Notes: generated by a model from the sequence alone, not told the origin. Shown: positions 1 to 39,257, counted from the stretch's first letter. The stretch is 39,257 nucleotides of DNA from an uncultured Candidatus Saccharibacteria bacterium (GCA_964524475.1 CAZGCO010000002.1:1-39257); one strand, 5' to 3'. Made by a program: numbers and translations.

Positions 1-59
1 TCGAACCCGCGACCTTAGCGTTATGAGTGCTACGCTCTAACCAGCTGAGCTACCCCGAC
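1..59 (-). tRNA. tRNA with CAT anticodon (elongator Met or Ile2), 3' part cut by window edge
   Basis: Reverse complement reads GTCGGGG-TA-GCTC-AGCTGGTTA-GAGC, anticodon loop CTCATAA, variable AGGTC, then GCGGG-TTCGA; all arms are in register. G1 and the lack of a GGG/CCC anticodon stem argue against an initiator. Confidence 0.8.
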
Positions 60-60
60 A

Positions 61-113
61 TAAATTTTACCTTAACTTTATTCTACTTACCTAACCAAAA
101 CAGCTACCCCGAC
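61..113 (-). pseudogene. Degenerate copy of the 5' two-thirds of the adjacent CAT tRNA
   Basis: Reverse complement GTCGGGGTAGCTGTTTTGGTTAGGTAAGTAGAATAAAGTTAAGGT aligns with GTCGGGGTAGCTCAGCTGGTTAGAGCGTAGCACTCATAACGCTAAGGT of the real tRNA. It has no T arm. Confidence 0.4.
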
Positions 114-198
114 AAGGATTAATTTTATAAATTTCAACTTAACTAGTATACTTATTTTCTTGAATTTTTCAAGTGATTATGATAAACTGGCGCTTGTT

Positions 199-271
199 GC
201 TGTTGTAGCTCAGTTGGTAGAGCACTTCCATGGTAAGGAAGAGGTCGCCGGTCCGATTCCGGCCAACAGCT
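199..271 (+). tRNA. tRNA-Thr (GGT)
   Basis: GCTGTTG-TA-GCTC-AGTTGGTA-GAGC-A-CTTCC-ATGGTAA-GGAAG-AGGTC-GCCGG-TCCGATT-CCGGC-CAACAGC-T. Full cloverleaf; CCA is not encoded. Confidence 0.9.
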
Positions 272-312
272 CAAAAATTGCCCCATCTCTGTATACGTGA
301 TATAAATAGAAT

Positions 313-591
313 ATGAACCAAACAGTAAAAAAATTATTCTGGATGTTAGGGATTTTTTCTGTTGGTATGATAGGATTAGTTATTGCTGATCAGTATGATT
401 TTCTCGAACGGGTCAAGGGTTCTAGTGTGGGACATATATTTACCCGTGATGACACAGAACAGGTGGTGAGGGAATTAACTACAAATACTCAAGCGACAGG
501 TACAGCTAGTGTAAAAAATATTGTTCCGTTAAGCCCTACTCCTGCAGAAAATAGAGCCAGAATAGACGCGGCAATAAAGGCAAAAAAATAG
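313..591 (+). CDS. Small membrane-anchored hypothetical protein (92 aa)
   Basis: ORF with one N-terminal hydrophobic helix (LFWMLGIFSVGMIGLVIA), a TAG stop and a T-rich hairpin downstream. No recognisable family. Confidence 0.55.
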   Translation: MNQTVKKLFWMLGIFSVGMIGLVIADQYDFLERVKGSSVGHIFTRDDTEQVVRELTTNTQATGTASVKNIVPLSPTPAENRARIDAAIKAKK

Positions 592-639
592 ACAAAAAAT
601 AGTAGCCAAAAGGTTGCTTTTTTTGTGGATTGTGTTAGG

Positions 640-751
640 ATGTTCTGGTACGCCACAGACAACGAGTGCGGGTAATACTGCTTAATTTCTCGTCCAGGTC
701 GGTCTATTTAAAACATTATATTTATAATGCGTACTCTTTATTATTATTTAT
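640..751 (+). promoter_or_regulatory. Possible structured 5' leader of rplJ (L10-leader-like)
   Basis: A 160-nt gap before rplJ contains a GC-richer stretch with pairing potential (ctgg-t-acg ... cgt-ccag). L10 operons are commonly autoregulated through a leader. Not verifiable by eye. Confidence 0.3.
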
Positions 752-1243
752 ATGGCACTCTCACGAGACAAAAAATCAATACTCGTTAATGATTTAACAA
801 GTATTGCAAAAAATTCAGGTTCTATGGTATTCGTTCATGCTCATGGTGTGACAATTCCTGAAACTGATACATTGCGTACAGAGCTCCGCAGTTCTGATAG
901 TCGATACAAGGTAGTTAAAAAGACTCTCTTGAAAATCGCCTTAACAGATGCAGGTTTGTCAGGTACTATGCCCGACATGCCAGGAGAAGTAGCTATTGCT
1001 TATGGTTCTGACCTTATCGCTCCTGCTCGCGCAGTATACGATCAGATGTCAAAACTTAAAGACAAGCTCTCTATCGTAGGAGGAGTATTCGACGGAGTAT
1101 TCATGGATCAATCATCTATGATGTCTATCGCGACTATCCCACCGACACCAGTGCTTCGCGGTATGTTCGTGAATGTTATCAACAGTCCTATTCAGGGTAT
1201 GGTGGTAGCACTCTCAAAAATCGCAGAAAAGAAACAGGGATAA
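752..1243 (+). CDS. rplJ: 50S ribosomal protein L10
   Basis: 163-aa protein with L10-like sequence (KKSILVNDL...VFVHAHGVT...LR...KVVKKTL) directly upstream of L7/L12. Confidence 0.9.
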   Translation: MALSRDKKSILVNDLTSIAKNSGSMVFVHAHGVTIPETDTLRTELRSSDSRYKVVKKTLLKIALTDAGLSGTMPDMPGEVAIAYGSDLIAPARAVYDQMSKLKDKLSIVGGVFDGVFMDQSSMMSIATIPPTPVLRGMFVNVINSPIQGMVVALSKIAEKKQG

Positions 1244-1286
1244 TTCCTTGTCCTTATTAATTATTACTTAATTATTTTTTAATTAT

Positions 1287-1769
1287 ATGGAAGATATGAA
1301 TACACCAGTAGTGGAAACTACTGAAACTGTTGAAACAACTCCAGAAGTTGTTGAAACAGCAGCACCAGCTACAGCAGCTGCAGATGAATCAGCAAACGTT
1401 GAAGTTCCTGCAAAATTTAAATCAATAGTAGAAGCTATTGAAACTATGTCAGTTTTGGACTTGAACGAATTGGTTAAATTATTTGAAAAGAAATTTGGTG
1501 TTTCTGCAGCAGCAGTAGCCGTTGCAGGTCCTGCAGCAGCTGGAGCAGCTGAAGAAAAATCAGAATTTACAGCAGTTTTGACATCAGACGGAGGAGCTAA
1601 AATCGCTATCATGAAAGTGGTAAAAGAAGCTCTCGGTCTTGGTCTTAAAGAAGCAAAAGATTTGGTAGACAACTTGCCAGCAACACTTAAAGAAAACATG
1701 AAGAAAGAAGACGCAGAAGCATTGAAAAAACAATTAGAAGATGCAGGAGGAAAAGTAGAATTGAAATAA
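1287..1769 (+). CDS. rplL: 50S ribosomal protein L7/L12 with about 40-aa acidic N-terminal extension
   Basis: The C-terminal 120 aa is canonical ([28 protein letters not shown]...[22 protein letters not shown]...). No in-frame ATG, GTG or TTG occurs between ATG 1287/1296 and the conserved core. Confidence 0.9.
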
Positions 1770-1808
1770 CTCATATAAAAAATCCCTTAAGGGATTTTTT
1801 ATATGAGT
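1769..1808. terminator. Perfect hairpin terminator
   Basis: actcatataaaaaatccc-ttaa-gggattttttatatgagt, an 18-bp stem flanked by A/T runs. Confidence 0.8.
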
Positions 1809-1830
1809 TATTTTGTGGTATACTCGCCCT

Positions 1831-2244
1831 ATGAAACATATAGGTATAGATTACGGAACAAAGAAAATTGGTATTGCAGTATCTGACGAGGGAGGCAGTA
1901 TTGCATTTCCTCGAAAGATTGTTATGCAATCTGTAAAAGCATTAACAGAGATTATTCAGTATATTCACGATGAAGGTATTCAGAAAATTATTATTGGGAA
2001 TTCATTGATGCAAAATGGAGAACGCAATAGTATTATGGACGATATTGATGCATTTGCAGAACAAATAGGTATCCTGTCGGGATTACCAGTAGAGTTTTCC
2101 GATGAGCGTTTTTCCAGCTCAGCAGTGCGTGCATTTGATTGGAAAAAACCTGTTGCAACCCCAAGACGTACAGAACGTGATACATCACCTGTTGATGATC
2201 GTGCTGCAGCGGTGATGTTACAGAGATATTTAGATAGAATATAA
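1831..2244 (+). CDS. ruvX: YqgF/RuvX-family putative pre-16S rRNA nuclease (Holliday junction resolvase-like)
   Basis: MKHIGIDYGTKKIGIAVSD... is the typical RuvX N-terminus. ATG 1831 lies 6 nt after TGgTATACT (1816-1824). Confidence 0.85.
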   Translation: MKHIGIDYGTKKIGIAVSDEGGSIAFPRKIVMQSVKALTEIIQYIHDEGIQKIIIGNSLMQNGERNSIMDDIDAFAEQIGILSGLPVEFSDERFSSSAVRAFDWKKPVATPRRTERDTSPVDDRAAAVMLQRYLDRI

Positions 2245-2247
2245 TTT

Positions 2248-2281
2248 AAAAATATCTCTTATTATTGTAAGAGATATTTTT
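2248..2281. terminator. Hairpin terminator
   Basis: aaaaatatctctta-ttattg-taagagatattttt, a 14-bp perfect stem. Confidence 0.75.
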
Positions 2282-2318
2282 ATGCACTTTTTCTTTTCTT
2301 GTGCTATAATCATGACAT

Positions 2319-2798
2319 ATGGAATATATTACTTATGATGAATTTAAAAAAATGGATATTCGTATTGGAACAATTCGCGAAATAGAACCAATATCAGGTG
2401 CTGATAAATTATTGAAATGTCAGATAGATTTTGGTGTATTCGTGGAACCAATTATCGAGACAATAGAACCTATAGAGCAATTGGATGGGAATCATGATGG
2501 TGTATCAGAAGATAATATTCTGACAGATACTGAAACCGCAAAGCTAGATAATGCGTTAGAGCAAATAAACGTTACTACAGAACCGAAACGTGATATTCGT
2601 CAGATCATATCAGGTATTCGTGAATATTATCCAGACTACGAGGAACTGATTGGTAAACAAGTGCTTTATATCGTGAATCTGGAACCACGTACTATTCGTG
2701 GACATGTATCTCATGGAATGCTTATGGCAGTAGGGGGTGATAAGCCAGTATTTTTAATACCAGATGAACCTGTCGAACCAGGCAGTCGTGTACGATAG
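2319..2798 (+). CDS. tRNA-binding (OB-fold, CsaA/Trbp111-like) domain protein with about 50-aa insertion
   Basis: FKKMDIRIGTIREIEPISGADKLLKCQIDFG ... RQIISGIREYY...LIGKQVLYIVNLEPRTIRGHVSHGMLMAV matches the tRNA-binding domain. An acidic insert splits it. Confidence 0.75.
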   Translation: MEYITYDEFKKMDIRIGTIREIEPISGADKLLKCQIDFGVFVEPIIETIEPIEQLDGNHDGVSEDNILTDTETAKLDNALEQINVTTEPKRDIRQIISGIREYYPDYEELIGKQVLYIVNLEPRTIRGHVSHGMLMAVGGDKPVFLIPDEPVEPGSRVR

Positions 2799-2842
2799 TT
2801 TTTACTTTTTATTCGTCTCTATTATTTGTTCTCTCATAATCT

Positions 2843-3826
2843 ATGTTCTCTTTCTGGAAAACAAAAGACAAGAAAAAAACACCAGACATGTTTCTGGGTA
2901 TTTCGTCGGGGAGCATTTTTTGGGTGACAACATCATATCTGCGTGATATTCATGGACGTATGATAATTACTGGACAGGGGAATTTTGCGACGGATGTACT
3001 ATTAAAAAAATCATCTCTTCCTGTTGATTTTGTGAGTGCCGTGAAAAAACATACCGTCCATATGATAGCTCCATCGGGTAGTATCACAAGATATATTGTT
3101 CCAGAATTATTCTCGCAAACACAATTACAAAAAAATACTGATTATGTAATACATCAGACAATGTTATTGAGTAATAATCATAATACTCTCTATGAAACAA
3201 CGTCATGTAATATGCAAAAAATTACACCAGTAATAGAACAAATGAAACAGTTGGGTATCAAGATAAAACATATTCATCATATTGGTGATGGATATGCACG
3301 AATGAATATCATCTCTGGTATTAGTTCATATTACATTATTTCTTTAGGTAATGATGTGTCATGGGTGTCATGGGTTGCAGATGGACGAGTATTATATCAG
3401 CAGGATATTTCCTTGGGTAAAAATACCTTGATAGATATTATTACTCGTCATGTAGGTATTGATAGGGGGGAAGCAGTTAGAATATTAGAGAAATATGGTA
3501 TTACAGGACAACATCCTGATCGAGGTATTTTGGGATTATTACATCATGCATTATCACCTATTATTGATACTATTCGTGAATGGCAGATGATACATAGTAA
3601 ATATCGGTATATTCCTGAACCATTTCAAGTAATACCAAAATTGATAGGGCTTACAGGGTCGGGGAGTATTATCCCAGGGATAGAACAGTATCTCGTGATA
3701 GGTACAGGAATCCCTGTAGAGCATGTACAGGAACAGATATTGCAAGGATTTACTTGTGCCAGTCACAATCGTGCAGATTTGGAACCGTATGAATCTATAC
3801 TTTCTCTTATAGATGTAAATAACTAA
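2843..3826 (+). CDS. PilM-like actin-fold ATPase (type IV pilus assembly / FtsA-like)
   Basis: LGISSGSIF..., ISLGNDVSWVSWVADGRVLYQQDISLGKNTLIDIITRHVGIDRGEAVRILEKYG and LTGSGSIIPGIEQYL..GTGIPVE follow the PilM/FtsA motif pattern. At 327 aa it is PilM-sized. Confidence 0.6.
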   Translation: MFSFWKTKDKKKTPDMFLGISSGSIFWVTTSYLRDIHGRMIITGQGNFATDVLLKKSSLPVDFVSAVKKHTVHMIAPSGSITRYIVPELFSQTQLQKNTDYVIHQTMLLSNNHNTLYETTSCNMQKITPVIEQMKQLGIKIKHIHHIGDGYARMNIISGISSYYIISLGNDVSWVSWVADGRVLYQQDISLGKNTLIDIITRHVGIDRGEAVRILEKYGITGQHPDRGILGLLHHALSPIIDTIREWQMIHSKYRYIPEPFQVIPKLIGLTGSGSIIPGIEQYLVIGTGIPVEHVQEQILQGFTCASHNRADLEPYESILSLIDVNN

Positions 3827-3897
3827 AAGATACGTACTTCGTTAGTTCTTGTTCGACTAGGTTTTCCACAGGAAAATAATAACAAAACAGAATATTG

Positions 3898-3925
3898 TTG
3901 ACTTTTATTTTTATTATGATATACT
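3898..3925 (+). promoter_or_regulatory. Strong sigma70-type promoter with no downstream CDS
   Basis: TTGACT (3898-3903), a 16-nt spacer whose last three bases are the extended TGa, then TATACT (3920-3925). Confidence 0.6.
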
Positions 3926-3931
3926 ATGCTT

Positions 3932-4011
3932 GTGAGTGAGAGCTTCAAAAAGTAATCTTCATGAAAACAACAAACGTTCTTCAAAAAACCCATCCTTGAG
4001 ATGGGTTTTTT
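3932..4011 (+). ncRNA. Candidate about 80-nt small RNA (or micropeptide transcript)
   Basis: The predicted start is about 6-7 nt after the -10 box and the unit ends in the strong terminator at 3983-4011. Only 7-12-codon ORFs lie inside. Confidence 0.35.
3983..4011. terminator. Bidirectional hairpin terminator
   Basis: aaaaaacccatc-cttga-gatgggtttttt, with 6 GC/AT core pairs extended by an A6/T6 run. Confidence 0.8.
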
Positions 4012-4198
4012 GATGGATTATATCTTTCTTATTCTTGTTTTATATGTAGGGACTCGGTCACTCTCGTGGATATTTTATTTCATTATATTCATAAAATATC
4101 TCACTCCATTGACCTCCACTCGGGTGCGCCGCTACGTTATCACTTCGCAGACTTTGTCGCACCCTCGGTTCTCGTCCCTTCCTACGCGACAAAACAAA

Positions 4199-4226
4199 AT
4201 CCCAAAATGCTGTGCATGTTTGGGAT
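4199..4226 (-). terminator. Hairpin after the tRNA-Arg/tRNA-Val unit
   Basis: atcccaaa...tttgggat stem, followed on the minus strand by tttgttttg. Confidence 0.55.
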
Positions 4227-4235
4227 AATGTTTTG

Positions 4236-4308
4236 TGCGAGATAAGGGACTCGAACCCCTGACCTTCTCAGTGTAAATGAGTTGCTCTACCAACTGAGCT
4301 AATCTCGC
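4236..4308 (-). tRNA. tRNA-Val (TAC)
   Basis: Reverse complement GCGAGAT-TA-GCTC-AGTTGGTA-GAGC-A-ACTCA-TTTACAC-TGAGA-AGGTC-AGGGG-TTCGAGT-CCCTT-ATCTCGC-A. Confidence 0.9.
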
Positions 4309-4337
4309 GTATTTATATATAACCAATATGTCTTCAC

Positions 4338-4371
4338 GAGTCGCTACAACATGAGCTAATCTCGCGTATTT
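4338..4371 (-). pseudogene. Degenerate 5' fragment of tRNA-Val plus its 6-nt upstream flank
   Basis: A 20-nt exact repeat tgagctaatctcgcgtattt occurs at 4295-4314 and 4352-4371. Similarity decays further on (GCGAGATTAGCTCAtGTTGTAGcG). Confidence 0.5.
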
Positions 4372-4377
4372 TTATTG

Positions 4378-4449
4378 TCCCCCTGGCAGGAATCGAACCT
4401 ACATCAAGAGCTTAGAAGTCTCCTGTTCTATCCATTGAACTACAGGGAG
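4378..4449 (-). tRNA. tRNA-Arg (TCT)
   Basis: Reverse complement CTCCCTG-TA-GTTC-AATGGATA-GAAC-A-GGAGA-CTTCTAA-GCTCT-TGAT-GTAGG-TTCGATT-CCTGC-CAGGGGG-A. Confidence 0.85.
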
Positions 4450-4497
4450 GTTCTGTCGCGCGTGTTGACCAGGATTACCAAAGGGGACAGTAATGAG

Positions 4498-4525
4498 ACT
4501 ATAGCATATTATAAAATATTTGCAA
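4498..4525 (-). promoter_or_regulatory. Promoter of the tRNA-Arg/tRNA-Val unit
   Basis: The minus strand reads TTGCAA, 16 nt, TATAGT, about 48 nt upstream of tRNA-Arg. Confidence 0.5.
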
Positions 4526-4556
4526 TATCATTTTTACCAGTATATAGTATGGGTAT

Positions 4557-5897
4557 ATGAATTTTAAGTCTTTTATTGAAAACAAGTCGCATAATACTGT
4601 TCCAGAACAAGAATATTTCAAAGAAACAGCAGGAAGTAGAGAATATTTATCTGCAAAAAAAATGGTTGATTTTATTACAAAAGCACAGTTAGATACTATA
4701 GGAACTGATGAAAATATAATTTTAATTACAGATCTTATTAATCAAAAAATAAGCAGACTTATTCCGGGTTCTGATATTTCAGGAATTATTCAAGAATTAA
4801 AAAACTCAGGATTTATTACCGAACCAGTACAAGAAAAAAAACCTAAAGTAGTTATACAGCCAGAACATATTGAAACAGAACGAATCACATTACAAGGTGC
4901 AAAAAAGATAGAACTCACAGCAGAAGAAAATGAACTCAAAGAAGCCAATCTACTACTTGATGAAATTAATCGTAAAAACATTTTTAAAAATAGTAATGAA
5001 TTAGATAGTTTATATACTCGAGTTATTTTAGAAAATAACGATTCAAGTGAAACATTGGATTACTATCATGAGTTCCAATCAGTCATAGGTGGGGGAATAC
5101 AAGAAATCCAAAAAGATTTTGATAAACTTCAAGAAAGAAAAGAATTATTCAAACAAAAAAATGATGTATCCTCTCCAAATTATAAAAAAATAGAAAACGC
5201 AAAAAAAATAGCAACACTCACAGAGTGTGCTGTAGCTACAGGAGTTTCTCAATTAAAATGGTTCGGAGAAAAAGTTTCAATTGTTCGTACCTCAGAGTTT
5301 GATGATGTTATGCATGGTATTGATGATTTACTCGAAATTAAAAAAGACTCTGATGAAAGTGATTTCCTCGGTTTAGGTATTGATGTTACTTTTCGTGGAT
5401 TAGAAAGTGAACAATTCAAAGAAAAATTTTTTAAATTACTACAATCTATTTTTGATGGATATCAACCAACAATAAAATATTCAAAAGATGATCAAGGTAA
5501 TTGTAAAAAAGAATTCAAAGTTCCTAAAATGGTTCTCTATTTTGGGGTGGATGATGTACGAGATATGGTAGAGATATTACGAAATACAAACGTGTCATCA
5601 GAACAAGATAGTTTGCAAAATAGTCCACAAAGAAAAAATATCATGAATCAAATTATTCATTCATGTAAAAAGCTTGCTAAATTTGCAGGAGAATATAAAA
5701 ATCCAATATTTCGTAAATATTATACAGTAATCAATTCATTAAAAGAGTTATCATTCAACGATGCTCAAATAGACGAAATGATTAATATAGATCATTCTGA
5801 TAAAGTGTCAGAAAAACTAGATCAATTAATCGAAGAGTTTAAACTTTTAAAAAGCTTAGAATATGCTCGTACAGAGAGTAATGAATATGGAAATTAA
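4557..5897 (+). CDS. Hypothetical protein (446 aa), AT-rich ORFan
   Basis: Long uninterrupted ORF, Lys/Glu/Asn-rich, with no motif I recognise securely. Its 3' end overlaps the start of the next gene. Confidence 0.7.
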   Translation: MNFKSFIENKSHNTVPEQEYFKETAGSREYLSAKKMVDFITKAQLDTIGTDENIILITDLINQKISRLIPGSDISGIIQELKNSGFITEPVQEKKPKVVIQPEHIETERITLQGAKKIELTAEENELKEANLLLDEINRKNIFKNSNELDSLYTRVILENNDSSETLDYYHEFQSVIGGGIQEIQKDFDKLQERKELFKQKNDVSSPNYKKIENAKKIATLTECAVATGVSQLKWFGEKVSIVRTSEFDDVMHGIDDLLEIKKDSDESDFLGLGIDVTFRGLESEQFKEKFFKLLQSIFDGYQPTIKYSKDDQGNCKKEFKVPKMVLYFGVDDVRDMVEILRNTNVSSEQDSLQNSPQRKNIMNQIIHSCKKLAKFAGEYKNPIFRKYYTVINSLKELSFNDAQIDEMINIDHSDKVSEKLDQLIEEFKLLKSLEYARTESNEYGN

Positions 5898-6156
5898 TAT
5901 CCTCGCAGAAACGTCTGATTACTTGGTATTGAACAAACCCAGTGGTTTGGTGGTACATGCAGATGGTAAGACTGATGAATACACCCTGTCGAACTGGATT
6001 ATTGAACATTATCCGATGTTACAGGATATTGGGGAACCGATGATACTGGAACACAAGGGGGAACTACTTACGATACATCGTCCAGGTATTGTGCATCGAC
6101 TGGATCGCGAAACATCTGGGGTTATTGTCGTTGCAAAAACACAAAAATTTTTCTAA
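5881..6156 (+). pseudogene. RluA-family pseudouridine synthase, N-terminal part ending at an in-frame TAA
   Basis: YLVLNKPSGLVVH ... HRLDRETSGVIVVAKT carries the catalytic HRLD motif. TAA at 6154-6156 interrupts otherwise continuous homology. Confidence 0.8.
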
Positions 6157-6633
6157 CATATCAAAAAACAATTCCAAGACCACACCATACGTAAACATTA
6201 TGTTGCTATTGTCTTTGGTTTTGTACATGATGAGCGGGGTTTGGTCGATGTGGCTATTGGGCGTGGTGCAAATGATATTCGGAAATGGGCTGCAGGGAAA
6301 TACGCACGGGGACATTTGCGTGATGCGGTTACACGGTATGTGGTGACCGACCGTTTTACAGATATTCATGGGGTTCGATTTACCGCAGTGAGATTATTTC
6401 CTGAAACCGGGCGTACCCATCAGTTGCGTGTACATATGAAATATTTAGGGTATTCGATTATCGGAGACCGGGTGTATGCACCAAAGACAATAGGGATGCT
6501 CGGGGCAGAACGTACCATGCTCCACGCTGAACAAATACAGTTTTTTGACCTGTCAGGTGCGGTAATAACGGTCAAAGCGCCCCTGGCAGATGATTTCAAG
6601 AAATGCTTGCAAAAATCTGTAGTTTTGGTATAG
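6157..6633 (+). pseudogene. RluA-family pseudouridine synthase, C-terminal part (same frame as the N-terminal part)
   Basis: The frame continues HIKKQFQDHTIRKHYVAIVFG...VAIGRG...ETGRTHQLRVHMKYLGYSIIGDRVY. The first possible restart codon is TTG at 6241. Confidence 0.8.
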
Positions 6634-6640
6634 TGTTCCC

Positions 6641-6904
6641 ATGAAGAAAGATATCCACCCAAAAAACTATCGCCACGTTATTTTTCATGACGTAACTAGT
6701 GGTGAAAAATTCCTTATCGGGTCAGTCGTAGAGACCAAGGAAGTTGCTACCTGGACAGATGGTAAGGAATACCCGTTGTTCCAAATTGAAATTTCAAGTA
6801 AATCTCATCCATTTTATACTGGTCAGGATAAAGCTCTCGATACCGAGGGACGTGCAGAAAAATTCAAACAACGTGCCGCTCGCGCCAAAAAGGTTGCAGC
6901 ATAA
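6641..6904 (+). CDS. rpmE: 50S ribosomal protein L31, Cys-less (type B-like)
   Basis: [10 protein letters not shown]...SHPFYTG signature with no CxxC zinc motif. ATG lies 6 nt after TGgTATAGT (6626-6634). Confidence 0.9.
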
Positions 6905-6938
6905 CAAAAATCCCGAAAGGGTTTTTTGTTTTTGTTAT
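6901..6938 (+). terminator. Imperfect hairpin terminator after rpmE
   Basis: ataacaaaaa ... tttttgttat outer stem around cccgaaaggg. Confidence 0.5.
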
Positions 6939-6980
6939 ATTCTTCTTGAAAAAATAAGGTTTTTATGGTACAGTTTCAAA

Positions 6981-7943
6981 ATGATGGATATTGAATCAGT
7001 TAAAAATAATCCCCGTACCCAGTATTATGGATATGAATGGGAAAAAATCGTTGCACAAATCTCTGAAGCACAGGGGCTTTTAAATGATCCTGAAATGACT
7101 GAACTCGCCCAAGAAGATATTGTGTCCCTGGAAAAAACAAAAAAAGAAATCGAAGAAAAAATCCGTGAAATACAAGACAAAGAACGTGAAGAAGAAGAAT
7201 TTCCAAACGAACTTGTTTTAGAGGTTCGGGCGGGAACAGGTGGGGACGAAGCAGCATTGTTCGCGTTTAATCTAGCAGAAATGTATGAACGGTATTCTGA
7301 AAAAATGGGTTGGTCATGGAAACGTATTGATGAATCTACGAACGATATGGGCGGATACAAGGAAGCTAGTTTCGAGATAAAAGGAAAAGATTGTTACAAA
7401 ATGTTGCAATACGAAACAGGGGTACATCGTGTACAACGTATTCCTGCAACAGAAAAACAGGGACGTATTCATACCAGTACTGCAACCGTAGCTATTATGC
7501 CCATACGACAAAAATTCACTGTGGAACTCAATCCAGTAGATCTGGAATTTGAAACATCACGATCAGGCGGAGCAGGGGGGCAAAATGTGAACAAAGTAGA
7601 AACAGCAGTACGTATTATCCATAAACCCACAAATATATCATTCCGTTCTACCGTGGAACGTTCACAAATAGCGAACAAAGAACGTGTTATTGCGTTATTA
7701 AAATCAAAATTGCAACAGTTACACGATGAAGAAGAAGCAAAAAAACATGCAGATAATCGTAAGAGCCAGGTAGGGACAGGAGAGCGTAGTGAAAAAATCC
7801 GTACCTATAATTACCCTCAGGATCGTGTTACTGATCATCGTGTTAAACAATCATTTTCGAACATTCCTGGGATAATGCTTGGTAATATTGAAAAAATATT
7901 AGATAGTCTAGCAAATGCAGAGAGCTTCGAGGATGGAGAATAA
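6981..7943 (+). CDS. prfA: Peptide chain release factor 1
   Basis: [17 protein letters not shown] (the PxT tripeptide of RF1, not the SPF of RF2) and [17 protein letters not shown] (GGQ). ATG 6981 lies 6 nt after TGgTACAGT. The upstream ORF extension overlaps rpmE and is spurious. Confidence 0.92.
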
Positions 7944-7985
7944 TAACCTTGCTTTTTAGGGTAATTCTGATATATTAGATGCCTT

Positions 7986-8014
7986 GAAGAATTTTTTCTT
8001 TGAAAAAATTCTTC
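7986..8014 (+). terminator. Hairpin between prfA and tRNA-Ile
   Basis: gaagaatttttt-ctttg-aaaaaattcttc, a 12-bp perfect stem with no clear T tail. Confidence 0.5.
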
Positions 8015-8018
8015 TCAT

Positions 8019-8092
8019 GCGTGTGTAGCTCAGTTGGCTAGAGCATTCGACTGATACTCGGAGGGTCCCTGGTTCGAATCCAGGCACACGCA
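8019..8092 (+). tRNA. tRNA-Ile (GAT)
   Basis: GCGTGTG-TA-GCTC-AGTTGGCTA-GAGC-A-TTCGA-CTGATAC-TCGGA-GGGTC-CCTGG-TTCGAAT-CCAGG-CACACGC-A. Confidence 0.92.
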
Positions 8093-8148
8093 CAACAAAA
8101 AGAGTCAAAAAGTAGCTATGCTACTTTTTGACTCTTTTTGTTGTGCGT
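8088..8148. terminator. 61-nt perfect palindrome (29-bp arms) overlapping the tRNA-Ile 3' end
   Basis: Checked base by base: positions i and 16236-i are complementary from 8088 to 8148 around the loop tat. Confidence 0.75.
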
Positions 8149-8205
8149 TTTTTTGTATATCATTAAACTTGCCTTTTTTATACAACAGAGTACTATAATG
8201 AGTAT

Positions 8206-8952
8206 ATGCAAACATTTTCATTCCGTACATCACTTCGTAAATCTTGGTCTATTTTTAAAAATCATTGGACAGTATTATTACTATTACCTATTGCTGTATT
8301 TATTGGTTCGATGTTATTATCAATTGTTCCACAAATATTTCAAAATATCCCTGTACTTTTTGGGTTAATCACTATTATATTCTTTTTTGTAAAATTAGCA
8401 TACGACACAGCATTTACTGTCGGTTATACAAAAATAAATTTACATGCTATTGATGAAAAACACGTATCATGGAAAACAATTATGACACCATGGCGTGCAT
8501 GGGTTGCTTATCTTGCGACATCGATATTATTTGTACTTATTATGTTGGGAGCAATGCTCGTATATGCATTGGGTGCTGCTTTGGTTATTGGTATTCTTTA
8601 TTTAATATTCGGAGTACTTCTTGGTATTAATTTTGGAATCGTAGCTACTATTTTGGCGGTTATTGCAGGAATAATATTATTTGTTGGTCTTATATATGTA
8701 TCACTACGTGTTACCTTTATTAAACAATGGATATGGGAACATTATGAACATCAAAAAGTTTTCCAAATGCTCAAAACATGTTGGCATTCTACACAGGGTC
8801 ACACATCTGATATATTTTTCTTGATCATTAAAATAGTTTTGTTAAACATTTTAGGTGCGGTACTACTTCTTGTTGGGCTTCTGGTTACGGTGCCATTGTC
8901 GACATTAATTATGACTGATTACTATCGTAAACATATCCGACATATATCATAA
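8206..8952 (+). CDS. Multi-pass membrane protein (248 aa)
   Basis: Several long hydrophobic segments. ATG lies 6 nt after TATAAT (8194-8199). Confidence 0.7.
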   Translation: MQTFSFRTSLRKSWSIFKNHWTVLLLLPIAVFIGSMLLSIVPQIFQNIPVLFGLITIIFFFVKLAYDTAFTVGYTKINLHAIDEKHVSWKTIMTPWRAWVAYLATSILFVLIMLGAMLVYALGAALVIGILYLIFGVLLGINFGIVATILAVIAGIILFVGLIYVSLRVTFIKQWIWEHYEHQKVFQMLKTCWHSTQGHTSDIFFLIIKIVLLNILGAVLLLVGLLVTVPLSTLIMTDYYRKHIRHIS

Positions 8953-8977
8953 AAACCATCCCACACGGGTGGTTTTT
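8951..8977 (+). terminator. Hairpin terminator
   Basis: aaaaaccatccc-acac-gggtggttttt (one bulged T). Confidence 0.65.
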
Positions 8978-9006
8978 ATATTAAAAAAACATGATATACT
9001 GTACCC

Positions 9007-9759
9007 ATGTCATTTCAGATTGTAACCGAAAAATTTCAAGGGCCACTCCATACACTACTTGCGCTCATTGAAAAAAGAAAACTACATATTTCAGAAATAT
9101 CTCTCGCATCTATTGCAGATGAATTCGTCGCATATATGCAACAACAAAATCTGAACTATGCAGAAATCACGTCATTTGTGGTTATTACTTCTACATTATT
9201 ATTGATCAAGGTAAAATCAATCTTGCCTGCAGTGGAATTGACACCTGAAGAATCTGTAAGTATCGATGACCTAACTGAACGGTTGCGTAAATACGCTATT
9301 ATCAAAGATTATACTGACAAACTGAGTAAAAATATCGATACTGTTGGTTGGTATGAACGACCAGAGAGTATTCTTTATACATCAAAAGATCCATTGTTTA
9401 TACCGGACGATCAAATACATATCGGGGGGTTAATAGAAATCTTACGAGACGTACTGCAATCAGTACCTGTTCTAGAAAAAAATGAACAAGCAACTATTGT
9501 TTCAACGGTACGGATCGAGGATGTTATTGCTCGATTTGAAAAGCTCGTCACCCAAGGAAATGTTTCCTGGCAGGGTGCAATCATGTCACGATACTATGCG
9601 TCAACTAATGACAAGGAAAAAAAGGGAGCAAAAGTAGAAATAGTAGTTTCATTTTTAGCAATGCTCGAAATGTTTAAAAAGGGTATTGTACATGTTGTTC
9701 AAAATAATAATTTTACTGATATAGAAATCACTACTACAGATGGTGGTATAACTCATTAA
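9007..9759 (+). CDS. scpA: Segregation and condensation protein A
   Basis: FQGPLHTLLALIEKRKLHISEISLASIADEF is the ScpA N-terminus, and ScpB follows directly. Confidence 0.88.
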   Translation: MSFQIVTEKFQGPLHTLLALIEKRKLHISEISLASIADEFVAYMQQQNLNYAEITSFVVITSTLLLIKVKSILPAVELTPEESVSIDDLTERLRKYAIIKDYTDKLSKNIDTVGWYERPESILYTSKDPLFIPDDQIHIGGLIEILRDVLQSVPVLEKNEQATIVSTVRIEDVIARFEKLVTQGNVSWQGAIMSRYYASTNDKEKKGAKVEIVVSFLAMLEMFKKGIVHVVQNNNFTDIEITTTDGGITH

Positions 9760-9767
9760 TTACCTGT

Positions 9768-10310
9768 ATGAAAATTAATTTTAAAATAGAATCGTACTTG
9801 TTTGCTCTGGGGAGTAGTATTTCTGTTGCCGGACTTGCAAAAATAGTAAATGCATCACTAGCTGAAACGCGCACCGCAGTAGAACAGTTGGTGGCGGAAT
9901 ATCAGGATCGGGGTATTGTCATTGTCTATGATGGAAACGAGGTTACTATGGGAACCCATCCTGATACATATAGTTTTTTGTCTGATTTGCGCAAACAGGA
10001 GCTTTCTGGTCCGCTATCTCGTGGAGCGCTTGAAACACTTGTTATTATTCTGTATCATCCAGATATTACCAAACCTGATATAGATTATCTCCGCGGAGTA
10101 AATAGTCAGTTTATGTTACGAAACTTGTTAGTTCGTGGACTCATCCAAAAAATTAATAATACCGATGATAAACGTATTCCGAAATACACGGTTACAATTG
10201 ATACCTTGAAATTACTTGGTATTACTGATGTTCATGATTTGCCAGAATATGACATGTTTATGACGCGTATGCAGGGTGTGTTAGATGAAAATTCATCTGT
10301 ATCAGAATAA
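9768..10310 (+). CDS. scpB: Segregation and condensation protein B
   Basis: LSRGALETLVIILYHPDITKPDIDYLRGVNSQFMLRNLLVRGLI is the ScpB winged-helix signature. Confidence 0.88.
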   Translation: MKINFKIESYLFALGSSISVAGLAKIVNASLAETRTAVEQLVAEYQDRGIVIVYDGNEVTMGTHPDTYSFLSDLRKQELSGPLSRGALETLVIILYHPDITKPDIDYLRGVNSQFMLRNLLVRGLIQKINNTDDKRIPKYTVTIDTLKLLGITDVHDLPEYDMFMTRMQGVLDENSSVSE

Positions 10311-10331
10311 TTTATTTTTACTTTTTATTTT

Positions 10332-11390
10332 ATGATTCCTACTAATCTCTTGAAAATATTTTTGCCATCGTTATTTAGTTTTGTGCTGGGAATTATTCTT
10401 ACAAAATTATTTGTTCCGGTTATGTATGATTTAAAACTATGGAAACGTAGACCCAGAACCGATAATGATGATGCAATGAGTAATGCATTTAAACAATTAC
10501 ATGATGAAAAAACAGAAACAGGTACACCACGTGTGGGCGGTACTATTATATGGATTTCTGTATTGGTAGTAATATTGGGGATGTTCATTATGTCAAAACT
10601 TATTGGGGGAGCTGTGTTTGAAAAATTGGACTTCTTGTCACGTGGGCAGACATTACTTCCGCTCGGTGCGTTATTTTTCGGGGGTATATTTGGGCTTTTT
10701 GAAGACATGTTAGAAATATTTACTGATCGTTTTAAAATGTTTGCACAGGGGTTATCCAGTAAATATCTGGTAACGATTGTTGCATGTATTGGATTTTTAG
10801 CATCGCTTTGGTTTTTTTATAAACTCGATATGCATGGTGTGTATGTACCATTTGTAGGATATTGGAATCTGGGTTACGCATTTATTCCATTTTTCATATT
10901 AGTAGTATTAGGTACGTTCTCCAGTCGGGTTATTGATGGTATTGATGGTTTGGCTGCTGGGGTTATGTCGATATCATTTGGAACGTTTGGTGTGATTGCC
11001 TATTTGCAAAATCAGGTAGATATTGCAACGTTGTGTTTTGTAATTACTGGGGGAATATTAGCATTTTTATGGTTCAACGTTCCACCTGCAAAATATTATA
11101 TGGGAGAAACAGGTATGTTGGGACTGACACTTTGTCTGGCTATTATTGCATTTTTAACTGATGCAGTGTTTATATTACCCGTTGTTGGTTTTATGTTGGT
11201 ACTGACATCGGTATCATCATTTCTACAAATCATGAGTAAAAAATATCTGGGTCGCAAGGTATTTATTATTGCACCTATTCATCATCATTTTCAGGCATTA
11301 GGATGGTCCAGGGAGGCTATTACGATGCGATACTGGGTAGTAACGTTGATGTTAGCAGTTGTATCGATTTTATTCGTAATATTAGGATAA
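10332..11390 (+). CDS. mraY: Phospho-N-acetylmuramoyl-pentapeptide transferase
   Basis: Polytopic protein with the VIDGIDGLAAG and APIHHHF motifs. Confidence 0.92.
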   Translation: MIPTNLLKIFLPSLFSFVLGIILTKLFVPVMYDLKLWKRRPRTDNDDAMSNAFKQLHDEKTETGTPRVGGTIIWISVLVVILGMFIMSKLIGGAVFEKLDFLSRGQTLLPLGALFFGGIFGLFEDMLEIFTDRFKMFAQGLSSKYLVTIVACIGFLASLWFFYKLDMHGVYVPFVGYWNLGYAFIPFFILVVLGTFSSRVIDGIDGLAAGVMSISFGTFGVIAYLQNQVDIATLCFVITGGILAFLWFNVPPAKYYMGETGMLGLTLCLAIIAFLTDAVFILPVVGFMLVLTSVSSFLQIMSKKYLGRKVFIIAPIHHHFQALGWSREAITMRYWVVTLMLAVVSILFVILG

Positions 11391-11394
11391 TATT

Positions 11395-12513
11395 ATGCAC
11401 AAAGAAAACACACAACCAAAGATAGATAAACTATTCCTGATTATTACAGGAATTTTACTCGTGGTTGGTTTGGGTGTTTTTTTGTCAGCATCTTTGTCAT
11501 TATTATCTATTGATCCCGCAAAATTCAAGAGTATTTTGTTCAATCAATTAGTACTGGGATTTGTTGGGGGAATTATAGGTATTATGGTCGTCATGTATAT
11601 CCCACACAAGAAATTGCGTCCATGGGGATATGTTATTGGAGCTTTTGGAATATTGGCTACATTGTTGGTATTTGTTCCGGGACTCGGTGCAAGTCATGGT
11701 GGGGCAACACGTTGGCTCAATCTGGGTCCATTGTCATTCCAACCGGTAGAGCTGATGAAATATTGTGTGATTATTATGTACGGAGCATGGTTATCGTTTC
11801 ATTATGAAAAAATAGATCAATTCCGTTTCGGGATAATCCCTTTTCTGTTTGTTGTGGGGTTGTCTGGGGTGGTATTGTTATTGCAACCAGATACTGATAG
11901 TTTTATGATTATTGCTTTTGCATGTTTTTGTATGTATTTTGTATCAGGTGCCAGATGGCGTGATATAGGAATTATTATCATCATAGGAATTATAGGTGCT
12001 GGGGGGCTCATCATGACACGTCCCTATTTGTTATCTCGTGTAAAAGTTTTTCTTGATCCTACCAAAGATCCATTAGGGTCATCATATCAAGTACAACAAC
12101 AATTGATTGCTATAGGGTCAGGTAAAATAAACGGTCGTGGTTTTGGTCAGGGTATTCAAAAATTTAAATACCTCCCTGAACCATTGGGTGATTCTATTTA
12201 TGCGGTAGCAAGTGAAGAATGGGGTTTTGTTGGTTCAATCAGTATTGTTATCTTGTATTTATGTTTTGCATTACGGGGTATTATTATCGCTCTCCGTACA
12301 CCTGATATGTTCGGCAAGGTAATTATCACGGGAATAATATTCTTGATTATTGGTCAGTCATTTTTACATATTGCATCATCAATTGCTGTATTTCCATTGT
12401 CGGGACTGCCACTGGTATTTATTAGTCATGGGGGAACGGCATTGGCATTGTCTTTGATGGCTACGGGGCTTATTTTTAATATTTCACGGTTTATGAAACA
12501 ACCAGAGGAATAA
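11395..12513 (+). CDS. ftsW: SEDS-family peptidoglycan glycosyltransferase FtsW/RodA
   Basis: LGPLSFQPVELMKY, QPDTDSF and LPEPLGDSIYAVASEEWGF motifs. It lies between mraY and murG. Confidence 0.88.
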   Translation: MHKENTQPKIDKLFLIITGILLVVGLGVFLSASLSLLSIDPAKFKSILFNQLVLGFVGGIIGIMVVMYIPHKKLRPWGYVIGAFGILATLLVFVPGLGASHGGATRWLNLGPLSFQPVELMKYCVIIMYGAWLSFHYEKIDQFRFGIIPFLFVVGLSGVVLLLQPDTDSFMIIAFACFCMYFVSGARWRDIGIIIIIGIIGAGGLIMTRPYLLSRVKVFLDPTKDPLGSSYQVQQQLIAIGSGKINGRGFGQGIQKFKYLPEPLGDSIYAVASEEWGFVGSISIVILYLCFALRGIIIALRTPDMFGKVIITGIIFLIIGQSFLHIASSIAVFPLSGLPLVFISHGGTALALSLMATGLIFNISRFMKQPEE

Positions 12514-12560
12514 AAACTACAATAGGGGCAAGGCAAAGCCTTGCCCCTATTGTAGTTTTT
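12512..12560. terminator. 49-nt perfect palindrome terminator
   Basis: aaaaactacaataggggcaaggc-aaa-gccttgcccctattgtagttttt, checked base by base. Confidence 0.8.
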
Positions 12561-12584
12561 GTATTTACGGTATAATGATGTTAT

Positions 12585-13709
12585 ATGAAAATTATCTTTA
12601 CCGGAGGAGGAACAGGAGGACATTTTTATCCATTGATAGCCGTAGCCGAGGCGGTACAACGTGTTGCTGACGAAAAAAAGATTTCTCAGTTACAAATGTA
12701 TTATTTTTCTGATGCACCGTATGATAGCGAAGCATTGTTTAATAATCATCTTGCATATCAATATATCCCTGCAGGAAAACTGCGTGTGTATTTTTCTATA
12801 AGAAACTTTTTTGATCTCTTTAAAACCTTTGGTGGGATAATTGTCGCCCTGTGGAGAGTTTTTCGTGTGTACCCTGATGTAATATTTGCCAAGGGAGCAT
12901 ACTCGTCATTCCCGACATTAGTTGCAGCACGAATTCTGGGAATACCTGTTATTGTTCATGAATCTGATTCCGCACCAGGTCGTGTCACGAAATGGGCCGG
13001 CAAATTTGCTGCATATGTGGCATTGTCATACCCAGAGTGTGCCCAGTTTTTCCCTGCGGGAAAAACTGCCCGCACCGGTCAACCCGTTCGTGGTGAAATA
13101 GAATCTGCATCGGAACTTGGTGCCTATGAATATTTTGAACTCCAAAAAGACTTACCTGTTATTGTTATTATTGGTGGTTCATCAGGAGCACAAATTATTA
13201 ATCAGGCAGTATTAGAAATGTTGCCCCATATTATCGAAAAATACCAAATCATTCATCAAATAGGACGGAATAATTTTGACAGTGTGAGTGAAACGTCTCG
13301 GGTGGTATTGGATCGTAATGAATACATTCATCATTATAAACCAGTTGCATTTTTATCACCGTTACAGATGCGTATGATTGGTGGTATTGCTACCGTTATT
13401 ATTTCACGCGCAGGGTCACAGATATTTGAAATCGCTAGTTGGGGAATACCGTCTATTATTATTCCTATCACGGTGACCAATAATGATCATCAGCGTAAAA
13501 ACGCGTACAGTTATGCCCGCACCGGTGCATGTAGTGTTATCGAGGAAAAAAACCTGACACCAGGTATTATCATTGCAGAAATTGAACGTATTCTGACTGA
13601 TCCGGTGCTGACTATGGATATGAAACAGTCTGCAAAAGAGTTTTATGTACCCAATGCATCACAAAAAATCGCAGAAAAAATTATTGAAATTGGACTGTCA
13701 CATGAATAG
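12585..13709 (+). CDS. murG: UDP-GlcNAc:lipid I N-acetylglucosaminyltransferase
   Basis: MKIIFTGGGTGGHFYPLIAVAEA... and the C-terminal ISRAGSQIFEIASWGIPSIIIP. Confidence 0.92.
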   Translation: MKIIFTGGGTGGHFYPLIAVAEAVQRVADEKKISQLQMYYFSDAPYDSEALFNNHLAYQYIPAGKLRVYFSIRNFFDLFKTFGGIIVALWRVFRVYPDVIFAKGAYSSFPTLVAARILGIPVIVHESDSAPGRVTKWAGKFAAYVALSYPECAQFFPAGKTARTGQPVRGEIESASELGAYEYFELQKDLPVIVIIGGSSGAQIINQAVLEMLPHIIEKYQIIHQIGRNNFDSVSETSRVVLDRNEYIHHYKPVAFLSPLQMRMIGGIATVIISRAGSQIFEIASWGIPSIIIPITVTNNDHQRKNAYSYARTGACSVIEEKNLTPGIIIAEIERILTDPVLTMDMKQSAKEFYVPNASQKIAEKIIEIGLSHE

Positions 13710-13714
13710 GGTGT

Positions 13715-14002
13715 ATGAAAAGAAATTTTGTAATAACTGCAAAACTCTGGCGTTGGAGCGGTGATATGTCAGCATGGCATTTTATCTATGTTCCCAAAGA
13801 TATGTCTATTATGCTCCGCGAGAATTTCCCACGCAGTTCTATGATCAAATGTTGTTATACTATCGGAGAAACAACATGGAACAGTAGTATGTTTTATAGT
13901 GCACGGGAAAAAGTTTATCTCATACCCGTCAAGCAAAAAATCAGAAAAATTGAGGGACTCATGTCGGGTGATGAAATAACTATTACCATTCAGATTTTAT
14001 AA
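13715..14002 (+). CDS. DUF1905-family protein
   Basis: WHFIYVPKD...IGETTWNSSMF...YLIPVKQKIRKIEGLMSGDEITI follows the DUF1905 pattern. Confidence 0.65.
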   Translation: MKRNFVITAKLWRWSGDMSAWHFIYVPKDMSIMLRENFPRSSMIKCCYTIGETTWNSSMFYSAREKVYLIPVKQKIRKIEGLMSGDEITITIQIL

Positions 14003-14011
14003 TATACCCCT

Positions 14012-14275
14012 ATGAAAACCTTTACTGAAAGAGTCATTGATATTGTGAAATCTATTCCAGCAGGGAGTGTGATGACCTATAAACAGGTCGCAGAGCGTGC
14101 GGGTAATGGACAGTCCAGTCGTGCAGTAGGGAGTATTATGCGAAAAAACTATGTTGATACAATTCCGTGTCACAGGGTAATTAGGTCGGATGGGAAAATA
14201 GGGAACTATAATCGAGGAGGTGAAAACATAAAATTGCAAAAGTTATTAGCAGAGGGGTATGTCCCAGAAAAATAG
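14012..14275 (+). CDS. MGMT-family DNA-binding domain protein (87 aa, PCHRV present)
   Basis: IPAGSVMTYKQVAERAG...SRAVGSIMRKN...IPCHRVIRSDGKIGNY. Confidence 0.85.
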   Translation: MKTFTERVIDIVKSIPAGSVMTYKQVAERAGNGQSSRAVGSIMRKNYVDTIPCHRVIRSDGKIGNYNRGGENIKLQKLLAEGYVPEK

Positions 14276-14284
14276 CCTTGAAAC

Positions 14285-14310
14285 AAAACCCTTGAAAAAT
14301 CAAGGGTTTT
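14285..14310 (+). terminator. Hairpin terminator
   Basis: aaaacccttg-aaaaat-caagggtttt. Confidence 0.75.
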
Positions 14311-14342
14311 GTGGTATGGTATTTTAAATTAAAATTGAAAAA

Positions 14343-15095
14343 ATGAACAATATTTTTTATAAACTCATCACGCCTATTATACGGGTACTTGGCTGGTTTA
14401 CAATCATTGTCATGGGTGTGGCGTATATACCGTTTCTAGTATATGATCCGTCCAGATATGTTATATGCAGATATTTTTTTATTGCCGGAAGTATTATCGC
14501 ATATGGATTTTGTGGATGGTTTAGAGTTAAGAGTCATTTACCTAATCCTCGTGAATATAATGAAAAACCTGCAATATTTATGGCGAACCATGCGAAATTT
14601 CTGGATTATTTTCTCACTACTGCTACAGTAGGAAAATTTTCAAAACATTACACAGTGGTGTATGGATCTAACTTGGAAAAACAGTGGCCAATATTCGGCT
14701 GGATACTGCCCAGGTGGTTTATATCAGTAAACAGGAAAAGTAGAATAAGCCGAGGTAAGGCTGGTATGAAAATAAAAGAAGCATTAGAAAAAGGTTGGAG
14801 TGTAGTCATTTTTCCCGAAGGAACACGTATGATGATTTCTGATTTCAATAAAGGTTTAATACTTAATGAATTCGAAATGCCTATTTTTGAAATTGCAAAA
14901 GAAATGAATATAGATATTATCCCTGTTTGTATTCATAAAAGAGATTTTTGTCCAAAGGGACAACGGTTTATAAAACCAGGTATTACAGATATTGACGTGT
15001 TATGTCCTGCAGTACCATCTGATTTTGAATCACATCAGGACCTTATGTTAGATGTGAGATCGCGGATGGTTGGTAACCTATCTCGTGAGATATAA
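14343..15095 (+). CDS. Lysophospholipid (1-acyl-glycerol-3-phosphate) acyltransferase-like
   Basis: N-terminal TM segments, HX4D box (NHAKFLD) and the FPEGTR motif. Confidence 0.8.
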   Translation: MNNIFYKLITPIIRVLGWFTIIVMGVAYIPFLVYDPSRYVICRYFFIAGSIIAYGFCGWFRVKSHLPNPREYNEKPAIFMANHAKFLDYFLTTATVGKFSKHYTVVYGSNLEKQWPIFGWILPRWFISVNRKSRISRGKAGMKIKEALEKGWSVVIFPEGTRMMISDFNKGLILNEFEMPIFEIAKEMNIDIIPVCIHKRDFCPKGQRFIKPGITDIDVLCPAVPSDFESHQDLMLDVRSRMVGNLSREI

Positions 15096-15120
15096 AAACA
15101 ATTTAAAAGATTTTTAATAA

Positions 15121-15159
15121 CCCCTTATACATACAAGATGGAGTATAAGGGGTTTTTTT
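15121..15159 (+). terminator. Hairpin terminator
   Basis: ccccttatac-12 nt-gtataagggg followed by T7. Confidence 0.75.
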
Positions 15160-15246
15160 ATTGACTTTCTAAATGATATAACCCACGGCGGTGTACATCC
15201 GGGGTAAAATGCTTTACACTATCAATATGTTACATTAAAAATTATT

Positions 15247-15462
15247 ATGAATATCAAAACAAACAACAAAGGTCGCCATCGCGACAATCCTGCAAAGGCA
15301 CAGCGTGTACAAAACGGCAAACTATGGGAAATGATCAAGTCCCAGGCACAGGGACGGTCTGCAAAACTCTCGCCCGAGAAACTCACCAGTGCAATCAATC
15401 AATTCAGAACTACCAGGCCAAATCAACCAAATGGCAAGAAACCAATAAACCGCCCCAAATAG
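15247..15462 (+). CDS. Small highly basic, low-complexity protein (71 aa)
   Basis: ORF rich in K/R/Q/N/P. Its TAG stop lies in the loop of the terminator at 15449-15476. Confidence 0.5.
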   Translation: MNIKTNNKGRHRDNPAKAQRVQNGKLWEMIKSQAQGRSAKLSPEKLTSAINQFRTTRPNQPNGKKPINRPK

Positions 15463-15476
15463 GGGTGGTTTTTTTG
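15449..15476 (+). terminator. Hairpin terminator
   Basis: accgcccc-aaata-ggggtggt plus a T run. Confidence 0.7.
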
Positions 15477-15640
15477 ATTGAACATATTGTGGTACAGTAA
15501 TGTAGTACAGTATTTACGTAAATATGTGTTGACAAGTTAACATAGTTATTACCCTTTCATCAAAACACTTGTTTTTATTGTGTATATTATGTATAATTAA
15601 AAAAGGTCGATAATTAAAAGATTTTTTATAAACTTATTAT

Positions 15641-16012
15641 ATGTTTAATTTTACAGAATTTAGAGATGTAGGAGCAAAACTAACACCTATTATTTCATTA
15701 GGAGAAAATAGTGGTTTCGGTATATCATCAGGTTTTTCCCGTAAATATGATGTGAAAGATGTTGTTGCTACAAAAATGTATTATGATCAAGAAAAAAAAG
15801 TTATTGCATTTAAATTTTTAAAACAGAAAGAAAAAGGTACAGTTAGTGTAAAAATGCGTGAAAAAGGTGGATATATAAATGCAAAATCTTTTTTGAAAAC
15901 TTTCAAAATCGATCAAAAAATATATTGTGGAAGATATGAACCAGAAGAAATAATGGATGAAAATCTAGGAAAAATATATGTTATTTATCTTAAAGATAGA
16001 AGTTCTTTATAA
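15641..16012 (+). CDS. Hypothetical 123-aa protein with two-fold internal repeat (possible AbrB/MraZ-like DNA binder)
   Basis: AT-rich ORF. The half-repeats are GFGISSGFSRKYDV..VIAFKF and GGYINAKSFLKTFKI..IYVIYL. Confidence 0.6.
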   Translation: MFNFTEFRDVGAKLTPIISLGENSGFGISSGFSRKYDVKDVVATKMYYDQEKKVIAFKFLKQKEKGTVSVKMREKGGYINAKSFLKTFKIDQKIYCGRYEPEEIMDENLGKIYVIYLKDRSSL

Positions 16013-16154
16013 ATCAAAAAGCCAGAAACTTATATTTCTGACTAATTGATTGATTATTAATCAAATCCTATTAAAATGAAATTTCTTCCTTGGAAATGTT
16101 GAGCATTTTAATTGGTACCCTTTTGGGTTAATTACATAATAGCATGTTTCTATT

Positions 16155-16559
16155 ATGTTTTCAATTGTAATTAGTATGAGTAAGAAAAAAATCATTAATC
16201 ATGATATAAAAAATAGTTTTAAATTAAACTCAGCGACTCCTATTTGGTATGATGCTACAAATGGTGACCATGTTGTTATTACTAAGGATCGTTTACGTAT
16301 AATTGAGTTGACAATGAATTCAGAATCAAATAATACTACTCGTTTTGGTATATCAATTGGTTTATTTGTCCCTACATTAATCTCACTACCAACAGTAGGT
16401 AATTACAATAATTTTATAGGAATTTCAGGTGCTACGTGGCATGCTATAACATTAATTCTTGTTGTAATATCTGGGATTAGTGCAATATTTTTTTTCCATA
16501 AAATGGTAACCCATAAAAAGAAATCTTTAGTTGATGAAGTTTTTAATAAAAAAAATTAA
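16155..16559 (+). CDS. Hypothetical two-TM membrane protein (134 aa; alternative start 16176)
   Basis: Soluble N-terminal about 65 aa, then FGISIGLFVPTLISLPTV and WHAITLILVVISGISAIFFF. Confidence 0.6.
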   Translation: MFSIVISMSKKKIINHDIKNSFKLNSATPIWYDATNGDHVVITKDRLRIIELTMNSESNNTTRFGISIGLFVPTLISLPTVGNYNNFIGISGATWHAITLILVVISGISAIFFFHKMVTHKKKSLVDEVFNKKN

Positions 16560-16566
16560 AACACTT

Positions 16567-16597
16567 AAAAACTCCTATGTATTAAATAGGAGTTTTT
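16567..16597 (+). terminator. Hairpin terminator
   Basis: aaaaactcctat-gtattaa-ataggagttttt. Confidence 0.75.
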
Positions 16598-16772
16598 AAC
16601 TATATTTATAAAATATTTTTCTTATGTCCAAATTCTCAAAACTCACAAAAGAAGATCTACTTGTCCTTACTGAAAAGAAAGAAGCGGAGCTTTAAGTCCA
16701 ATAAATATGGGGCCGTTTGGTTTAAAGTGTGAGTTTATTTCAAAATTAAAAGCTTTATGGTATGATGGAAAT

Positions 16773-19229
16773 ATGAAAAATAAAAGTTTAAAATTTTTAT
16801 CAGAAAAAGAAGGGCAAATAAAATTCTTTGAAGATTTAAAAATCAGTGCTGATATTGAACTTACAAATAATACTGACGGTATTTATAAAGGTACTCTTTT
16901 TGAGTTTAAGCTTACTATAGGTGATATAAATAAAGTATTATTTCAAGCTATAAAATATTTGAGTCACTTAAGAGTTAGAGGTGTGCCAGTGCCAAAACAA
17001 ATTTTACTTGTAGCACTAAATGAACAAATTGCTTATCTTTTCGATTCATTTCAATTTTTAAAATATATAGAAGAAATATATGCGGGGTCAGCTAGTAAAA
17101 ATAATTCCGAGTTTAATACAAATATAAAACCTGAGAAAATAGATTTTAGTAATATAAAAGGACTTTCAAGAATAATAAAGGTTTTAGACAATCTAGAGTA
17201 TACGAGAGTACATATAGATGTATTTAATGTTGTTGGATGGTCAGAACATTTTTATAGGGAAAATCCAAAAGCGACAAAAAGTAAATTATTTGAAGAATTA
17301 CGAGATCCAAAAGTTTTTAAAAAATATATTTATCCTTGGAAAGGGTCTGATTTAGATTTTAAATATATAAATGATCTATTAAATGCTAAAATTCTAAAAA
17401 AAGAATTAGGTGCTTTTTATACTCCCAAACTCTACTGCCTTAAATCAACAGAACTTGTTCGTAAGGCAATAAAAGAAATACCAAAAGGCAATGATTATAT
17501 TATTTTAGATAGGTCAGCAGGGACAGGGAACCTTGAAGAGTTTCTCACTGATAAGAATGTGAATGATATAACAATAAGCGAGCTCGATAAATATATTCTT
17601 GAAGAAATAAAAATAAAATATTTACAGGATAAAGCAACCGTCATTAAAACTTTTTATAAAGATAAGATATTCAATGATATTACTATTGGTGAACTAGAAG
17701 AACATAAAACAAAATTATCAATGCATGATTTTATTTTCGATAATGAATTATCTCATGCTATTGTAAACACATATGAACTTAAAGAGTGGATTGTTTTGTA
17801 TGAAAGATTTGGTGATAAGGTTAGGCTTATAATACCACCAGAAGTTAATCCAAAAGATCAACTTGTAAATGGAGGTGATGCTTTATCAGAAATATTTGTT
17901 ATGGGTAGTAAAAGTCAAAATAAAGCAAAACTAAAAAAAGAATACTTCGAGATTATAGATGAAGTAAATAATTATGTTAAAGATCCAAAAACAAATATTA
18001 TTTTGTACGAAAATCCTCCTTATAGAGATAGTAGTGCAGCAAATACAGAAAATAGTACAAATAAAACAAGTAAAGGAACTTTTACTTTTGAAAAAATGAA
18101 AGAAGATTTAAAAAATCTTTCAAACTCAAATATAAGTACAGCAAGAGATATTTCAAATCAATTTATTTGGTCTGCTTGGAAATATTATTTAACTAAAAAA
18201 GACGATGCTTATATACTCTTTAGTCCTATAAAATACTGGAAATCTCTTGGTCTTGGTAATAAAAAGTTTATAGATGGACTTTTGTTTAATAGAAAATATT
18301 TTCATGCAACAGACAGTTCCATCAGTTGTATTTTATGGAAAAATGAAGAAGAAAATAAGGAAGAATTAACTTTAAAAGTTTTTGATATTGACAATAATAA
18401 AACTGAAGATCTAGATGATGATAAATTGTTAAGACTTGATGATATTGTAATTAAAAAGGTATATTCAACTTTAACTCCATTTTTCGATAAAAGAGATTTT
18501 GATGAAGATAAAAAAACAAGTGTTTGGTGTGGTGGTGATGGTTTGGAAGTGTTAGTAAAAAACAAAGATGGAGTTTCTTTGTATAATAAAAATATCGTTG
18601 GTTATTTACAGGCTATTGGTTATTCTGTTGATGCTAAACATTATAATTTACTCAATCAAATTTATTATGGAGCCAGAGGATTTTATTTAAGATCAGATAA
18701 TTTTATTGAAAAACTTCCTTTATTTGCTGCAAAGCTTTATCCACAAAAAAATTGGTATGAAAGAGATGTTTATTTTACAACAGCAGACGGCGGAAATAAA
18801 TACTTAAAAGATAAAGTTTTTTTGAAACAATGTTTTATATTTACTTGTCTTTCACAAAAAAATCATTGTAGAAGTTTTGATGGAAGTGATGGAATATTTT
18901 ATAAAAATGAACTTTGTTTTGATAAAAAAACTACTGCAAGTGAGAAATTAAAAGTTTATAAAATTACAAAAGAAGAGCAAGATTTATTAGACTCTTTTAA
19001 TGATATTTTAAAAATGGCAAAAGACACAGAAAATTATAATAAAAAATATACTTATGGAACATATCAAATAGATCAAGAATTAAATACAAGATATAAAAGT
19101 GAAAATGATGAATGGATATACGAATATCCACAATTAAATACAGCGATCAATGGGATTAAAACAAAACTTGCGAGATATTATGAAAATAATATACAGACAA
19201 AACTTTTTGAGTATGAATTATTAAAATAA
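16773..19229 (+). CDS. Fused PD-ExK nuclease / gamma-class N6-adenine DNA methyltransferase (Type IIL/IIG R-M-like), 818 aa
   Basis: D-x8-E-x-K (TDGIYKGTLFEFK), then GAFYTP, ILDRSAGTGN, NGGDAL and YENPPYRD in that order, plus about 300 aa of unassigned C-terminus. ATG 16773 lies 6 nt after TGgTATGAT. The ORF track's 16707 start is probably upstream read-in. Confidence 0.8.
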   Translation: MKNKSLKFLSEKEGQIKFFEDLKISADIELTNNTDGIYKGTLFEFKLTIGDINKVLFQAIKYLSHLRVRGVPVPKQILLVALNEQIAYLFDSFQFLKYIEEIYAGSASKNNSEFNTNIKPEKIDFSNIKGLSRIIKVLDNLEYTRVHIDVFNVVGWSEHFYRENPKATKSKLFEELRDPKVFKKYIYPWKGSDLDFKYINDLLNAKILKKELGAFYTPKLYCLKSTELVRKAIKEIPKGNDYIILDRSAGTGNLEEFLTDKNVNDITISELDKYILEEIKIKYLQDKATVIKTFYKDKIFNDITIGELEEHKTKLSMHDFIFDNELSHAIVNTYELKEWIVLYERFGDKVRLIIPPEVNPKDQLVNGGDALSEIFVMGSKSQNKAKLKKEYFEIIDEVNNYVKDPKTNIILYENPPYRDSSAANTENSTNKTSKGTFTFEKMKEDLKNLSNSNISTARDISNQFIWSAWKYYLTKKDDAYILFSPIKYWKSLGLGNKKFIDGLLFNRKYFHATDSSISCILWKNEEENKEELTLKVFDIDNNKTEDLDDDKLLRLDDIVIKKVYSTLTPFFDKRDFDEDKKTSVWCGGDGLEVLVKNKDGVSLYNKNIVGYLQAIGYSVDAKHYNLLNQIYYGARGFYLRSDNFIEKLPLFAAKLYPQKNWYERDVYFTTADGGNKYLKDKVFLKQCFIFTCLSQKNHCRSFDGSDGIFYKNELCFDKKTTASEKLKVYKITKEEQDLLDSFNDILKMAKDTENYNKKYTYGTYQIDQELNTRYKSENDEWIYEYPQLNTAINGIKTKLARYYENNIQTKLFEYELLK

Positions 19230-19283
19230 GCACAATTATAAAAACAAAAACCCTAACAGGGTTTTTGTTTTTATAATTGTGCT
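19229..19283. terminator. 55-nt perfect palindrome (26-bp arms) closing the island
   Basis: agcacaattataaaaacaaaaaccct-aac-agggtttttgtttttataattgtgct, checked base by base. The right arm runs into the tspO -10 region. Confidence 0.8.
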
Positions 19284-19294
19284 ATACTACCCTC

Positions 19295-19723
19295 ATGCAA
19301 ACAATCTTGAAATATTTTAGTAACAGTTCCTTTACCAACTATGCAGAACTGGTCAAGCCTACATGGGCGCCGCCGTCATGGATATTTGGTCCTGTGTGGA
19401 GCGTGTTATATGTCATGATTATCGTATCGTTCGGTGCGGTGTTTATGCGTGCATTTACAGGATCATCACGACTGCCGTTTATCGTGGTACTGCCGTTTAT
19501 TATCAACATCATCGCAAACCTAGCGTTTACACCGATACAGTTCGGACTGCGGAACTTGCCATTGGCGTCACTGGATATTCTGATTGTTCTGGGGACGATT
19601 ATCTGGGCGATGATTGCGATATATCCCCACATGCGGTGGGTTGCGTATATGCAAATTCCGTATCTGTTATGGGTTTCATTTGCTACGGTATTACAATTAA
19701 CGATTACATTTATGAATTGGTAG
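19295..19723 (+). CDS. tspO: TspO/MBR-family tryptophan-rich sensory protein
   Basis: KPTWAPPSWIFGPVWSVLYVMI and five TM segments. ATG lies 6 nt after TGcTATACT. Confidence 0.85.
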   Translation: MQTILKYFSNSSFTNYAELVKPTWAPPSWIFGPVWSVLYVMIIVSFGAVFMRAFTGSSRLPFIVVLPFIINIIANLAFTPIQFGLRNLPLASLDILIVLGTIIWAMIAIYPHMRWVAYMQIPYLLWVSFATVLQLTITFMNW

Positions 19724-19750
19724 AATATTATTTATTATTTTTTAAAACTT

Positions 19751-19972
19751 ATGAAATTATTTCCACAAAAAAACATCGGTACGTTTGATAGAATTGTTCG
19801 ATTACTGTTTGCAGTGTTTATTGGTATCTATATGATACTGGGCAATCACACTATGCCGGTCATGATAGTATTGGGTATTGTGGTGTTGTTTTGTATATAT
19901 CAGGCAATTGCTAGGTGGTGTTTGTGGTATCAGATTATTGGTAAAAACACTTGTCCTGTGGGTGACGAATAA
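19751..19972 (+). CDS. DUF2892 (YgaP-like) small membrane protein
   Basis: NIGTFDRIVRLLFAVFIG... plus a C-terminal Cys-containing tail. Confidence 0.7.
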   Translation: MKLFPQKNIGTFDRIVRLLFAVFIGIYMILGNHTMPVMIVLGIVVLFCIYQAIARWCLWYQIIGKNTCPVGDE

Positions 19973-19983
19973 AATAATTTTTT

Positions 19984-20445
19984 ATGAAGTATTGGCTCAT
20001 TAAAAGTGAACATGATTGTTACCGTATCGACGATCTAAAACGTGACCGGAAAACGGCGTGGACAGGTGTGCGTAATTATCAAGCACGGAATTTCATGAAC
20101 ACTATGGAGCAGGGGGACGAGATATTGTTCTATCATTCAGGTGGTGATAAACACAATCCCACAGGGGTGTATGGTACAGCACGAGTCAGTGGCAAGGCAA
20201 AACCAGATGAAACACAGTTTGATAAGAGTGACGACCATTATGATAGTAAATCAAGTCACGAAAAACCAATCTGGTATTGTGTGGATGTGACTTTTGTTAG
20301 CAAGTTCCAGCATCCTGTAACACTGACAGAGATTAAACACGATCAGAAATTATCCGGTATACCGGTAGCACAAACAGGTTCGCGTCTATCAGTCCAGCCT
20401 GTATCGGAAAAACATTTCAGGTATATTGTGGATAATTTAGCATAA
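19984..20445 (+). CDS. EVE (PUA-like) domain protein
   Basis: MKYWLIKSEHD.Y.IDDL......WTGVRNYQARNFM..M..GD.ILFYHS is the canonical EVE N-terminus. Confidence 0.85.
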   Translation: MKYWLIKSEHDCYRIDDLKRDRKTAWTGVRNYQARNFMNTMEQGDEILFYHSGGDKHNPTGVYGTARVSGKAKPDETQFDKSDDHYDSKSSHEKPIWYCVDVTFVSKFQHPVTLTEIKHDQKLSGIPVAQTGSRLSVQPVSEKHFRYIVDNLA

Positions 20446-20469
20446 AAACAGACAAAACGTCTGTTTTTT
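20444..20469 (+). terminator. Hairpin terminator
   Basis: aaaaacagac-aaaac-gtctgttttt. Confidence 0.7.
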
Positions 20470-20485
20470 GATATACTGGTTCTCT

Positions 20486-20725
20486 ATGGAAAACGAAACA
20501 GAAAACACCTATCAGGTAGTGGATTGTCAGGGGACAGAGCTCCACAGTGGCGACAGTGTCCAAGTAATCAAAGATCTTAATGTCCGTGGGGCAAAATTAT
20601 CAATTCGTAAGGGGACGGTTATTAAAAACATAAAACTCACTGCCGATGAAGAAGAAATCGAATGTCGCGTTGATGATATGAAAGGCATCATTCTGCGTAC
20701 TGAATTTCTCCGTAAAAAGGGGTAA
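20486..20725 (+). CDS. PhnA C-terminal-domain-like small protein
   Basis: VVDCQGTELHSGDSVQVIKDLNVRGAKLSIRKGTVIKNIKL...IECRVDDMKGIILRTEFLRK resembles the PhnA C-terminal domain. Confidence 0.7.
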   Translation: MENETENTYQVVDCQGTELHSGDSVQVIKDLNVRGAKLSIRKGTVIKNIKLTADEEEIECRVDDMKGIILRTEFLRKKG

Positions 20726-20728
20726 TAG

Positions 20729-20768
20729 AAAACCGCATGTATATGTTATATATATATGCGGGTTTTTT
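20729..20768. terminator. Bidirectional hairpin between convergent genes
   Basis: aaaaccgcat ... atgcgggtttttt (one bulge). Confidence 0.55.
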
Positions 20769-20788
20769 TAATGAAACTATTATCTTTT

Positions 20789-21727
20789 TTATGCTTTTAC
20801 TGGTCTTTTTGCCAGTATGTCGGTGATGATTTCCGCAAGTTTTTCTTCGAGAGGAATTACTTGGAAATTCTTCGGTAATTTTTTGTGAACAAACGAATTT
20901 GTCACAAACACATTTTTTAATCTTGATGAACCGAGTTTGTTAATTGCTTTACTTTTGTGAAGTAAGTGAGTAATACATGCGTATACATTACGAGCACCTT
21001 GTTCATAGAGTAAGTCAGTTGCCCCTATGATAGTACCACCTGTATCGGTCATATCATCGACAATTATGACGTCTTTACCAGTTACATCGCCAATCAGAAC
21101 CATGTTACCAATCTCACCAGGCTTTGGTCTGGTTTTATCAACCAATACGTAACCAGTATCAAGTTTCTCGGCAAAACTTTTTGCTCTACTTGCTCCACCG
21201 ACATCGGCACTTGAAATGATAAGGTTGGCTAAATCAATTCCAGGATATTTTTTGAGGTAATCGGTGCAAAGTATACTACCGCCAATATGGATTACTGGGA
21301 CACCTATCAATCCTTCGGCTTGTTTGCTGTGCATGTCGAGTGTAATAAGCTGTGTAAGTCCTGCTACTGCAAAAAATTCTCCAATTAGTTTCGCTGTAAT
21401 GGGCTGTCTCATTTTTGACCTATAATCTTGGCGCAGATAAGGCACAAATGGATCAATCAAAAATATTTTTTCTGCTGATGCACGTTTACATGCATCAATG
21501 AGCGTAAGTACTCGCATAAGTTCTGAATTCACGTCGCCATTGTATTGATGAACAATGAACACATACTTTGCTCTCACACTATCTGAAGGGTAGGCGATTA
21601 CTTCGCCAGAATTAAATGTTTCACTGTTTACGATTTGTAAACAATTACCACCATCTATTCTTTTTGCAATCTTTTCTGCAAATTTCTTGTCTCTATCGGT
21701 GCTCAGGACTAAAAAGTGATTTTCCAT
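20789..21727 (-). CDS. prs: Ribose-phosphate pyrophosphokinase
   Basis: DMHSKQAEG and the PRPP-binding loop VIIVDDMTDTGGTI. 312 aa. Confidence 0.92.
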   Translation of the reverse strand: MENHFLVLSTDRDKKFAEKIAKRIDGGNCLQIVNSETFNSGEVIAYPSDSVRAKYVFIVHQYNGDVNSELMRVLTLIDACKRASAEKIFLIDPFVPYLRQDYRSKMRQPITAKLIGEFFAVAGLTQLITLDMHSKQAEGLIGVPVIHIGGSILCTDYLKKYPGIDLANLIISSADVGGASRAKSFAEKLDTGYVLVDKTRPKPGEIGNMVLIGDVTGKDVIIVDDMTDTGGTIIGATDLLYEQGARNVYACITHLLHKSKAINKLGSSRLKNVFVTNSFVHKKLPKNFQVIPLEEKLAEIITDILAKRPVKA

Positions 21728-21779
21728 TATGTAATTGTTATAGGTTAAAATTCAATCATAACTATATCACGATTTTAAT

Positions 21780-21814
21780 AAAAAACAACCCTCTTGGTTG
21801 ACGGGTTGTTTTTT
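21780..21814. terminator. Hairpin terminator
   Basis: aaaaaacaaccc-11 nt-gggttgtttttt. Confidence 0.7.
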
Positions 21815-21819
21815 ATTGA

Positions 21820-22083
21820 TTATTTTTTGTTACGCCAATATGGAGCGAAACGGATCATCCAGGTATAGATTTTTGCCAGGATCCATGGGGTACCATTTTT
21901 GCGCATAGACTGGTAGCACATGGTTTGGAATTCTGATAAACTCATTCCTTCACAATTAAGCTTGCCATTATTATAACAATACGAACAATAGTTCGGGTTT
22001 TCGCGTACACCAGGGTCTTTGGCAAATGGCATCATACACGCCTGACATGACCCCTGTGCGCAGATTTTTTCATTTTGTTGCAT
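21820..22083 (-). CDS. Putative zinc-ribbon domain protein (87 aa)
   Basis: CxxC...CxxC pattern: CQACMMPFAKDPG...NYCSYCYNNGKL. Confidence 0.65.
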   Translation of the reverse strand: MQQNEKICAQGSCQACMMPFAKDPGVRENPNYCSYCYNNGKLNCEGMSLSEFQTMCYQSMRKNGTPWILAKIYTWMIRFAPYWRNKK

Positions 22084-22170
22084 ATATGTATATTATAGAT
22101 ATTTTAACCCTAAAAGACAAGATATTTAAAACTGTATTTTTGATTCATTTTGTGGTAGTATCATTATATT

Positions 22171-23523
22171 ATGTCAGAAAATAATCCAAAAATCGTTACC
22201 CGTTTTGCACCATCTCCAACTGGGAAAGCTCATGCTGGGGGGTATAGAACTGCCATGTATGCATGGCTTTTTGCTCGTCAAAATAAAGGTAAATTCATAC
22301 TTCGTATTGAAGATACCGATAAAGCTCGTAATACAGAAGAATCAAAAGATGATATTTTTGAGGCGTTAGCATGGCTCGGTATTAACCATGACGAAATGTA
22401 TATTCAGTCAGAAAACCTTGAACGACACAAAGAGGTCCTTAAAAAACTTATTAATGAAGACAAGGCGTATGTTTCTCATGAACCTTCAAATGATGACCTC
22501 ACTGTTATAAAAGATGTAATTCGTTTTCGTAACCCTGGTCAGGTAATTACTTTTACTGATCTTATTCGTGGCGAGGTAACTATTAATACTGAAGATCTCG
22601 GAGACTTTGTTTTAGCTAGAACTATTGATGACCCAGTATATCATTTAGCGGCTATTGTAGATGACCATGACGAAGGAGTAACTCATGTGATTCGCGCAGA
22701 AGAGCATATTCCTAATACTCCGAGACATATTCTTATTATGCAGGCACTTGGTTGGGATATTCCACAGTATGCGCACTTACCGTTGGTACTTACAGCTGAT
22801 AGAAAAAAACTATCAAAACGCAAGGGGGCGCTTGCGATGACAGACTATGCAAAATTAGGCTATTTACCAGGAGCGGTTTTTAATTGTATTTCAATGTTAG
22901 GGTGGAATCCTGCTGATCCTGGATCTGAACAGGAAATATTTTTAATTCCTGAACTTATTGAAAGATTTAATTTTAATAGAATGCAAAAAGCAGGTGCAAT
23001 ATTTAATACTGAAAAGCTCAATTGGTTTAATCGTGAATATATTAAATCACTCGACACCGATACACAGAAAAAATATGTGAAGGATTTTATGCCAAGTGAA
23101 TTACTTGAAAAAATAGGGAATGAAACATTTGAAAAACTTTTCCCAGTAATTATCGAACGTGTAGAATATTTTGGTCAGGTAACAGAAATGGCAGCATCTG
23201 GCGAGTATGATTATACTGCCACAGAACCTGTGTATGATATCGAACGCGCCATCTGGAAAACCTGCGACAGGGAAACCACACAGAAACACTTGCAATATGT
23301 ACATGATACATGGTCAGCACATACAGGACTATGGAATCATGAAACCTTGAAATCTATTGTATGGGATTATGCGCAGGAACATGGGGCAGGGAATGTGTTG
23401 TGGCCAGTGCGCTATGCGCTCACCGGGCGTGAAAAATCTCCTGATCCGTTCGTTGTGGCATATATTATCGACAAGGAAAAAACATTGCAGAGACTACAAT
23501 TTGCAATAAATAATTTAGAATAA
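22171..23523 (+). CDS. gltX: Glutamyl-tRNA synthetase
   Basis: VTRFAPSPTGKAHAGG (HIGH-type), RIEDTD and KLSKRKG (KMSKS-type). Confidence 0.92.
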   Translation: MSENNPKIVTRFAPSPTGKAHAGGYRTAMYAWLFARQNKGKFILRIEDTDKARNTEESKDDIFEALAWLGINHDEMYIQSENLERHKEVLKKLINEDKAYVSHEPSNDDLTVIKDVIRFRNPGQVITFTDLIRGEVTINTEDLGDFVLARTIDDPVYHLAAIVDDHDEGVTHVIRAEEHIPNTPRHILIMQALGWDIPQYAHLPLVLTADRKKLSKRKGALAMTDYAKLGYLPGAVFNCISMLGWNPADPGSEQEIFLIPELIERFNFNRMQKAGAIFNTEKLNWFNREYIKSLDTDTQKKYVKDFMPSELLEKIGNETFEKLFPVIIERVEYFGQVTEMAASGEYDYTATEPVYDIERAIWKTCDRETTQKHLQYVHDTWSAHTGLWNHETLKSIVWDYAQEHGAGNVLWPVRYALTGREKSPDPFVVAYIIDKEKTLQRLQFAINNLE

Positions 23524-23550
23524 AAAAAGCAAGGAAACTTGCTTTTTTTA
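23521..23550. terminator. Bidirectional hairpin between gltX and recG
   Basis: taaaaaaagcaag-gaaa-cttgcttttttta. It contains both stop codons. Confidence 0.75.
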
Positions 23551-24063
23551 TTCTAAATGTATTTCAAAATCATTATTTACGATAGCCTGTGCCAAGTGTG
23601 GGTACTGTACAAGATCAGGATCGGTTGCAATAATATGTTTTGCTTCGTTTCTGGCATATTCTACCATTTTGATATTTTTTATTGCCTCCATTCCCAGGTC
23701 AGAAATACCCCATTGTTTCATACCCCATAAATCTCCGGTACCACGCTGTGCGAGATCCAGTTCTGCTAATTCAAAACCATTTTTTGCACGAACAAAGGCG
23801 TTCATACGTTCGGTCGTTTTCGGTGTTTTTGTATTCGCGAATAAATAACAATATGCCTGATGATTACTTCGGATAACACGACCGCGTAACTGATGTAATT
23901 GAGCGAGGCCGAATCGTTCAGCGCCTTCGATAATAATATTTGTTGCATTCGGTACGTTTACGCCGACTTCGACAACTGATGTGGAAACCAGTATATCTAT
24001 TTCATGATTGCTGAATTTTTTCATGACCTCTGTTTTTTTTGCGGGGGTCATTTTACTATGCAT
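23548..24063 (-). pseudogene. recG: recG, C-terminal helicase fragment (frameshifted relative to the upstream part)
   Basis: HSKMTPAKKTEVMKKF..IDILVSTSVVEVGVNVPNATNIIIEGAERFGLAQLHQLRGRV matches helicase motifs IV-VI. Confidence 0.85.
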
Positions 24064-25709
24064 GATATCAATACGGTACCCCTTGAATATCGTTTTGCTT
24101 CACTGGTCACACTTTTTAAATTTAGTTTTTGTTCTGCATCGGGGTCAGGTTCGTCGATACGTGGACAAATAACATACAGCTGTCGTCCCGCGTCCAGTTC
24201 GTTTCGTATTGATGCATACGCCTGTTCTCGTGCTGTGTCTATTTCGGGTATTACTGCGGTAATGACAGGTTTACGACCAGTTGGCATACTGTCGATAACG
24301 GATAAATCCAGGTCGCCATATATCGTGAGTGCGAGCGTTCGGGGAATAGGTGTTGCGGTCATGGATAAATAGTGTGGTGCATGACCTTCTTTTTTGGCGA
24401 GTTTCATACGCTGGTTTGTTCCGAAACGATGTTGTTCGTCGATAATTACCAATCCTAAATCCTGAAATGCGACTGATTTTTGTATCAATGCGTGGGTACC
24501 TATCAGGATAGGGATTTCACCATTTTTAACCAATTTTAATAACTGTGTTCGGGAGATTTCTGTCCATGATTTCTGTTGGGATGCTATTTTACTGGGAAAC
24601 TTGCGACATCCAGATCCAGTAATGAGTCCAATAGAAATTCCCGTATGTTTGAAATATTCAATAAAATTTTCGAATAATTGTGTTGCCAGGACCTCTGTAG
24701 GTGCCATGTATGCTACCTGCAGATTACCGAAATCCTGCCCGTCTGGGCGATTCATAATCGTTGCATAGGTGGCTACAGCTGCCACAAATGTTTTACCACT
24801 CCCTACGTCACCTTCTATCAGTCGTGACATAGGTTTGTCATCTTGCAGGTCTGTCAGTACCTGCTGTAATGCGGTGTTCTGTGCATCAGTAGGTGTAAAG
24901 GGAAATCGTTTCATGAAATCTGTAATATCATGTTTGTCTACATGTAAACGGTATGAAAATAACGATTCATACATACTGCGTTCTTTATTTCGTTTTACAT
25001 GTATGAGAAATATTTCCTGAAATGCAAATCTCTTTCGTGCTGCATCTGCGTGTTCTTTTTTCTCTGGCATATGTATCCATACCAATGCCTTTGCTAAAGT
25101 AGGTAGATTATATTTTTCAAGAATGGCAGTAGGGATTGGGTCAGAAATTATTTCATGGATTTTTGCACGGAGGATTTTTTGAATACTATGATATATCCAT
25201 TTTGAACTGATACCACGTGTTTCTGGATATACTGGATAACCAAAAAATTGTTTTGCATCAGCAGGTGAAAACAGCATGTCTTGTAAATCGATCGGCATAT
25301 CTGGACTGCGTTCTATTTCTGGATTCATGAGACTGCGACCATATTTACCGTCAGTGATTTTGCCGGTTAGTTTCACGGTGTCACCGTCGTGATACATTTT
25401 TGCCAGATATGCCTGATTCAACCAGATGATTTTTATAGTATTACCTATTACATCGGTCAGCGTTGCACTACTCATAGGTACTTTACTCGTAAACGTTTTC
25501 TTTGTTTCCAGTTTTGATATTTTACCGTACAAGGTAGCCAGGTTGCCATCAGTTGCGAGATCAATAGTTGTTGCTGAACTCATGTCGCAATAACGCACAT
25601 GAACATGATACAACAGGTCGGTAAGGGTTGTGTTACGTAATCTAGTTAGGGCTTTTTTCTGATCCGGGGTGAGTCTTGATAATTGTTCAATAGGTGTCGT
25701 AGGGGTCAT
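24048..25709 (-). pseudogene. recG: recG, N-terminal wedge plus helicase motifs I-III
   Basis: LIEGDVGSGKT (Walker A) and VIIDEQHRFG (DEQH). The frame is lost near 24085-24098. Confidence 0.85.
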
Positions 25710-25735
25710 AAAATATGTATGTATTATAGCATAAT

Positions 25736-25765
25736 AAAAAAACTACTGATATCAGTAGTTTTTTT
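25736..25765. terminator. 30-nt perfect palindrome terminator
   Basis: aaaaaaactactgat|atcagtagttttttt. Confidence 0.75.
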
Positions 25766-26146
25766 TTATTTTACAATACCGGTAACTTTTTCTACTAGTT
25801 CATCCAAGGTAAAGTTTGACTTGACCATATAGTCGCTGACACCCATTTCCATACAGGTTTTCATGTCTTTTTCATCACCAAGGTTTGAAAAAACCAATAC
25901 TTGCATAGATTTTGTAGATGGTTCGTTACGTAATGCACGTAATACATCAAAACCAGTCATCACCGGGAGCATGAGGTCTAGAATAACCAAGTTAGGAGAT
26001 TCAGAAACAGTCATGTCGAGACCTGATTTTCCATCACTGGCCATAACCACCGTAAAACCTGATTTTTCAAGTTTGGTTACCGCAAGACTGCGGAGAAAGT
26101 CATCATCCTCGATAATAAGGATCTTTTTTTGAGTATTTTTTTCCAT
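25766..26146 (-). CDS. Single-domain response regulator (CheY-like receiver)
   Basis: ILIIEDDDF...LVILDLMLP...KSM: acidic pocket, phospho-Asp and conserved Lys. 126 aa with no output domain. Confidence 0.88.
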   Translation of the reverse strand: MEKNTQKKILIIEDDDFLRSLAVTKLEKSGFTVVMASDGKSGLDMTVSESPNLVILDLMLPVMTGFDVLRALRNEPSTKSMQVLVFSNLGDEKDMKTCMEMGVSDYMVKSNFTLDELVEKVTGIVK

Positions 26147-26167
26147 ATGATGAATAGTATATATGAA

Positions 26168-26914
26168 TTATGCAGTATCTGCAATCGGTAATTGCACGAA
26201 AAATGTAGTACCAATATCAGGAATACTTTCGAACCAAATATTACCATGATGATAATCAGTTATTTGTTTTGCTACATAGAGACCGAGACCCGTACCTGAA
26301 CCATAACCAACGGCGTTGTCTGCACGATAGAGTTTTGTAAATATTTTGTTCACCGCGTTTTCTGGGATACCGATACCCATGTCGGTTACTGATATAACAA
26401 CTGTATTATGTAATTGTTCTATACGAACCGTCACGGTTGTATCACAGGGTGAATATTTTATCGCGTTTTCTATCAGGTTCTGGAATACAATACCCAGTTT
26501 GTCAGGGTCACCCTGTACCGATGTGGTCGTATCGGGTAGGGTATTAATAATAATAACAGATATGTTTTTTTGGAGAGCTTCACTGGTAAACTGATGTACT
26601 ATTTTTTCTATAAATGATGTTGTGGTAATTGATTGTGGATGAAACTGCATATGCCATTCATGAGTATGATTAACATTAGATAAATCGTTTAATAGTTTTA
26701 GTGCATCAGTGATATTTTTTTGTGATTTTTGTACGAGTTCTTTTTTGTCATCAGGAATGTCGATACCCAGAGACCCATCAGCGAGCATTTCTAAAAACCA
26801 TTTTTCTGCAGTCAGTGGTGTACGTAATTGGTGAATCATCATCGACAAATAGTCAGTACGTTCACCCAACAGACGGTTGAGTTCGTTATTATTCTCTGTA
26901 CGTAGATCGTCCAT
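26168..26914 (-). CDS. Cytoplasmic histidine kinase (HisKA + HATPase_c, no TM or sensor domain)
   Basis: H box MIHQLRTPL, N box NLIENAIKYS, G1 DMGIGI, G2 GSGTGLGL. I prefer the MDDLRT start (26914), because the ORF-track N-terminus is encoded by the upstream palindrome. Confidence 0.85.
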   Translation of the reverse strand: MDDLRTENNNELNRLLGERTDYLSMMIHQLRTPLTAEKWFLEMLADGSLGIDIPDDKKELVQKSQKNITDALKLLNDLSNVNHTHEWHMQFHPQSITTTSFIEKIVHQFTSEALQKNISVIIINTLPDTTTSVQGDPDKLGIVFQNLIENAIKYSPCDTTVTVRIEQLHNTVVISVTDMGIGIPENAVNKIFTKLYRADNAVGYGSGTGLGLYVAKQITDYHHGNIWFESIPDIGTTFFVQLPIADTA

Positions 26915-26953
26915 ATATTTACAGTATATGCCTGTGGTACAGAATGTGCAAGG

Positions 26954-26999
26954 AGTAACACAAACAAAGGACACATATGTGTCCTTTGTTTGTGTTACT
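26954..26999. terminator. 46-nt perfect palindrome terminator
   Basis: agtaacacaaacaaaggacacat|atgtgtcctttgtttgtgttact, checked base by base. Confidence 0.8.
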
Positions 27000-27006
27000 T
27001 GATATT

Positions 27007-28191
27007 TTATTCTTTACTGTATGCCCCTACGGTGTAACTGTTTCCAGGATCCCATATCATATAGGAATGAATACCCAGTTTTTCAAGGGCGTTTATTTGT
27101 GCGCGAACCTCGGTTATGCCATATTGTGCTCCCATATTAAAATCTTGTATCCATGGACGAAACACTGATGGTTCCATATTCAACGTTTTTGCCTGGTCGA
27201 TACCACCTTGCATAGCAATGGTGACTATTTCACCTGGGTGTGCTGCAGGGTTTGCAAAATTATGAAAATTCTTTGGATAATGTGACGGATAAATCATGGG
27301 TGCAATATAATCAAAATATGGTAATGCACGCACGAGAACCTGTCCAATACCCAGATCGTCGGTATTTGTTGTGGTCATTCCGAACAAGTCTGCTGATGTA
27401 GGAATATTTCGTTCTACACGGAGCTGATTGTTGAGATAAGCAAAGAAATTTTCGATATGATCTGCACGGGTTAGATTACCATCTGTTGGATAACTGATGT
27501 CCTGGATATTACCATCACTGGGGAAACGAACATAATCAAAATTAATCTCATCAAAACCTGCTTCATAACTACCAATAGCTAGATTCGTCATATAATCCCA
27601 TACAGGTTTTTTTGTTGGATCCAGGAATGATAATCCCTTGCGGTCTTTCCAGATTGATCCATCAGATTTTTTATTGATTGCCCATTGTGGATATGCGTGG
27701 GTGAGATAAGGATCCTGAAAAACAGCAATACGTCCGATAACGTAGATATTTTTATCATGAAGCGTTTTTATCAGGGTATTTATGTCAGCAATACGTGCTA
27801 CAGGCGAACCTGTTTTTTGTACAACATCATTGTTAACCATAAATGAAACACGCCCAGTATCATCCTTGATATCAATAATCACCGCATTAATATTTGTATC
27901 ATCAATTAATTGTATTATTTTATTACGCATCGTGGTACCACTGGCTACCCATGATGACATGTATAATGCACGAACGTGTGTTGGTGTTGGTATGTGGGTT
28001 ACCTGTACTTGTGGTTGGGTAGCTACTGGTACCGTTTGTTCTGTTTCAGTAACCTGCGGTGTTGTTTGTTGCGCTGGCGTTTCTTTCTTTTGTATACTTC
28101 CTGAGACAGGCTGTAATAATAAAAAACCAACACCAAATACCGCAATAAACAAGAGTGTCACAATAATAATGAGGACGTGATGATTTTTCAT
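27007..28191 (-). CDS. Signal-anchored putative glycoside hydrolase (DUF4015/GHL-type TIM barrel)
   Basis: N-terminal TM, then VRALYMSSW....N..I.L.....INAVIIDIKDD.G and FDYVRFP, typical of this family. Confidence 0.7.
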   Translation of the reverse strand: MKNHHVLIIIVTLLFIAVFGVGFLLLQPVSGSIQKKETPAQQTTPQVTETEQTVPVATQPQVQVTHIPTPTHVRALYMSSWVASGTTMRNKIIQLIDDTNINAVIIDIKDDTGRVSFMVNNDVVQKTGSPVARIADINTLIKTLHDKNIYVIGRIAVFQDPYLTHAYPQWAINKKSDGSIWKDRKGLSFLDPTKKPVWDYMTNLAIGSYEAGFDEINFDYVRFPSDGNIQDISYPTDGNLTRADHIENFFAYLNNQLRVERNIPTSADLFGMTTTNTDDLGIGQVLVRALPYFDYIAPMIYPSHYPKNFHNFANPAAHPGEIVTIAMQGGIDQAKTLNMEPSVFRPWIQDFNMGAQYGITEVRAQINALEKLGIHSYMIWDPGNSYTVGAYSKE

Positions 28192-28205
28192 AGAAAGAGA
28201 ATGAA

Positions 28206-28859
28206 TTATTTGCGATTTTGAAACGCACTAGCTAATGTGTCGGGGTCACTATATTCTACCTCGGTTCCTGTAGAAAATCCACGTCCCAATTGTGAAATAG
28301 TAAATTCATATTTTTGTGCCCAGGGAGAAAGTTTTTGTTTTACGATTTGTGCGGTGCGGTCACCTTCTGGATGTGCAGATAATGCAAAGATGATTTCTGA
28401 AATTCCGACGGTGTCTGCCCAGGGGAGGTCCCGGGTAATTTTCCCTGTACATTTTTGTTCAATAATACGCAACAGTTCATCAATACGAATAGATTTTGAT
28501 AAATCTGTATCAAGAATAGGAGCAAGTCCACCCAAGACAAAATAATGTCCAGAAAATGCATGTGATTTTTCTATGGCATCTATATCAGTATCTTTTTCTA
28601 CAATCATCATAATACGTGAATCACGTGATGGGTCGGTAATCAGCGGTGCGTATGTTTGTGTGGGTTCGGTAGGCGCAAAATATTGAAAACTAATAGGACA
28701 AATACGCATGCTTTTCGGGACGGTATTAATTAATCCTGCCAGTTTTTGGGTATAGCTGGATCCACTGCGTAATATGAAATACGCAAAACGCCTGGCTTGG
28801 CGTGGGCCAATACCAGGAAATTTTGTAAATGATTGTGATAATTCGTCGAGTGGGTTCAT
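28206..28859 (-). CDS. recR: Recombination protein RecR (zinc-finger cysteines missing)
   Basis: FPGIGPRQARRFAYFIL (HhH), Toprim-like MIVEKDTDIDAIEKS..FSGHYFVLGG and the C-terminal EVEYSDPDTL. Confidence 0.85.
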   Translation of the reverse strand: MNPLDELSQSFTKFPGIGPRQARRFAYFILRSGSSYTQKLAGLINTVPKSMRICPISFQYFAPTEPTQTYAPLITDPSRDSRIMMIVEKDTDIDAIEKSHAFSGHYFVLGGLAPILDTDLSKSIRIDELLRIIEQKCTGKITRDLPWADTVGISEIIFALSAHPEGDRTAQIVKQKLSPWAQKYEFTISQLGRGFSTGTEVEYSDPDTLASAFQNRK

Positions 28860-28862
28860 ATA

Positions 28863-30299
28863 CTAAAAATCATCATCAGGCACTCCACCGAATGGGGTGT
28901 TTTTCTTTGAAAAATCATCAAAACTATTTCGGTCAATATCCATGAATGTTGTTTTTGCGCTATCAAAATGTAATTCCAAATCTCCAATTGCACCGTTTCT
29001 GTGTTTTGCAATGATAATCTTTGTGGTACCTGTTTGTTCTTCTTTGGGTTTAAATCTATCTTCACTGTGAATGAACATTACGACATCCGCGTCCTGTTCA
29101 ATAGATCCTGAATCACGGAGATCGGACAGTCGTGGTTCTCCTCCACGGGATTCTACCGCACGGGACAACTGTGATAGGGCAATTACGGGAACTTTTAATT
29201 CTCGAGCGAGACCTTTCAGAGCACGTGAGATTTCTGTTACCTGGTTTACCATACTGTCATAGTTTTTCGTAGTATGGATGAGCTGGAGATAATCCACGAG
29301 GATGAGCCCCAGTCCGTGTTCAGCCTTGAGTCGTCGTGCCACCGAACGCATCTGGAGTATCGTGGTACCTGGAGTATCATCAATATATATAGGTGCCTTG
29401 CCAAGTCTGGCTGATGCTTCCTGGAGCATATCCATATCATGTTCGGTGAGTGCGATACCTGTACGCATTTTCCATGCATCTACCTTGGCCTCTGCAGAGA
29501 GCATACGATCAACGAGTGATTGTGCGGACATTTCAAGTGAGAAGACTCCTACGGGAATATTGTGATGGAGTGCAGCATGACGAGCCAGGTCGAGCGCAAG
29601 GGATGTTTTTCCCATCGACGGACGTGCAGCAAGAATAACAAGATCGGACTGTTGAAACCCAGAGAGTTTTTTATCCATATCACGAAATCCTGTCGGTACA
29701 CCACGGAGTTCACCTGTGTTGTCTTTTAATTTCATGAGCAGTTCCCATGTCATGGGCAAGATTTCACGAATACCGGTGAATTTTTTTGCATTAGTTCCAC
29801 GATTGGTAATACCCATGATTTTTTTCTCTGCAGTGTCGAGTACATGTTCTACTTCGTCACCTTCGTTAAATGCATGTTCAACGATTTCATCACCCGCATT
29901 AATGAGACTACGTAATATAGATTTTTTGTTTACGATACTTGCATAATAATCCATGTTTGTAGCACTTGGTACCATACCAGTAATTTCTGCCAGATATGAT
30001 CCACCACCCACGGTGTCGAACAAATTGTTTTCACGCAGACGTGTGGTCAGGGTTACGATATCAATCGGTTCGTTTTTGCGAGAAAGCTCCATCATCTCAC
30101 GATAAATAATACGATGCTTTTCTACATAAAAAGAATCAGGAGAAATAATATCACCAATATCATAAATAATCTGTGGACGTAATAATACCGAACCAAGTAA
30201 TGCCTTTTCTGCATCAATGTTTTGTGGGGGTACACGCATACCACGAGATACTGATGGTGTCGGAGTAAATGATTTTTTTGTGAATGTTTTTTCTGACAT
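28863..30299 (-). CDS. dnaB: Replicative DNA helicase DnaB
   Basis: PPQNIDAEKALLGSVL, Walker A AARPSMGKTS and SQLSRAVESR. Confidence 0.93.
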   Translation of the reverse strand: MSEKTFTKKSFTPTPSVSRGMRVPPQNIDAEKALLGSVLLRPQIIYDIGDIISPDSFYVEKHRIIYREMMELSRKNEPIDIVTLTTRLRENNLFDTVGGGSYLAEITGMVPSATNMDYYASIVNKKSILRSLINAGDEIVEHAFNEGDEVEHVLDTAEKKIMGITNRGTNAKKFTGIREILPMTWELLMKLKDNTGELRGVPTGFRDMDKKLSGFQQSDLVILAARPSMGKTSLALDLARHAALHHNIPVGVFSLEMSAQSLVDRMLSAEAKVDAWKMRTGIALTEHDMDMLQEASARLGKAPIYIDDTPGTTILQMRSVARRLKAEHGLGLILVDYLQLIHTTKNYDSMVNQVTEISRALKGLARELKVPVIALSQLSRAVESRGGEPRLSDLRDSGSIEQDADVVMFIHSEDRFKPKEEQTGTTKIIIAKHRNGAIGDLELHFDSAKTTFMDIDRNSFDDFSKKNTPFGGVPDDDF

Positions 30300-30513
30300 A
30301 AAATTTATGACATTATCATATCATACAGCTCTGTGCTGTGCTACTATTATAAAAAATACCTGTTATTTCCATGTGATTTAAGGTGGGGAATACATGTGTG
30401 GAAAAAATAGTCCCTTTGTTTTTATGGTGATATAAAAAGCTTTAGTAAATGTCAAAAAAATAATATTTTTTCCTTGCTTGTCTATATTGCTTGATATATA
30501 ATATAAACAATAT

Positions 30514-32730
30514 ATGGATCTCTCTCAAATCACCTACATAGGAAAAACTGATTTCAGAAATACCCTGACCCAGTTCGGTATCCGCGCAAAGGATCGTTTT
30601 CGTCATATGTATATCATTGGAAAATCAGGAACAGGAAAAACAACTCTTATAGAGAACCTTATCGTACAGGATATCTATCACGGTAATGGTGTGGCGTTTA
30701 TTGATCCACACGGTGAAAGTGCTGACAAAATATTAAAATACATTCCGACGTCACGTATTCATGATGTGATTTATTTTAATCCTGGTGACAGTGAATATCC
30801 TGTAGCGTTTAATCCCATGGAAATATCTGATAATGCGACTGCTGCAGAACGGTCACTCATTACCGATGGACTCATGACCGTGTTCAAGAAAATCTGGCCA
30901 GATGCGTTTTCAGGACGTATGGAATACATATTGAATAATACTATGTTGGCACTGTTGGAATATCCCGAACCGTCACTCCTGGGTATTAATCGTATGCTTA
31001 CCGACAAAGAATATCGTAAAAAAGTAGTCATGAATGTACAGGATCCGACAGTACGTAATGCATGGGATGAATTAAACAAATGGGATGACAAGAGATGGAG
31101 TGAAGCAATCGGGGCACTGGTAAACAAAATCGGACAATTCACAACCAATCCAATCGTACGTAATATCATTGGACAGCCGAAATCTACCTTCAATTTCCGT
31201 CAGGTGATGGACGAGAAAAAAATCCTCATTATGAATATGTCCAAGGGGCTTATCGGAGATCAATCCGCAGCGCTCCTGGGTGCGATGCTCATCACAAAAA
31301 TATATTTGGCTGGTATGTCACGTGCGAATATGACAGCAGAACAATTGGAACAAGCTGCACCACTGTATTTTTATGTGGATGAGTTTCAAAACTTTGCAAA
31401 TGATAGTTTTGCAAATATATTATCAGAAGCACGCAAGTATAAACTAGCACTGATTGTTGCGAATCAATATATTGCACAGATGGAAGAAACGATTCGTGAT
31501 GCAGTATTCGGGAACATGGGAACAACGATTACATTTCGTCTGGGGCCATTGGATGCAGAGTTCGTAGAGCGTGTATATGCACCTGTGTTCACCAGTGAAG
31601 ATTTACAAAACATTGCGTTTGGACAGATATTCCTCACGCTCCTCATTGACGGTATGGCATCGAAACCTTTTTCTGCACTTACACTTCCACCGATACAGCC
31701 AACCGAAGAACCACAACGCGATCGTGTTATTGATGAATCACGGCGTGTATATGCACGAACACGCAAAGCTGTCGAAGAAAAAATCATGGCATGGTTCATG
31801 GAACAACGCAGTTTCAAGAATGCTCAAAAATCAAGTGACGAAAAACCAATAGGTGAATCAGGAGTATCAGGAACAGGTGCATCACGTACCTATACTGCAC
31901 CCGTAAAAAAACCAGTGGAGACAGTGGTTGTTTCTGCTCTTGAAATACCACCACCAATAAAGCCAGGATTCGTGAATCATGTCGAAGAAGTCATTAGTGA
32001 TACAGAAACAGAAGCAGAATTAGAAGACATATTAGGATTCGATATATTAGTACCTGTTCATGAATCACTACCTGCCGCAAAACCGGTTGCTCCGGTGATT
32101 ACATCACAAAAATCTGTAATGCCGCCTGTATTACAAAAAACAGAAAACAATAAACCATTTCTCAAAAAAGAATTTACAAAAAAACCAGAACAAAAATTTG
32201 TAAAAAATACTCCTTACAATAATGGAATAAAGAATACATCTCAGACGGGTCCTGCAGTGTCATCAATAAAAACATCAGTAAAAAAACCAGATGAGATGAT
32301 AAAATTGTTCATACCAAAATCAGTTATACCTAATAAAAAACCAGAACAAAAAATAATCAAACCAGAAGTACAAAAAACACCATTAACTATACCCGTAACA
32401 CAAAAACCATTTATCAAAAAAGATTTTTCAAAAGCTGCAAAATCTGAAACAAAAAATGCACTCCTTGAGCTCTTGCAAAAAACAGAACGAGAAAGAAATA
32501 AAGAGGTGGTACAAAAACAAGAAAACATACAACAAAAAGATAATGAAAAACCAAAAGCATTACAACAGGTTTTAAAAAAAACCAAAACTAACAAAGAGCG
32601 ATTAGAAGAAATATTTCAAAAATCTGCAACATATCGAGGAGGTGACGATCTCCCAGAAAAAAAATCAGATGACGGAGTAGTCAAAGAAGTTCCCTTACGA
32701 GTACTCCAAGACTTGTTCCAATCGGTATAA
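30514..32730 (+). CDS. TraD/VirD4/TrwB-like P-loop ATPase without TM anchor, with about 300-aa Lys/Pro-rich tail
   Basis: Walker A GKSGTGKT, Walker B-like LYFYVDEFQNF and ARKYKLALIVANQY. The tail contains KKPEQK-type repeats. Confidence 0.75.
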   Translation: MDLSQITYIGKTDFRNTLTQFGIRAKDRFRHMYIIGKSGTGKTTLIENLIVQDIYHGNGVAFIDPHGESADKILKYIPTSRIHDVIYFNPGDSEYPVAFNPMEISDNATAAERSLITDGLMTVFKKIWPDAFSGRMEYILNNTMLALLEYPEPSLLGINRMLTDKEYRKKVVMNVQDPTVRNAWDELNKWDDKRWSEAIGALVNKIGQFTTNPIVRNIIGQPKSTFNFRQVMDEKKILIMNMSKGLIGDQSAALLGAMLITKIYLAGMSRANMTAEQLEQAAPLYFYVDEFQNFANDSFANILSEARKYKLALIVANQYIAQMEETIRDAVFGNMGTTITFRLGPLDAEFVERVYAPVFTSEDLQNIAFGQIFLTLLIDGMASKPFSALTLPPIQPTEEPQRDRVIDESRRVYARTRKAVEEKIMAWFMEQRSFKNAQKSSDEKPIGESGVSGTGASRTYTAPVKKPVETVVVSALEIPPPIKPGFVNHVEEVISDTETEAELEDILGFDILVPVHESLPAAKPVAPVITSQKSVMPPVLQKTENNKPFLKKEFTKKPEQKFVKNTPYNNGIKNTSQTGPAVSSIKTSVKKPDEMIKLFIPKSVIPNKKPEQKIIKPEVQKTPLTIPVTQKPFIKKDFSKAAKSETKNALLELLQKTERERNKEVVQKQENIQQKDNEKPKALQQVLKKTKTNKERLEEIFQKSATYRGGDDLPEKKSDDGVVKEVPLRVLQDLFQSV

Positions 32731-32742
32731 TTATAGGTGTAT

Positions 32743-34278
32743 ATGAAAACTTTATTTTTTAATATATTATATCGTATAAATATTTTGAAATGTATACAAA
32801 AAACCATTTTCTCTATGGGGGTGGTTTTTTGTTTGTCTGTTGGACATATTACCCATGCAGATATTATTATTAATGAAATTGCATGGATGGGTACAACAAC
32901 CTCAACGGCTGATGAATGGATAGAGTTATATAATAATGGCGCCAGTCCAGTGAATATAGATGGTTGGTCGTTATCTGCATCAGATGGATCACCAGTAATT
33001 TCATTGTCAGGTAGTATCTCTGCCGGAGGGTATGCAGTATTAGAGCGTACTGATGATACAACAGTTCCCGGAGTAACCGCGTTGGTAATATATACTGGAG
33101 CATTATCAAATGACGGTGAGCATTTGATATTAAAAAATAATACCAATCAAACCATGGATGAAATAAACGCTATCGGTGGATGGCCAAAGGGCGATGCAGA
33201 TACAAAGAAAACCATGCAAAAAAATAGTGGTGTTTGGGTAACAGGAACAGCTACACCAGGATTGATAAATGTTACTACCGACGATACGTCTTCTTCAGGA
33301 GTAAGCGGTAGTGGAAGTGGTTCAGGAACAAGTACGACTACTACAAATACTACTTCAAAAGAAGAAGATACAGAAAGAATTGAAATTTATAAAGACCCTA
33401 CATATTCTGCACGTATGGTATTACCAAATATTATTGTCACAGGAAATCCATTCCCTGTGTCAGCAATAGTAATGCAAGATGAAAAATATAAATTATTAAC
33501 AGGAAAATATGAATGGAGTATGGGTGATGGGGAATTTTTTACCTATAATGAAAATAAATTATTTGATTATACGTACGAATATCCAGGTGAATATATTATA
33601 CAGTTTCGATATTATCCTAGTATCTTTAGTACAGAACCCAGCAGTCTCCATGAAAGGAAAATTACAGTAATACCAGATGCTGTATATATTGAAAAGATTT
33701 CTACTAGCGGTGTTGTTACCTTGAAAAACATGTCGACAAATACCGTCGATATCAAGGGGTGGAAAATTGTAAACAAGATAAATGGAGATAGTTTTATTTT
33801 TCCTGTAACGTCGGTCCCCGTAAATGGTCAAATTTATATAGGTCCAGAAAAAACAGGAAAAGTATTTCCTATAAAAAATACAATACTCTTGAACGCATTA
33901 GGAAGAGAAACATTTCGACCTCTATCAGAAAAGAATATGACTGACAGTGGGTGGTCTATGGGTGAAAATAATCCCTATGATACATTATCTGCAACAGGGG
34001 ATATAGAACTGTTGTCTGATATTAATCCTGATGCATTTGTTACACAAAACAATCCTGATACAGAGAGTCGTTTCGGTGCGTCAATATATCAGCTGGGTGA
34101 CATATTGAGAAATATATTACGACAAGGAAAATCCCCGATGGTTGTATTGATTTTATTATTAGGAATAGTATCTGGAATATTTTTTTTGGCAGAATATTAT
34201 ATACATAAAAAACAAAATAAACGAGACAGATTAGAAGATAGTGAAATATCTGGAGATACGGGCGAAACTATGTTATAG
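32743..34278 (+). CDS. Membrane-anchored lamin-tail-domain (LTD) / PKD-like surface protein
   Basis: IIINEIAWMGTTTSTADEWIELYNNGASPVNIDGWSL (LTD), YEWSMGDGEFF...YTYEYPGEY (PKD-like), a second LTD-like VTLKNMSTNTVDIKGWKI and a C-terminal TM helix. Confidence 0.8.
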   Translation: MKTLFFNILYRINILKCIQKTIFSMGVVFCLSVGHITHADIIINEIAWMGTTTSTADEWIELYNNGASPVNIDGWSLSASDGSPVISLSGSISAGGYAVLERTDDTTVPGVTALVIYTGALSNDGEHLILKNNTNQTMDEINAIGGWPKGDADTKKTMQKNSGVWVTGTATPGLINVTTDDTSSSGVSGSGSGSGTSTTTTNTTSKEEDTERIEIYKDPTYSARMVLPNIIVTGNPFPVSAIVMQDEKYKLLTGKYEWSMGDGEFFTYNENKLFDYTYEYPGEYIIQFRYYPSIFSTEPSSLHERKITVIPDAVYIEKISTSGVVTLKNMSTNTVDIKGWKIVNKINGDSFIFPVTSVPVNGQIYIGPEKTGKVFPIKNTILLNALGRETFRPLSEKNMTDSGWSMGENNPYDTLSATGDIELLSDINPDAFVTQNNPDTESRFGASIYQLGDILRNILRQGKSPMVVLILLLGIVSGIFFLAEYYIHKKQNKRDRLEDSEISGDTGETML

Positions 34279-34285
34279 TCAGGAT

Positions 34286-34885
34286 ATGTACACAGATTAT
34301 ATCGTTATTGCCCTGGGAAATCCAGGAGATGATTATACCTATACCCGCCACAATGCAGGGTGGATTGTTAGTGATCAAATATGTGGAGAGCAGAATTTTT
34401 CATATCAAAAACAGCTTCGTGCATGGATAGCAAAACATAATATTGCAGGAAAACAGTGGGTGTTCATAAAACCAGATACGTATATGAACGAATCAGGTTC
34501 TATTATATCGCTGATTATGCGTCAGTATCCTGATGTACCTGCTGACCATCTGATTATCATGCATGACGACGTGGATCTGGTTTTAGGCGACATAAAACTA
34601 TCATATGATCGTGGGTCAGGGGGACATAATGGTATAAAATCTCTGATACAACATATCGGAAACAGTCAGTTCGTCCGCTATCGTATTGGTATATCACGTA
34701 CCACAGAAACAGGTATGATGGTAAAACCGGATGTATTAGGCAGGTTTCATGCTGATGAATTGGCAATATTGGAACAGGTAGGAAAATCTATTGAACAGAT
34801 ATCTATCAGTATAAGTAATCAGGGATTCAAAAAAACACAGTCGGTATATAAGATGATTTCACACAATAATGTGGCAAAAAAATAA
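34286..34885 (+). CDS. pth: Peptidyl-tRNA hydrolase
   Basis: IVIALGNPGDDYTYTRHNAGW and GGHNGIKS. ATG lies 6 nt after TGtTATAGT. Confidence 0.92.
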   Translation: MYTDYIVIALGNPGDDYTYTRHNAGWIVSDQICGEQNFSYQKQLRAWIAKHNIAGKQWVFIKPDTYMNESGSIISLIMRQYPDVPADHLIIMHDDVDLVLGDIKLSYDRGSGGHNGIKSLIQHIGNSQFVRYRIGISRTTETGMMVKPDVLGRFHADELAILEQVGKSIEQISISISNQGFKKTQSVYKMISHNNVAKK

Positions 34886-34927
34886 TCTCCCCTATAGGGG
34901 AGATTATTTTTTTGCCACATTATTGTG
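34862..34927. terminator. 66-nt perfect palindrome, bidirectional terminator between pth and rpsA
   Basis: Positions i and 69789-i are complementary from 34862 to 34927. The left arm encodes the last 7 codons and the stop of pth. Confidence 0.8.
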
Positions 34928-34941
34928 GATTCATGATACAA

Positions 34942-36024
34942 CTATTTGTTTGCTTCAACATATGACAATGTCATACGGTGTTCTTTTGCATCAAATAGAG
35001 TAATTTTGAAAGAGTATGATTTACCTAATGACAACGTTTCTTTCAGTTTCTTTTCATCTCCGAATTCTGATACATGAACGAGTCCTGCAACACCTTCTTC
35101 GATAGAAACTAATGCTCCGTGTTTGTTAAACTTGATAACTACTCCTGAAACAACACTGTCTTTTGCATATTTTTCTGATGCTATTGTCCATGGGTTCGCA
35201 CCAAGTTGTTTTATAGACAATGAAATTTTACCATCTTTGATTTCGATAACTTTTACAGATACCTTGTCGCCGATTTTGTACATAGTACGAGGATCATCAA
35301 TGAGTGACCATCCGATTTCTGAGATGTGAACCAATCCTTCTAATCCTTCTTCTACTTTGACAAATATTCCGAAATCTACCACACCAGTTACTTCACCTGA
35401 CAATTCTTGACCAACAACATATTTCTGAACAATTTCTTTCTTGTCTTCTTTGGTATTTCCTTTTTCAGAGAATATTAATTTTCCTTCTTTTGGACTTACG
35501 CCAATAATAGTAAGAGCAAATTTTTCACCTACAAGTTTTTTCAATTCTTTTTGGATTTCGTCTTTGTTTGCATCACCGACACGTGGATAGTGTTCTGCTT
35601 TTAATTGTGACGCAGGAAGAAATCCTGCAATTCCTTGCCATTCTACAATGAGTCCTCCTTTGTTTGCTTCTTTAACAGCAAGTTCTAGTATTTGACCTGA
35701 TTTCATCACCGCGTCTGCTTCTGACCAGACAAGTGCCTGACGAGCTTCTTTGAGTGATAGTTCAATATATCCATCAGCGTTTTCGCGTTCGATAATTTTA
35801 CCGGTTACGATATCTCCAATGTTGATATTTTTAATCATGTCCTTTGCAGTCATGAATTCACGTCCGTAAATTAAACCTGTTCCGATAGGAGAGAGATCTA
35901 CATACATAGATACTCCTTCTACACCAATAACAGTTCCTTCGATAACGTCGCCTATTTCTGGCATTTTGACGATGTCTTTTTCTATAAGACCTTTCATCAT
36001 ATTCTCAGCAATTTTTTCTGACAT
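34942..36024 (-). CDS. rpsA: 30S ribosomal protein S1 (four S1 domains)
   Basis: Repeated S1 OB motifs (G..V.G.V......G..V.L....G..H.SE). 360 aa. Confidence 0.88.
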   Translation of the reverse strand: MSEKIAENMMKGLIEKDIVKMPEIGDVIEGTVIGVEGVSMYVDLSPIGTGLIYGREFMTAKDMIKNINIGDIVTGKIIERENADGYIELSLKEARQALVWSEADAVMKSGQILELAVKEANKGGLIVEWQGIAGFLPASQLKAEHYPRVGDANKDEIQKELKKLVGEKFALTIIGVSPKEGKLIFSEKGNTKEDKKEIVQKYVVGQELSGEVTGVVDFGIFVKVEEGLEGLVHISEIGWSLIDDPRTMYKIGDKVSVKVIEIKDGKISLSIKQLGANPWTIASEKYAKDSVVSGVVIKFNKHGALVSIEEGVAGLVHVSEFGDEKKLKETLSLGKSYSFKITLFDAKEHRMTLSYVEANK

Positions 36025-36179
36025 AATAATTACATCGCTTTTCGCGAACCCATCTGATTATGATAACGATAAACTCATTATCTACAGACATATACTGCTG
36101 TTCTCGGTCTTATTTCTCTCAAGAGAGTAAACAAACAGAGGGGTTAGGGCAGTAAATGAGGTTATTAATAGACTAGTTG

Positions 36180-36208
36180 TATATAACATTTTTAAGAGAA
36201 AAAGGCAA
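36180..36208 (-). promoter_or_regulatory. Putative rpsA promoter giving an about 150-nt leader
   Basis: The minus strand reads TTGCCT, 17 nt, TATATA. The leader contains small hairpins (tcgc-gaaaa-gcga, tctc-ttga-gaga). Confidence 0.4.
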
Positions 36209-36287
36209 GGATTATTGACACTTTAAATTATATATGTATTATTCATATTTGAATTCATTTTTATTTTATAACTTAATATATTTTACC

Positions 36288-37928
36288 ATGCAAAAAAACG
36301 CGCTTTTAATGTTTTCCGATAAAGACGGAAGTGAAATAATAGCCCAGAGACTTATTAATCTGGGTTACCATCTCTATGGTTCTGCAGGAACTACTAAACA
36401 CCTCATTCGAATAGGTATAGAAATTATTGATATCGCGACTATGGTTGGAGATCCCATCCTCAATCATAAAGTTGTATCCTTGAGTCGTGAGATTCATGCA
36501 GGGCTTTTAGCGAATGGATCTGAAGAATTTGCCGAGCTTGCTAATCTGAATATTCAACCTTTCGAAGTTGTTCTCATTGATTTATATCCACTTGAGCAAA
36601 CAGTTGCAAAAGAGGGTGTGACTATTGAAAAGGTACGAGAAACAACAGACATTGGTGGCCCTACTGCTGCATCTTCTGCTGCAAAGGGTTGTAGAGTAAT
36701 AGGCATCGAAGTTGCCCAAAGAGAAATCATCCTTTCCTGGCTTGAAGCGGGAAAACCTGATGAACAAGAGTTTCTGTTAAAATTAGAAGCCCATGTAAAT
36801 TATTTTGTGAGCCGGTATCGTGGACTCTCTGCAAACTTTTTAGATGTGGATAAAAATTATCTCATTATCCATGGGGGGATTATTCGCAAATTAAAGTACG
36901 GAGAAAACCCACATCAAAAGTTTGCCGCGCTGTATGCAGTAGATAACAATGATCCATTGGCGTTACATAATTTTGATATTGTGTACCCACAAGGGGCACG
37001 AGATAGTTATGTAACAGCAACAGATGTTGATAGAGTTGTTGAAACAGTTATTCGGATTTGCGCAGGCAATAAATTAAATTATAAAAAACCTGGATTTGTA
37101 ACAGTTGCAGTAAAACACGGTAATGCGTGCGGTGCTTCTTTTAATAAATCAGAAGAGGTTTCAATCCTTAATGCAATTTCAGGAGATTGTGAAGCTGTAT
37201 TGGGAGCCGTAGTGGCTTGTAATTTTATTATCACCAAAGAATACCTTGAGTTAATTTTTCGCTCCCATGACCCGCAAGGGAAAAAATGGGGGATGTTGGC
37301 AGCATTAGTCTGTCAAGATATTGAACCAGAAGCACTAGCGGTTTTAAAGGGAAGAAATTCCAACTGCCTGGTGTATGTTAATGATTTCTTTAACACCAAA
37401 ATCGGCCCAGAACATATGCAAAAAACAATGTTTCGTAGTGTCCGTGGAGGTTTTATTAAACAGGATGCCTCGGTGTTCATTCCTTGTTTTACTGCTGATA
37501 ATCAAGAGTTATACATGACTTCTGATAAATTATTAAGTACTGACAAACAAAATCTTATTTTTGCATGGGCGATTAATAGTACCAGTAACAGCAATACTAT
37601 TACCATAGTAAGAAATGGTAAATTGCTTGGTAATGCAGTGGGTCAACAAAAGAGAGTTGCGAGTAGTAAGCTTGCAATAGAAAAAGCTGAATTTTCAATT
37701 CAGTACCAAAATCAATCACCAATTGTTGACTCGAATACGGTAGCTTGGGGAGATTCATTCTTCCCTTATCCTGATGGCATAGAAGTATTAGCTAATGCAG
37801 GAGTAAAAATCATTGGGGCCACGCGAGGATCTAAAAGAGATTTAGAAATTTTTACATTTTGCCTAGAACGGGAAATTACTTGTGTCACATTTCCTGATAC
37901 AATAGCCCGCGGTTTCTTTGCTCATTAA
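36288..37928 (+). CDS. Divergent PurH-like protein (MGS-like + AICARFT/IMPCHase fold)
   Basis: ALLMFSDKDG...GSAGTTKHL...VVLIDLYPLEQT...TDIGGPTAASSAAKG, then C-terminal GQQKRVAS...GDSFFPYPDG...RGSKRD...ARGFFAH. I prefer the start at MQKN (36288). Confidence 0.75.
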   Translation: MQKNALLMFSDKDGSEIIAQRLINLGYHLYGSAGTTKHLIRIGIEIIDIATMVGDPILNHKVVSLSREIHAGLLANGSEEFAELANLNIQPFEVVLIDLYPLEQTVAKEGVTIEKVRETTDIGGPTAASSAAKGCRVIGIEVAQREIILSWLEAGKPDEQEFLLKLEAHVNYFVSRYRGLSANFLDVDKNYLIIHGGIIRKLKYGENPHQKFAALYAVDNNDPLALHNFDIVYPQGARDSYVTATDVDRVVETVIRICAGNKLNYKKPGFVTVAVKHGNACGASFNKSEEVSILNAISGDCEAVLGAVVACNFIITKEYLELIFRSHDPQGKKWGMLAALVCQDIEPEALAVLKGRNSNCLVYVNDFFNTKIGPEHMQKTMFRSVRGGFIKQDASVFIPCFTADNQELYMTSDKLLSTDKQNLIFAWAINSTSNSNTITIVRNGKLLGNAVGQQKRVASSKLAIEKAEFSIQYQNQSPIVDSNTVAWGDSFFPYPDGIEVLANAGVKIIGATRGSKRDLEIFTFCLEREITCVTFPDTIARGFFAH

Positions 37929-37947
37929 AACTACATGCTAGATTTTA

Positions 37948-37980
37948 CAAAATCCCTAATCAATTGGTTAGGGGTTTTTT
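37948..37980 (+). terminator. Hairpin terminator
   Basis: aaaatccctaa-8 nt-ttaggggtttttt. Confidence 0.7.
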
Positions 37981-38027
37981 GTATGAGTATATTGGTCAGA
38001 TAGGGGATAATCTGCTAGGATACGATT

Positions 38028-38744
38028 ATGTATACACCACATCCATGGGAACGAGAATATCAAAATCCACAATTTCTGACTTTGGGGACAGAGCCTCTTT
38101 CTGATATTCGGGATTTTATGAAATGGATCAAAAAAACAGGTCGGAAAAATATTGAAAATACTGATGGTTATTTTTCCGATCTGTTAGCAGAATATTTTGT
38201 ACTTGATCTCGGTTGTGGGAATGGTAAAAACCTGAAATATATAGTTAGTCATTTTTGTAAACAGGGTATAGGGTATGATATCTCTGAAACAGCTATTACG
38301 ATGGCACGTGAATTAGCTTTAGATTTACCTCTGCAATATGAAACAAGATCGATAGCAGAACCTTTTAATATTCCAAACAATACAATAGATATTATTCTGG
38401 ATGCGACATCGTCGAATGCATTAAACCATGCAGAACGAGAAATGTTTTTGTCCGAGGTTCATCGCGTTATGAAACCTACTGCATATTTTTTTACTCGAGC
38501 ACTGTGTCTGGATGGTGATACAAATGCACGGAATCTGGTGCGTGATTTCCCAGGTGATGAACCATCTACATATATATTACCGGGTACAGGTATGATTGAA
38601 ACAGTTTTTTCCAAGGAGGATTTTATAAATACCTATGAACCCTTGTTCAATATTCTTAAAATAGAAAAAACCACCGGTTATCAAAAATGGGGGAATCAGT
38701 CATATAAACGAAATTATTGGGTGGCATATCTGCAGAAAAAATAA
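38028..38744 (+). CDS. Class I SAM-dependent methyltransferase
   Basis: Motif I VLDLGCGNGKN and the acidic loop GYDIS. ATG lies 6 nt after TGcTAGGAT. Confidence 0.8.
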   Translation: MYTPHPWEREYQNPQFLTLGTEPLSDIRDFMKWIKKTGRKNIENTDGYFSDLLAEYFVLDLGCGNGKNLKYIVSHFCKQGIGYDISETAITMARELALDLPLQYETRSIAEPFNIPNNTIDIILDATSSNALNHAEREMFLSEVHRVMKPTAYFFTRALCLDGDTNARNLVRDFPGDEPSTYILPGTGMIETVFSKEDFINTYEPLFNILKIEKTTGYQKWGNQSYKRNYWVAYLQKK

Positions 38745-38772
38745 AAACAACACTATTGTTAGTGTTGTTTTT
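38743..38772. terminator. Bidirectional hairpin between convergent genes
   Basis: aaaaacaacact-attgtt-agtgttgttttt. Confidence 0.75.
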
Positions 38773-38773
38773 A

Positions 38774-39257
38774 TTACTCTAATTTTTTCATTTTCTCGAA
38801 AATCATACTCCGTACACCTTCACGGTCCGTAACTTTTCCTTTTGCCATAATGAGATTATCTACGTTCAAGAATTTTCGTAAATCATCGTACTGTTTCGGA
38901 AACACAACTCCTTCTATGGTTTCGGTGAGGTCTTGGATTTTTACAAATGCCATTTTGTCATTATTTTTCTTTGTATATATTTCACGAACATCGATAATCA
39001 TACCTGCGATAACTGTTTCCATGGGTGGTTTATCAGTCTTAATCAAGTCTTTGATAGTTAATCTAGCTTGACTTAGCTGTTCTTTATATTGATCCAGTGG
39101 ATGTCCTGATACATACAATCCCAACAATTCTTTTTCCCATAGTAATTGTTTTTGAATATCTATAGGTGGTATTGTTGTGTCCAATACCAATGTTCCAGCT
39201 GGTGCAGATCCAAATTCTGCAAATAAAGATTCCTGTGGGGTGTCCTGTTCTTTACGG
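38774..39257 (-). CDS. dnaE: DNA polymerase III alpha subunit, C-terminal OB-fold region (5' part beyond window)
   Basis: LLWEKELLGLYVSGHPLDQY...VIAGMIIDVREIYTKKNNDKMAFVKIQDLTETIEGVVFP. The ORF stays open to the window edge. Confidence 0.85.
   Translation of the reverse strand, partial: RKEQDTPQESLFAEFGSAPAGTLVLDTTIPPIDIQKQLLWEKELLGLYVSGHPLDQYKEQLSQARLTIKDLIKTDKPPMETVIAGMIIDVREIYTKKNNDKMAFVKIQDLTETIEGVVFPKQYDDLRKFLNVDNLIMAKGKVTDREGVRSMIFEKMKKLE

Follow-up and report, generated by a model that had tools for sequence, protein, structure and literature searches.

A candidate solitary Type IIL-like restriction-modification enzyme on an AT-rich mosaic island of a Candidatus Saccharibacteria genome

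Introduction

Restriction-modification (R-M) enzymes of the Eco57I/BpuSI type (Type IIG; 3S1S) fuse an N-terminal PD-(D/E)xK nuclease, a gamma-class methyltransferase and a target-recognition domain (TRD), and such systems usually have a companion methyltransferase. MmeI (Type IIL; 5HR4) is likewise a single chain, in the order nuclease, linker, gamma-class methyltransferase and C-terminal TRD; such enzymes methylate a single strand and, depending on SAM, cut about 20/18 nt away from an asymmetric site. In the MmeI family the N-terminal PD-ExK motif places Asp where beta-2 starts and ExK where beta-3 ends, the genes have neither a flanking methyltransferase nor consistent neighbours, and proteins count as members when they resemble MmeI in sequence from end to end (PMC2731913). 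CPR genomes are rich in restriction systems, which are gained on islands (PMC4742961, PMC12455944).

Here we analyse a 39,257-nt stretch of DNA from an uncultured Candidatus Saccharibacteria bacterium (GCA_964524475.1, CAZGCO010000002.1:1-39257), hereafter the window. An earlier note, made from the sequence alone, had proposed that its AT-rich part is a defence island in which a Type IIL-like enzyme is accompanied by a possible DNA-binding controller and a possible membrane effector. Our analysis points to a different reading as the likely one, namely an acquired mosaic island with a lone, self-sufficient Type IIG/IIL-like R-M enzyme from an uncatalogued family, to which the small genes are no partners.

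An imported island in a variable region

The island (15480-19290) has a G+C content of 0.259, compared with 0.372 (sd 0.016, minimum 0.334) across all other 3.8-kb windows of the stretch, and thus deviates from the rest by about 7 sd. G+C is similar from gene to gene within it (0.255-0.269), and the GC3 values of its three genes (0.09, 0.16 and 0.13) lie below those of the housekeeping genes (0.22-0.35). The AT-richness relative to the housekeeping flanks reported earlier is borne out by this window-wise composition and codon check, and the G+C counts then given for two example 60-nt lines (11 at 17341, 32 at 12601) were correct on recounting. On the left, G+C drops at about 15450-15500, just past the orf71 terminator (15447-15471); on the right, it climbs back at about 19250-19300.

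The island is nested in 8.5 kb of accessory DNA that separates murG from gltX. Of 80 relatives, nearly all have the gltX homologue directly after murG, none has the island genes, and the closest (L015) has the order murG-DUF1905-plsC-gltX without any island gene; this synteny and the deviant composition both support a foreign insertion. The flanking genes are a PlsC-like acyltransferase and TspO, as had been recognised, both matched by Pfam. The search for an integrase or transposase was again negative, and neither a convincing direct repeat nor a tRNA adjoins the island. No empty site was found in a near-identical strain; a second sample with the same island arrangement (L095) is the same strain, with 100% DNA identity. 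The AT-rich stretch is imported DNA in a variable region of a Paceibacteria-type genome (Patescibacteria, here a tiny-celled host of groundwater type), and its 3.7 kb are a horizontally acquired mosaic, not one multi-gene system.

Genes, hairpins and the right-hand palindrome

Four ORFs lie on the plus strand, at 15641-16012 (123 aa), 16155-16559 (134 aa), 16624-16695 (23 codons) and 16707-19229 (840 aa from the first ATG). The region holds 8 terminator-like sites against 1.2 expected, and the hairpins described after three of the units could all be located: a terminator hairpin after the 123-aa gene (16020-16043), a terminator-like hairpin with a 14-bp stem after the 134-aa ORF (16565-16599, plus strand) and, closing the island on its right, a perfect 55-nt palindrome of 26+3+26 nt (19229-19283). 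The palindrome (MFE -35.5 kcal/mol, z = -13) has no further copies in the window or in 178 loci and is read as a bidirectional terminator. Since a terminator hairpin stands behind each gene, the island genes are not one operon.

DNA homology to 87 other loci with the large gene starts at about 16758-16790, with nothing upstream of that point. Homologues and DNA homology both begin at Met-23 of the 840-aa ORF, and therefore 818 aa (16773-19229), as first noted, is the right length for the large protein. The 23-codon ORF, which had been counted as an island unit, lies in DNA common to no other family locus and is therefore probably not a gene.

A single-chain nuclease-methyltransferase-TRD protein

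The 818-aa protein (plus strand) is the only island unit widely common to other genomes. Its N-terminal PD-(D/E)xK-type motif (16803-16958) consists of E11 (16803-16805), D35 (16875-16877), E44-F-K46 (16902-16910) and Q58-x-x-x-Y62 (16944-16958), and is invariant in 35 close sequences; about all of 54 divergent representatives, at about 27-54% identity, and the Limosilactobacillus plasmid homologues also retain D35, E44-x-K46 and Q58xxxY62. The predicted order around the motif is alpha-beta-beta-beta-alpha-beta, with strand 42-46 ending in EFK and followed by helix 52-68; the model has a pLDDT below 50 around D35. The motif is thus not degenerate down to about 27% identity, and the putative PD-(D/E)xK assignment stands at motif level.

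The gamma-class N6-adenine methyltransferase core (17403-18023), assigned from motif conservation and fold matches, has the motif order X-I-IV, with ELGAFYTP at 17403-17426, DRSAGTG at 17508-17528 and NPPY at 18012-18023. ELGAFYTP, D-R-x-A-G-T-G and ENPPY are invariant in the 35 sequences and kept in the 54 representatives and the Limosilactobacillus plasmid homologues; All 120 sequences compared have N-P-P, with Y next in 109 and F in 10. These motifs and the fold matches agree with the Rossmann-type SAM-dependent fold and the (D/N)PP(Y/F) catalytic motif of the gamma class. Motifs I and IV are separated by a CPR-specific insertion (about 60 residues, 17559-17747) that Limosilactobacillus and distant members lack.

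An AlphaFold model of the protein (pLDDT 70, pTM 0.50) was compared with the PDB, and all fold matches at E <1 are DNA methyltransferases or R-M enzymes: CamA is best (E 9e-4, probability 0.99), and MmeI, M.BseCI, BpuSI, HsdM and BsaXI follow. TM-scores are weak (0.16-0.20), as the model packs its domains poorly against one another. Searches by sequence gave no match in NCBIfam or PADLOC, none in Pfam (full-length protein to E <= 0.1, domains taken singly to E <= 10, N6_Mtase and Eco57I included) and none among PDB sequences to E <= 10, whether the query was one sequence or a profile of 35, in a library that includes MmeI 5HR4. The fusion proposed in the earlier note is nonetheless seen in the motif hallmarks of Type IIG/IIL architecture within one 818-aa chain; by its motifs, the protein would fall in the Type IIG class, with restriction and modification domains in one polypeptide.

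Comparison with described enzymes

The predicted domain order is that of MmeI, and the spacing D35-x8-E44-x-K46 is near MmeI's D70-x9-E80-x-K82. Further likenesses are the lack of a second methyltransferase nearby and of consistent neighbours (87 loci), and a specificity that is diversified in the TRD; MmeI 5HR4 is a weak match by fold (Foldseek E 0.018, TM 0.16). In contrast to members of that family, the 818-aa protein has no detectable sequence similarity to MmeI, with Pfam MmeI_* and the PDB MmeI sequence unmatched even with a profile; it is also shorter (818 versus 919 aa), contains the CPR-specific insertion, and has a conserved C-terminal domain of about 180 residues, itself unmatched, and a block, V1, that co-varies with the TRD. 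The fused layout of Eco57I/BpuSI enzymes is shared as well, and BpuSI aligns over 629 model columns, weakly (E 0.07, TM 0.20); Pfam Eco57I and TaqI_C are, however, unmatched, and there is no companion methyltransferase here. For the methyltransferase and TRD part, the best structural match is to CamA/M.TaqI-like proteins (7LNI and related), with the same X-I-IV order and NPPY. CamA, however, acts as an orphan methyltransferase and lacks a nuclease domain; identity is only 13-16%, and the 818-aa protein has about 200 extra N-terminal residues, with the conserved nuclease motif, plus the extra C-terminal domain. Finally, C-protein-controlled R-M systems, in which a small XRE-type HTH controller gene precedes the R gene, are resembled by 4-6 of the 87 family loci in having an 86-aa HTH_3 gene upstream of the large gene (on the same strand in 4, and 20 bp away in L106), whereas the window has no such gene and its upstream 123-aa protein is not an HTH protein.

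Exchange of specificity modules

Conservation in the family is lowest at residues 421-460 and 541-640. Variable block V1 (18024-18158, plus strand), directly after NPPY, forms 11 allele groups, and V2 (residues 560-636; 18450-18680, plus strand), the putative TRD, about 15 among 66 family members, the window's allele being a singleton; the two blocks co-vary (Spearman 0.59). Core identity is at least 85% with V2 at 35% or less in 49 pairs, and in 39 others the core is at 75% or less with V2 at 80% or more. Sequence comparison thus reveals putative specificity modules that are swapped between otherwise near-identical genes. No part of the protein is more conserved, or modelled with more confidence, than the C-terminal domain (18690-19226, plus strand; block conservation 0.84-0.90; pLDDT >90 at residues 680-800), which has no Pfam match in isolation.

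Family distribution and gene neighbourhoods

The 818-aa family comprises more than 2,500 clusters at 90% identity and 535 at 50%, all named "hypothetical", mostly from Patescibacteria and including four Limosilactobacillus plasmids, where the gene is solitary on small 9-14-kb plasmids beside a relaxase or IS30. One plasmid homologue is WP_003676765.1, of L. reuteri pAN417D. DNA homology among the loci is restricted to the large ORF, and in L001, too, the gene has a lower G+C than its host (0.285 versus 0.39). Neighbour families recur in at most 9 of the 87 loci; the commonest are GmrSD (9/87), an IS240-type transposase, DUF2130, an AAA_14/DUF4143 ATPase (6/87), an XRE HTH gene directly upstream, AbiEii and RhuM/Fic. 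A second methyltransferase was found beside the large gene in none of the 87 loci, the sole neighbour with NPPY being a UvrD/PDDEXK helicase, nor in the Pfam-annotated contexts of L001, L002 and L005. The large gene is therefore solitary, in a variable context, and we propose that the ORF passes by itself among genomes and plasmids and settles near defence genes or mobile elements. Screening for defence components with PADLOC-DB v2, as had been suggested, gave no matches at E <= 1 for any island protein, a close relative, a plasmid homologue and one distant member; a second distant member had a single marginal match (MTase_II, E 0.056).

The small genes

The 123-aa gene, its upstream region and its hairpin form a cassette (15584-16067, plus strand) with 82% DNA identity to L011 over exactly that span. 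Only 7 relatives of the protein were found; the four other neighbourhoods examined have other R-M systems or mobile genes, none with the large gene and two beside unrelated R-M systems. The internal duplication ascribed to the protein is not significant in sequence (Smith-Waterman z = 0.83; hhalign P = 0.033), and the predicted structure (pLDDT 85.8) does contain two beta-beta-alpha units. The suggested role as a DNA-binding controller did not hold up: Pfam finds no HTH, the model has no PDB fold match (best E 0.24) and resembles no known DNA-binding fold, and the protein matches only uncharacterised phage proteins, such as KSY1 Gp105 (E 3e-6). The gene is an independent cassette of phage or mobile-element type, an unrelated passenger. 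There is a slim chance that this phage-like family is a genuine R-M-associated accessory, for example a regulator or an anti-restriction factor.

Hydropathy agrees with the two-TM character claimed for the 134-aa candidate ORF (16155-16559, plus strand), with hydrophobic segments at residues ~64-82 and ~87-119. It has no homologues in 5.8 billion sequences, a weak PHROG match (E 2e-4) and an identical copy in L095, from the same strain. It is a lineage-specific passenger and no functional partner of the large enzyme.

Proposed mechanism and alternative explanations

The enzyme would consist of an N-terminal PD-(D/E)xK nuclease, a helical linker, a gamma-class SAM-dependent N6-adenine methyltransferase, a swappable TRD and the conserved C-terminal domain. 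The TRD and the loop after NPPY would read a short asymmetric DNA site, and the methyltransferase domain would mark an adenine in host sites. Since there is no partner methyltransferase, protection must come from the large enzyme alone, presumably by MmeI-type lone-strand modification, leaving sites hemi-methylated. The N-terminal nuclease would cleave unmodified incoming DNA, with the linker fixing how far away, in what we infer to be a defence role, and new specificities may arise by TRD module exchange between near-identical genes.

It is unlikely that the 818-aa protein is instead an orphan DNA adenine methyltransferase, with a DNA-binding or regulatory N-terminus and a role in epigenetics or in protection from other restriction enzymes. 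Such a reading would suit CamA as best fold match, the low-confidence nuclease region of the model, a nuclease domain that no database recognises, and the fact that some MmeI relatives devoid of the nuclease motif have no cleavage activity (PMC2731913). However, E11, D35, E44, K46, Q58 and Y62 are kept in essentially all members to about 27% identity, which is hard to explain without catalytic selection; the place of the motif and the predicted order of secondary-structure elements are those of PD-(D/E)xK; and TRD shuffling, contexts in defence islands, transposons and plasmids, and the upstream XRE HTH gene of some loci are typical of restriction systems. Very improbable is a methyltransferase or specificity subunit of a dispersed system (BREX/PglX-like, DISARM-like, or MmeI-like with a separate helicase and nuclease). 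PglX-type and some MmeI-like proteins are indeed large gamma-class methyltransferases that need partners (PMC2731913), and GmrSD and the AAA_14/DUF4143 ATPase recur at low frequency, but no neighbour exceeds about 10% of loci, BREX and DISARM components went unmatched in PADLOC, a conserved nuclease motif lies in the protein itself, and on the 9-14-kb plasmids it is solitary without such partner genes.

Most improbable of all is one multi-gene defence system of R-M enzyme, 123-aa DNA-binding controller and 134-aa membrane effector. The common strand, similar G+C, tight spacing, recurrence of the arrangement in L095 and the R-M systems adjoining two of four 123-aa neighbourhoods would be expected of it. 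Yet in the co-occurrence check, which the earlier note had named beforehand as decisive against its proposal, neither small gene was found with the large gene at any of the 87 other loci; homologues of the 134-aa ORF are lacking altogether, the 123-aa gene, whose protein has no known DNA-binding fold, stands apart as a homology block that ends in a terminator of its own, the hairpins argue against an operon, and L095 is the same strain. It stands that no described system fits this gene combination, because it is a chance mosaic and not, as had been implied, an undescribed system.

With the lone R-M enzyme as the preferred reading, it is quite possible, if short of probable, that the 818-aa family is a large clade of self-sufficient Type IIL-like R-M enzymes held in no catalogue. 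In that case current counts understate the restriction capacity of CPR bacteria, and the naturally shuffled TRDs, with about 15 alleles among 66 genes, are a ready library of new specificities on a near-constant scaffold. Identity across many lineages is unusually high (62-77%); this and the very conserved C-terminal domain could also indicate a role distinct from classical restriction.

Composition and setting of the island

Within the Patescibacteria (CPR), the host is of Paceibacteria/Parcubacteria type; in a set with one genome per species its best MurG match shares 69% identity, and those matches that carry a name come from Paceibacteria, Parcubacteria, Nomurabacteria and similar lineages. 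Across positions 15480-19290 the G+C content is 25.9%, compared with a mean of 37.2% (sd 1.6%, minimum 33.4%) in the other 3.8-kb windows. The drop occurs at ~15450-15500, directly 3′ of the terminator hairpin (15447-15471) of the small basic ORF orf71, and the return upward at ~19250-19300. The GC3 values of the three island genes (0.09, 0.16 and 0.13) lie below the range of 0.22-0.35 found for housekeeping genes, and the AT-rich island proposed in the earlier note is thus borne out by both the G+C scan and GC3. The island holds four ORFs on the plus strand as described there: a 123-aa gene (15641-16012), a 134-aa ORF (16155-16559), a 23-codon ORF (16624-16695) and the large gene (16773-19229), with hairpins 3′ of three units at 16020-16043, 16565-16599 and 19229-19283. 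The length of 818 aa given for the large protein is right, but the ORF runs to 840 codons from its first ATG; we retain 818 aa because homologues and DNA homology begin at Met-23. The 23-codon ORF sits in sequence common to no other locus, and known RNA families have no match in the island, those in the window being tRNAs elsewhere. The hairpin at 19229-19283 is a perfect 26+3+26 palindrome (MFE -35.5 kcal/mol, z = -13). It was considered as a conserved mobile-unit end or repeat element and rejected, the palindrome being unique; a stable hairpin follows the large-gene stop codon in only 5 of 64 family loci.

The flanking genes encode a PlsC-type acyltransferase and TspO, as previously assigned. 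A tblastn comparison of proteins from this neighbourhood with 80 related murG loci revealed that in almost every relative murG is followed directly by a homologue of gltX, the Glu/Gln-tRNA synthetase gene (22171-23523 in the window), the closest relative having the order murG-DUF1905-plsC-gltX. In the window murG and gltX are 8.5 kb apart with the AT-rich island nested within, and none of the 80 loci holds any island gene. The interval 13710-22170 is a variable hot spot containing DUF1905, an MGMT-like DNA-binding domain, PlsC, orf71, the island, TspO, YgaP-TM, EVE, an 85-aa ORF and, on the opposite strand, prs. A search via the exact PlsC protein for a near-identical strain with an unoccupied site returned a single other contig, 100% identical in DNA and from the same strain in another sample; insertion of the island into a variable region is therefore inferred from composition and more distant synteny rather than from a precise junction. 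An integrase, a transposase, an adjacent tRNA target and convincing flanking direct repeats are all absent at the island, in agreement with the earlier reading.

The large gene occurs alone in varied contexts

The proposal that the island is a multi-gene defence locus, in which the enzyme travels with a possible controller and a possible membrane effector, is not borne out: among 87 loci surveyed for the context of the large gene, none carries a relative of the 123-aa or the 134-aa gene. The contexts on long contigs are wholly different (the S10-L3 gap, a position after a GmrSD gene, unrelated flanks), and the most frequent neighbour family is found in at most 9 of the 87 loci. The commonest neighbours are defence or mobile genes, including GmrSD_N, an IS240-type DDE transposase, DUF2130, AAA_14/DUF4143, AbiEii and RhuM/Fic. 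DNA homology between loci is limited to the ORF itself (from 16758/16790 to 19184/19250), and in a second locus, L001, the large gene is again richer in A+T than its host. The large gene has no second methyltransferase beside it. An 86-aa gene of the XRE-type HTH class (Pfam HTH_3), which resembles an R-M controller protein, adjoins it in six loci, upstream and on the same strand in four of them and 20 bp away in one (L106, 123-383); the window lacks this gene.

On small plasmids of cultured Limosilactobacillus the homologue again stands alone, adjoining a relaxase or IS30, and is annotated as hypothetical (L176 6557-9022, L. reuteri pAN417D, WP_003676765.1; L177 6248-8641; L178 4809-7274). 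In the L. oris copy, an immediate neighbour of an IS30 transposase, the TDG...E portion of the nuclease motif is missing and LPFK replaces EFK; the N-terminus of this copy may be disrupted. A phage origin of the large gene was rejected, as viral collections hold no copy: neither IMG/VR nor 50,697 phage records contain a relative.

Some contexts merit separate mention. The genes rpsJ (S10) and rplC (L3) ordinarily sit side by side among the clustered ribosomal protein genes; in L002 (7049-15805; ENA contig NODE_160, 98.9 kb) the large gene and ~8 accessory genes lie between them, among them 23S_rRNA_IVP, PDDEXK_1, DUF5652 and several unknowns. Two loci have a TspO homologue no more than a few kb from the large gene (L113 6099-6551; L152 25-258), and in L125 an EVE-domain homologue (3224-3664; 49% identical) lies ~480 bp downstream. 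These neighbours echo the window order island-tspO-ygaP-EVE; with so few cases, the resemblance may reflect coincidence or shared flexible-region genes.

The small genes are not partners

Seven relatives of the 123-aa protein were found and examined in four other neighbourhoods, none of which contains the large gene. These place it beside a Type III-like N6_N4 methyltransferase (Mod) and ResIII pair (L011, 97-6502), beside a Dcm-HpaII-Vsr set (L013, 712-4836), beside a Phage_CRI/RHS region (L008, 5332-7390), and, close to a PemK/Phd pair, in the interval from rpmB to sodA (L010); the preceding gene is often RadC and the following one often DUF3892. The family's proximity to unrelated R-M systems may mark a mobile 'leader' module that is conserved, or an accessory associated with R-M systems. 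DNA homology to L011 delimits a self-contained cassette (15584-16067) that includes the terminator. The structural model is confident (pLDDT 85.8). Because it has no fold counterpart in the PDB and the matches of the protein are to uncharacterised phage proteins, Lactococcus phage KSY1 Gp105 (E 3e-6) among them, we regard it as a mobile-element or phage-type protein. We found no evidence for the DNA-binding controller suggested earlier, and the internal duplication described in the protein lacks statistical support. An AbrB/MraZ-like duplicated DNA binder was rejected on the same two counts, a non-significant duplication and no PDB fold match. The 134-aa ORF does contain two hydrophobic segments and has no homologue among 5.8 billion sequences.

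A large family of putative single-chain restriction-modification enzymes

Searches of the three island proteins against Pfam, NCBIfam, PADLOC, PHROGs and PDB sequences gave no useful family assignment, and the large protein had no match in Pfam, NCBIfam, PADLOC or PDB sequences. A 35-sequence family profile found nothing in the PDB, domain-by-domain Pfam searches at E <= 10 returned only noise, and Pfam and PADLOC were silent on ten distant relatives and the plasmid homologue. The family nevertheless comprises 2,584 clusters at E <= 1e-3 in a 90%-identity collection, of which the best 120 are 62-77% identical to the large protein and ~815 aa long, and 535 representative clusters at 50% identity. 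Members of named origin belong to the Patescibacteria (Gribaldobacteria, Moranbacteria), homologues with 33-35% identity are encoded on four Limosilactobacillus plasmids, and every source names all members 'hypothetical protein'. Type IIG and IIL enzymes go unmentioned in a 2026 survey of CPR methyltransferases.

The large protein contains the motifs ELGAFYTP (motif X), D-R-x-A-G-T-G (motif I) and E-N-P-P-Y (motif IV), whose order and form are typical of gamma-class N6-adenine DNA methyltransferases. Its AlphaFold model (pLDDT 70, pTM 0.50) has no PDB matches beyond DNA adenine methyltransferases and fused R-M enzymes: CamA ranks first (E 9e-4, probability 0.99), and the others are MmeI, M.BseCI, BpuSI, HsdM and BsaXI, with low TM-scores attributable to the poor domain packing of the model. 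The N-terminal region carries a nuclease-type signature (E11, D35, E44-F-K46, Q58-x-x-x-Y62), and the modelled order of helix, strands and helix is that expected for a PD-(D/E)xK core, the model being unreliable around D35. A C-terminal Cys/His cluster was dismissed as a family-defining zinc site, since members beyond the CPR subfamily do not conserve it.

Conservation is far lower in residues 418-462, directly after NPPY, and in residues 560-636 than over the remainder of the protein, and these two variable segments occur as discrete alleles. In 49 sequence pairs the cores are >=85% identical while the TRD-like blocks are <=35% identical, 39 pairs have the opposite pattern, and the two blocks co-vary (rho 0.59). 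By analogy with Type I, IIG and IIL enzymes, such behaviour is that of exchangeable, putative target-recognition modules.

Proposed mode of action

Enzymes of the MmeI family have an N-terminal PD-ExK domain, no flanking methyltransferase and no consistent neighbours, and a single enzyme protects the host (PMC2731913). The motifs and solitary context of the large gene match this published description (PMC2731913), and we infer by analogy that its product works like a Type IIL/IIG enzyme. It nonetheless lacks the homology that would place it in the MmeI family or any curated family, and its differences include a CPR-specific insertion that places ~60 residues between motif I and motif IV, a C-terminal domain under strong conservation and a second variable block. 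It is in effect a new family within a known enzyme type.

Judging from the architecture and from MmeI and Type IIG precedents, the TRD and the post-NPPY loop would recognise a short asymmetric site, the methyltransferase domain would N6-methylate adenine in host copies of that site, and foreign DNA lacking this modification would be cleaved by the N-terminal nuclease at a fixed distance. Exchange of modules would create new specificities, and the gene would spread as an ORF on its own into plasmids and the flexible parts of genomes. The main rival explanation, an orphan methyltransferase whose N-terminal domain has no catalytic role, seems unlikely because the nuclease motif is strictly conserved: of 54 divergent full-length representatives essentially all keep the signature, as do the plasmid homologues, and the degenerate nuclease that the earlier note had named as counter-evidence to its reading is not what these sequences contain. 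A putative restriction-modification enzyme is also compatible with nucleotide scavenging, a role suggested for CPR restriction enzymes (PMC4742961).

Significance

For the claim as stated the main value is negative, in that a four-gene defence locus resolves into a known enzyme type and unrelated passenger ORFs. The large-protein family is noteworthy mainly for its size, its invisibility and its testability, the plasmid homologues in cultured Limosilactobacillus making the R-M prediction directly testable. A constant scaffold with exchangeable recognition modules would be attractive for finding or engineering new cleavage and methylation specificities, as has been done with MmeI. Patescibacteria are mostly devoid of CRISPR-Cas, and their restriction systems are thought to serve defence and perhaps nucleotide scavenging (PMC4742961); a widespread, highly conserved single-chain R-M-like family missed by standard annotation and defence-finder models would make their defence inventories incomplete.

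Other foreign-looking sequence in the window

The genes bracketing the island, orf71 (15247-15462) and tspO (19295-19723), have a GC3 of ~0.5 compared with ~0.29 for the host, and their homologues are neighbours in the murG relative L020 (tspO 11367-11768, orf71 12316-12513). They may represent a separate, higher-GC acquisition, and on account of both observations the whole murG-gltX stretch resembles an accretion zone. A direct repeat of 18 nt (TTAAAAGATTTTT(T)AATAA, 17/18 matching) at 15103-15120 and 15614-15631, after the plsC stop and before the 123-aa gene, brackets the GC-rich orf71 block and not the island; it could be a chance occurrence in AT-rich DNA or an insertion trace.

A second foreign-looking patch at 4557-5897 consists of a 446-aa ORF (G+C 0.283, GC3 0.15) that has no Pfam or PADLOC match. 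Genes for tRNA-Val (4235-4308) and tRNA-Arg (4377-4449), on the minus strand, lie directly upstream of it; tRNA genes are a classic integration target. A further, partial tRNA on the minus strand (1-59; Rfam 40 bits) is cut by the window start.
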